DNA of 54,848 nucleotides, the filler included, from Circinaria calcarea (Eukaryota): NCBI GenBank assembly GCA_051942165.1. It is 5 parts of 5 records of this genome, joined end to end, with 100 filler letters (N's around TTAATTAATTAA, not from the genome) between each part and the next. Parts side by side here need not be neighbours in the genome. Positions count along the whole stretch, not along the records: positions 11,002 to 21,894 come from JAVECS010000745.1; 4 more parts are not named here. One strand, given 5' to 3'. The position numbers and the translations under genes were made by a program. Below the pieces are notes generated by a model. It did not search any database and was not told where the DNA came from. It worked only from the letters and a program-made list of their open reading frames with translations. Positions 1 to 54,848 of this stretch are shown here, one piece after another. Within the stretch, counting starts at the first letter, position 1. Every line of letters starts with the position of its first letter.

Positions 1-745
1 CCCCTGTACCATTCAAAATCCCCATTCCCTTCCCGGGACTCGCCAACCCCCCCAAGATCCCAGGACTCTTCACGCCGTTACCATATCCCAAGCTGGGGGA
101 CCCGGGGCTCTTTTGTGTCGCGAACCGCTGCTCGGGCGTCATGTCGGCGGCATAAGGGTTCTGCACGTAGCCGGGCGGGTGTTCAAGGCTTTTGCGGGTG
201 GAGATGTCGCCAGTAGGGCTGCTGGGGGAGAAAGGGGGGATGCGCGCGGATTGAGGCGGGGAGAGGAGGTTGTTGGAGGTTAAAGTGGTGGAGGCGGGAG
301 GCTGGCCAAAGGGCCGTGGGTCCGAGGGGGAAGGAAAGCTCATTTGTGGAGGAAAGGGTTGTGGGGATACGAAATGGCCGGTAGGTGTGGGTGTGGGTTG
401 CGGGGCATAGTAGGATGGCGGATGTGCTTTTTCGCCGACGCGAGGTGGTGGGGGAATGTCACGACGAGGAGAGGGACTGCGGGAGGAAGCTGTGGAGGGG
501 GTTGGTAAGGCGCCGGGTTGCGGAGGTGGCGGCGTGATGGTTTTTGTTGATGTGGATGGTTGGGTGGACGTTGGGAGGGAGGAGCCAGGTTGGGCGGGAG
601 GATAGCTTGATGTGGCTGTTGCGGTAGGCGTTGCTGCTGCTGCTGGAGAGAACGGGGACTGAGGTAATGCGGTTGTTTGGGGCGTGATGGCGGTAGCTTT
701 GGAGGGCGAAATGGGGCTCTCGGTGAAAATGGGTATGCCAGACAT
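1..745 (-). CDS. Pro/Ser/Thr-rich hypothetical protein, 3'-truncated at window/contig start
   Basis: Open frame from ATG at 745 (MSGIPIFTESPISPSKATAITPQT...YPPAQPG...PPPPQPGA...PPPPRVGE...SLEHPPGYVQNPYAADMTPEQRFA) running off position 1. Absent from the ORF track because no stop is reached. The motif series resembles a family of Pezizomycotina hypothetical proteins. Confidence 0.7.
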   Translation of the reverse strand, partial: MSGIPIFTESPISPSKATAITPQTTALPQSPFSPAAAATPTATATSSYPPAQPGSSLPTSTQPSTSTKTITPPPPQPGALPTPSTASSRSPSPRRDIPPPPRVGEKAHPPSYYAPQPTPTPTGHFVSPQPFPPQMSFPSPSDPRPFGQPPASTTLTSNNLLSPPQSARIPPFSPSSPTGDISTRKSLEHPPGYVQNPYAADMTPEQRFATQKSPGSPSLGYGNGVKSPGILGGLASPGKGMGILNGTG

Positions 746-1452
746 GGTGAATGCTCGGGTTGCGTCTTTGCTGCGTAAGCTAGTGGTTGATATTGACTGG
801 TTATAAAAAAGGAAGCACGAATAAACGCAACGTTGCCTTGCTCACTCAGGTCAATAAAGGATTGCAACTACCATTGATGCTTCACTGAGCGACGAGAATC
901 AAAGTGAGAGTTGAAGAAGGATCCATGTGTATAATCTTTTATACGTTGCCGCTTTCGACCAGCTTTGTTTAGGTGTAGTCCAACAAAGGCGCAGACGTGA
1001 CCACCAACAATTCGGGAGCTATGTTTTCCCATGAAGCGAAGTCATTGTTAGGTTTGATACAGATTTCCCCAACCACACAATACAGATTTGCCAACCACAC
1101 CCACTGTTGTAACCAAAGGAGCGTTTAAAGTATTTTCAATTAACTTGGTTCATTCCTAAGAAGTCCATCTAACAAACTAACAACCCCCTTCTATGTGTGC
1201 AACGCGGACCAGTTCACCAGATCAAAACAAGTGGAGGACTTTCGGCCAGAGAAGTACATGTGTAACAGTAGCAGATTGTAGAATACAGACAGCAGCGTCA
1301 CGCCCCTGCTGCACATTCCTATCACCCTATGCAACAGCTTGCAGATCTCCATCAACCCAGTCACTTCACAACGCAACGAACCAGCATTTTCACCCTCCAA
1401 TTTTGTACCAAGCGTAGGGCATCTATTTTATGCAAGCATGGTATGCTGGTGT

Positions 1453-3105
1453 TTAGCCAGATCCACCCTTGAAGGCTTTGCCGAACATGAGCAGTTGCAT
1501 TTGGTCGTAAATGGAGAGCACACCAGCACCAGCAACACCACGGAGAATATTAGCACCAGCGCCCTTGAAGAGAGACTTGACACCGTCCTTGGCAATGATC
1601 TGACGAGCGGCGTCCATGGACGACTTGTACTTGACGGCCTAGCAGAGTAAAGTTTCATTAGCAAGTCTCATGAGTATGATATATATCGAATGAGTACCCA
1701 CCTCTCCAGAAGTCATCATCATACGCCTACGGATAGTGTCAAGAGGATACGCAGCAATACCAGCACCAGTTGTAACAGTCCAGCCGAGGAGGAAAGATGC
1801 AAGGAAGCTACTTTCAAGAGGGCCAACAAGGAGAATAGGTTTAATTGAGTCGTACAGTCCGAAGTAAAGACCACGATAGACTACTATACCGAGAACCGAT
1901 GGCCCGAAACCACGATACAGACCGGCAATACCATCCGAAGCGAGGGTTTTCTTGTAGACATCGAGCATGCCGTTGAATTGACGTTCACCACCGCTCTTGG
2001 CATTCTTGCTGTCATTGGCAAGACGGGTCCGAACATAGTCCAAGGAGTAGACGAAGAGGAGCGAAGTGGCACCGGCGGCCTAATGGGATCAGCATAGAGT
2101 TGAAGTCTCCAGTTAGATTGCACGTACACCACCTGAAGCCAAGTTACCAGCCATCCATTTAGCGTACCCATCTCTCTCCTTCTTGAAAGCAAACATGGAT
2201 TTGTAGGTGTCACGGAAAGCAAAGTTGAGAGCCTGGGTAGGGAAGTATCGGATAACGTTGGCAGTGTTTCCTCTCCATAGCGATGCAACACCTTCTTGCT
2301 TCATGGTGCGGGTAAAGCATTCGGTAATACCGTCGTATTTACGGTCAAGACGACCGGTCTTGAGCATCTCATCCTATAGAGTTAGGTTGTAAAGGTTAGC
2401 TAACGCGCATGTAATGATAGGTAGTTCACTTGTGAAATAAACCTGGTCTGATAAACAATCAAAGCGTAGGCTACATAAAAGAAAATTATATTCATGGTAG
2501 GATTGAAAATAGGACAATTGAGTTAGTTGCTTCTTTGATTCGCTTATCAAAGCTTTGCCTCCGCTTCCAACATACAAAGAGTCCTCAATCGGTCCACCGC
2601 CATGACAGAGGATAGGGGTTGAGCCTTACCTGATTTTGAATCAAGAGCTTGACGCGCTCGATAGGAGCAGCAGCGGTTTTTGATACGGCTGCAGATACAC
2701 CACCCACTACGCGTTATGTCAGAGACCTTACTTCTTTTGTATTTGTTCAATTGATGTGGGAGTCGATAAGAGAACTGATGGATGTAATCAAGAACACCCC
2801 TGGGTTGATGATTCTTGGAAATGGGAGAGAGGGAGATGGACATACTCAGAAAGTCGACGACGAAGCCCTGTCAATTTGGTAGGTTAGCTAACTAGATTCG
2901 CCGTCTTTCGACAGAGGGAAATTCATCCAGCGGTGAGAGCATAGCGACCACCGCGGTGTAATCCCAACGCAAGCGTTTGCACTCCCGGTCAAGCTTTATA
3001 CCGTGTTTTGTAGCCATGTGAAAGGCTGGGCATGGTGGACAGGGTGGAAGATCGCGAGCTTACCGGCATGCCCATGAAGGACTTCTTCTGTTGTTCTCCC
3101 GACAT
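1453..3105 (-). CDS. AAC: Mitochondrial ADP/ATP carrier (6 exons)
   Basis: Spliced: [14 protein letters not shown] / GFVVDFL / [26 protein letters not shown] / DEMLKTGRL...[21 protein letters not shown] / ...[16 protein letters not shown] / ...[14 protein letters not shown] (1453-1455). RRRMMM signature; GT-AG introns. Confidence 0.97.
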
Positions 3106-3587
3106 CGTGGCGGTGGTTGAATGTACAATGGCAGAAGAGCAAATTAGAAGGAAAAGATTGAGAGGAGAGGGTGCAGTGCGAGATATCGAATTGATCCGAC
3201 CTGCTGCGACAGCTGTTGATAGGAAAGGTGAGGTGTGAGGTTCGGTCGCGAGATAAAAATCATTCCAAAGGACGCTAACAGATCCTGACTTTACTCGAAA
3301 TTGCTTTGCCGGGATCACCCGCATGATACGCTGCTTTTCGGGAATACTCAGTCGCCCTTTTCAGATTTCAATTGTGATCTACACCGCAGGTGAGACTACA
3401 GAGTTAACCCGAGATGACTGTCACATTTGTGAACGAACGTAACACATCAGATTGAGTTGCCACATGTATTCTGCTTGGATACACATAAACTACATAGGAT
3501 CCGGATAGACCAAGATAAGATATGATCTCGTGGGCACGAAGCACTTTCTAAACCCGTGATCATTCAACAACTGGAGACAGTAGTCCT

Positions 3588-5633
3588 TCATGCCTCCGCT
3601 TTGCCTGACTTGACCCTCTTCGCTCGTTTCCTCTTCTCTTCGTGGAGAGCCTCAGGTGACTCGGCGCTGTATGTAGGACGGACCATCGAAGTCTCTTGTG
3701 CAATTACCTCTCCGAGACTCTTCTGGGGGCCTTTCTCACTACCAAAAGTTTCCTTTCTCCACTCCCGAAGCCTCGCCTTTTTCCCAAGCCGCTTCCTGTC
3801 TTTCCTCTTCTTCTCGGCATCCCGGAAGGTGGCCAACTTCTTGAGCCCAGCATACTGATTGAGCTGACTGTCAGATGCCATCAAAATATCATGCGCAGTC
3901 AAACCATATGTCGAGGGAGATGTCTCGCGGTATCGGAAATAACTTCTCTTCTTACTCGGGCCAGATAGAGCGAGCTCAACGCTGAGCTTCTCCTCAACGA
4001 GTTCCGCGATCTTTCGATGTTCTTTCCGAGCCTGCTTCCTTTCTTCGTCTTTCTTTCGCTTGTGCGATTTTGCATCTGGGCTTGCTTGGGTAGTAGCTTC
4101 GTCATGTTCTCCATCACTAGCAACAGCATCGGTTGCGTCGTCGGAGAGAATAAACTTATACTTTTCGACATTCTCTGCGTCGAAGTCGGGGACAATGTCA
4201 TTTATGTCGATATCGTCCTTCCACTTGGGCTTTTTACTGCTAATATTGGCTTCGGGGTCCGCATAGTAGTCATCGCCAAAGTGTTTGTTCATCTCCTGTT
4301 TCCAACGCTCATCGTCCCACCCTTCATCGAGAAATTTCACCCATTCCTCCTCTTTGAGCACCTTGCCGCGTAACCCCGCTGCTTTCTTGATTTTTTTAAG
4401 CTTCTTCTCGGCTTCTTCGAGCCGTAGTCTTCGCAAACGAGCTTTTTCCTGCTCTCGCACTTGTTTCTCTATCTCCTTTTTAGTCTGCATTAAGTCTCTG
4501 GCTTTTTTACGAGAGTTCGGGCTTTCCCGCCTTACGGAAGACTTTCCCCCAATATTTCGAGCATGGGATCGTAGTTTTTCATTCGAGACTTGCGGATTCT
4601 CGAAACGAAGATTGTAGGCTTCTTCGAATTCTTCAGCACGTCTTTCCTCCTCTTCGTCATCAGACTCGAAAGGTTGAAACTGAGACTTGATAGAAGGTAC
4701 CCAAGCCCTGGCTGCCATAAAGTTCGAAAGAAAGGTTTCAGGATCTTTGTCAGCAGAAGTGACATCAACGGATTCCAGCGTGGCCGTTCCTCTGCTGCAA
4801 GTCTGGCCGTTCTTTGTTTTAGTTTTCCGCACAAGAAAGCCGTCGTCTTGACTGTCGCCTGAGTCTAGAGAATGCTCAGAATGCAGGTTGCTATCATCTG
4901 CAGCGGCATGCATTTCTCGAGCAATTGTACTTCTGAGGTCTTTTTGCTGCTGAGCATAGCTAGGAGGACTTCTCCTGTTCTCGTCACCATCAAGATCACC
5001 ACCTAGCAGAATCTCACGATGATAGTCGCGAAGGTACATCGGTTTTGCTTTGCTCGTTGTGGAGCTAGCATCCAATTCCTCATCTTCAATACCAGTGTAG
5101 AAAGTGCTCTTTTCGTCATAGACTCGCGGGTCTTTGGCCCTTATGGCATGTAAGGTCGCATTGACCTGCTCATCTAGGGCGCCCAGAGCAAGTATGCCCT
5201 CGTCGTCCTCTTCTTCGGAATCCGTTGATATGTCACTGTCGTCCTGTCCGTCGCTGAGATTTACCAAAGCGCCGTTCTGTAGAGGCCTTCGCGACTCTTT
5301 TCCATACTTCTCTTCCACTTCCTAGATTTTAGAATGGTATAACTAAGTTAAGGTTTAATATCACCTACAACGATGCTTCTCCGCCCTCTTATGATTATGC
5401 TCAAAGCGTCGAGCATACTCTTCATTGATCGTGAAGCCGGTAAAGGCTGACCCGCTGGTATCGGAAGTAGCATCCTCAAGGAGTACTCCACCAGATGTGT
5501 CGGAATCGCTGCTCAGCTCAGACTGGCCCTCAGCGTCAGATAGCAGTACGTTTTTTGTAGTAGTTTGCTTTTCAGTTGCAACACATGTCTCCGAATGCGA
5601 GTGCAGCGTGTTTTTCAGCTTCGCGGACGGCAT
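3588..5633 (-). CDS. KRI1: KRI1 40S ribosome biogenesis protein (2 exons)
   Basis: FTINEEYARRFEHNHKRAEKHR + intron + EEKYG; KDPRVYD; KPMYLRDYHRE; EEAYNLRFE; FRYRETSPSTYGLTAHDILMASDSQLNQYAGLKKLATFR (KRI1 C-terminal domain). Confidence 0.93.
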
Positions 5634-5883
5634 GTTTCTAGAGTTGGTTGCGAGAATAATATGTCAACACACTCAGTTGCTGCTCTTTTTGTGTTTATCG
5701 AAATTCGCATCTTGCCGGAACAGATTCGGCGCGGAATATTTCTGCCTCCGATCAAGCTCTGACGAAACGCCAAGCTTCGATGTTTATGGGAGTTAGTTGA
5801 TATACCGGAATGGCGGACGATACTGTCATCATGTTTCTATGTAAATAGCGATTGTTGCGCATTACTTCTGAGCTACTGGTGAT

Positions 5884-8800
5884 ATGGTGGAAGAGTCTTT
5901 GCAGGCTGGAAAGTCTTTGAGCTTAATGTATGCCTAACAACTCTATTTCTCTCTGGTAACGCTTAAGCTGATCTCGTTGCAGACCCGTTGGTCTGAAAGA
6001 AGCAGCGCTCGACTCTCCTACCTTCCGGGCTACTATACTTCACTTTACAGAGCAAGTCGACGCTGTGGAAAAGTGGCTTGAGGGTTATATCAAAGCTATT
6101 GCTAAACTTTCCCACGAAGTCTCCGCTTTGGAAAACCTGGTGAATGGCTTCCTTATTGCTGCCACACCTCCAGCGTATCTCTCCGAAGCCATTATAGATC
6201 ATGACTATACACTACTGGCGATTAAGAGCTATGGCGAAGGTGCGAAAGATTTTTGGAACTCTACCATCCTAGGCGTCAAGAAACTCGACTCGTCTATGCT
6301 AGATCCTTTGCGAGTCTTTCTTCAGAGCGAACTTCGAAACTTCAAGGTATGTCGTTACAAAAAACCAACCTGACCTGGGCTAATTAGCTAGGATACACGT
6401 CGTCAGCTTGAGCAATCACAAAAGCAGGTGGACAATCTCCAATCACGGTATGCAGCTCAATCGAAAACCAAGGAGCCTTCCTCTTTGCGTGAAGATGCAT
6501 TTCAGCTTCATGAGGCGCGTAAGGTATATCTCAAAGCTTCTATGGATTTCTGTGTTGCTGCCCCTCAGTTGCGTATGTCATTAGACAAATTACTAGTCAA
6601 AATCTTTTTTGAACGTTCACGGGACATGCGAACCAGTCGTGATAGTACGAGCATAGCCTTCTCAAAGATGTGTACTGATCTTGACCGCATAAGAGGCTGG
6701 AGCCGAGAGATGGAGAATGGTGAAAGAACATTTCGTCGTGAAATACAGGTTGCCCGGAAACAAATCGAGGAATCTGCGGAGAACTCACTTCGACCATCCC
6801 GCGACCTGGAAGACTACTCTGTCACGTCGAATACCTCAATTGGGGCCAAGGGTCCTTCTCTGAGTAACTTACCATCTACGAGGCAGAAACTTATCTCCTC
6901 TGAGAAGCAAGGCTGGCTTAATCTGCGAACAGTTACGGGAAAACCTGCAAGAACAGTATGGCTGCGGCGATGGTTCTTTGTAAAGAACGGTATTTTCGGT
7001 TGGCTTGTGCAAGGGTCCCGCTCTGGTGGAATAGAAGAGAGTGAAAGAATTGGTGTTTTACTTTGCGGCGTCAGACCAGCAGCTCAAGAAGAACGGCGCT
7101 TCTGCTTCGAAGTCAAAACGAAAGATACCACTATAGTTCTCCAAGCCGAATCGCAGCCTGAACTTGCAGATTGGATGAGCGCATTCGATATTGCGAAGAA
7201 AAAGGCTCTAGAAGATCCTACGAGTACAGAATCTCCAATTACTACTACGGGGTCACAAGCATTAGATCCGGCCTTCGCCATCTCGCCGCCAACTGCCCCA
7301 GAATTTGCCGCTAGTGCAGCAGATTCTGGAATGCAGCTTTTATCCGACGATAACGTCAACTCCGCATTCGATCGGAGCACCACACTCCCACTATTAGGCG
7401 GCGAACTCGGTCACCCAGCTACGAGGAGTAGTTTTGATATCAACAGCCATCGACGTTTGACTATGAGCGAGAAAGACGGCGAGAGTGGCCGTGAACAAGC
7501 TGCCAGGATTATCCAAAAATTGGACTTGCATCGCAAGTCAGCCGCCAGTCCTCAGATCGGTTCTGGTGCACTTTCGTCACCGACGACACCAACTGGTCCA
7601 GCTGGAGGAATTGCAAGTCTCATTGCCGCAAGTCATAATGTCATGCCGGTTGGTCCAGGGGCGATGCCGCAGTCTTCGACCGTAGACGTTCAAAGCTCAC
7701 GGTCCGCTGCCGCAAGTACTATACGCAACTTACCATCTAGCACCCTAGCTCCATCGACACTAGCTAATCCTCCCAATCAGACCAACCTAAGTGCTGCAGC
7801 GGTAATAGTGATTGGTGAGCGTGGAATTGGATTAGGTAGAGGAGACATAACAGGTGGAATGCCAAGCGGGATCATGGCCAATTTCTGGGGCACCGCGAAC
7901 TGGGGTTATATGAATAGACTTGAACGTGGTGAACTGAAGCCTGTCCAGGAGGAGAGATTATCGTTGAGTCATCTTAGTCCTTCAGTCCAGACTGGTGAAT
8001 CTTCCTCAAAGAGTGCGGGACTTATCGGCCCAGAGCATCAGCGAAGTAGCTCGCTCCTTGATCAACAGAAAATTTCTTCAAATTTGCGTCAACCGTCACC
8101 TAGCCACCGGAAAACGATCAGTCTCGATGGCGACGCGGCGGAGCTACAAAGAGCACTCATCGCACCACAAGAATTCCCGAATTACTACCCATTGCAGCTT
8201 AAGACTCAGGACGCCCAGTTCCGGCTTCTCTTTCCCAACGTGAAACGGCAAGAGAAAGTCGTCTTAGTTTTCCGAGCTACGTGGAATCCTAATGATCAGC
8301 AGGAGTTTCCTGGTAGGGTGCACGTTACCACTAAAGAGATATACTTTTACAGCAATCATCTTGGTTTAGTATTGATTACTGGCATTGGTTTGGCCAGCAT
8401 CTCCGAAGTCACCGCAGCACCAGGTCGAGATTGTGATTTTCTCTTTCTCCATCTGAAAGGAACAAACGATGAATCAAACTATACGCGCATAACGATTAAA
8501 ACTTTCCTAGAGCCGCTGAAGTTACTTCAACGTCGATTGAACTTCTTGGTACGGAACTGCAACTCTGAAAACCCTTGTGATCTGGAATCTATTATGAAAA
8601 CTTTGATTAAACTTGAGCACGACGATCCAACTAGGAGCCCTAGCTTGGAGAGCTGGGAAGACGGTGCCGGAGTGGCACCTTTAGGACAAAGCTCTTCTTT
8701 ACAACGGAACGCGTCACAGAGAAATGCAAGAGACCTTCGAGCAGCAATCCACATAGACCGGGCTTTGTATGGAGAATCTAGTAAGTTTGATGGCGCTAAG

Positions 8801-10301
8801 GAGGTTACGCGATTCAAGTTACCTGGACAGCCTGTAATCTATGTTCCTCGAGGAATGGCTCAATGTGCAGTAGACAGGCAATTTGACATCAGTCCAAGGG
8901 CGCTGTTTCATATCATGTTCGGTGATAGAAGCGCCGTCTGGCAGCTATTGTACCATGAGCGCCGAGCTCAACACATCAAACAAGGTCCCTGGACGCAGCA
9001 GGATCAAAGTCATCTTCGCCGAACATTCGAATATGGCATCGAGTATCTCGACATGTTCCGTCGTACTCGCCTCGCGGATGTTGTGGACAATCAGATGATT
9101 GATGTCTTGAACGATCACCTGTGTTATGTCGTGACGGACAGGAAAACACCATGGCATTTGCCTTACCACCAGAATTACACCCTCGTTAGCAAGATTGTGA
9201 TTACGCACGTGGCTAAGTCGAAATGTAGATTGGCCATCTACACAAAGGTCGACTGGTCGAGGCTGCCGCCCATTGCGAAGGGCGTCATCGAACAGCGGGC
9301 TCTAGCAGACCTAGCATCCGATGCTTTGGATCTTGCAGATGTCATCAGCGACCAAGTACGTAAGCTTGGCGCTCAAAGCCGCACGAAGAAAGCTATCCAG
9401 ATTTTTGGCTACATAGGTCAACAACAAACGACCACCGAATTTGGCGCCAGCGATACACGAGTCGCGTCACAAGTTCGGCGTACTATGGGTAGGAGGACAC
9501 TAGTACACCTAGTCGTGGAATCCATGGTGTCGCTGATCCAGGATATTGTCACATCAGCTATGCAGTGGGTTGGAGCTATGCTACGCTGGATCTGGAAAAC
9601 CGGCAACGCGAACAGTATCCTGCTACTCCTATTGACTATGAGCATCCTAACCAACGCATTCTTTTCCACCCAACAGACCTCCGAATGGTGGCAGGAGCGT
9701 AAGGCTGGGAATCTTATGAAAAGACTGGGTGTTGGCCCGGACCTGGTCATGAGCAAAGCCATCCACATTTCAGATCTCGACCTCGGTACCTTTGGCAACA
9801 GCACTCTCCAGGGAGATCTGTCAAGTCCATGGTAACAAACCCTCCCCCCGCCAATACTCCTTACCCATCACTAACAAGACATCCCGCGTACACAGCTTCC
9901 ACACATTCACCGCCCTAACCCAACAATCCAACCCTTCCCTCTCTCGTTCTTCCCTCTCCATAAACTCAAACCCAGCATCCCACCGTCTCCGCCGCACCCG
10001 CCACCAACTCGGCACCTACCGCCACGATCTCCTCGTCGCCATGCGCGTCGTCAACAGCATCGAGCGGGAAATGATGCGTGCGGAGTGGGAGGATTGGCTC
10101 CGGGCCGAGAGGGAGAGGTGTAAGCGGATGGAGGAGATCTTGGCGAAGAAGGAGGTTGGGGAGAGGGGGAAAGGGGAGATTGAGGTAGGGGAGAGGATGG
10201 TGGGAGGGAGGGAGAGGGAAACTTTTGAGGCATATTGTGGGAGTTGTTGGGGGAAGGAGGAAGGGGAGTTGGGTTTTGGTAATGATGACGATGGTTTTTG
10301 A
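5884..10301 (+). CDS. SIP3: Sip3/Lam1-family sterol transfer protein (BAR-PH-GRAM-VASt-TM)
   Basis: Exon 1 5884-5927, intron 5928-5982, then PVGLKEAALDSPTFRAT (BAR); KQGWL...WLRRWFFVKNG...RRFCFEV (PH); QQEFPGRVHVT (GRAM); VASt-like region; TM segment; final exon with LGTYRHDLLVAMRVVNSIEREMM. Confidence 0.92.
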
Positions 10302-10901
10302 TTGATTGATACCCTTGGGACGGGAGTTTTGGGTTGTATTTTTGGACAAGATACTGCATGAATTGTATGAATTGTTTTCTGATGCCGGGGATATTTCTTG
10401 GGGGAAATTTTTTCTCATTATTTTCAGTGGTTTTATTTGGCCTTTGGAGAAGAGATGGATGGAACTGGAACTGGGACTGGAACTGGAGCTGGAATTGGGA
10501 CTCTGGTCGAGAGGCGAGGGCCGGAGGGTTACCATAGTGTAGTTATAGTGAAAAAGAAAAGATCCCAGAGAGCCACATCAGGAAACCCCCCCCCCCTTTA
10601 AAAAAATAAGAAAGAAAGAATTAAAAAAAATTGCGAAAACATCGGGAAAAGCTGGGGGAGGTTCGGAATGGGATGGACGTCGTCCCAAGTATGTATGTAC
10701 ATGATATCGTGATTGATCGGTACCTGAAAACATGCAGTTGTGAATCGGCAGGCCTAATTTATCCTTATAATTTTCCAACTCGTTTTACTCGACTCACTTA
10801 CTCGCAAGCGGTATCCATACCTTGGATCTACAACGAGTTGCACTTCTCCTTCTCCTTCCTCTTTCGCCCAAATCGCCCACCTCCCCTTCCCTCCACCCCC
10901 C

Positions 10902-11001
10902 NNNNNNNNNNNNNNNNNNNNNNNNNNNNNNNNNNNNNNNNNNNNTTAATTAATTAANNNNNNNNNNNNNNNNNNNNNNNNNNNNNNNNNNNNNNNNNNN
11001 N
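10902..11001. other. Artificial contig linker N44-TTAATTAATTAA-N44
   Basis: Identical 100-nt spacer occurs four times; the 12-mer gives stops in all six frames. Confidence 0.98.
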
Positions 11002-11424
11002 TTTATCTCCTCACAGGGCCCGTAATCTAAAGAATATTACGAAACATAAAGACCGCGCTGCTGCATATGATTCGCTACGAGAGATACCCGGAATCATAGC
11101 GGGAATGAAAATTAGTACTTCCCATAAAGACTCCGCTTCTAGGTGCGATGAGGTAAGTTAACCTTCCGTTTTGCAGATTTTTCACCTATACTCATTTAAT
11201 TCTAGGAGATTTCCCATTACCTCGTCGAACATATCGAAAAGACCTGGAGTGTCATTTTTCATAATGATAAGGCTGCGATGGCGAAGGTTGATTCTGCAAC
11301 AGTCAGGGCGTTAGAGCTCAAAGCTCCCTGGGCATTTACAGCGGACGCAAAAATTATCCGTAACAAGGTTCTTAGCGGGGAAATTTTCCAAAACTTCATA
11401 GACCAAGAGCGCGAAAGAATTCTA

Positions 11425-11512
11425 CGGAAATATGCAATTTTGACCCCCTCAACTTTGAAATATGCAAAATCCACCCCCAAGTTGCAATTTTGACCCCACC
11501 CCCAAATTTTTA
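11425..11512 (+). repeat. Left TIR of MITE
   Basis: cggaaatatgcaattttgaccccctc...ccaaattttta; exact reverse complement of 11776-11863. Confidence 0.95.
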
Positions 11513-11775
11513 ATGATGACCTTCTGTTAATGGAAGGTCGCTGTCACTGTCGCAGAGTCACTGTCGTAGAATCACTGTCGCAGAGTCACTGTCGCCAGTG
11601 GCATTGTGATAATAACATTGCGACACACTGGCATTGCGACACACTTGCATTGCGATACAGTGGCATTACGTTACAGTGCGACAGCGACAGCGATCCATTG
11701 AAAACAGCGACAGTGCAGGCCTGGTTCTTGGGCTAATACCCTCCTAACAATAGTGTGTTCTTCGAGGTCAATCAC

Positions 11776-11863
11776 TAAAAATTTGGGGGTGGGGTCAAAA
11801 TTGCAACTTGGGGGTGGATTTTGCATATTTCAAAGTTGAGGGGGTCAAAATTGCATATTTCCG
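11776..11863 (-). repeat. Right TIR of MITE
   Basis: Exact reverse complement of 11425-11512. Confidence 0.95.
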
Positions 11864-14031
11864 AGAATTCTAACCAAATTATTAGACTTTAGGCGACTAA
11901 TGCCCTCCCTAATTACTTTTCATAAAGACGTTGCTCTCCTCTATGCCATCTCGGACTGCCTCAAGTGGCTGGTATCCATAGGTTCCCGTGATACCCTGCG
12001 GACGGCCATCGAGGGAATATATACAGGAGTAAACCAGATAAAAGGCTTGATCTTGATACAGGAAACAGAATCAAGACTAACTCCTATGCCAGCTGGCTCA
12101 AGTGACATCAAAAATCTAGGGTACCGAACACTTTGCGCGTATGCTCTACGACACCACCGTGAAATCCCCCAAAAGCCAAGTGGGAGAATAGTTCTAGCGA
12201 AGCCACCGGCCGCAATAAATACCAAAGCTCTTCGCAACATGGCCGATCTTGCTTATCAATTGGGATTTGAGTCCCCTGAAATAGAAGCCTTGAGGCAGTA
12301 TTCCAAGGATGAGAGCGAAATCGGGTTAGCGGAACCTCAGCAGCCACTTCTCGTAACGGATGATTGCGAGATAACGTCAAATGAAAGATGTGGTATACCG
12401 CTTACTTCCACTTATGAAGAAGACCGTAAGTATTTGTTCCTTCGCCATCTTCATGATGGAAGAGAGGAGCAAGGCAAGCAGATCACCTCTATGTTCCGCC
12501 TGAGATGTTGGTACTTGAGCTTTTTCGGCGTGCCAGAGCAAGACGATGCTGTCCAGGCAATGATCAGTTGCAGGTCGACAGCTACATCAAATATCAATAT
12601 GGTTTCGTCACCGCCATCGAGACAACCCACTGGGGACGAGCCTTCGAGAGACACACCGATGCAAGATATCCCGGAGCAGCTACAACAATATTTATCTGCA
12701 CAGAATAATGAAGCCCAAGAACATCTTCGACAGCTTGAGTCAGAGAAACTGGCGTTGGAGAGCCGAAGGCGAGAACAGGAGAACACCCGCTGAAAGCTTG
12801 TTGAGGATCAAAGCAAACTAGAGGGAAAAGAACAAGAAATAAACCGGCAGCGGCATATCCTTGAAGAACAGATTCGGCGTCATGCCCATAGCAGTGAAGC
12901 CCTGGCGAGAAGTGCAGCTTTACTTAAAGAACAGGAGGAAGCCCAATTTCAAAAACAACTAAAGCTTGAACAGGATGCTAATTCAATCCAAGCCAGAGAG
13001 CACGAACAAAAACAGAGACTGTCTGAGCTTAATAAATCAGGACGGAAGATACTCTTGAAACAGAATACAGTTCAACAACAAGAAGAAGAACTGAAAACTA
13101 AAGAGTTTGAATTGGAGAGAATAGACGAGATGCAATCAGAGCGGATAGCGAAACTCAAATGGGATTTGGACAAAATCAGAAGACTAGAACAGCAATTGAA
13201 AATGGCGGAGGAATTTCCTATTAGCAGGGAACAAGAATTAGAAGACCAACGAAAAATCGATCAAGCTGAGCTAGAGGAAATCCAGGCGACCGACGATAAA
13301 GACACAATAGATGAGAACACGGGTCCTGACCTTTAACTAGATATTCCGCCGCTGACGCAAGGGTATCCAGCGCGTGACTACAACACAGAGCAATGCCCAA
13401 CAGCAGAGTATCCAGCACAAGTAGGACGGTCACGCAAGCGCCGGGATGAGAGCGACGAGAGTGATTCCGAAAGGGCCGACCTACTTAAGGGGAGAAAGGC
13501 AACAGGGTCGGGCAAATATCAAAAGCTAGATATGGATTTGAACTCCAGAGCAGAGGAAAACGCTATGGATTCTATTAAGCCTAATATATAGCCGAGAACA
13601 AGTCCTAGCAAGTAATAGGCAAACGTAATTTATTGAGGGGGACATGTAACATGCTCAAGAGACGATTCCGCGTTCTAGTCGACCTCGGCAAGTGTTTTTA
13701 TAAATGAGGAGGAAGCCAAGCTTCCTCCGATCGTGGACGTTGGTGAAATATCTAGACTACTCATTCTATCCATAACGATTGATTTTATGGTTTGGAATGG
13801 CCTTGAAGAAATTACACCTTCGGGCTAGAAATACGAAGGATGCTTGTAAAATGTGCGTATATAATAAATAAGACCTATTAGTTTTATGTTTAACTTATAG
13901 TATACCGAATAAAGATACTTTATTACGAAGTCCTTTAGGGGAGCCATTTCTAGATGTCATTAGTTGGGGAGCCGATTCTGGCTGTCACCTTTTAAGCAGC
14001 CATATATAGATGCCTCTATTGGTAGTCAACC

Positions 14032-14321
14032 TTAATTGGCGTTTCCACCTGTATTCCGTGTATTATTCCTCCACGGCTTGCCTAATTGGCGGCGGCGTGT
14101 GAGCGGCGGCGGAGGCTTTGAAGCATGCCCAGTAGTGGTGGCGAAGGCAGCGGCATGTTGGTGTTGGCGTATATGGGCGAATAGGCGGTTTTTGGAAGCG
14201 AAATGGCCGTGGCATGTACGGCATGCGTAGAAAGTTGAATTGGAGGTCGATTTCGCAGCCGAATCGGAAGCCGAAATGGGCGTATTCTTGCTGGTATTCG
14301 TGACCGGGTTGCCGTGTGTTC
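14032..14321 (-). pseudogene. C-terminal fragment of an ORF with a C2H2 zinc finger, fused out of frame to the copia integrase
   Basis: Alternative frame reads THGNPVTNTSKNTPISASDSAAKSTSNSTFYACRTCHGHFASKNRLFAHIRQHQH...GGNAN-TAA (14032-14034): C-x2-C-x12-H-x3/5-H. Confidence 0.6.
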
Positions 14322-16926
14322 AGTATGCGGGGACTTCCAATTGAATCGTTTCGTTGGTACCCTATTCAGAAGATGTGCGGCAGCAAGGTAGCACTCTGGA
14401 TACAGATCTTCAGGTAAGTGCGCAGTAATACGGATCGATCTGGCCACTTGCGATAGCATGCTGCCAGTACGTTCAGACGCACCGTTCTGTTCCTTGGTGT
14501 CATTTGCTGACCATTCGTACGTAAGCCCTTGGTTCTGTACGAATCTCTGTATCTCATTGCCGACGGATGTCTCCTGGTCCTGTCGAATAACCTGAACGGC
14601 GAATCTGGACTCGAAACCTTGTCGATCGCAGTGGTTGATAATGTGTTTCATAACACGCGAAAGGGTTTCTTGCTTGTGGTCAGGTAGCGGAAACACCCAA
14701 TGATTGCTGGTACATTCGTCGTAGAAGTGTGCAATGCATGTTGTTCCATCCCATGCCACTCCGAGGATAATCAGGTCCATGCAGAGGCGTTCGAAAGGTC
14801 TGGTTGCACGCAGTGACGGTGTCTTCGAGACGAACTGGTGCATCTTGAACGTAGCACACGTCTGGCATTGGACCGTCTTCGGGGCATCTTTTCCTTCTAG
14901 CAGTTCAATCTCACCGCTTTTAGCCAACTGCTTAATCACCTCCGGTTGACAATGACCTAGGCGTTGATGGAAGATCCACGGTGTTGCTTTTGGCACTGAG
15001 CCAGCAGTTCTCGGACCGACATAATTGGCGTAGACTGCGACATGTCCAATGGGGTTGTATTCGACGACAGGCATTCCAATATGCTCATCGACTTCGAATA
15101 CCGGTCTACCTTTGTAGGTGACCTTATCAATCGCCATATCCCAATGAAATCCTTCTCTTTTCAGCTTCATGCCTGCAATCAACGTGCAGTTCGCCTTCGG
15201 GGCGTAAGCTGTATTGGGGAATTTCAGGTCCACACGCTTGCCGTTTAGATGACCTTTCACCAGCATTGTTCCACGTCCTTCAATCAATAGCTCTCCTCCC
15301 GGGCTACTTACCCATTCGAATTCGGGTCGAATGTCGTCAATGAAACGACTGGAGTCCCAGGTGAGGTGGTAAGTGGAACAAGGATCGTATTGAACGCTAT
15401 TTTTCAAGAGATTCTCGCGCCTGTCTGGCGACGAACTATCCGACAGCGCCGAGCTGTTAGGCTGAGCCATAGCCATACTAGCAAAAGACCACGACCCGTT
15501 GCCTTCACGCTCTGCATACGCTGAATTGGCTGAAGCAGATAACTCCACAGCGTTGTCCTTATTATTTTCTCTTGACTTTGACCTCCCTCCTGACCTCCTG
15601 TCTTCGAAAGAGATACCATCGAGGATATCGGTGTTGCAGAACTTCTTGATTGAAAAATAGAATCTTACGTCCTTCTTAATTACCTCTCGAATAGCCTTTC
15701 GTTCACTGGGGACGCTCTTCCATCCAGAGCGTCTGGCATTCATGTTGAGGTAAGGATCTTCTTCGAATAGGTGGACTTGACCGCACACGCATTGCTTATT
15801 TCTGTAAGACTCGCGTCGATCAGTCTGACCTTTCTGGTTGTTCGATTGAGAGTTGTTGTTTTGTGGCTGTTGAACGCCTTGCCATGTTGCGGCGTTTGCA
15901 CTAGCTCCCTTCGACTTCGATTTAGCCATGAATTAGTCGACACTATTGCGATATTCTCTTGTCGTCTCTCTGAACTCGAGTTCCTTGCCTGCGGCGACTT
16001 TTTCTCGAGCCCAATGATCACAAAAGTCAGGTGCAAAAGGCCTTCCTGACCTCAAGAAGTGCTCTGTAAAAAGCTCCTCGTTGTATGTGGTGTCGATGTT
16101 CATGTAGGCCATTTCATCACGAAGTGACTCCCATTCCTGAATCCACTGTTCGGGTATTCCTTTCACCGGGTTGGAATTCTTTAGTTGTCCATATTTGACG
16201 TCGATCTGCTTGCGTAGCTTGCTGTCTGACTGCTTGAACTTTTCTGCCAGAGAGATTATAATGTCTCGAACAGAGGCTGTTCTCTTAGTCATTGGCACAT
16301 ACTCGCGAGCTGATTCCATAACGGCTGCATGAACTTTTGCAACTCCTGAGGTCGCGGCTTTAGACTCGGCAAACAGACTTTTATATGCTCTCTCCTTGAT
16401 TGCATACGACTTCCTGTGGTTCGTCGAGGTCGTCATAGTCGGCACACCGTGTTCTCACTGGGACAGCAGCACCAGGTTGAACAACGTCCCTGTAGTAGTC
16501 GGTGACTCGAGGATACTTCGGTGCCGTTGGGGCTACCTCAGTTCCTTCTGGGTCAACGTACTCCCATACTTCGTGTTGTAGTGCGAAGCCTTTGATATCT
16601 TCAATCCATTGACGGTAATTATTTGGCGTCAGCGCGGTCACCGTCACTCTCGTGGTGGCGATGTACGTGTCTTCCATCTCGTTATCAACTGGTGGCAGTC
16701 ACTCTGGTGGCTGGCTTCCTGCTGTAAGATGAAGGATAGATCGAATTTCAATAGGAACTTTTCGCTGGAAGAAATCTCTTCGCTTCAATTCAACGATTTG
16801 GCGTAGTGAATCAATCGTAGCTTCAAATAAATGCTGAAACGATAATATTTCACCCCCCATCATCGAGGTCGCGTTCACCATCGGAGTCGCCAAGCTGCGG
16901 CAAGTCCACCATTAAAGTCGTAACCT
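14321..16926 (-). mobile_element. Degenerate Ty1/copia LTR retrotransposon internal fragment (gag-PR-IN; RT/RNaseH and LTRs absent)
   Basis: Gag N-terminus LTPNNYRQW...VWEYVDP; knuckle-like CVCGQVH; protease-like QYDPCSTYH; GAG-pre-integrase FHQRLGH...CQTC; DDE integrase (MDL, RQDQE, NGASER); HLLNRVPTKRFNWKSP, then homology ends. Frameshift near 16415 and in-frame TAA at 15933-15935. Left boundary is approximate. Confidence 0.9.
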
Positions 16927-17070
16927 CGCCATGATATCAATTACGCATTTTAGTGTGATACTAGCTCCGGAATCTAAATTCTCCGAACTTCCGCTAGCTG
17001 TTGGTCTGCCCACGGGCAGAGCACAATTACTAATAGAACGACTTCAACCAATTATTAATATCTTTTACCT

Positions 17071-19933
17071 ATGGAGTCAACTATCCAGCAGGTACTCCTA
17101 TCCCCTCTCTTTTACTTACCACGGCTTAACTCTCAACAGGTATTCGAAGGGCTTCGTGAGCACATAGGATCTGTGATTCTATCATTGACAATACACTCCC
17201 CGGAGGATGAGGACTTATTTCGTAAAGAAATATCCACACTCCATAGCTTTATTGGTGGCCTAAGCACGCGCGACTGCGAAACATGTTCAGCTTCCTCATC
17301 TCAATCAAGCGGTCTCACGATATCCTGTCCAAATATTCCCATTGCGGGAGGCGCTAGCTCCCCACCACGCCAACAGCAACTTATCCTTCCTTCTGCTAAT
17401 ACGACTAACGCGAATCACTCTACTGATAATCCACCGCATCATATTATCAACCCGTCAGTCGACAGCCAAATACTTAGCAATGAACGGATACGCCAAGAGC
17501 GTCTTCCACCGCCTGCTGATAGTTCAAAGGAGCTTGAAAGTACTTCGCCCAGCCAGAACGGATCGCAGCCTTCCCCGCTCCCGGTCCACCAACCTCAGCT
17601 CAACCAGTTACCGGCTCCTCCGCGTTCACTCTCAGTTCCCCCGCCTTCTCAGCCTTTCCAGCTCCCAGTCCACCGGCCTCAGCTCAATCAGCTGTCGGCT
17701 CCTCCGCGTTCAGTCTCAGTCCCCCCCATTTCTCAGCTTCTAGTATCACAATCAAGAACTACTCGCCTTCAGTCTGATCGCGCGGATGTTGAACCTCGCA
17801 TACGCTACGAACTTCAAGATGGGGTGTTATGTTTCTTTCCTACACGTGAACAATGGCTCGATTTTCCAAGGATCTTAGACTGTGCTCGACAGCTAGGCGT
17901 GGAAGGAGTCGGCGCTTGCAAAGTAGTCTTACCATCAGATGTCATTGGTCCATCAAAGCCAGTTCGCTATACAAAGAAGACTGGGTTTTACTACTCAGCG
18001 CGCCTTCAGGACAATGGGACTTATAGCCTTCGAAGAACCGAAAGAAATGCTGGAAAGCAGCCCAGTATTAGCTCAGAGAGTATACCGACCAGTAAAACAG
18101 CGGCGCAGCACTTCGAAGAGCTTATCGGAACGAGATCGGGTCTAGCTAGTGCTTGTTATTGTGTTGATATGGATGCTGAAAAGCCAGACGATCGAGAAAG
18201 CTTTGGCCTTCCTATGTCTCCGATATGGCCTCTTAAAGGGGATCATCTCCCTAGGACAATAGACCATATACCCGGAATCCACGGCCCTTTTGTCTACGAA
18301 GCTCTTCGTGGGTTCGCACCATTTGCCATGCACGTAGAAAATGCGGATCTCTACTCGGTTAATTATCTTTGGGATGGAGAGAAACATTGGACTGTGATAC
18401 CGGAAGACTCGCGCGGTGCTTTAGAAGCGAAATCCAGAGAGACTAATAACTCTTATTATTCCGGGAAATGCGCGCAGTTTTTACAACACTCTGCAACCTA
18501 CTACCCTAGCTCTATACTACAAGACTGGGGAATAAGTTATCATCCCATTCAACAAAAAGCAGGCGAAGCCGTTATCACCTTCCCTGGTGTTTACCATCAA
18601 GGTTTCAGCAATGGACCAAACTTTGCGGAAGCTGTTAACTATGCTGATGAAAATTGGAGCATCAATAACCATCGTGGTTGTAATTTGGAAACCTGCCCCC
18701 CCGGATCTATCACCAACGATATGCTCGTGTTTCAAGAGAAAACAATGGAACAAATCTCCGAGGATAATGTCGTTGATGAGGCCTCCGAGGAAAATGCCAA
18801 TAGTGAAGAACAAAATATTCTACCCAAGAGGAAAAGAGCTCAGTGTAGTCACGGCAAAAACTCTGCAAAGGAGAAGATGCGGAAGGTTTCCCAAAACAAG
18901 CCAGGAAGAGATGCGTTATCGTTTGGTGTCGCTCAAGCTAAGGCCGTCGATGCAAGGTTCAACAAAAAGATAGAGGAATTCTTTCGGGATGATGTATCCA
19001 CTCATTTCCAAAACCTGACACCAATTCCAAAGGACATGAAACAACCCACGGATATTTACCTAGTCTTTGCTCGGAGATGTCCCGACGCGCTTCCAAGTAG
19101 GGTTGGCCTTCTTACACGTTTATTTTTTGCTGTTGGTAGCCCGGATGCGTTCTATCAACTACATGATGCTTGCAGAGCTAGCCGTCAGGGCAGAATATCC
19201 GACATACTTCAGCCGGCAAATGATATTTCTCAGATAATACAGGCCCTCGACCGAGTGGAAACCACTCTCTTCGTTGCATCGATCTTGCGGCGTTTCTACC
19301 TTTCGATCCTGGTAGATAAACGTCATCAATTAGAGGAACTTTACCAAAGACAGAGGCCTAGGCGACCCAGAGGCTCAGTTGAGTACGGAATTATGAATCT
19401 AAAACAGATAGCAGCATCCGAACGCTCCAGTGTCAAGGCTCTGGACGAGATGATGAAAGAAGCTTATCCTGAAATCAAGCCGACAAGACCGCATAGATCA
19501 TCCAGAGAAGACGCTTATATGAAAAGCCTTTCTTCTTTGAGAACCAGACTTCGTCATGGGAGCAACTGGTACACGATGGAGCAGATGATACCAGGAGCCC
19601 TTGCTTTGATACCTACTGCTAGCGACTACGGTATTCAAAACCGCGAGTAAGTTGCCTCGCAAATATTGTATATGTAAATGATTAAAATAAATTAGCATTG
19701 AAAAGCTGCCTCAGAATTTATTTTCGATCTTTTTAGACGTTCTGGTCGAGTTCCGTGGAGGTTTCCTCCGCGATATCTGTCAGTCAATATCTCAATGGAT
19801 ATTTGCTATTTTACAGTCAAAAGACCCAAGTCAAACATATATATTCGAAAAATTGGATGGAGATCAGCTGAAGAGAGAGCCTTTTAATTCTAGGAATTTT
19901 ATAGATTACTGCAAACTAGATTCTTCTATCTGA
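17071..19933 (+). CDS. JmjN-JmjC (KDM4/Rph1-like) histone demethylase with uncharacterised C-terminal helical domain
   Basis: JmjN-like FFPTREQWLDF...GACKVVLP; JmjC IPGIHGPFVY...FAMHVENADLYSVNYL.DGEKHW...CAQFLQH...QKAGEAVITFPGVYHQGFSNGPNFAEAVNYA. Predicted intron 19647-19695; last exon ends TGA 19931-19933. Confidence 0.9.
17566..17733 (+). repeat. Two 84-nt in-frame tandem copies (QP..LPVH.PQLNQL.APPRS.SVPP)
   Basis: Direct duplication visible at DNA and protein level inside the JmjC gene N-terminus. Confidence 0.85.
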
Positions 19934-20199
19934 TGGCACGCTAAATGACTGCCATCCTATATAGATGTGGTGGAGACTAGAAAGGTTGCAGAGGAAATAT
20001 AATTGTATGCTATTAAAACTAATGGGTTGTTTAGAAATAACTGACTAATTATTGCTAGAGTTAGTAACCAAAATAAATGCATGTGTTCGCACAGCTAAAT
20101 CCATCGCGAAATGTTTCTGAAAGAACGACGGTATTGAAATAACTACACCTGCTAGGTGGCGCGCGCCCTTGCTTTCCGGCTTTGGTTGGAAGCGAAGCC

Positions 20200-21107
20200 T
20201 AAGCTGCTGCTGCTGCTGGAGTTAATGCTTGGCGCAAGTCCGAAGCTGTAGTCGATTCCCTGTCTGGTGATGCAGAAGACGATCTTGAAGAAGGAGATGG
20301 TTCATCCTCCTCAGATGCCACTAGCCAGGGCATGTCTACCTTATCTTTATCTGTGAGCTGCTTCTTATTGTGTGGGTGTATTCCCTTCGATTAATAAGCT
20401 TGCACGGCTGTATCAAGCTTCGAGCGCTGCAACCATCTTTTGCAGCTTTGCTCCCCTTTTCACTGACCCATTTATCGTCGTTGTGGTTTTTAAGTACTGA
20501 GGTTGAGATCCAGAGTTCCTCTTCCTTGCCTGTTTCCTCATCAATCTTTCTTTGCAACGACAAGGTAATATCTTATCTGTTCGAGTTTATTTATTTTTCC
20601 TTCGGGCCTCGCGACCTGGACAACGTCTTTTATTGCCTTGATATCTTTGGCAGTCCGGATGACCTTGTTCTCTTTGTCGTCTGTTGCTTTGGGGAACGCT
20701 TCTTCTTCCAACCATGCTTTAGCAACTCCCTTCCCAAACTTTGAACCGGGATAAATTTCATGAATCGGGCACTTATCGGTTCCACGATTTACAAAAACTC
20801 AATCCCCCTTTTCGCCAATCGGCTGGATGGCAATGATGACTTGGCCGAAGGGTGTTCGCCCATTAGACATATCTTCCACTTCTACTTTAATTGGCTCTAA
20901 ATCTGGCAAGTCTTCACTCTCTATCAATGGAATGACAGTCTCACTGGTCGTTGCTGGTGATGAGTCGCCTGCTCCACGAGAGGGATCCGGCGACGGGATA
21001 ATCCATGTCTCGGGGTAGCCATGCCACTTTAGAAACGCAATCATTTGATTATTATAGCCCTCGAGTGCTTGCTTTGCGGTTGTATCTTGCGGGTTACTTT
21101 CCAGTTT
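20200..21107 (-). pseudogene. Degenerate uncharacterised accessory gene
   Basis: Joined frames: KLESNPQDTTAKQALEGYNNQMIAFLKWHGYPETWII...GRTPFGQVIIAIQPIGEKGD*VFVNRGTDKCPIHEIYPGSKFGKG...IRYYLVV /fs/ EELWISTSVL /fs/ GIHPHNKKQLTDKDKVDMPWL. One stop and about two frameshifts; boundaries approximate. Confidence 0.6.
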
Positions 21108-21894
21108 TTACTAGTAAATTATTATGGTACGGTTATCCTAGCTAGTGCCTCTCCCTAATCCTTGCGGAGATCGCCAAAAAAAAAACCCCCCCCGCTCAAA
21201 AAGCGCCCATCATTTTGCAACACACTATATTTGATCCCCTTAGAATGTATTACAGTTGATTACGCTCCTCGACCTGCTGCGTGGAAAGCGAATACGAAAC
21301 CTCGTGGATTTATCAGGTCTTTCTCCATAAGGAGTATGCCTATGAAGGTACACAGGATGCTATAGAGGACGGTGCATCGGATGATAAGCTTTTGGGACTG
21401 TAAACAGTTCGAATTCCGGACAACTATCTGCTTGCCACTACCACAGTCCAATATAAACTCGGGAGAATCTTGGAGTAGTCCCTACTCGCTATTCTTAACC
21501 TTAGTGGGTCGTACGAGAAGTACGACCCGGCCGGGAATAATTAGAGGTCGAACATTATACAAGTCAAACTCTCTCCTTTTATTGGACGTTGGTGGTCCGA
21601 AAATTCCTGGTGGATATTGTATCTAATTATCACTTTTATCTTATTTTGGTCTCCGCAATAACTATACCGGCGTTATATTTACACGTCGGTACCGCCTATA
21701 AATCATTATTCTCTTTGGCATCCTGCTCTTCTCGCCGTGCACGTACCTCAGAGCCAGTACGAAGATTGGGGGCTCAGCAAGGCTCGCAAGGCCACATGAC
21801 CTCCTTCTGCCGTCAACGGGGTGGGGGTTGGGAAAGGGAGTTGCGACAGTAGGAGAGAGAGCAGCGTGGGCAGGTTGGCGACATGACATTGGGG

Positions 21895-21994
21895 NNNNNN
21901 NNNNNNNNNNNNNNNNNNNNNNNNNNNNNNNNNNNNNNTTAATTAATTAANNNNNNNNNNNNNNNNNNNNNNNNNNNNNNNNNNNNNNNNNNNN
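21895..21994. other. Artificial contig linker
   Basis: N44-TTAATTAATTAA-N44. Confidence 0.98.
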
Positions 21995-22449
21995 AGTATC
22001 GCTCGTCACGACAATGACCTTGCTGGTCTGGTATGCCTCGAGGATGCGCTTCCTGTTACGACGTTAGTGCTGATTGGAAACGAAGGGAAAGGAGCCTACC
22101 ATTGCTCTGGCTGTCTGATGGGTAAAGTACCCACACGCTCCCGTAGCTGATGGTATCTCTCACTGTAGGCACGGCCAGTGAGAGGGTTTACCGTTCCACT
22201 CTGGATCTTTAGTGCGCCTTCCACAGTCGTCTGATGTCTCTGGGAGACGTCAAAGGGGCCGATCTGGCTGGGAGCGGCCTCCATGGCGATTCTGTTGGGT
22301 ACCGATTCCAAGCGGGGCGCAAGAAGTTTGCCGTCTTTGCTCACGGCTTCGTTCTCTACTGCAGGAAGCTGGCTGTCCTCGTCTGATAGACTTAACTTGC
22401 CTTCATGTTCACCACGAGGCTCACTGCTCCGTGCATTTGATGAAAACAT
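21995..22449 (-). CDS. Divergent Prp43-like DEAH-box RNA helicase, N-terminal part (truncated by contig end)
   Basis: GTVNPLTGRAYSERYHQLRERVGTLPIRQPEQW / intron 22053-22099 (GTAGGC...ACTAAC...CAG) / KRILEAYQTSKVIVVTSDT. Parallels Prp43 NPFTG..S.RY..IL..R..LPV....EFL..Y...Q.LV.VGETGSGKT; ends just before Walker A. Confidence 0.72.
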
Positions 22450-22794
22450 TTGGACCTTTATCTTGCAAAGTATCTTTGAAGTGCTTGATGATGCCGAGAC
22501 CGAAATTACAGTGCGTGTGCAGTTCAAGTCCGTAAATTTTAAGGTAAGAAAATGGATGTGATAATAGTTATGGAATATGGAATATTAAAAAGATAAGCGC
22601 TAAGGGCTACGTGAGGTGCGAAATCACACTAGCGTTAATAAATAGTGAATGATATCGCTGCCTCCCTGGAAAAGAGATTACCAACCTCCTGCTTTTTAAA
22701 TCAACTCTCCATTTTCTAAAAGTTCATCTAATTACCTGAACTTTCGCAATCCATCCTTATTTAACCCGTTTCCAATAGCTTCCCTCACGTCGAA

Positions 22795-23748
22795 ATGGCG
22801 TCCAGCACAACCAACCAGCGCACTTTTCCAAATTTGGGGAGGTTTTTGCTCGGCCGATGGCGAAATGCGGCTGATACGATCAAGGAAAACTGGGGATTTG
22901 ACATTGCAACCAACGAGGACCCTGTTCCAGACCTGAGAGCTCCAGGTACCGACAGTCACGTGGGGCTTTCAGCCATCCAGGATCTGAAAGCCCTTTCGAT
23001 CAAGTACAGAGGCTGTGGGCGAGCTGTGATTGCTGCACTCCGCGCACAGGCAGAGCAACGTCAAGGGAAGAAGTTGACGGCTGGCCAAAGACCAAATCGT
23101 TGGATCACACCATCGGATATCAAGGCTGCAAAGGAAGGGTTTGGGGACAGAGTCTTCCCTCGGGGGAATTATGGCGACGACACTGCCTCAACTGGGGCTG
23201 CTGAGAAGTCCTCGCTCCATCCGAAGGCCGCCACCATCCCAGACTTCATCCCAAGTGCTGCACAATATGCACATCCAGCTGGGAATGCTAAGAACGCATC
23301 GACCGAGCGGGAAGCCGCCACTATCCCAGACTCTATTCCAGTCGCTGCACACTATGCAGTTGGTCGCCTCAATTATCGAGTAGGTCAGTTTTTGCAGACC
23401 GCCCGCACGTTGCAAACCAAGTGTGGCACGTACTTTCAGGCTGGTCAGATCTCTGCTTATCGAGCTATAAGTATTGCTGCAGCTACTCTAAATATTATCG
23501 AAACGCTCGATAGACTGGCTCAGGATATAGCCCCGGAGGGGCCCACATATCAACAACGAGGATTTGAGGCTGACTTAGGTGCTCAACCTCTTGAGACTGA
23601 TAGGTCCTTTGAGACAGATATATTGGAAGTATTCGGGATCATGGAGCAACAAGGTTTGCAAAGGGAAGGGGCCTTAGTTGATTTCCAAACCTTATTGCGC
23701 GATATACACTTGTCGCACCAGCAAGCTATACGGAACTGGACTCCGTGA
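22795..23748 (+). CDS. Hypothetical protein, 317 aa, intronless
   Basis: Long ATG-initiated ORF; internal duplication AATIPDFIPSAAQYA / AATIPDSIPVAAHYA (23227-23271, 23314-23358). Confidence 0.65.
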   Translation: MASSTTNQRTFPNLGRFLLGRWRNAADTIKENWGFDIATNEDPVPDLRAPGTDSHVGLSAIQDLKALSIKYRGCGRAVIAALRAQAEQRQGKKLTAGQRPNRWITPSDIKAAKEGFGDRVFPRGNYGDDTASTGAAEKSSLHPKAATIPDFIPSAAQYAHPAGNAKNASTEREAATIPDSIPVAAHYAVGRLNYRVGQFLQTARTLQTKCGTYFQAGQISAYRAISIAAATLNIIETLDRLAQDIAPEGPTYQQRGFEADLGAQPLETDRSFETDILEVFGIMEQQGLQREGALVDFQTLLRDIHLSHQQAIRNWTP

Positions 23749-24284
23749 TGTTACTGGCTTGAAAAAGGTGGACCAAAATCACGGTTGAAGAGGAGGACAA
23801 TAAATATAGTTAAGAAGGAGGACTATTATTAGGGCAAAAGAGGAGGACCACAAATACCGCAGAAAGGGAGGATTACGAAAACGGCAAGCAAGGAGGAAAG
23901 TTTATCAAAGCTTATACCACTAATGGTGCAGAAGCAAAGCTATATGGGTTTTATTCTAGGTATGGCGTTGTTCTTTTCTTAAGTAGGCTATCCCCGATAG
24001 AAAGTCGCCGAGAAAAGGTGCTCCTTGTGATTGAATGTTATGATTATGGCCAAGTGACATAATTTCCTTGAATATTATTGGGTTGTTTAGACATTATCTG
24101 AGAAAGAAGGCGTAACCGATTCCGAAATTAAGCGCAACTTCCGTAACAGTATATTTCCCGTCCAGCCGCGCAATTATCAACGCCCACTCAAACGACGCAC
24201 CGCATCGCAAAATTCTCTTGATCAGTCAAATTAACCCAAGTTCATTGTTATACTCTTTAATTACTACTGTTCGATCATCCCATC

Positions 24285-25922
24285 ATGCTATCACTTGAAC
24301 AGATCACGCAGGCCATCCAGGTTTTGGAAGGGGAAGTTGCCCCAGATATCGACGTTGATGTCCAATTAGAAAGGAGCATCCAAAGAGCGGACGTATCTAA
24401 TGTGACCATTGCTGCAATACTTGCCACAGTCCCTGTTGCGTCGCCATGGGGTTCCAAAGATGAGGGTGGAAACACGACTTTCTCGACAAGTGGCCTTCCC
24501 AAGGGTGGCTATGATGCGCTTGGCTCCCCGGAAGAGCCCCTTGACCACCCTTTTGACTTCAACTCTTGTGGCGTTGATTGCATCGCCACGCTGTTTAAGC
24601 TCCTGCGTCCCGGGTTCGATGACCGAGATTACCAGAGGCGTGGAGTTAACCCAGAAGTCTGGAAAGCAACGCTTTCCCCACTCACCAAAGAGCTATTTGC
24701 GCTGGTCGAGCGAGATTGGAATCAGCCAGATGAGGCCTTGAACCGCATCAAGATGGATTTCTACAGGGCCTCTATCCAAGTAGACGTGGAAGCCCAGCGT
24801 CAAAGTGGCATAACAATGGAAAACCTGTCTTCTTTGCAGCAATACCGTCGCAATCTCGAGTTCTCTGAACTCTTTCAGCAATTGATTGTCGATTTGCAAC
24901 CATTGCTTGGCTTCTCCAACAAGAGATATGGTATTTGCACACAATGCAAATCCTCAACCATGACGTTGGAAGAGGACAAATTGGATATTGGGCCCTTTTC
25001 AAACACTGGAGCTTCGATCCAAGGAATAATCCAAGGGTGGTTCCAATTACGCTCTGCTGCATTGGTGAGACAGTACTGCCCTGCTGGCCATGCTTGCAAA
25101 AACTACCATAACACGGTGGCCAATCTCCCGGAACTTCTCTTTCTTCGCCCACAAGGTAACAGGATGGAGGGCAATTCCACACCAAGGAGGTGCACCTTTC
25201 ATTACTGGTCGCCCAAGGTGCAGGCTGCCACGTATGGTTGGCTTGGAAGTGTCTGCCATGAGGCACGCGATCATTGGAAGCTATACTGGCGCCATGAAGA
25301 CCCTACGATGGTTTGGGTCTATGATCATCTGGTCGGCTCATCCTTGATAGCACACCCCAAACACAATGACAACATCGATAATGGGGTTTTACCTGAGGAT
25401 TGGGAGCACGGCGAATTCGTTATCATGGAGCGGCTCTATCAAGATGGACTTTCTCGATCAGATTGGCTGGCAAGGACGATGCCCCTTGAAAACCCGAGGT
25501 CGATATCTCCAGAAGAGACGAAGGAACTCTCACCGACTGTAAGCCAGAACGATACATACATGTATGGCGGTTTCGGAGACAACGGTGCTGAGAGCGTCAG
25601 TAACATCTCGGATGAAGTTGACGAGGATGAGGACATGGAAGATGTAGAGCCGGGGCTAGTACCCAAAGCCGATCTTCCCTATACTAACGAACCCGTGGAG
25701 GTTAATGAACCCATGGAGATTGAGGTAACGGAAGCTGTCAGCGACCATGATAGCCTGGCTCATCAGCTTGATGCCGATATTTCGGCACCTAGTGCTCATG
25801 ATTTACTGGTGCAACAAACGAAGCGGATCCAGGAGAGGCTGCAAGATGTTGAGCTTCAGCGCCAATTGCAAGAGCGGCAAGAGGCTTTAGAGAATGATGT
25901 TCGAAGATGCAACCCTTCCTAG
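24285..25922 (+). CDS. USP-like (papain-fold) cysteine protease, putative deubiquitinase; C-terminus probably truncated by nonsense mutations
   Basis: Cys box FNSCGVDC; CTQC and CPAGHAC zinc-finger halves; LPELLFL; His box YGWLGSVCHEARDHWKLYW...WVYD; acidic linker and coiled coil. The frame continues through three TAGs to about 26180. Confidence 0.65.
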   Translation: MLSLEQITQAIQVLEGEVAPDIDVDVQLERSIQRADVSNVTIAAILATVPVASPWGSKDEGGNTTFSTSGLPKGGYDALGSPEEPLDHPFDFNSCGVDCIATLFKLLRPGFDDRDYQRRGVNPEVWKATLSPLTKELFALVERDWNQPDEALNRIKMDFYRASIQVDVEAQRQSGITMENLSSLQQYRRNLEFSELFQQLIVDLQPLLGFSNKRYGICTQCKSSTMTLEEDKLDIGPFSNTGASIQGIIQGWFQLRSAALVRQYCPAGHACKNYHNTVANLPELLFLRPQGNRMEGNSTPRRCTFHYWSPKVQAATYGWLGSVCHEARDHWKLYWRHEDPTMVWVYDHLVGSSLIAHPKHNDNIDNGVLPEDWEHGEFVIMERLYQDGLSRSDWLARTMPLENPRSISPEETKELSPTVSQNDTYMYGGFGDNGAESVSNISDEVDEDEDMEDVEPGLVPKADLPYTNEPVEVNEPMEIEVTEAVSDHDSLAHQLDADISAPSAHDLLVQQTKRIQERLQDVELQRQLQERQEALENDVRRCNPS

Positions 25923-26159
25923 AATATATCCATCTAGGACTAGGTGAATCTACTCTGTAAAGAGGACGGCCTCCGGTGTATGATGTATACTATGCATATT
26001 CCAGAGGAAGCGGGCTTTAATAGCTATGGTCGGGTTCAAAAGAGGAGGGCTCTAATAGCTATGAAGAGGAGTATTTCCATTGGTTTAAAAGAAGGGCATG
26101 ATGTTTTCATTGAAACTGGGTATTATAAATGCGATTACGCTGACTCTAAAAAAGCTGGG

Positions 26160-27950
26160 CTATGGAACTCGGATTCGAAGGTAAGTAACTTCTAAAAAGG
26201 AGGGCTAATTAATTACAGTGGGATTATAATGTTAACAAAGCTATCGGATGACTTAAGATGGACTGGATGGCTGGTTGAGGTGGTCCGAGGTCAATTTGCT
26301 GGCCGAATGGTTCCGATGAGAAAATTAGGTGGAGACTCTGGTTAAATCATTAATGCAAACGGATTTTCTTAAACTAGTAATATGCATTGCTTCTGTGCCT
26401 TACACAAGCAGATTAACCTCTCCCTCCCATCCTATACACCCGCCCATATCCCGACCTCCTCCCTATCTAGACCTGCTTGCTACTTCTAGTATTACTTCTG
26501 CACACTGGCTATATGATTATTAAGGACGCTGGAGCCTTCTATTATTGGACAATAAAATCACCCTATGAAGATGAGATAGAGAAACGAGATATCAATGTCC
26601 AGATAATAGCTTTCCCAAGCGCTTCAAGATAGAACATAAAGCTATATTGCCACATACTAGCAGGTATGGCAAGCTTAAGCATCATCTGCAACTGGGAAGA
26701 AGAAATGCTGGGGTTTGCGGGCTATCGAAGCTGTATGCACATCCGCGCAGAGGCTATGCCCGGGTGCGCATAAGCAGTCTAAGTCCTACGGATTTCAAAG
26801 GCATTCCCCTCAGAATAACACGGAGGGCTCCCTGTTACCATATCACTCAAAAAGGACTCTCCGGGAGGTTGCAGAAGGGAAGTGGTTATGGCATGATGCT
26901 CTTTGAATGCCCGTGAACCGGGGAAAGTGCATTATAAGCACCAGCTGTCTCTTCTTGTCTGTTGATCTCCTTCCACACACTATTAACCCTCTTTACTACT
27001 GACAGTTGTAGAAACCGATCCTTTATATACTCCGACGGAAAGATGGAGCTTGCCCCAAACCGGATTATCCGTGTCACACTATCCGATGTAAGTTACCCCT
27101 ATATACCATGGTACCCTCCTTCCTTACTTACACGTGACAGGCAAACCACTGCGCAGGGGCGGAGGCACGAGCAGCATATAAAAACACATATTGAGGGACG
27201 CTTTCAAGGCACCACTTGAGTGGGTTCGACACTCTTTCCTGGACTGAAAGAAGCTGACTCCTTGCAGCCGAACCTTGGTGGGTTAGTGCCTTGGTTAGAC
27301 ATCTCGTTCTTCTGCCCTGCACCCTAGGCATCGAAGGCTGGATAAGATATACTTGGATACAACAGGTACGTATGGTCGACCAAGCTCTCCAACAGACTGA
27401 GCTGCTCACAAGTGTCACAGTGCCCTCGGACGACACCGTTTTTCACTTTCGGACCTTCGCCGTTAAACGCAATCTGTATAGAGCTGGTTTCCGTTGGGGA
27501 TAGATGGAGGGACAGTGGCTTGTGAGCCTTATTCTACACTTCAACGCATGGGCTTTCGGTTACAAAGAAGGGACGGGAGAGAGGTTGATCTACTTGTACA
27601 TAGTCATAGAATCAATGCATGTGGAATTTATTACTTCGAGAAATCCGTCTGCATTGATGATTTAACCAGAGCCTCCACCTAGTTATCTCATCGAAAGCAT
27701 TCGGCCAGCAAGTTGATTCCGAATGATCCATCCAGCCGAACTCCATTCTATCCCAACCAGCCATCAAATCCAGTCCAAGCAGTCCTTCCATCCAGTTCAC
27801 CGGATAGCTGTTATTAGTCCCACTTCATAAGATGTAGTCAGCCGGTCCATCTCTTGCAATGAGCTTAGTGTTAGTAGTCCCATTTGAGGAGATGTAGTTA
27901 ACTAGTCCCATTCCCAGAAAGTCACTTATCTTAAAGCTCAAGTTCCATGG
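26160..27950. repeat. Diverged inverted duplication (arms about 26160-26428 and 27570-27950)
   Basis: Core tgctggccgaatggttccgatgagaaaattaggtggagactctggttaaatcattaatgcaaacggattt matches the reverse complement of about 27640-27716 (tgctggccgaatgctttcgatgagataactaggtggaggctctggttaaatcatcaatgcagacggattt); weaker matches flank it on both sides. Confidence 0.8.
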
Positions 27951-28087
27951 TCTAGCTCTTGTATTCTCATCGAACTCATGTTCATATTTCCAGTACTGTA
28001 AAGCGAGCATGAGGTCCTTCTCTTCAAAATCATGGGGTCCTTCTCTTCCTAGCTATCCGGCCAGTTGCGAGGCGCCCGGAATATCAA

Positions 28088-29995
28088 TCAGCGTCTCGTA
28101 AGGGATTGGAAAATGCGATCAGGTTCGACGAGAAATCCAATCGCGTTGAAGTGTCCACCAAGCACGGCATTGCTGTTCTCCCGCCAAGCTCGATGTTGCT
28201 CCATCAACCCATTTATGTGGGCTTCGATTCCTCGCATGAGACCTGCCACACCTTCTTCAGGAGTATTCCGCAAGGTTGTAAATGCTTCCCTCATCACTTC
28301 AACTACGGCTGCGGCGATGAGGGTCTCCCTATCTCGTCTTGCCAGTAAAGCGACCAATGCTGGGTCGCCAGGTTGTAGAGAAGGTGACAGCATATCATGG
28401 ACCTGCTCCCATTGTCGCCGATGACTGCCGTTCGCCGAAAGAGCATTGTTCAGGCGTGTCTGAGCTAAGAACCGGCTCGACGGACCCCTGTTGCTTGACG
28501 ACACGGTAGATGGCCCGGCTGCCGCTGATTGCTCCGGGATATCGACATCCATCCTATCAGATGATAGTTGAAGTGCACCTGCATCGGCTGTCGTTGCCTG
28601 CTGGCCCTCGATTGCCAGTGGAGGTCTTGGAGCTGTAACAGGCCCAGCGTCTGTTCGAGCCTCTCGAGCGGCAACATAGGCTCGGCTATGTGCTATCATC
28701 TGGTCCATCTGAGCAACAGTCTGGCGTATCTGTTGAGCTTCGACTGCATTCGCGTGCGCGGCAGGCGTACGCCTAATGGCTGCTGCTGGACCTCGAGGGA
28801 CCGCTGAGGAACCTGGCCTCCTCCAGCTTTCTGATGTGGGAATATTTGGTGCCCGCCATTGACCACTGGGAATTACTGGTCGATCAGGTATATACGCCGG
28901 AGGTGGCATCATACGCTGCCCTCGCGATCCTTGCGGCGAAGGGGATCGACGGCGAGCTCCTCGACGTTCTGGTGACCATGATGGTGATCGATATCGTGAT
29001 GATCGATATCGTGGGGAGCGATTTCGATGGCCTCGATTAGAGTATCGAGAAGGAGAACGAGATCCAGATCGATATCGTGCCTCAGGAGACCGAGACCGTG
29101 AAGACGAACGTCGACTTGATCGACCCGAAGTATGTCCACTTCGACCACGACGCTCTTCTCGGGCCGTCGAGCTTCTTTCTACACTCGGTAACGGAGCTGC
29201 TGGTGCTGGTGCCTGGGCCGGTGCTGGTTCTCCACGCATAATCCGAGCCAGCTCGAGAACCCGATCTCCGCCCATAACTCGAGCCAGCTCGATAACCTGA
29301 CCTCCAGATAGCCCAAGCATCTCTTGAGGTGGCGCGGGCACGGACGCGGGAGCAACCGGGTCAGCAAGACCTCTGATCCTGAGCTCTTCCTGGGGCTGAG
29401 GAGGAGCAGCCTGGCGAGGAGGGGCTTGGCGAGGACGACCTTGAGGAGGAGGTGGAGGTGCACCACCACGAGCAGGGCGCTCACCCCCACGAGCATCCCT
29501 ACCACTACGAGCGGGGCGTTCACCTCCACGAGCGTGGCGTTCACCCCCACGAGCAGGGCGCTCACCTCCACGAGCATTCCTACCTCTACGACGAGACCCA
29601 TCTCCTCCTCGTCTCTGGGCAGGGGCAGGAGCAGGAGCCGGACCAGCACCGGCGGCAGCGGCAACAGGAGGAGCTGCAGCAGGAACAGCGGCAGCGGTGG
29701 CAGCGGGAGGAGCTGCATGAGGAGCTGCTTGAGGAGCTGCTTGAGGAGCTGCATGAGGAGCAGCAGGAGCAGGAGCTGCACGAGGAGCAGGAGCTGCATG
29801 AGGACCGGTGGTGGTGGCGGCAGCAGGTATCAGAGCCTGAGACTCTGCTTCATTGATGGCATCGTCTCCGAAATCAATGTGATCTTCGTCCCCAGGCTCT
29901 ACCACTAGATTCCTTAACGGAGACCCAGTATCATACAAAATATCGTCGATATTCTCATCCAGACCCATATCAACTCGGCGACTCGAGTTCGACAT
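28088..29995 (-). CDS. Low-complexity Ala/Pro-, RGG- and RS-rich hypothetical protein, 635 aa
   Basis: ATG-initiated intronless ORF; 12-nt AAP(Q/H) repeats, 21-nt GGERPAR repeats (about 29466-29590), RSRSP tract, helical C-terminal part. Confidence 0.7.
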   Translation of the reverse strand: MSNSSRRVDMGLDENIDDILYDTGSPLRNLVVEPGDEDHIDFGDDAINEAESQALIPAAATTTGPHAAPAPRAAPAPAAPHAAPQAAPQAAPHAAPPAATAAAVPAAAPPVAAAAGAGPAPAPAPAQRRGGDGSRRRGRNARGGERPARGGERHARGGERPARSGRDARGGERPARGGAPPPPPQGRPRQAPPRQAAPPQPQEELRIRGLADPVAPASVPAPPQEMLGLSGGQVIELARVMGGDRVLELARIMRGEPAPAQAPAPAAPLPSVERSSTAREERRGRSGHTSGRSSRRSSSRSRSPEARYRSGSRSPSRYSNRGHRNRSPRYRSSRYRSPSWSPERRGARRRSPSPQGSRGQRMMPPPAYIPDRPVIPSGQWRAPNIPTSESWRRPGSSAVPRGPAAAIRRTPAAHANAVEAQQIRQTVAQMDQMIAHSRAYVAAREARTDAGPVTAPRPPLAIEGQQATTADAGALQLSSDRMDVDIPEQSAAAGPSTVSSSNRGPSSRFLAQTRLNNALSANGSHRRQWEQVHDMLSPSLQPGDPALVALLARRDRETLIAAAVVEVMREAFTTLRNTPEEGVAGLMRGIEAHINGLMEQHRAWRENSNAVLGGHFNAIGFLVEPDRIFQSLTRR

Positions 29996-30534
29996 GATGA
30001 TCTAGTCGACGGAAGAAAGGTAAAATAAGAGACTTAAAGTAAGGTAGATGATTCAAGAGTCAAAGACTGATGATGATCGTAGTGATGGTTGATGTCAAGT
30101 CTTGATGATTGTGATTGTGAAGATGTAAAGTGATGATGGTGTGAAGAGAAGTTGACGACTTTGTGGGCAGTAGGCGAGCAATACAGAGCTTGGACCGGTG
30201 GCGTGAAATCTATCTGCCTAGAGGTGGTAATCAGTATAGGGCAATAGTGATTATGAGCTCAATATTACGCACGGTAAACAATACATCTCGCTTAATTTGG
30301 CCACTCCGAGTCCATTATGCCCCCATAGTCGAGATTTCTCTGTTACGACATTGTATAGTCTTTCGAGAGATGAGCGTTGTGAGATACCCTTAGGTATATA
30401 TGATATCGAGATAGTCCAACCAATTAGACCACAATTCTCCATCTCAAAACTCAAAAGCCCTTGATTTCCCCTCTTGGGTTCTTCTTTCCTACAGACATCG
30501 ACTTGTTTTTATCGGATAGAAAGAAAGAGGCATC

Positions 30535-32289
30535 ATGTCGAGCCAAAAGCAAGCATCCCAAGCTATTCGCAGCTTGACCCGTCCAGCTATTCTCCCATAC
30601 CCAACGCAGCCCACTCCAACGCCTGCACCAGACTTCGAGGAAGCAGCCAACGTCCAGCCTGACCCGGATACTCCTATTCAGACCAACGAGCAACAGCGCA
30701 TGCTGATGGCTTTGCAGAGTAGAGGTCATTAGGGGCTAGCATCCGAAATCTATCGATATGGGAATGAAATGCTTAGGCATAAGAGCACAAAGAAATCATC
30801 GTGGAACTTGGTGGTTGAGGACCTTTCATCAAAGAGATTTAATGTCCATATGCAGCTACTCACTCTCCCGGTGATAGTACTCGAATCTCTGATCAAAAAC
30901 ACTCTTACGAGTGATTATGATGCAAGCCCTTTTATCAGAAATTTCGTCGATAAATGGATGGCACCCGACTCGAATCCCGGGGTGTATATCAACATTTGTG
31001 CCAGAGGCAAAGAGGCCACGGGACTCGCTCATAGCGGGGGTTTGCCTTATCCTGGGAGATGGCTATCAGGTTCTGAAGTTCATGCCATGGTGCAGGCGTT
31101 AGAAAGATATCTCGATGAGAACACACCAGACCTGAACCTCGCCCAGCGAATTGACGGGGTGTTCAATCCACCGTCCGAGTCCGTTAAAGCTGGCGCTGTC
31201 AACGATCCCAACACTCGCAGTTACGCAAAGAACTCAGCCTCCAAGGACGATTTGCTATCTTGGGGAAAGTGGGTGGACAAAAAGTTCTACTTGGATGTAG
31301 CCCCTTCAAGGCGGGATATCTCTCATTTGAGATGCCCTACCGAGGTCGGGTGGGCAGTGGATTTGAAGGCACGATTGAAACAACATGTCACCAACAGCTC
31401 CACCTCATATGTCTACGGCTGGCTCAATGCCTACACTCGCCTTAATCCAGGTTTGATGAGCATGAGGTTTCCAAATCCCACACAGCTTTGTCTCTTTAGG
31501 GTATGGGAAAAAGACTTTCTTCCTCAGATTTCCGAGATTCTGGGATCGGTCCTCTGCTCGTCCTATATTGAACATGGGGGTTTGGGTTATGCCGCTATAG
31601 GGAGCGCACCCGCGTATAGCTTAAGCGGACACGAGGAGTCTTTGGAAAAAAATGCGATCAAGGTGTTCACTAAGCTAGATCATCTTCAAAAAGCACTCGA
31701 GATTGATTTGCGGAGACAGATGAGAAGTAACACAATCGCTCGCTGCCTCGATCCAACTCGATTAGCAGAGCTACGTGAAACGAATATGAAACTGCAAGAA
31801 GCTTTGGATCAAATCGAAGCGGAGAATAGCAAACTTGATGAAGAAATCGCTGCAGCACGAGAAGAGGCAAAAATTCACACGGCCGCTGAGCAAAAACTTC
31901 TCGAGGAACATAGTCAAACAACTTTTGAGGGTCAGGTGATAATCGCCGCATATCAAACTGCACAACGAAATCGGGACTTGATGAGACAAATGGAGGAGGA
32001 TGCCTATGCTCAATTCATCCATAACATCAAACAGGAAGAACCCGAGAAGCTTAATTCTCCGGTGGCGATGCATGAAAATCCCAAGCTAAAGCAATTAGAA
32101 TCAATTGCGGCGAAACGGAAAGCCGAGGAACCTCTAAGCGTGTTATCCGAGGATTTTGACATGGACACGGAGTTTTCCGATGACGAGGAGCTGAAGGCGT
32201 TAGACCAGGAGCTTAGGGATAGCAAAGCTAATGGGTACAAGTTGGGCGACGAGGATTTGGATGAGCTTATGTCTAACGAGCTAGTATAA
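30535..32289 (+). CDS. GIY-YIG-like endonuclease with inserted segment and C-terminal coiled coil (one in-frame TAG at 30730-30732)
   Basis: PGVYINI ... PTEVGWA...KARLKQH ... ISEILGS ... HGGLGY, in the order of GIY / YIG / R / E / N motifs. ORFs 30535-30732 and 30769-32289 are in the same frame. Confidence 0.6.
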
Positions 32290-32312
32290 AGAAAACGGAT
32301 ATACACTGCAAA

Positions 32313-32396
32313 AGAAGGGCTTTGAAAAAGGTAAAGAGGAGGGCTTTGAGTAAGGTTAAGAGAAGGGCTTTGAGTAAGGTAAAGAGAAGGGCTTTG
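32313..32396 (+). repeat. 24-bp tandem repeat x3.5 (agaagggctttgagtaaggtaaag)
   Basis: Units start at 32313, 32337, 32361 and 32385, with no spacers. Confidence 0.85.
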
Positions 32397-32887
32397 CGCA
32401 TGATAAGCAAGAGAGATTACGCATCTCTGGTCGGCAAGTTACATATCCCTGATTGCAGGATCGCTTTTCTCTGTATGATATAGCATAGAAGTTCTATCTA
32501 GAAATATTGGGAATCCGCTTTCAAATACATTCGCAAGTTAGATAATACTTTGCAAAAAAGGCCCACTTCTGTATCTGAATGCTTACTGTCGAGGTTGGGG
32601 AAAATTTCAGTATGCGGAGAACCTTGCGCAAAGTCTTAGTCATAATCTCCACGTATTCCCACGTCGCATCTTGGCTACAGGCACTCGTTTTTTAGCCAAA
32701 GAGGTTTAGTTTCATACATACACAGGATCTAGCACTCAATTGGCACGGCCAAAAATAAAACAGAGTAACACATCTCTAACACTGCCTTCCGTTCCGCTCC
32801 CGACATACAATGCACACCTCTTTAGATCTATTATATTCCTAGAGCCCACCTCTTTCCCAGCGATTAAAGCCCCACGCCTGATATGCC

Positions 32888-32987
32888 NNNNNNNNNNNNN
32901 NNNNNNNNNNNNNNNNNNNNNNNNNNNNNNNTTAATTAATTAANNNNNNNNNNNNNNNNNNNNNNNNNNNNNNNNNNNNNNNNNNNN
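32888..32987. other. Artificial contig linker
   Basis: N44-TTAATTAATTAA-N44. Confidence 0.98.
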
Positions 32988-33537
32988 TGATGTTGCGAGA
33001 ACCTCGGAGGACATATTCCAAACCCGAAAAAGACCATCATAGCTGCCTGACAATATCCTTTCCTGACCTGACACTATACTTGCGCTTCTGCCTGCCCATT
33101 GCCCGGCTGGGGATGCATTGGACAGAACATCCACCGCGCTCACCCAATCATCATGCTCGAATGATGATAGGTACAACGGCGGGATTATAGCGCGCACATA
33201 TTCGACTGCAAGAGTTGTCTCGGCAGATATACCGTTGGCGGTCAGGTATTCGTCAATGGAGGTGCGGAGGAAAGTGCCACTGATAAGGAATTCAAAGGGT
33301 ATAGGTTTATCGTTTTCTAACAGCGCATTGACGAGGGTTGAAAGGGCATAGCGGCGTAAATCTCGACAACCGATTAGTATCTCCCTTGGTATACATTGGG
33401 TTGGACTTACTAGTGTTTACGAGAATAGGACCAGTAGGCTCGGGCAGGGAGATATTGGCCTGCCGTGTTGATAGCTGTACTCTGATCTGGGTTTGCGGGG
33501 CTATGACATCGGTGTGACTCGCGTTACTGTTGTTCAT
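32988..33537 (-). CDS. YTM1: Ribosome biogenesis protein Ytm1 (NLE/UBL + WD40), 3'-truncated
   Basis: QIRVQLSTR...GPILVNT / [37 protein letters not shown]...[11 protein letters not shown]...HDDWVSAVD...ILSGSYDG. Confidence 0.92.
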
Positions 33538-34455
33538 GTCTACAGCAGCAATCTTCAAACTGTTTCAACGACAATAGTGCGCTCGGATGCGAATAGAGCA
33601 CTAAGGATCCCTAAGGTGTATTAAATTTACGGACAGCAAGTACAGCACAATGTGCAGAAACTACACCACCACGTACATGGTACGGTCGCCGAGTGCACTT
33701 GGTCTACTCATCAGTATTTTGCGGTGGCAATCACGAAGTAGGGTTCAGTGGCAAAGCAGCAACCCAAACGAAGTAGCTTAGAGGCAGAGATACCCTGACT
33801 TTATATCTAGCTGCCTCGGGTCTAGCTCGAGTGCGAGGGAAGTATAACCACGTTTATTCTGGCACCTCCAAGGTAGCTTTATGACTCAAAGATCGGTAAA
33901 GTCCATCCATTTATACTAATAACGATTTTTCTATGTTTTAATGATAGCTACAGAAACTACCAGCAAACAATTAGTCAACGGACTGCAGTCCATTCTGAAA
34001 TCCTCGGACCGGCAGAGATTATTACTGTCCGTAATCCAGAAGGTCGGATTAGAAAAGTCATTGCCAATAATATATAGCTAACGATACATCCCCTGGATTA
34101 TAAACCACGAAGGAGTGCTAACCGTGAATCCAAAATTGCTTTCTGTACAATGGCAGCCGGTCGATATCGTAAATCTGTAGTTCACCCGACTATGATTTGC
34201 TACCTATCAAAGTCTAGATGATGAGATGAAAGCTTTAGGCAGTTGAAGGACAAATACTAAGCAGTGGATTCCCCAAGGTCATAATCTAGGGCCACAAATC
34301 CGACTTCCGGCCTTTTTACTACTGCTACAAACATACAGGTGGAAATAGAAGGTGCTCTCGATACCTTTCGAAGCGCTTTTCTGGGCACATAACTACGTCA
34401 GTGCGATAGCATGCAACACGCTGGTTTATACCAGCCCGCGTCATCGTCACATGTT

Positions 34456-37400
34456 CTATGGCAACTCGGCAATCGCGGGGGTAAAGGACGTATCCCACAA
34501 CTCAAAGCGTACCGTCCTGCGATGACTCTCGAGTCCGGCATCAGGGCTCGGCCCATTGGTAAGCTGCTCCTGGATTTGTTCGAGTATCTGAGGGTCCGAG
34601 TCACCCACCAGATAATCCCGCTGTGAGTACCGCGAGATGGTGTCTGCTCTCTGCAGCATCAGAGTCTCCGAGGGCGCGGTCCATGACTTGCGGGTTTTTT
34701 GACTGGGTGTACGACCGGCCCACCGACTGGAGCCGCCGCTGATGAATGGACGTTTATCTGGACGAAGTGAACCGGTTAGTAAATGCATGTGTGAGGATTG
34801 GAGAGGAGTTCCCTACGAATTCTAGATTCTTTCTGTAAAAGCACCCTTGGAAATCCACTGATGAGATACTGCTCGTTGGCGGTGAGAGCGAGAAAGATTT
34901 CAGACGCAACGTGTTTGTTGTATAGCGTCACTGTTACGGGACCCATGTTGAACTTATAGTTCTGGATCATTTGGTCCAACGTCTCTGGTGTGATAAAAAC
35001 CTGCTGTGCAGCAACTTCACAATACTTTTCTTGGATGATAAAACACGGAATATGCCGAAGACCCTGTGAGCCTTTGAGGAAGAGGCCGAGCTCCTTGATA
35101 GCCATCGAGCCCTGGGGTATCCGACAGTGTATAGTACCTGTTATAGATTAGTAACGTACTGCTTATTGCTAGTACAGTCAGTTTTAAAGTTAACTGACCT
35201 TGATATTGGGTGTATCCGTTGGAAAGAGATGTTATTTTTCCGGTGCTTTCATAATAAAAGCTGCTGGCAACAAGCTGACGAGCCACTTCCGGAATCTGTG
35301 TATCGTTCATCATCAATTCTCGGACGTCACGTTGAAAAGACTCCATAGCAGGTACATTATCCAGAGCTGGCGGATCGTATTTTAGAGATGGATTGAGACG
35401 TCTATACCTATGACGGTGGGGCTCTGATGGCAAGAGTATATTCATATAATCTGTCCACGCCTTCTCCGAGTCCAAGCTTGACTCGATATGGTCAACGGCA
35501 ATTTTGTAAAGCTCTCGGAAATTCGAAACGACCCCTTGGCGACGTATTACTCCCTTAGCCGCGGTCGCCCTCGAACGGCGTACTGTTGAGCAGTGGCCTG
35601 TTCCTATAGACAGTATGATATCAGGGTGAGGATCCTCCATACCCGGTGGCTCGGCCCAAATGAGCTTCCGCTCTCGGTCTGCAATCTGAATAGGGTTGTT
35701 ATGGTAGATACCACCATCTGTGTAAACTTGTTTTGAGGGCTCGTGAGCAAAACTCTTGAAGATTTGTGGAGCTGCAGAGGTCGCTCTCGCCCTACTTTAG
35801 AATTAACATAAATTAAATACTCCATAGATAATTGACTCCTTACGCTTCCCATATCCTCAATTCAGTATCCGGTCTTTCTGGCCTCTGAAAGACATACGGA
35901 ACTAACGGGTGGTCAGAACTGGTATGCTCTATTAACTTATGTAACCCGATACGTACTTTTGTCTTCGCAGGTTCTATTATAGTTTGATAAAACAACCACC
36001 GATCCGGCTGAAGAGGTTGCGGTCACTGCCACCTTCACTTCGGAACCCTCGATTCTGGGGCCTCCAAAGAGATAGCCATCCCGACCGAAAGCATCCATTA
36101 GCGCGTTCTGGAGAGGCTGTGTTTCATACCGAGAATGATGATGGTTTTCAATCAACCACCCAATTCCAGGTATATTACCACCATGGCGGCGGGTAAAAGC
36201 GGTTTCACACAAATCCTCAAAATTCTGCTTGCATTCTTCGACGGACCAGCTCTTCGCGGCAAGGCCGAGGGCAATAATTCCACCAGTGCTATTTTGGATG
36301 TATTAGACTTGTATAATATATGTAGAGGAATTTCCCAGTCGGCTTACCTTGTTCCTATTATCAAATCAAAAAAGCTTATGATTGGTAATTTCCCTCCCAA
36401 TGCATGCTCTATCTGCCGCAATATCTCCAATTCTGCTATTCCTCTAATTCCACCCCTAAAGCACCAGTCAGTAGACCCGGTCACAGCTATTGAATTGTTT
36501 ATAAATTTCCAAAAATGAACTGGACTGACCCATCAAGCGTAAGAACTCGAACTCCCGCCGACAGGGGCTTTAGCTGGACTAGCCATGGAAAACCTCCCAC
36601 GCCTCTCGTAGGATGTAATGGGCAAGCATAGATCTCTATCGAGACTTTTCCTCGATGAACGCCATATGCCTTTAGGCAGGGAGTGCATAGAAGGTGTCCA
36701 CATGGTAGCGAATGCTCAGGTGAGGCAACCAAGCAAGAGAAACATGCCGAGTGACTGTTGAACTTCTCTGCGCCTCCCACATGTTCATAGAACCTAGTTA
36801 GGACAATATCTTTATGTATCTTGGCCGCGACTTGATCTTCTAAGTCGCTGTCAAGGGTCCCCATCCGAAGTTTTTCGAGTAGCTGCACAAGATGGTAGTA
36901 AGTCTTATCCCGGAATTCATCCTGGAATGATTCGAACGAAAAGCGCGACTGGTATTCGCCAACTGCTAGGACTTTACCATTCTCGAGCTGGTGGCCTTTG
37001 GTCCCATGACCACTGCGGACGTTTACACAACGTGCACCACCACCTGGCCTGATATATTCACATGGCCAATGTCGATCACAGAAATTTTCCAACGCTACAT
37101 CGAGATGATCAACATATTCTGGAAATATGCTTTCCGCAGTACCTATATCTCGTTACAACTGCACCGGATAAGATTCTCTCAGGTGAATACCTCGTATTTT
37201 GCGCCGGGCTGAATCTAACATAATACAGGATGCGATCATGTAACTGAGCTCACCAAAAATGCGCGGTCCATCCAACTTATTCTTCCATGCATGCATTATA
37301 GTGATAGCTAACTTGAGTATATTACCACCGAAGTCAAGTGGAATAGGACTGTTAAACAAAGAAGCTTGAACAAAATCGAAGGGGGTATCAAGTGTACCAG

Positions 37401-39431
37401 AGAAGTGATCGAATGCGTATTGGAGATATGGTTGAAATTCCTCAACATTTAGCAGCATCCGAAGGTTGCGTTTACTCTGCCTAGATGCATCGCACGCTAT
37501 CTGGATTTCGGCATATAACTTCGATATCTGATTGCTGATCAATTGGGGTCTTCCATTCGTTGGGATGCGTACGACCCGAATGCTGGAGTAATAGGATAGT
37601 AGTAACTCCTTAACAGACTCTATGCGCTTCGCGCGTTTTCGCCAGAACTCCGCGTAGTCGTTGAATGTTTTGTTCTTGCGAAGAATGGATTGGACTGGTT
37701 CCATAAGCCACGAAGTCGCATGATCCACGTCCCATTGCATCGAGTCTATATTATTCTCCGATGCATTGCAAGCAATTATGGCATGCGGGAGTACGGGCTG
37801 ATTCGAGGACGTCTCCAACGCCTTAGCCGCCCACTCTATCAGTTTTTCAAGCACACTTTCAAAGGTCCTCAAGTAGGGTCAGCCTTAAAGGGTGTGACCT
37901 GGAATCTTCTTACTTACCTAGGGTTCTTCAACACAAACACAATGACATCTGAGAATGTATATAGTAAGCGAGGATATAGATGCATCACGGCGTATTGTCT
38001 GCTTCGCTTCTTCGCAGTATCAGCCCATATAATCTCTCTTTCCGACGTGTGGTGGAGTCTGCGAAGGCGCTTCTCAAAAGATCGCGTACGCTGTGCCGCT
38101 GCAATGCTGCTGGGTTGCTTCTCATTTTTTCTAGATCTGGCACCTATTGGCTCCCTCTCCCCACCATCGAGCCCTTCGCAATCGGCGTACATCAACGGAT
38201 GGTCAGAGAAGAACGTCTGTGGATCAGCGTAAAGGTGGACGTCTCCTGATGTGGGAATGTTTTGATGCTGTGCCGAGCCAACAACTGGGGTTGGAAAAGA
38301 TTCCTCATGTAGATTTCTAAGCTGATTCATATCATTAGGCTTGAATATTACAGGGATTCGGGTTTCCGCCTCAGCTTACGTCGACAAGCCCCTTGATAAG
38401 GGTACTCTTTCCAGCTCCTGCAGTACGGGTCAGACCATAAGTATATTCTTGCAGCGGGAAATGTATAGACGAACCAGTCTGGCCAACAAAAGATACCAGA
38501 CTTGGAAAACGCGTCTGCTGTGCTCCCTTCTTCCAATCCCCAGGAGTCTCCGCCATGAGCCTAGCATATCTTCCGTAATCCTGAAAGATGTAATCGTCTA
38601 CTTCATCTCTAGCCACGCCAAACCAAGTTGTGCTTTCATCTTCTTCGTGTAGTTTCTGGTGTTTGGCATCATTCATAGTTGGCTCCAAGATAGCTCTGAT
38701 TTTTTCTGCAATGGTGTGATCTGTCTTTTCGTGGGGAACTCCTCCGGGCCCTAATTTTCCCTTTCGATGAGGGGGAACCATATCCCAACATTTGCCACAG
38801 AAAGATGTATCGCAGACATTGCAGTACAGTTCCCCGGAACCTGGTCGGACGCACATCTCACATAGCTGCTCTTCAGGTTGATGCTGACCGTGCTTGTCAC
38901 GAATCGAAGGACTGCTGGTTAGGAACTCGTTAGCAGCGCTTGCTAACTTCTAAATCACAATCTAAACTCACTCTTCGGTTGTACAGCCATCCAGCGTAGA
39001 ATAGTCATCAATGTCTAGTAGGCTGACAGCATGCCTTAGACCCTTATCGCCAACATATCCCCTGCAAAGAAACCTTAGCCGGCGTACATCTCTAGCAACC
39101 TCTCGAAGTGTCTGTACCTGGTATTGGGAGAAGAATCAAGCTCGTTTTTAGTTGAAGAACTCTTGGACGATAATTGTTGCGGAACCCATGAATATGCCTG
39201 CCCTTGTCAGTCTGGATGCAATCTCAACTTGGACTATGCTACCTTAGGATATGGCGAAGCATCTGGAGTTAATGATATGAGAGGCTCTTCCCACTCGCTC
39301 AGTCCTCCATAAGGATTTAGACCCCTGGAAGGACTGGAGTTTCTGGAGGCTTGCGCTGAAGTAAACAAGCTCTGCTGATCCTGAGACTGGGTCCGGTGGC
39401 CTCCTGGAGGTTTAAGACTGCTTTCATGCAT
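34456..39431 (-). CDS. Multi-exon B-box + P-loop GTPase + RING-like + patatin-like phospholipase protein
   Basis: YCNVCDTSFCGKCWDMVPPH (B-box); VSFVGQTG/AGKSTLIK and ADCEG (GTPase); CFSCL...LPCGHLLCTPC...CPLH (RING-like); VLTLDG/GGIRG, FDLIIGT/STGG, DGG (patatin); C-terminal AELP. Start codon uncertain. Confidence 0.85.
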
Positions 39432-39999
39432 GATCGAAAAGAAACCACCAAATCACGTTGGGATAGACATAAGTTGCAATAATCCATCGAGTGTTCCTAG
39501 TTCCTGTCCACTCCAGCTGTGCATCCACGACGCTGATGATGCGGCCGAGTTTAAAATAAGCAAATGGTGAATGAGGACAGGGATGAAATGGCTTACTTAC
39601 TTTCCTGGTTGATGTACTCTGTAAGAGGATACCGCACTTCATGCCTTTTTGGTCAAGGGGGTATGCTATTGTGTGTGATTGGTTATTTACAATGCGTGTG
39701 GCCGTGAGTGCAAGGTATGGAGTAATACGATGTACGCCAAGCGCTTCAAGTGTGGTAACGACAAGCAATCCATTGGGTAATTCGAGAAAGGCAGCGAGGC
39801 TGAGAATGCCTATGGGACTAACCTAGAGTGGAAAAATATGTGATTTTAGCCGACGGTCTGTGGACTGTGGAACAGTCACAATAATACTTATTTAGTGGGT
39901 ATACTTGTGGCATCGACCATATAGTAGTAAATGGTTGACCATTTCTAAAAAGACACTCGCGAATTAGATATAGGATAGTCATTCAGCTCCGCTATACTC

Positions 40000-41129
40000 T
40001 CATAGTCTAGCCTTTTCCTTGACAAACTCGACCTTGTTTGTGCACGTCCCTATTCCTTCAAGTCCTACTTCCACGACGTCTCCATGCTTGAGCCAGAGTT
40101 GTGGAGTCCTTCCCATACCGACTCCTTCTGGCCTGTCAAGAGACCTCATTAGCTTCTCAATCAAGAACCACACAAATAAAAGAAGACAAGGACATATACT
40201 CACGTTCCCGTGAAAATCAGGTCTCCTGGTAGCAAGGTAGTTCCCCGACTCAAGAATGCAATTGTGTCCCTGACCCCAAAGATCATATCCTTTGTCTCAC
40301 TCTCCTGCACCATCTCTCCGTTCAGCTTCGTACTAATTCTCAATGCCTGTGGGTCTCTGATTAAATCCGTGCTCGCGATCCCGGGACCATACGGCGCCCA
40401 GCCATCAAAGCCTTTGCCTAACGCCCATTGACCCCCTCCGCGCTTGAGCTGCCACTCTCGATGTGAGATGTCATTACCGACTGCATAGCCAAGCACATAG
40501 TCAAGGGCGGAGGACGCAGGTACATTTAGGGCGGGACGCCCGATTATCGCGACAAGCTCGCATTCGTAGTCGAGACCTGGGGCTTCTTGCGCGGGCAGGG
40601 GAACTGGAATGGGAGAAGTTGGGCCGGTGAGCGAGGTGATGGGTTTATAGAAGAGGATGGGGTATTTGGGAATGGGCATGCCAGACTAGATGGAGAGAGG
40701 GCAACATTAGCGAATATTGTTTAGGGGATTATTAGGGTTAGGTACCTCCTTGGCATGATTTTCATAGTTGAGCCCGAGGCACCGCACTGTTTTCACATCT
40801 GAAGCGGCAAGAGGGGCAAGAAGGGTTTTGACGTCCTAAATGAATGTGTAAGGACTACTTAGTGTAATAAGATCTAGGGGCATCTCCGTCGGGAAATCAC
40901 CTACAGCAACCTGATCCGTAACATTGTGCTTCCCAAAGATATCTCCATTGATTATACGGGCCTGCGTAGTCTTTGCAATATCGCTCACTCCTGAGGGGAG
41001 GATAGCATCACCGTAGTACGTCCTCCCGTCCTTCGCGAGGAAACGAACCAAGCGCTATAACTCGACGTCAGCGATATCATCGGCCAAGTAACCTAGAGAA
41101 TCAAAGGACCTTACAGAGAAAGTAGGCAT
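40000..41129 (-). CDS. Fumarylacetoacetate hydrolase-family protein
   Basis: MPTFS / RLVRFLAKDG...; VRCLGLNYENHAKE; PILFYKP; LDYECEL; GNDISHREWQ; GKGFDGWAPYGP; PGDLIFTGT / PEGVG. Confidence 0.92.
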
Positions 41130-41652
41130 TGTCGAGGGCTTATCTCCCGCCGAGTCTTGAGCGATTCATGCAAGTGCATCCGCCATTAACCCTCGGGGCG
41201 TGTCCCACCCTCCTTCCCACCGGGCTTATCTCCGGGGGAGGGGAAGAATGGTTTATCGGTCGGGCTCAGACATCGGACTGAGAGACACGCTAAGACACTT
41301 TGAGGTAAATGGACAAAAGTCTTTGTGTGCAGTCATGTATCGTTGTGGAACACAATTGATTTCTTGTCCCTGTCCATTCGTTTCCTACCGTCAGACAGCG
41401 TTTCTGTCCGGATAACGCTTTGCTTATTGTACATATCGTGCAACGGAATCGATAGGTCCGATCCTGTCATCCTGCTCTAGGGGAGTCGGCGCTTCCCGCG
41501 TGATGCGTCTAGAGGACAACTCACGAGCACACACCTTAGGACCGTAAGGAGGATATAACAGCATCACTTTCTCAATATATCGCATAAGGCCCGACGGCGA
41601 GGATCATAAACCATAGAGGTCAAGTCCACAGACCTACCGTACTCTAAAAGCT

Positions 41653-43848
41653 ATGGCCGATCGCCGCACTTCTCAGCCCTCGAAGCCGCGCCCAGTTCCG
41701 GGCTCTCACTCCACTAACATTTCGGAGGGTAGATCGTCAGTACCTGAATCTACATCGCGGACTACATCAACAGCCCGTCTAGCTTCTCCGGTTCCATCCG
41801 GTGGTGGTATTGGCACAGGCACCCCAAATGTCCGTCAAGCTCCCGCCTCTAGTCAACTCAACTCAGGCACACAGACTCCACTTGCTGGTGCTGAAGCAAG
41901 CGACTCACTTCCAGGTCCTGGCAGGTCAGCCCTGGCAACAGCTCTTCAAGGTACCCTCGGCGGGAGTCCGCCACGGTTTGGAACACCTCCGATGCGGTCC
42001 TACGCGCCTGGATCTTCAAGCGCTACACCTCAAGCCTCCGAGCAGCCAACTACGTATGGTTCCTTCAGTGCACAATCCAACCATGGTGCCCAAGGCCCGA
42101 ACGAGGATGCAGAGGTTGTGAAGCGACATTTGGTGCAACCTTCATACTTTGCCGGGCAAGGTGAGCAGCATAGATCCGGACGCAATTCCCTTCCAGGGGT
42201 ACAAGGTTCTTCAAAAGCCGCTTTCGGGCATGATCGGAAAACGAGTGAAACAAGGGGAATACATGATGGGGAATTCTCCAGTCTGCAATTACAAGGAGGT
42301 GATATCACACGGGAGCTTTATCGATGGTCAGAAGACGCAGAAGCTGAGTCTGCCACCGGAGGGCGCAGCAAGAGAAGTAAAAGCTTCAACATTTTTCGAC
42401 CGCAGCCCGACAGTGAGATCTTGGATATAAATTCGATACTGGTGCCAGGTGGCTTCCGAAGAGATCATCTGCGGCGAAGAGCTGCCAGTCCGTTGCCTAT
42501 AGGTAGAGGTCATGCCGGTGACACAGAGGGTGAAGGACGGTTAAACCAGGGAAACTTTAAGCCGAGGCTATTCACCAATAATTTTATTGAATTTCTCACA
42601 CTCTATGGGCACTTTGCGGGAGAACAGCTTGAAGAGGACGACGAGGATCTCGAGCCTGACGAGTACTTCGCCTCCGATGATATAGCAGACTTTTATCAAG
42701 ATAGTGGCGATGATAGCGAACGTGAGCCGGGCGAAGGAAGTGCCCTATTAACACCTAGAACGCCAGGTGGTAGAAGGAGAAAGCCAAAGGAGCGTACGAA
42801 TACCGGCCAGAACGGCCCCACTGGTGCCACGTTACTCTTGCTCAAGTCTTTTGTTGGTACCGGTGTCTTATTTCTTCCCAAAGCGTATTTGAATGGGGGA
42901 ATGCTTTTCAGTAATCTCGTGCTTCTTTTTGTTGCACTATTGAGCTATTATTGCTACTATCTCCTCGTCAAAACCCGACTGCAAATCAACGGCTCTTTCG
43001 GCGATATCGGGGGCGTCGTTTATGGAAGATTCGTGCGTAATTTGATTTTGACATCAGTGGTACTTAGTCAAATGGGGTTTGTAGCTGCCTATATCGTCTT
43101 TACTGCAGAAAATCTGCAGGCATTCGTCCTGGCAGTTTCTCGTTGCCGAGAATGGATAAGTATCAAATTCTTTATACTAATGCAGATGGGGGTCTTCTTG
43201 CCACTCTCACTGATTCGAGACATCACCAAGCTTGGTGTGACAGCCTTAATAGCGGACTTTTTCATATTACTGGGTCTCATTTATCTCTACTACTACGATA
43301 TTCGAACCATTGTTTCCAACCATGGTGTTGCAGACATCGTACAGTTCAACCCTCGTGACTGGACGTTGTTCATTGGTACGGCAATTTTCACCTTCGAAGG
43401 CATCGGCCTCATCATTCCAATCCAAGAGTCCATGAAGCGGCCGTCACAGCTCCCTTCGGTTCTGGCCTTCGTCATGGTCATCATTACGACCATCTTCCTT
43501 AGCATGGGTGCGATATCATATGCGGCCTATGGATCCTCGACCAAGACTGTAATATTATTGAACATGCCGCAAGACGATAAGTTTGTCAACGCAGTCCAGC
43601 TGCTCTATTCTCTCGCAATCCTTCTCTCGACACCCCTCCAGCTGTTTCCGGCAATTCGAATCATGGAGAATGAGCTTTTCACGCGAAGCGGCAAATACAA
43701 CCCGCACATCAAATGGCAAAAGAACCTCTTCCGCTTCTTCCTGGTCATTGTCTGCTCGGCCGTGGCTTGGGGTGGAGCCGGAGATCTCGACAAATTCGTG
43801 GCACTTGTCGGTAGCTTTGCTTGCGTGCCCCTCGTCTACATTTATCCC
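41653..43848 (+). CDS. AVT3: Vacuolar amino acid transporter Avt3/Avt4 family (last exon lost in gap)
   Basis: LQLQGGDITRELYRW, PGGFRR, NNFIEFLTLYGHFAGE, LLLKSFVGTGVLFLP, FTFEGIGLIIPIQESM, LSTPLQLFPAIRI. Donor GTAAGT at 43849. Confidence 0.9.
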
Positions 43849-43877
43849 GTAAGTCCCGCGCCTTGAACCCCGAAAGC

Positions 43878-43977
43878 NNNNNNNNNNNNNNNNNNNNNNN
43901 NNNNNNNNNNNNNNNNNNNNNTTAATTAATTAANNNNNNNNNNNNNNNNNNNNNNNNNNNNNNNNNNNNNNNNNNNN
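43878..43977. other. Artificial contig linker
   Basis: N44-TTAATTAATTAA-N44. Confidence 0.98.
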
Positions 43978-44082
43978 AAGACCAAGTAGGTGAGGCCTTC
44001 TTTCGCCTGAGGAAACACAAACTCCAGGCTAGATGCCAAAGGCCCAAGTCACCCTTGCTTTCCCTGTTGACAAGAATTCCAA

Positions 44083-47049
44083 TCACGTCGAGCCTTCCCA
44101 TGCCGGATTCTATTTGTACGGTTAGCACACATTCCCTTCACAGCATAGATCGGCGGATGCGAACACCTACTTTACGTAGAATGACAAGACCTTCCAGATT
44201 GCTCGCCAAGCTAATGTACTGCTCGTCCTCCAATTCCGCCCTCTCCCCGTACGAGAGTAACACTGGTGTGCTCTGGGTCTGCCAGCCGGTAATCGTCTTC
44301 GGCCGGCCGGCCTGCCCTACCACGTCAACAGCCTGTCCGACCCGGACGTTGACCTGGAGGGGCTTCAGGTCTTCGTCCAGCGTGACCAGGAACCTTGGAT
44401 GCATCGCGGTGACGATGAAGTAGAGGAGGTAATGTGAATCGGCAAGAATGAATTGCTTGGCATCGATCAGGGACACCAGAACCGTGAGCAAACCGGCCGC
44501 GGCGACTTGAGATAGTACCTGTCGGTCTGTGTGGAAGGGGTTGAGTGACATTGTGCCCTTGCCCATGTGCAGGAGACCTTGGGCTATACGGACCATAAAG
44601 AGCGAGTTCTGATCACGGTGATAATAGCTTGCTAACTGTCGAAGGAGTTGCGCTATCCTTGCATTATTCGTCCCTGCACCGAGCATACCCATGGCAAAGA
44701 TAGCATTGATAGCCACGTCGTTATCATTGTCGTGACTGTAGCGAGACAAGGTATCATACACCTTCATCTGCGGATTGCTGGGACTGATGAGTCCCATTGC
44801 CAGGGGTACCGCTTTGCGGATGTTGGGTTCGCCGTAATGCATCAGGTGACCGAATTGACGGAGTACCATTTCTTGCCCGACCTCTTCGCCCATGGAGATG
44901 AGAGCTATCCCAAGCACCGCATAGGTCTGGAGAAGCTCATCGCCCTTTTTGTCTTCGGCGTCCTCGATGTGGTCATTACAGATATGAAGCAATTCCTGTA
45001 TTTTCAGCACCGTCCCGGTACCAGCCCATGCGCAGACTTCAGCAAGCACGGCAGCAGGCTTGGCCATAGGATGTTCGATGGCTTTCAATGTCTCAAGAAT
45101 AACTTCAACCTCCTCTTGACGACCGAAGAACAGTAACGCGAGTCCGAGCGACATGAACCGCGTCCACTTATCTTTCAACTGCTTCTGTCTTTCTTCATCG
45201 AGTAGTGTCGTAATAATAGCTTCACTAACTCTATCATTCGACGACCCGACGAAGATAAGACCCAGAGAGAGTGCAGCCATGGCAGATATTTGCATGTCCA
45301 AAGAAGTGTCTTCAACAATCGGGAGAAGGATATCGAGCATTTCAGCCTTCTTTGTACCAGCGTAGGACAGCCCAAGACCCATGATTGATGCAACCTTTAT
45401 CAGCATGCTCTTATTGTCAATCGCTTCAGCGTCACAGAGTAAAGCCATGGCAGGGTCAGAGTCAATCCGCACTCCCGAGTTTGATATGCCAATGGCTAAG
45501 AGTGCCCCAGCTTTAATCTCATCTTCCTTGGCATATGCGAATTTGTCAATCTTCCCCAAACCCATTTCCACGTCCCATTGCATTAATAGACCCATTGAAG
45601 CAGCGGTTGACATCATTCCATCATCTTTCGTCTTCCAGACCCAGTTGGTCTGGTCACCCTCAACTAGCATCATTTTGTCGTTGCCAAATCCCGCATTGGC
45701 AAAAGCATTGACAAATGCACTGGCAAGATTGTGACGGGCAGAGTCCACATTTGTCAGTCCTGCCGTTCGACTGCTCTCCAAATGGCTTTTGTAGATGTCA
45801 TCTGGCATCTTGGGCTCTAGTATATTCAACTCCTTTGCTAGCGTTTTGAAATATTCTGGGAGCTTAACATTGCTGAGGCACTCTATAATCTGTTCATCTT
45901 CTTCGTCCTCTGAAGCCATATCAAGCCAAAGCTGTTGCCGTGCTATCAAGAATGCGATTTGCTTTTTTTGCGCAAAATCTTCCGTTAAAACAAAATCCTC
46001 GCGCACAAGGTCAAGGTCGTTGAGCCGGATGGCAAGTACCACTGCTTGGGGTATTTTGTTGTACTGTTTATAGATGTCGTGGGCAGTCCGTAAGAATTGC
46101 TGGTCTTCTGGGTATGTGAGGAGGTTAACCATGCTAACCATGTACAGGCACACTCTTGGATAGGTGTTTTCGTCCAAATACTGCGGTATTTCCTGTATCC
46201 GTTCTAGCTCGCTCAGGATATCTACAGCGTCAGCTTCGGCGTTATGTTTAAGGAAATATGGTACTAGCGTCCGAGCTAGATCAATAAGTTCCTGGGTTTC
46301 GACATCGTCGGTCATCCGCCGCTGATAATCTTCTCCGATTTCCAGTGCGAGATGTCGGATATACTCATGACCCCATGAGCCTAGATCCTCCGAGGGTGCT
46401 AATAGCCGGTACTTGAGGGTTTCAAGTTTCTCCTCGTCACCATGGGTCATGCCTAGCACAGACAAGACATCTGCCAAAGAGTCCTAATGATGCATGTCAG
46501 CTTGTACCTGAACTCGTGTGCAAGTGCAAGTCACCTTGTCGTCCCCTGGTGGCCACTCCTCGTATAGTTTGGTTAACTCATCGTAATGTGGTCGCAAGAA
46601 TTTAAGAGGTTTAGGTACAGCGGTCATAGAAGATGTTGAGGTCTTGATGAAGTTCTTAATCGCTTCGATGGCTGGCTTGTATAGGCTTGTATCTGGCTCC
46701 TGTTCTCCCACAATCGTCAGCGAAAGGATCGGATCAAGGCTCATCATGATGGCACAAACCTTTAGCCGCTCGACAAGCATTTCAAGCTCGGTTTTCAACT
46801 GTTGATCCTCTTCACTAAGTTCCTCTGTAAAGTAGAGATCGAAGTTAGCCTGTATGAAATTTACCCATCGGCTTCAATAAACCCAATACCTTCTTGAGGA
46901 TCTTCGCCCTTCTTCCCGTTGACCAAGGGCTTGCCATCCTTATCCTTCTTCACCTCCTCTAATTTCTTGTCTCCATCTACTGGCTTGTCCTCCTTCATCT
47001 TTCCCTTTCCCTTCTCTGCCGCCGTTAACTCGCCATTCTCCTTCGCCAT
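44083..47049 (-). CDS. RPN1: 26S proteasome regulatory subunit Rpn1
   Basis: [56 protein letters not shown] repeats; [31 protein letters not shown]; last exon [11 protein letters not shown] (44083-44109). Confidence 0.97.
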
Positions 47050-47375
47050 CCTTCGATTGTTCAGTACGTTTGAGAGGCTATAACTCTAGGCACGGATCTG
47101 AAATATCGTAGAAAGGTATGATCTAGGGGTTCTTGGTGCCTAGGTAAAGTCGGGTTGAAATGAGTTGAGTGTAGATGGGGATGGAGAGCTTTAGAATGAT
47201 GCGCGTTGTCGAGCTTCGAGGCGAGACGATCTACCATAGTACACTCGGACCCTGGTCAATTTTCGCCGACAATCCCCCACCCCCTGGACCACTACCGCAT
47301 TTACAAAACAACAACCGGATTACTGGAAAAGGACTGTACCGACCTTCCTTAGATTGGCTGATCGATAACTACATA

Positions 47376-48766
47376 ATGAAGCTTGACACCAAAGCTTTAC
47401 GTTACCTTACCGCCGAGGATTGGCGAGTTCTCACTGCAGTACGTCCCCCGACCGCACGATAACTCGAAGCTCCGATCAGAAAACTGACAACTGACAAGAA
47501 ATGTTTAGGTAGAACAGGGCAGTAAGAACCATGAGATTGTACCCACGCCCCTGATTGCGCAAATATCTGGCCTAAGAGGTGGAAGCGGCGTCCACAAATG
47601 CATCTCCAACCTCGCCAAAATAAACCTCATCGCCCGCATTAAGAACGCAAAGTGTAACTCCTCTAATGCCTCTGATACAAGGTCACCGATTGATTGCTAA
47701 TTCTTTCCATCTAGACGATGGTTACCGCCTTACCTACGGCGGCCTCGACTACCTCTCCCTCCACACCCACCAAAAGCGCCAGGTCCTCTACTCCGTCGGC
47801 AACCAAATCGGCATCGGCAAAGAATCCGACATCTTCGTCGTCGCCTCCCCCACCGGCACCCAGCACGTCCTCAAGATCCACCGCCTCGGCCGTATCTCCT
47901 TCCGCAGCGTCAAAGCCAACCGCGACTACCTCCGTCATCGAAACTCCGGGTCATGGATGTACATGAGTCGGCTGGCGGCGCTGAAGGAATACACGTTTAT
48001 GAAAGCGCTGCGGGAGAATGGATTTGCGGTCCCGGAGCCGATTGCGCAGAGCAGACACACCATCGTCATGACTCTGATCGATGCGTTTCCCTTGCGGCAG
48101 ATCACGGAAGTGCCAGATCCAGCGGGACTGTATGGGCAACTCATGGAAATGATCCTGCGCCTTGCTAAATTCGGTCTGATTCATGGGGACTTCAACGAAT
48201 TCAACATCCTCATCAAAGAAGAAAAGCTCCTACCACCATCAAATCCATCACAACCTGATCTCCAAGGCTCCTCACCAGCATCCACCACACCTACATCCTT
48301 CCTCCCCACACCGATCCTGATTGACTTCCCCCAAATGGTCTCCATCGACCACGCCAACGCAGCCATGTACTTCGACCGAGACGTCAACTGCATCAAACGG
48401 TTTTTCCAACGCCGCTTCCACTTCACAAGCGACGCACCCGGTCCATTCTTTGCCGACGCCCGGAAACAGGTGGGGAGGGAGGGGGCTAAACGCTTAGACG
48501 TCGAAGCCGAAGCATCGGGATTCTCGAAGAAAATGGCAAAGGAGCTGGAGGCCTACATGCGTGAGGTGGGAGTCGATGGAGATGGGGAAGAAGGAGAGGG
48601 AGAGGATGATGATGACAGTGGTTCAGAGGACGTAAATAGTGAAGATGACTTGGAGCAAGAGGACCCGGAAGCTCTTGACCATGCTGCTGTTGATGGTGCC
48701 GGGGACTCCACACACAAGACAAACCAAGATACAGCCGAGTCTATTTTATATAGCAATCAAACCTAA
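47376..48766 (+). CDS. RIO2: Serine/threonine kinase Rio2
   Basis: MKLDTKALRYLTAEDWRVLTA / VEQGSKNHEIVP / DGYRLTYGGLDYL...GIGKESDI...LKIHRLGRISFR...IHGDFNEFNIL...IDFPQMVS. Confidence 0.96.
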
Positions 48767-49316
48767 GTCACGTCCATACAGATCGTTGTCGCTATTGAGA
48801 GAAGCAGTTTGCAAGAAGACTTTTTGATTTTGGTAGAGAGCAACTATTAGCTACAAGCTCAAAGCCACGAGCAGAAGATGCCATGTACAGTATGCACCGA
48901 TCAGGGGTGCTAGAGGAAGCCGATGGAGCAGCCGCATCAGACATTGGTAGATACAAGCATCTCGCCGACGACGTCGCTCAAAGACATATCGTTAGAGAGA
49001 AGCCACCACTAAAATGCATAGAGTAGGCCACCCATTATGATCATACGCTGCTAGAAATCCCTTCCAGCTTCCACAATCTCCTCCCTGATAATGTCGCGAC
49101 TGCGAATATTCTCGAGATTCCGAAGGTAATACGCTCCGACAAGTATGCTGAGTAACTGTACCGATAGGTCGATGTTGCTGAGCTATGATGATGGCCTATG
49201 CATGATGAACCGAACCGAAACCATGACTTAATTATAGCTGAGTTTGCTACGACAAAGTCGCCCTTGACCACCTAACGATATGAGCCGTTGTGAAAGCCAT
49301 GACAGCGGTAAGTTCA

Positions 49317-51548
49317 TTAGGTGACAATTTCACCTTTGACGGTGATGTTATGGGGAGGTCGAGACGGTGATGCACTAGCCTCAGACGGTGAAGCCTCCTC
49401 GTTGTAGTAGTCTGCACCATGATCGCAGTCACAACCTCTTGCCTGGACAGCAGAACCTGACTCATTGGCTTCCACGCCTTGTGGGTTCTTACCAAAGCCC
49501 GTGAAACTCGGATTGCCCATCTTGACGCGCGATGTGAAGCGGGAAGAAACCGGAGTAGTATTCTCGGTAAACGTCGCAGTAGTAGGCAAGACAGGCGCTG
49601 TCTTCTCGGCGGTCGGCTTGGTAGCAGCTACAACAGGAGCCTGGTTCTCGACCGGCGGCTTGACAGTAGGAATCATGGGCATGGCTTGGTGAGGAAAGGC
49701 CAAAGGTACCTGGTATTGAGCTTGGTATCTGTAATACATGAGCAAAATACAAGAGCGAATTCCATCTAGGAACTGCTTACAGAGCAGCCAAAGGCGACGG
49801 AGGGGCCCAGAATCCATTCGAGCCGGGGATCACGGTCTGCAATGGTAATGGGCTCGGAAAACTAGTTGCAAGTGGGGAGTGCACAGTGTAGGGGGACGAT
49901 GGACCCCAGACGGCTGTGTTGTACTCGTTCGTCTTGAACTGACGTTTTTCCGCAGTTGAAGTCTTGAGTCGCTTTTGTTCCTCCGTATCCGCATATCGAA
50001 TGTTGAGTGTGGCACCTTTGTCTCCAACCGGTTGACCGGTGAAATTTTGGATGATTTCGTTGCACTTCTCAGGAGATTCGAACCTGCGAGAAGCGTTAGC
50101 AGCTAGCATCTCAGTACAGCAAAGCTCCTATACCGAGCAAAGCCAACACCGCGGCTATGGCCATTGGGGTCACGCAAGATCTTGCAAGACAACACGTTGT
50201 AGTCCATGAAAATATTCTTGAGACCCTTTTGAAGATTAGCTAGTATTAAGTGTAAGTCCTGCTCATGAAAGCTTCACTTACAAATTCGTTCATGTCACTT
50301 GGAAGGTTAGACACGTAGAGGTTGGTGTTTTCCGGATCCCCTAGTGTCTTGAGCTTCTCATTGTGGGATACCTAGATTTCATGTCGTTAGTAAGAAAACA
50401 GCATTTGGGCGTGATAGTGTCCAATACCCTAGCCCACTTCGCTTCATAGCCCCAATGGAAGAATCCACGGATGCAATTCTCCCCGTCGACGAAGTTATGG
50501 TACTTGATGAAACCGAATCTATCACGGTGGTTAGCGCAAGGCACAGATTTCAAACATTCAAGGAAATGTACCCTTTGCAAAGCCCAGTACTCTGATCAAG
50601 CATGGATTTGGCACTAACAATGTCTCCAAAACGGACTCCATAGTTGTAAAGCATACCGTCTGTGGTGTTCGGGGGAAGACCACGGATATAGACATTGGTC
50701 GTATTCATCTGATTTTGTAGACTCTTCTCAAGAGTACCACGGCCTTGTTCGCCACTGAAAATGGCTGGAACAGGTTTAGGGATCATCGGATCCTGCTGGC
50801 ACAGGGCATCTAGGTCTAGATACGTATACTGACCGTTCGAAGTCTTTGCGAGCTGCTGAGGATACAAGTTTTGGCCAATTGAAGACGGCGTACCCCACGA
50901 ATCGGGGGATTGACCGAGCGCAGTAACCTTGGGCTGGTAATCAACCTGGCTATGGCCGAAGAACGGGGTACGTGGACCAGCAGCCTCTTCATTTGAGGAC
51001 CAGGACGTACGACGCGGTGCAGAAAGCTCTGGCAATTCAGCGGACACCTGACGTCCCGACATCCAATTCTGTCCTTGAGGAGTACCCGGCATAGGCTGCG
51101 TAACTGGGTAGCTAGCTTGCTGTAGATATTGGGCTTGGGCAGGAGTAACGCTATATGCTCCAGGTAGTTGAGGGTAGCCACCCTGGGACGTGCCCAAGTT
51201 TGACAGTAACACCCGTCCATCAGGTAGCGTATAGTACATGTGGTTGTTGGCTTGAGCACCATTCATGGGGGCTACGTTCACGGGAGTAGCAGACATGGAC
51301 TGATTGCCACCTTTGCCAGATCCGACCGAGCCGAATCCCTGGATATTAGCACCTGCAAACGCTTGAGCTAGATCATTCATAGTGTTGGCCGGAGTACCAT
51401 GCTGAAGGCCATTCTCCTTCATGATAGACTGTCCGTAAACCTGACCCGGCATCCCATATTGAACAGTAGGATGCCCGTAAGCATTGCCAGCGACAGGACC
51501 AAGGTTGAGACCGTTGGGGATAAAACGTTGATCGTTACGAGACTGCAT
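49317..51548 (-). CDS. Two-RRM RNA-binding protein, Spo5/Rim4/RBMS-like
   Basis: TTNVYIRGLPPNT...LCKG / FGFIKY; NTNLYVSNLP...SRGVGFAR / FESPEKC...LNIRYADT; long low-complexity N-terminus; multi-exon. Start codon tentative. Confidence 0.85.
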
Positions 51549-54500
51549 TCTGAAGGATCTTCGCGCCTATGTTTGACTTGATCAGCTTTGGGTCTTCCAA
51601 CAATGTGTAAACGAGGAACGTGGGGTGGGAAAGAGAGCAAGGTGTAAGGTAGTGAACGTGCTCGGCTAGACCTCCGCACTGATCCGGATACATCAAGGTG
51701 TTGTGACAGTAAATGCCGTGACATGCCGTGCTAATGCCCGTTGGAGGGAGCACAATAATGTAGGCGTATAGGGTTACAATAGATGTAGTAGATAGCATCA
51801 TCTGAACGAGCTTGGTACTGACCTAGATGCAAACACTTTGTGAAAGGAAGATGCTTGACTGGAAGTGCCTGGAACACAGTTGGATCAGCAAAGCGGCTTT
51901 GGCAATCACTGACAGATCCAACTTACCAGAGGATGGCAAAGGAGTCACTGATGGAATCTGACAAGGAACTGAGAGTAGGTGACAGTGCTGGTCAGCATCA
52001 GCGGGAGGTAAGGTGACGTAGGTGTAGGCGTATGTGTCCAACGTGAGATGAACGGGGAGTGTGATGGTGACAAACCTTGAAAAGTGCCTGGTAAATTGTT
52101 GGAGCAAGCTCGATATGACACGAGCAAATGAAGTAGTGTAAGACCAAGGATGAGAAAGAAGCCAGCTGCGAGAATGTGGTGAAGTGCAAAATGCTGCTGT
52201 TGAAGAGGTTGGTGAGGAGGAGAAGAAGAAGAAGCGTGGTGGGTCGCCGAAATAAATACGCTGCCGAACGCGCTAGGAGACCTGTGTTTTATTAGGGCAA
52301 GAAGGCCAATCGGGAAAGAGGGCCAGTTACCTCAAAAGAGCAGGAACACCGAACGTCAGTATTCCGACAACATCGTGGGCAACAACAAAAAGGTCCTGCT
52401 GGCAATAGTCGTCTTTTGTCCGGTATTTCACAGTGATGTCTCAGGGGCTAGGGAATGAAGATCAGAAGAACTGAGAGCAGGCTTGGGTGGTTATGAAGAA
52501 TCGTTCCCATCGTGGCTATCCCATAAGCGTCATGCATGCAGTAAAGAAGCGGTAATGGCTGGGATATGTCTGAGATGCCCGAGCCAAGGAAGAAAACGGC
52601 CAGACGCAGTCCCGATCTCGAAGTCCATGGGGCCAAACCCTGCTATCAAGCCGATACAAAGCTGTTGACTGAAGATTTCTGTGCATCGGAGCAAACTCCA
52701 GCCAGACTTGAAGTACTGAATGTTACTGCTCCTTGGGTAGCAAAGAGACGCTGGGGGTGACAGAACAACTGAAACGTTTGTATATCCAGGTTACAGAAGA
52801 AAGAGTCTTCCAAGCCTAAGGCCACCGGTCACTATCTTGCCGGGGTCAAGACCCAGAAACAGAATGTGAAGTGGAAGCAGTTGTGGAGTTGCCAGTCCAC
52901 AAAGCTGTGCCCTTCCTATGAAGCAGGGTGCCACCACAGGTATTGTATCCCTAAGACCTGGTTGGGTTGTGAACTGACCATTTATAGGATGACTGTAGCA
53001 CTTTGAAAGTATTGACAACAGCTTTCAAGGCCGCAAGACCTCATTTCGAGGATGAACTCTTCTACCTTGACTGAATGTCAAAACTACTTACATTAACCCT
53101 AGTTCTCAGCTCAGTTTTGGCGGCATCGTTACACATTGTCGATCTCCAAAGAGATACACCTGAAACACCCTGCAGCTCCCTACATTCATGGGGCTTTGGT
53201 CTGGAGACGCACGTGGCTGTCATGGGTTCTTGCATAAGAGGTGCGTTTGGTCGGGACGAGGAACGCCACCAGGCTAAGATCCCCAAGATGATCCACAGGA
53301 AATGCGCCAGGCAACAATGGCAGTATCACAAGGAAGAGACAGGCCATCAGTTCTCGCAGTGAACTTCTTATTCAAGACAGACGTGAGGAGGTTCTTAACC
53401 AATTTAGATTGTCGCCGTCGACCGTCACGGGTGCAGACTCTCAAAACCAAACGGAAGTGAGAGGTGAAGCCGGCCAGAAGGCGCAGGTGAATAGGGGATG
53501 TGAATTTACATTTTCGATTTATCATTCACACGTGGGCAGAGTGTCTATGTCCATATCACATACATCGTATGCGGACTTTAAGTCAATGACACTGCATTTC
53601 GCTCGGTCTTCCATGCAATGCCGATGGGCTTTCCTTTTTCACAATTGACTAAGAAACTCATAACTACCTGGACTCGAGTTTTGCCGTTACCATTTGGGTG
53701 CGTTCTACCCCCAGACTCTATTCTCTGACTTGTCTCATTCTATGCCGATTGCCGGTACCAAAACGCTCATCTTGCCACACTGGTCTTCTGTCAGCGGAGA
53801 GGCAATGTCTCTATAATCTCGGGATAGCAGAGCAGCTCGGTTCAGCCATGGACCTGCATCCATAAGCAAATAATGCCGACGGCAACCTATTCCCTTCTGC
53901 CCATGGCTGGATCCCCAGGGTTTGCTTGGCTACCTACCTTTCGGATCACGGCCCGTGACATGCGCTTTCCTGGAAGCTAAGCAAATGCATGCAACTCAAC
54001 CGCCGATCTACCTAGCAATCACATATTATGGCCTTAGGATAGATCCAAGGACTCGTTGGCTTTAAAGAACAGCCAATGGGTAAGTGAAGGGAAGAAAACC
54101 AACAGTGCACGCTAAGATTACGCGCTACCGCGCGTGTATTCACGCCCTTGCAGACGGTGCTTTGGGGAGGGGAGAATCTACGTGGCACAAGTACCTACAA
54201 AACTGCGGCCTCATCGAAATACTCCGAAGGAACCAGTTACCAAGTCGAGAGCTCTCAATCGCCCAAGCCATCTCGCGCGGCTTTTGGGCTAAATCAAGGT
54301 TCCCGTAGCTGGCCGATATTAGTTACAGGTTTCCCGCAGCATATAACATTCTAATCAACCCGGCATACGGAAACAATCAACCGACCGTAGAGTGGCAGAC
54401 ACTAAAACCTAGGCAAGGAAAACTTCCCCTACATTCTCCAAATCCTCACTAAACCGTATTATCAACGGAACCAACGAAACAACTTTGCCATGCACCTAAC

Positions 54501-54848
54501 TCCCACCCGCAGCTCTACCAAGATTCTTCCCCGCCACCGCGTCGAATAACCCCCCCCGGTTTTCTCGGCCAACAGCTGTGATTGATCTGCAGTCGATGTC
54601 GCTAGCCTGTCTTTCTCTATCCATCGATCGATCGCTGAAAATATTGTGTGCCGCACTGCTCGCAAGCGTATATAATCCGCGGGCACTTGCAGCTTTTGCT
54701 AGTTGCGGTCGGTTATGCATTGCGTCATGTAGTGGTTGTTCGAGTTTGTTAGATTGTTACTGCGTTTTTGAATTTTTTGGGTTTTGTGATGACGGGTAAA
54801 GTGTGTGGAACTTTGGACAGGGGGGAGAGAGTTGGGGCTGGGATGGGG

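Follow-up and report, generated by a model that had tools for sequence, protein, structure and literature searches.

The window analysed here is a 54.8-kb stretch of DNA from Circinaria calcarea, in which five parts of five records are joined by filler and adjacent parts need not be neighbours in the genome; positions 11,002-21,894, which contain the gene of main interest, belong to JAVECS010000745.1. Assembly gaps were ruled out as the nature of the N runs inside the window, these being regular 44-nt masks. At 17071-19933 on the plus strand lies a single gene for a JmjN/JmjC protein, whose two exons are split by one intron (Table 1). Its structure is established. The stop-to-stop ORF extends from 17059 to 19650 with the ATG at 17071 and, as the earlier note had claimed, provides 859 uninterrupted codons. 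The intron starts with the splice donor GTAAGT at 19647, is also backed by read-through homologue models, and is crossed unspliced by a DNA contig of run X1. Behind it, exon 2 encodes a conserved tail (LFLDVLVEFRGGFL...) with matching tails in the read-through homologue models P0003 and P0008, and an RNA contig covers this exon over 19696-19806. Another short intron is implied near the 5' end by a GenBank model; since this segment is in frame and stop-free, read-through is possible too, and the RNA contigs begin at 17164. GenBank holds an identical protein (837/837 residues), annotated as hypothetical, from a C. calcarea MAG. The Pro/Gln-rich N-terminal tail, coded by a tandem pair of 84-nt copies, shows low conservation across the family.

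Is the gene used in nature? RNA contigs from a metatranscriptome span 17164-19806 with ~98% identity, and one of them carries the exact 19646|19696 splice, from which it follows that the gene is expressed; the RNA check suggested in the earlier note thus gave a positive answer. It is to be noted that these contigs stem from a community sample, where they represent a ~98% relative, and carry no information on level or strand, and that, as the RNA library may contain DNA, the spliced contig alone is firm among them. No RNA contig was present for 20.0-21.8 kb, which says nothing about silence there. DNA contigs of run X1 have 4-nt and 22-nt deletions within the gene, so that dead copies may exist in close relatives, in some of which at least the gene would be dispensable. 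The depth of X1 contigs is ~25-30 at DUF3723 and at 16.5-17.2 kb against ~9.7 over the JmjC gene, which hints at multi-copy debris flanking a single-copy gene, contig depths not being equal to copy numbers. Repeat comparison found no second copy or repeat of the gene elsewhere in the window, so it is apparently single there.

The gene sits in a ~30-kb lineage-specific island, at 10.3-39.5 kb, flanked by housekeeping genes. To its left, DUF3723 survives in two pieces in different frames, 11206-11490 (profile 180-254) and 11840-12790 (profile 250-400), which score E 2.8e-41 and 3.4e-20 and are separated by a 93-nt inverted repeat pair. The copia-type fragment next to it is without RT, and no LTR pair was found in the window. 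To the right, a decayed gene at 20316-21104 matches a 441-aa ORF of a larger unit described below (tblastn 28.7% over 286 aa, E 3.5e-19), and its ORFs are split by stops at 20799-20801 and 20541-20543. Farther away, a patatin-like gene is recognised by three Pfam pieces of ~21-24 bits (e.g. 21.7 and 21.2), under the cut-off of 27.7, with weak RING and B-box matches; it is damaged by a frame change and, where two ORFs meet at 37152/37153, by a stop codon in frame. Orphan multi-copy genes are also present in the island. The earlier note took every neighbour to be broken, and this is correct for DUF3723, copia and the 20.3-21.1 kb gene; open ORFs of 327-637 aa persist downstream at 22.7-32.3 kb, so not all nearby DNA has decayed. 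Repeat-mutation indices gave no signal within the window.

Table 1. Features of the window, with the protein segments of the JmjN/JmjC gene given by their coding positions
Feature	Position	Strand	Basis or remark
Left core flank: PH/VASt-domain gene	6392..9835	+	Pfam
DUF3723 pseudogene and coiled-coil ORF (to 13336)	11206..13336	+	Pfam on ORFs
Copia-type fragment	14082..16698	-	gag, protease, pre-integrase, integrase core
Exon 1, JmjN/JmjC gene	17071..19646	+	ORF, translation; 859 codons when followed through to the stop codon, 19648-19650
Possible 5' intron, 48 nt, GTACTC...AACAG	17092..17139	+	implied by GenBank model P0059 (MESTIQQ|VFEG)
Tandem pair of 84-nt copies, 82% identical	17563..17730	+	codes Pro/Gln-rich N-terminal tail
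Modelled catalytic core, residues 240-575	17788..18795	+	AF2; JmjN, linker, JmjC barrel, Zn loop
JmjN-like segment, residues 248-290, VLCFFPTREQWLDFPRILDCARQLGVEGVGACKVVLPSD	17812..17940	+	family profile aligned to KDM4D JmjN
JmjC (PF02373), residues 418-524	18322..18642	+	Pfam, E 2.4e-22, 80 bits
KRKR in basic linker, residues 586-589	18826..18837	+	direct sequence reading
All-helical C-terminal domain, residues 640-859	18988..19646	+	family-specific; PF28402 tag on homologues
Intron, JmjN/JmjC gene, 49 nt, GT..AG	19647..19695	+	19646|19696 junction seen in an RNA contig (run X2)
Exon 2, JmjN/JmjC gene	19696..19933	+	78 codons and split codon; stop 19931-19933
Decayed homologue of the 441-aa ORF	20316..21104	-	one frame, crossed by stops
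Patatin-like / RING / B-box gene	35017..38949	-	Pfam on ORFs; tblastn to gene of the larger unit
Right core flank: FAA-hydrolase gene	40003..40685	-	then Aa_trans, RPN1, RIO2

Catalytic core, C-terminal domain and family

All the motifs quoted earlier for this protein are present in the translation: FAMHVEN (H421, E423), SVNY (N431), GEKHW (K438), YHQGF (H509), CAQFLQH (C467, H473) and GCNLETC (C537, C542). Conservation of the ligand residues is established: across 17 aligned family sequences H421, K438, H509, C467, C537, C542, Y363 and D366 do not vary, and E423, N431 and H473 are conserved at >=90%. JmjC is found directly by Pfam. For JmjN, Pfam gives no match in this protein at E<=1 and phmmer aligns the segment with the KDM4D JmjN at 3.9 bits; the segment falls within the high-confidence region of the AF2 model, and JmjN is detected in some homologues (it passes Pfam in P0086, 29.3 bits against a cut-off of 26). 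The claim of a JmjN plus JmjC protein therefore holds, JmjC by Pfam and JmjN by the family profile, the AF2 fold match and P0086. Searched against the PDB, the family profile matches KDM4D with 2.8e-44 across chain residues 30-327, JmjN included, followed by KDM4A (~3e-43), Rph1 (1.4e-35) and KDM5C (2e-30). The predicted fold agrees: the AF2 model of residues 240-575 has a pLDDT of 84.2 and a pTM of 0.85, its top Foldseek matches are KDM4A/D (E ~3e-19, TM 0.62-0.71, ~300-328 columns), and the best 50 matches are all KDM4 cores, the KDM4-like entry 2w2i among them.

How might such a protein work? H421, E423 and H509 are proposed to contact Fe(II) and would hold it, 2-oxoglutarate would be bound by Y363, N431 and K438, and a structural Zn by C467, H473, C537 and C542; this mapping onto KDM4 relies on KDM4D alignments and on the KDM4A numbering. 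With these ligands, the enzyme would hydroxylate the N-methyl group of a methyl-lysine, which would then be released as formaldehyde. Judged by its fold, and by the Ala-Val that it has, like KDM4D, at the residues governing methyl-state preference, the enzyme would most likely act on H3K9me3/me2, perhaps on K36me too. KRKR is likely a nuclear localisation signal that would direct the protein to the nucleus, the linker around it being basic throughout the family, and the helical C-domain may provide targeting.

The AF2 model of this C-domain (pLDDT 75.3) has nine helices. Not one of 48,161 chains reaches Z>=5 in structural comparison, the best value being Z 4.8, and a fold assignment was rejected, the matches being short helical overlaps only. 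The family alignment spans both the KDM4-like core and the helical C-domain: among 21 family matches of a word search at E<=4e-41, 19 have PF02373 together with PF28402 and two PF28402 alone, and phmmer with the C-domain alone matches 85/224 proteins of the comparison set.

Family membership is established, and the family is large, with 3450, 1598 and 112 representatives at E<=1e-3, 1e-10 and 1e-30, respectively. JmjC is present in 119 of the 143 top representatives, whereas PHD, Tudor, ARID and C2H2 were found in none of them (E<=1e-4 / 1e-5), nor are PHD, Tudor or C2H2 modules detected by Pfam in the protein itself. The ESM Atlas gave only unspecific JmjC clusters, of animal and algal origin, which say nothing about taxonomy. 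A quick IQ-TREE search with 125 JmjC segments, unrooted and without taxon labels or named fungal KDM4, puts three canonical KDM4-type rows, which score 126-150 bits for Pfam JmjC and of which two have JmjN, together with KDM5/JMJ14 (SH-aLRT 98), and our protein in a separate 16-row clade (SH-aLRT 96). The earlier note saw the protein as too divergent for the core KdmA, and a distinction from canonical KDM4/Rph1 is supported by the domains present, by Pfam scores and by this quick tree, which places the protein outside the KDM4 clade within the limits just given. On sequence evidence, the protein belongs to a large, fast-evolving fungal radiation apart from canonical KDM4/Rph1 and from KDM5.

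Is the gene kept by selection, as had also been proposed? It is intact and open, and dN/dS is 0.22 (570 codons), 0.43 (454 codons) and 0.32 (161 codons) in informative pairs, which are all made of other family members, since pairs with the window gene, like some others, are saturated and give no usable dS. Moderate purifying selection on the family is supported, values of 0.2-0.4 standing for weak constraint, and selection has been measured in this way on relatives of the gene.

Homologue neighbourhoods and possible carriage by giant elements

The island was called Starship-type in the earlier note, a label that rests on one DUF3723 pseudogene and one sub-threshold patatin-like gene, and both families exist outside Starships too. 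They are described as typical Starship passenger genes in one report (PMC10104507), and a lichen Starship with DUF3723 and patatin-like families, together with the occurrence of Starships in lichen fungi, is reported in another (10.1101/2025.11.25.690456). No DUF3435 captain was detected in 79 ORFs of the window (23 + 56; ORFs >=150 aa window-wide, and non-nested ORFs >=75 aa in 9.8-41.7 kb); as the scan covers the 54.8-kb window, a captain may lie outside it or may have been lost by decay. NLR and FRE genes were likewise not found in the window, nor were long terminal or inverted repeats bracketing the island, and short TIRs of 10-12 bp are indistinguishable from chance without an empty site.

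The earlier note proposed to look for captains or DUF3723 near homologues: the scanned homologues have neither DUF3435 nor DUF3723 up to 10 kb away on either side (49 ORFs at 10 loci, and 26 ORFs of the L001 unit). What is new here is another kind of association, in which a homologue of 45% identity is embedded mid-way in a multi-copy, hypermutated unit of >22 kb (L001-type) on metagenome contigs of other fungi. This unit occurs at 17 loci with 86-100% identity, in at least two copies in several assemblies, and its length is a lower bound, as it is known without its ends. One-way C>T hypermutation is a mark of repeat-targeted genome defence, and 12 of the 17 copies are wrecked by it. The hypermutation signature, 5'-CC-directed, is unusual. 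In the unit, the 441-aa ORF is upstream of the JmjC gene and the patatin-like gene is tail-to-tail with it; all three genes are common to the unit and the island, where the JmjC gene alone is still open, and the linkage recurs in two distant lineages.

A multi-copy unit having three genes in common with the island makes carriage of the JmjC family by giant repeats plausible. One may suppose that the gene of the window is a Starship-type cargo or auxiliary gene, removing H3K9me3 so that element genes, and perhaps mobility, stay active. The two Starship-typical families in the island, the homologue inside the 17-locus unit and the three genes held in common all speak for it, and some Starship families, in Pyricularia, escape H3K9me3 heterochromatin, for which the report gives no mechanism (10.64898/2026.01.28.702382). 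Against it stand the captain missing from the window and from the scanned homologue loci, the lack of terminal repeats and of the repeat-mutation signature in the window, and the unit itself, which without known ends could be a segmental duplication. Moreover, six of the eight distinct homologue neighbourhoods look ordinary and are without the patatin-like gene, and the full-text literature search returned no co-mention of Starship and JmjC; with Starship, demethylase and cargo as terms it returned a sterol demethylase reference only. Starship carriage, as the earlier note had it, is therefore left with auxiliary families and the L001-type unit but without captain or terminal repeats, and we regard this explanation as rather unlikely. 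The related proposal, that the family is an unrecognised passenger of giant mobile units which travels with the patatin-like gene and erases H3K9 methylation so that genes of the unit could remain active, is rather unlikely as well. An anti-silencing role of the gene is something that we purely infer.

Could the gene instead be a regulator of the host, a lineage-specific paralogue serving to open up facultative heterochromatin, for example at condition-specific or secondary-metabolite genes, with its transposon-prone locus being incidental? Housekeeping genes on either side, the single copy in the window, expression in nature, and homologue neighbourhoods that mostly resemble those of ordinary accessory host genes (with multicopper oxidase, kinases, GH18, BTB and dynamin-like GTPase among the neighbours) would suit such a role, and so would the fusions to SET (5/143) and protein kinase (1/143) in family representatives, which resemble host chromatin and signalling proteins. 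Nevertheless, the linkage with the 441-aa ORF and the patatin-like gene, repeated as it is in two distant lineages, and the location in a multi-copy hypermutated unit, are left unexplained, and a host regulator seems improbable to us. The same tail-to-tail linkage, the dynamin-like GTPase, kinase and BTB neighbours and a C-domain without a chromatin-reader fold match might also fit a JmjC hydroxylase or demethylase of a non-histone substrate, which would form a module of conflict or immunity type with the patatin-like/RING protein. This is highly improbable, for the full KDM4 core including the methyl-lysine pocket residues aligns with histone demethylases, the basic KRKR linker suggests nuclear residence, and the patatin-like partner is stopped in the window while the JmjC gene is kept. 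We consider it fairly probable that the gene, which is expressed and intact, is an accessory one and that it encodes a lysine demethylase of the Fe(II)/2-oxoglutarate type, located in the nucleus, with the KDM4 core fold and belonging to a stand-alone JmjN/JmjC family. The gene is best described as a chromatin eraser of the accessory compartment, kept by selection as linked neighbours decayed.

Known systems and meaning of the family

The putative accessory demethylase is nearest to KDM4/JMJD2 (human KDM4A-D and yeast Rph1), which give its best sequence, profile and fold matches and which have the JmjN-JmjC-Zn core, the HxE...H triad, the Tyr/Asn/Lys contacts of 2-oxoglutarate and the Cys/His/Cys/Cys residues of the putative Zn site alike; its AEAVNYA resembles AEAINFA of KDM4D. 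It differs in a core identity of ~23-26% (Foldseek alignments), in a JmjN under the Pfam threshold, in having its own helical C-domain instead of the PHD/Tudor of animals or the C2H2 of Rph1/Gis1, and in its position in the quick tree, where canonical KDM4-type rows are elsewhere. At the Zn site, the C-x5-H spacing of the first pair fits KDM4, whereas the second pair is C-x4-C here and C-x-C in KDM4. As for Starships, DUF3723 and patatin-like genes are likewise in the island, but DUF3723 is a pseudogene here, and captain and defined ends were not found in the window.

JmjC proteins that limit H3K9me heterochromatin at or near repeats are known, namely Epe1 in fission yeast and DMM-1 in Neurospora. 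Both belong to the host and to a different JmjC subclass, which is not known to have the JmjN/KDM4 core, and their recruitment goes through HP1; the likeness is thus in the idea of a JmjC anti-silencing factor, while the JmjN/KDM4 core is a feature of the present protein. TET/JBP dioxygenases are carried by KDZ transposons in basidiomycetes, with a proposed action on epigenetic marks. There too, a lineage-specifically expanded 2-oxoglutarate dioxygenase family is tied to large mobile DNA, although it represents another branch of the superfamily, has DNA bases, not lysines of proteins, as its substrate and travels with another transposon class.

Under an ordinary interpretation as well, this work documents a large JmjN/JmjC radiation of fungi, so far uncharacterised and with JmjC-SET fusions among its members, together with a C-domain that matches no known fold and a 5'-CC-directed hypermutation signature. 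H3K9me3 silences mobile and accessory DNA in fungi, and this widespread family of KDM4-fold erasers would be a concrete candidate for keeping giant elements or islands open, with catalytically complete members, of which one is expressed and intact beside decaying genes and has a relative in a multi-copy hypermutated unit. If this is true, an element-encoded eraser would explain why some giant elements escape heterochromatin while C>T hypermutation ruins their extra copies.

The two-exon gene and its transcript

The earlier note had placed the gene at 17071-19933 with an uninterrupted exon of 859 codons, and both points are borne out by the sequence and by RNA. The stop codon at 19648 overlaps the splice donor at 19647, in a single metatranscriptome contig 19646 is followed directly by 19696, the excised piece having GT..AG ends, where the DNA run is unspliced, and the exon-2 tail is also present in gene models of two homologues that retain their introns; because of the donor and acceptor, these tails and the spliced contig, the span is that of a two-exon gene. 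A GenBank hypothetical protein from a Circinaria calcarea MAG is identical over 837/837 residues, and its model additionally splices out 17092-17139, a stretch outside the RNA coverage, which is plausible as a first intron.

The gene is present in one DNA run (X1; sampled-word share 0.60) and one RNA run (0.44), which are biocrust communities from two studies and whose contigs give no level, strand or copy number. RNA contigs, one of them spliced, span 17164-19806 with 1-4% differences from the window, so that a transcript is seen. The X1 contigs lack 4 nt at 17384 and 22 nt at 18249, neither deletion occurring in the RNA contigs, and they break at 17070-17075, adjoining the start codon, with unlike sequence. 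These may be dead alleles, or another upstream arrangement, in a relative of about 98% identity. The observation of an intact gene is confirmed, and it gains precision from the newly placed second exon, from the fold and from the transcript.

Features in the window and in the metagenome loci
Feature	Position	Strand	Remarks
Stop-to-stop frame	17059-19650	+	ATG at 17071, 859 codons
Intron	19647-19695	+	GTAAGT donor; AG acceptor at 19694-19695
Exon 2	after AG 19694-19695, to 19933	+	from sequence
Decayed gene	20.3-21.1 kb
Open orphan ORFs, several	22.7-32.3 kb
Patatin-like/RING/B-box gene	35.0-38.9 kb		in-frame stop
93-nt inverted repeats	11425-11517/11771-11863		99% complementary, 253 nt apart
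76-nt inverted repeats	26291-26366/27641-27716		89%, 1274 nt apart; no enclosed ORF with Pfam match
553-aa open ORF	24261-25922		orphan family, 8 matches
637-aa ORF	28088-30001	-	56-60% GC; rich in short tandem repeats (9-24 nt and 21/39 nt periods)
Paired 44-nt N runs	10902-11001, 21895-21994, 32888-32987, 43878-43977		~10,993-nt spacing
Capping sequence, locus L023	3285-3398 and 15064-15234
Capping sequence, locus L027	786-966
Capping sequence, locus L019	11646-11750

A divergent KDM4-like family

JmjC is the sole Pfam domain of the protein (E 2.4e-22, residues 418-524). The JmjN that the earlier note had read beside it lies below Pfam detection (E<=1), but a profile built from 17 members of the family aligns with KDM4D chain residues 30-327 (E 2.8e-44), a span covering the JmjN segment and the Tyr-x-x-Asp preceding the barrel; the same profile gives 1.4e-35 with Rph1 and 2e-30 with KDM5C. 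By sequence, the closest solved relatives are KDM4D/C/A/B (1e-24 to 6e-21), followed by Rph1 (3e-20) and then JMJ13, KDM5 and JMJ14. Residues 240-575, modeled with AlphaFold (pLDDT 84.2, pTM 0.85), match the catalytic cores of KDM4A/D (E ~3e-19, TM 0.62-0.71, about 300-328 columns), and among the matches listed the fold is KDM4-type throughout.

All the motifs noticed earlier are found in the translation (FAMHVEN, SVNY, GEKHW, YHQGF, CAQFLQH, GCNLETC). The 17-sequence family alignment shows no substitution at H421, K438, H509, Y363, D366, C467, C537 or C542, and conservation of at least 90% at E423, N431 and H473; we take their proposed Fe, 2OG and Zn roles from KDM4 alignments and from the residue roles in KDM4A. 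AEAVNYA resembles AEAINFA of KDM4D, whereas the second Cys pair is spaced C-x4-C instead of the C-x-C of KDM4. The protein is a predicted KDM4-like enzyme and not a canonical KDM4, and a role on non-histone substrates is considered highly improbable. Downstream of the core, KRKR (residues 586-589) sits inside a basic linker, and residues 640-859 are modeled as a helical domain (pLDDT 75.3) that resembles none of 48,161 chains at Z>=5 (best Z 4.8), at a region where homologues carry the precomputed tag PF28402.

Of 57 proteins returned by a word-indexed search, 21 belong closely to the family (E<=4e-41, identity 29-98%) and the remaining 36 are of KDM5/JMJ14 type (E>=1e-13). Exhaustive phmmer gave 3450 representatives at E<=1e-3, 1598 at E<=1e-10 and 112 at E<=1e-30. 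Among 143 new top representatives, at the thresholds used, JmjC is found in 119, JmjN in 4, a JmjC-SET fusion in 5, a kinase-JmjC fusion in 1, and PHD, Tudor, ARID, zf-C5HC2 or C2H2 in none. SET is C-terminal to a KDM4-like JmjC core in the homologues P0135, P0158, P0163, P0203 and P0205, so that a single protein unites an eraser with a writer; P0140 is a protein kinase fused to JmjC, and P0099, of 1604 aa, repeats JmjC stretches 15 times in tandem.

Canonical-looking KDM4 rows first appear near E 1e-25, with 126-150 bits for Pfam JmjC and JmjN in 2/3. In a quick, unrooted maximum-likelihood tree of 125 JmjC segments without taxon labels, which omits near-duplicate cluster members, P0002, P0011, P0099, most KDM5-type rows and rows short of coverage, three canonical KDM4 rows group with KDM5/JMJ14 (SH-aLRT 98) and the window protein falls within a 16-row clade (SH-aLRT 96), which agrees with the divergence from core KDM4 claimed earlier. 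It is one member of a large radiation of stand-alone proteins. As for the claim of selection, dN/dS of usable pairs is 0.22 (570 codons), 0.43 (454) and 0.32 (161), and 0.36 in a pair touched by hypermutation, the remaining pairs being identical or saturated; these values speak for weak to moderate constraint in the family and are measured on its other members.

Homologue loci and a repeated unit

One metagenome scan yielded 29 loci. When 101 window ORFs were compared with them by tblastn, five ORFs matched: the JmjC ORF in 28 loci, its antisense shadow in 16, the 20.8-21.1 kb ORF in 2 and two patatin-like pieces in 7 and 6. No housekeeping flank was matched, and therefore no core synteny is shared within +-10 kb. 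Neighbour content varies among 49 ORFs from ten loci (DnaJ, DUF7924, patatin-like; multicopper oxidase, DUF6606; kinase, dynamin, collagen-like, APH; BTB, GH18), and neither DUF3723 nor DUF3435, which the earlier note proposed to look for, was found there by Pfam.

The entire 21.9 kb of L001, whose JmjC homologue is 45% identical to the window protein, recurs in 16 further loci at 86-100% identity, and several assemblies hold at least two copies. The copies differ almost solely by one-way C>T/G>A changes (ts/tv 8-96), spread evenly along the whole locus and concentrated at 5'-NCC-3' (564/662 TCC sites hit in L010). The JmjC frame is stop-free in 5/17 copies and has 6-25 stops in 12/17; in L004 the hypermutated part starts just downstream of its intact JmjC gene.

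Across the 17 copies of this >22-kb unit (L001-L007, L010, L011, L014, L017-L019, L023-L025, L027), changes reach up to 85% of TCC sites and are not at CpA, the typical site of classical repeat-induced point mutation; L004 shows CpA changes in addition. The NCC-directed pattern may be the mark of a distinct deaminase that targets repeats. A shared sequence of ~100-170 nt caps truncated copies at differing breakpoints; it probably represents one end of a different repeat, inserted into decayed copies.

The window interval and the role of the gene

By Pfam on ORFs, the gene lies in a ~30-kb interval bounded on both sides by housekeeping genes, with Kri1 and a PH/VASt gene to its left, and FAA hydrolase, amino-acid transporter, RPN1, RIO2 and an RRM protein on the right. 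The earlier note had every neighbour on the gene's contig broken. This holds for DUF3723, in two frames split by the 93-nt inverted repeats, for the copia fragment, without RT or LTR pair, and for the decayed gene; the orphan ORFs further downstream are open. The 93-nt pair lies exactly at the DUF3723 frame break and could be either a small insertion able to form a hairpin or the scar of an inversion; the 76-nt pair may be a non-autonomous DNA transposon. Relatives of the 553-aa ORF are found in Circinaria and Xylographa (another protein of Circinaria calcarea, 76% along one quarter of the length; Xylographa pallens, 37%), and it is a lichen-lineage multi-copy gene. The 637-aa ORF encodes a low-complexity Gly/Ala/Pro-type protein with no Pfam match. 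The N runs, one covering part of the DUF3723 5' region, are regular masks and not assembly gaps.

According to PMC10104507, genes of the DUF3723, FreB, patatin-like and NLR families are frequent in Starships, and Tangerine, a lichen Starship, is reported to have DUF3723, PLP and NLR genes, with no JmjC, jumonji or demethylase in its preprint's main text (10.1101/2025.11.25.690456). In Pyricularia, H3K9me3 cover is described as varying among Starship families, one of which seems to escape heterochromatin (10.64898/2026.01.28.702382). Full-text literature searches gave no match linking Starship to JmjC and nothing on transposon-borne JmjC in fungi, and the sole match for Starship, demethylase and cargo was a sterol demethylase in a reference list. 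Points of comparison for the anti-silencing idea are Epe1 of fission yeast and DMM-1 of Neurospora, host JmjC proteins that limit H3K9me heterochromatin, and the TET/JBP dioxygenases that KDZ transposons carry in basidiomycetes.

The window interval and the L001 unit have JmjC, a 441-aa ORF and a patatin-like gene in common, JmjC being the only one of the three that is open in the window. A relative is carried by a large repeated unit, which counts in favour of an element-borne window gene. Within the window the Starship-type carriage proposed earlier is not borne out, Pfam having found no DUF3435 captain among 79 ORFs and a repeat search no terminal repeats. An element-borne, anti-silencing role for the window gene is doubtful, and that of a host regulator slightly more so. 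No repeat-mutation signature was found in the window either. The anti-silencing idea itself is a reasonable hypothesis, and we consider it rather probable that the window gene encodes an accessory eraser.
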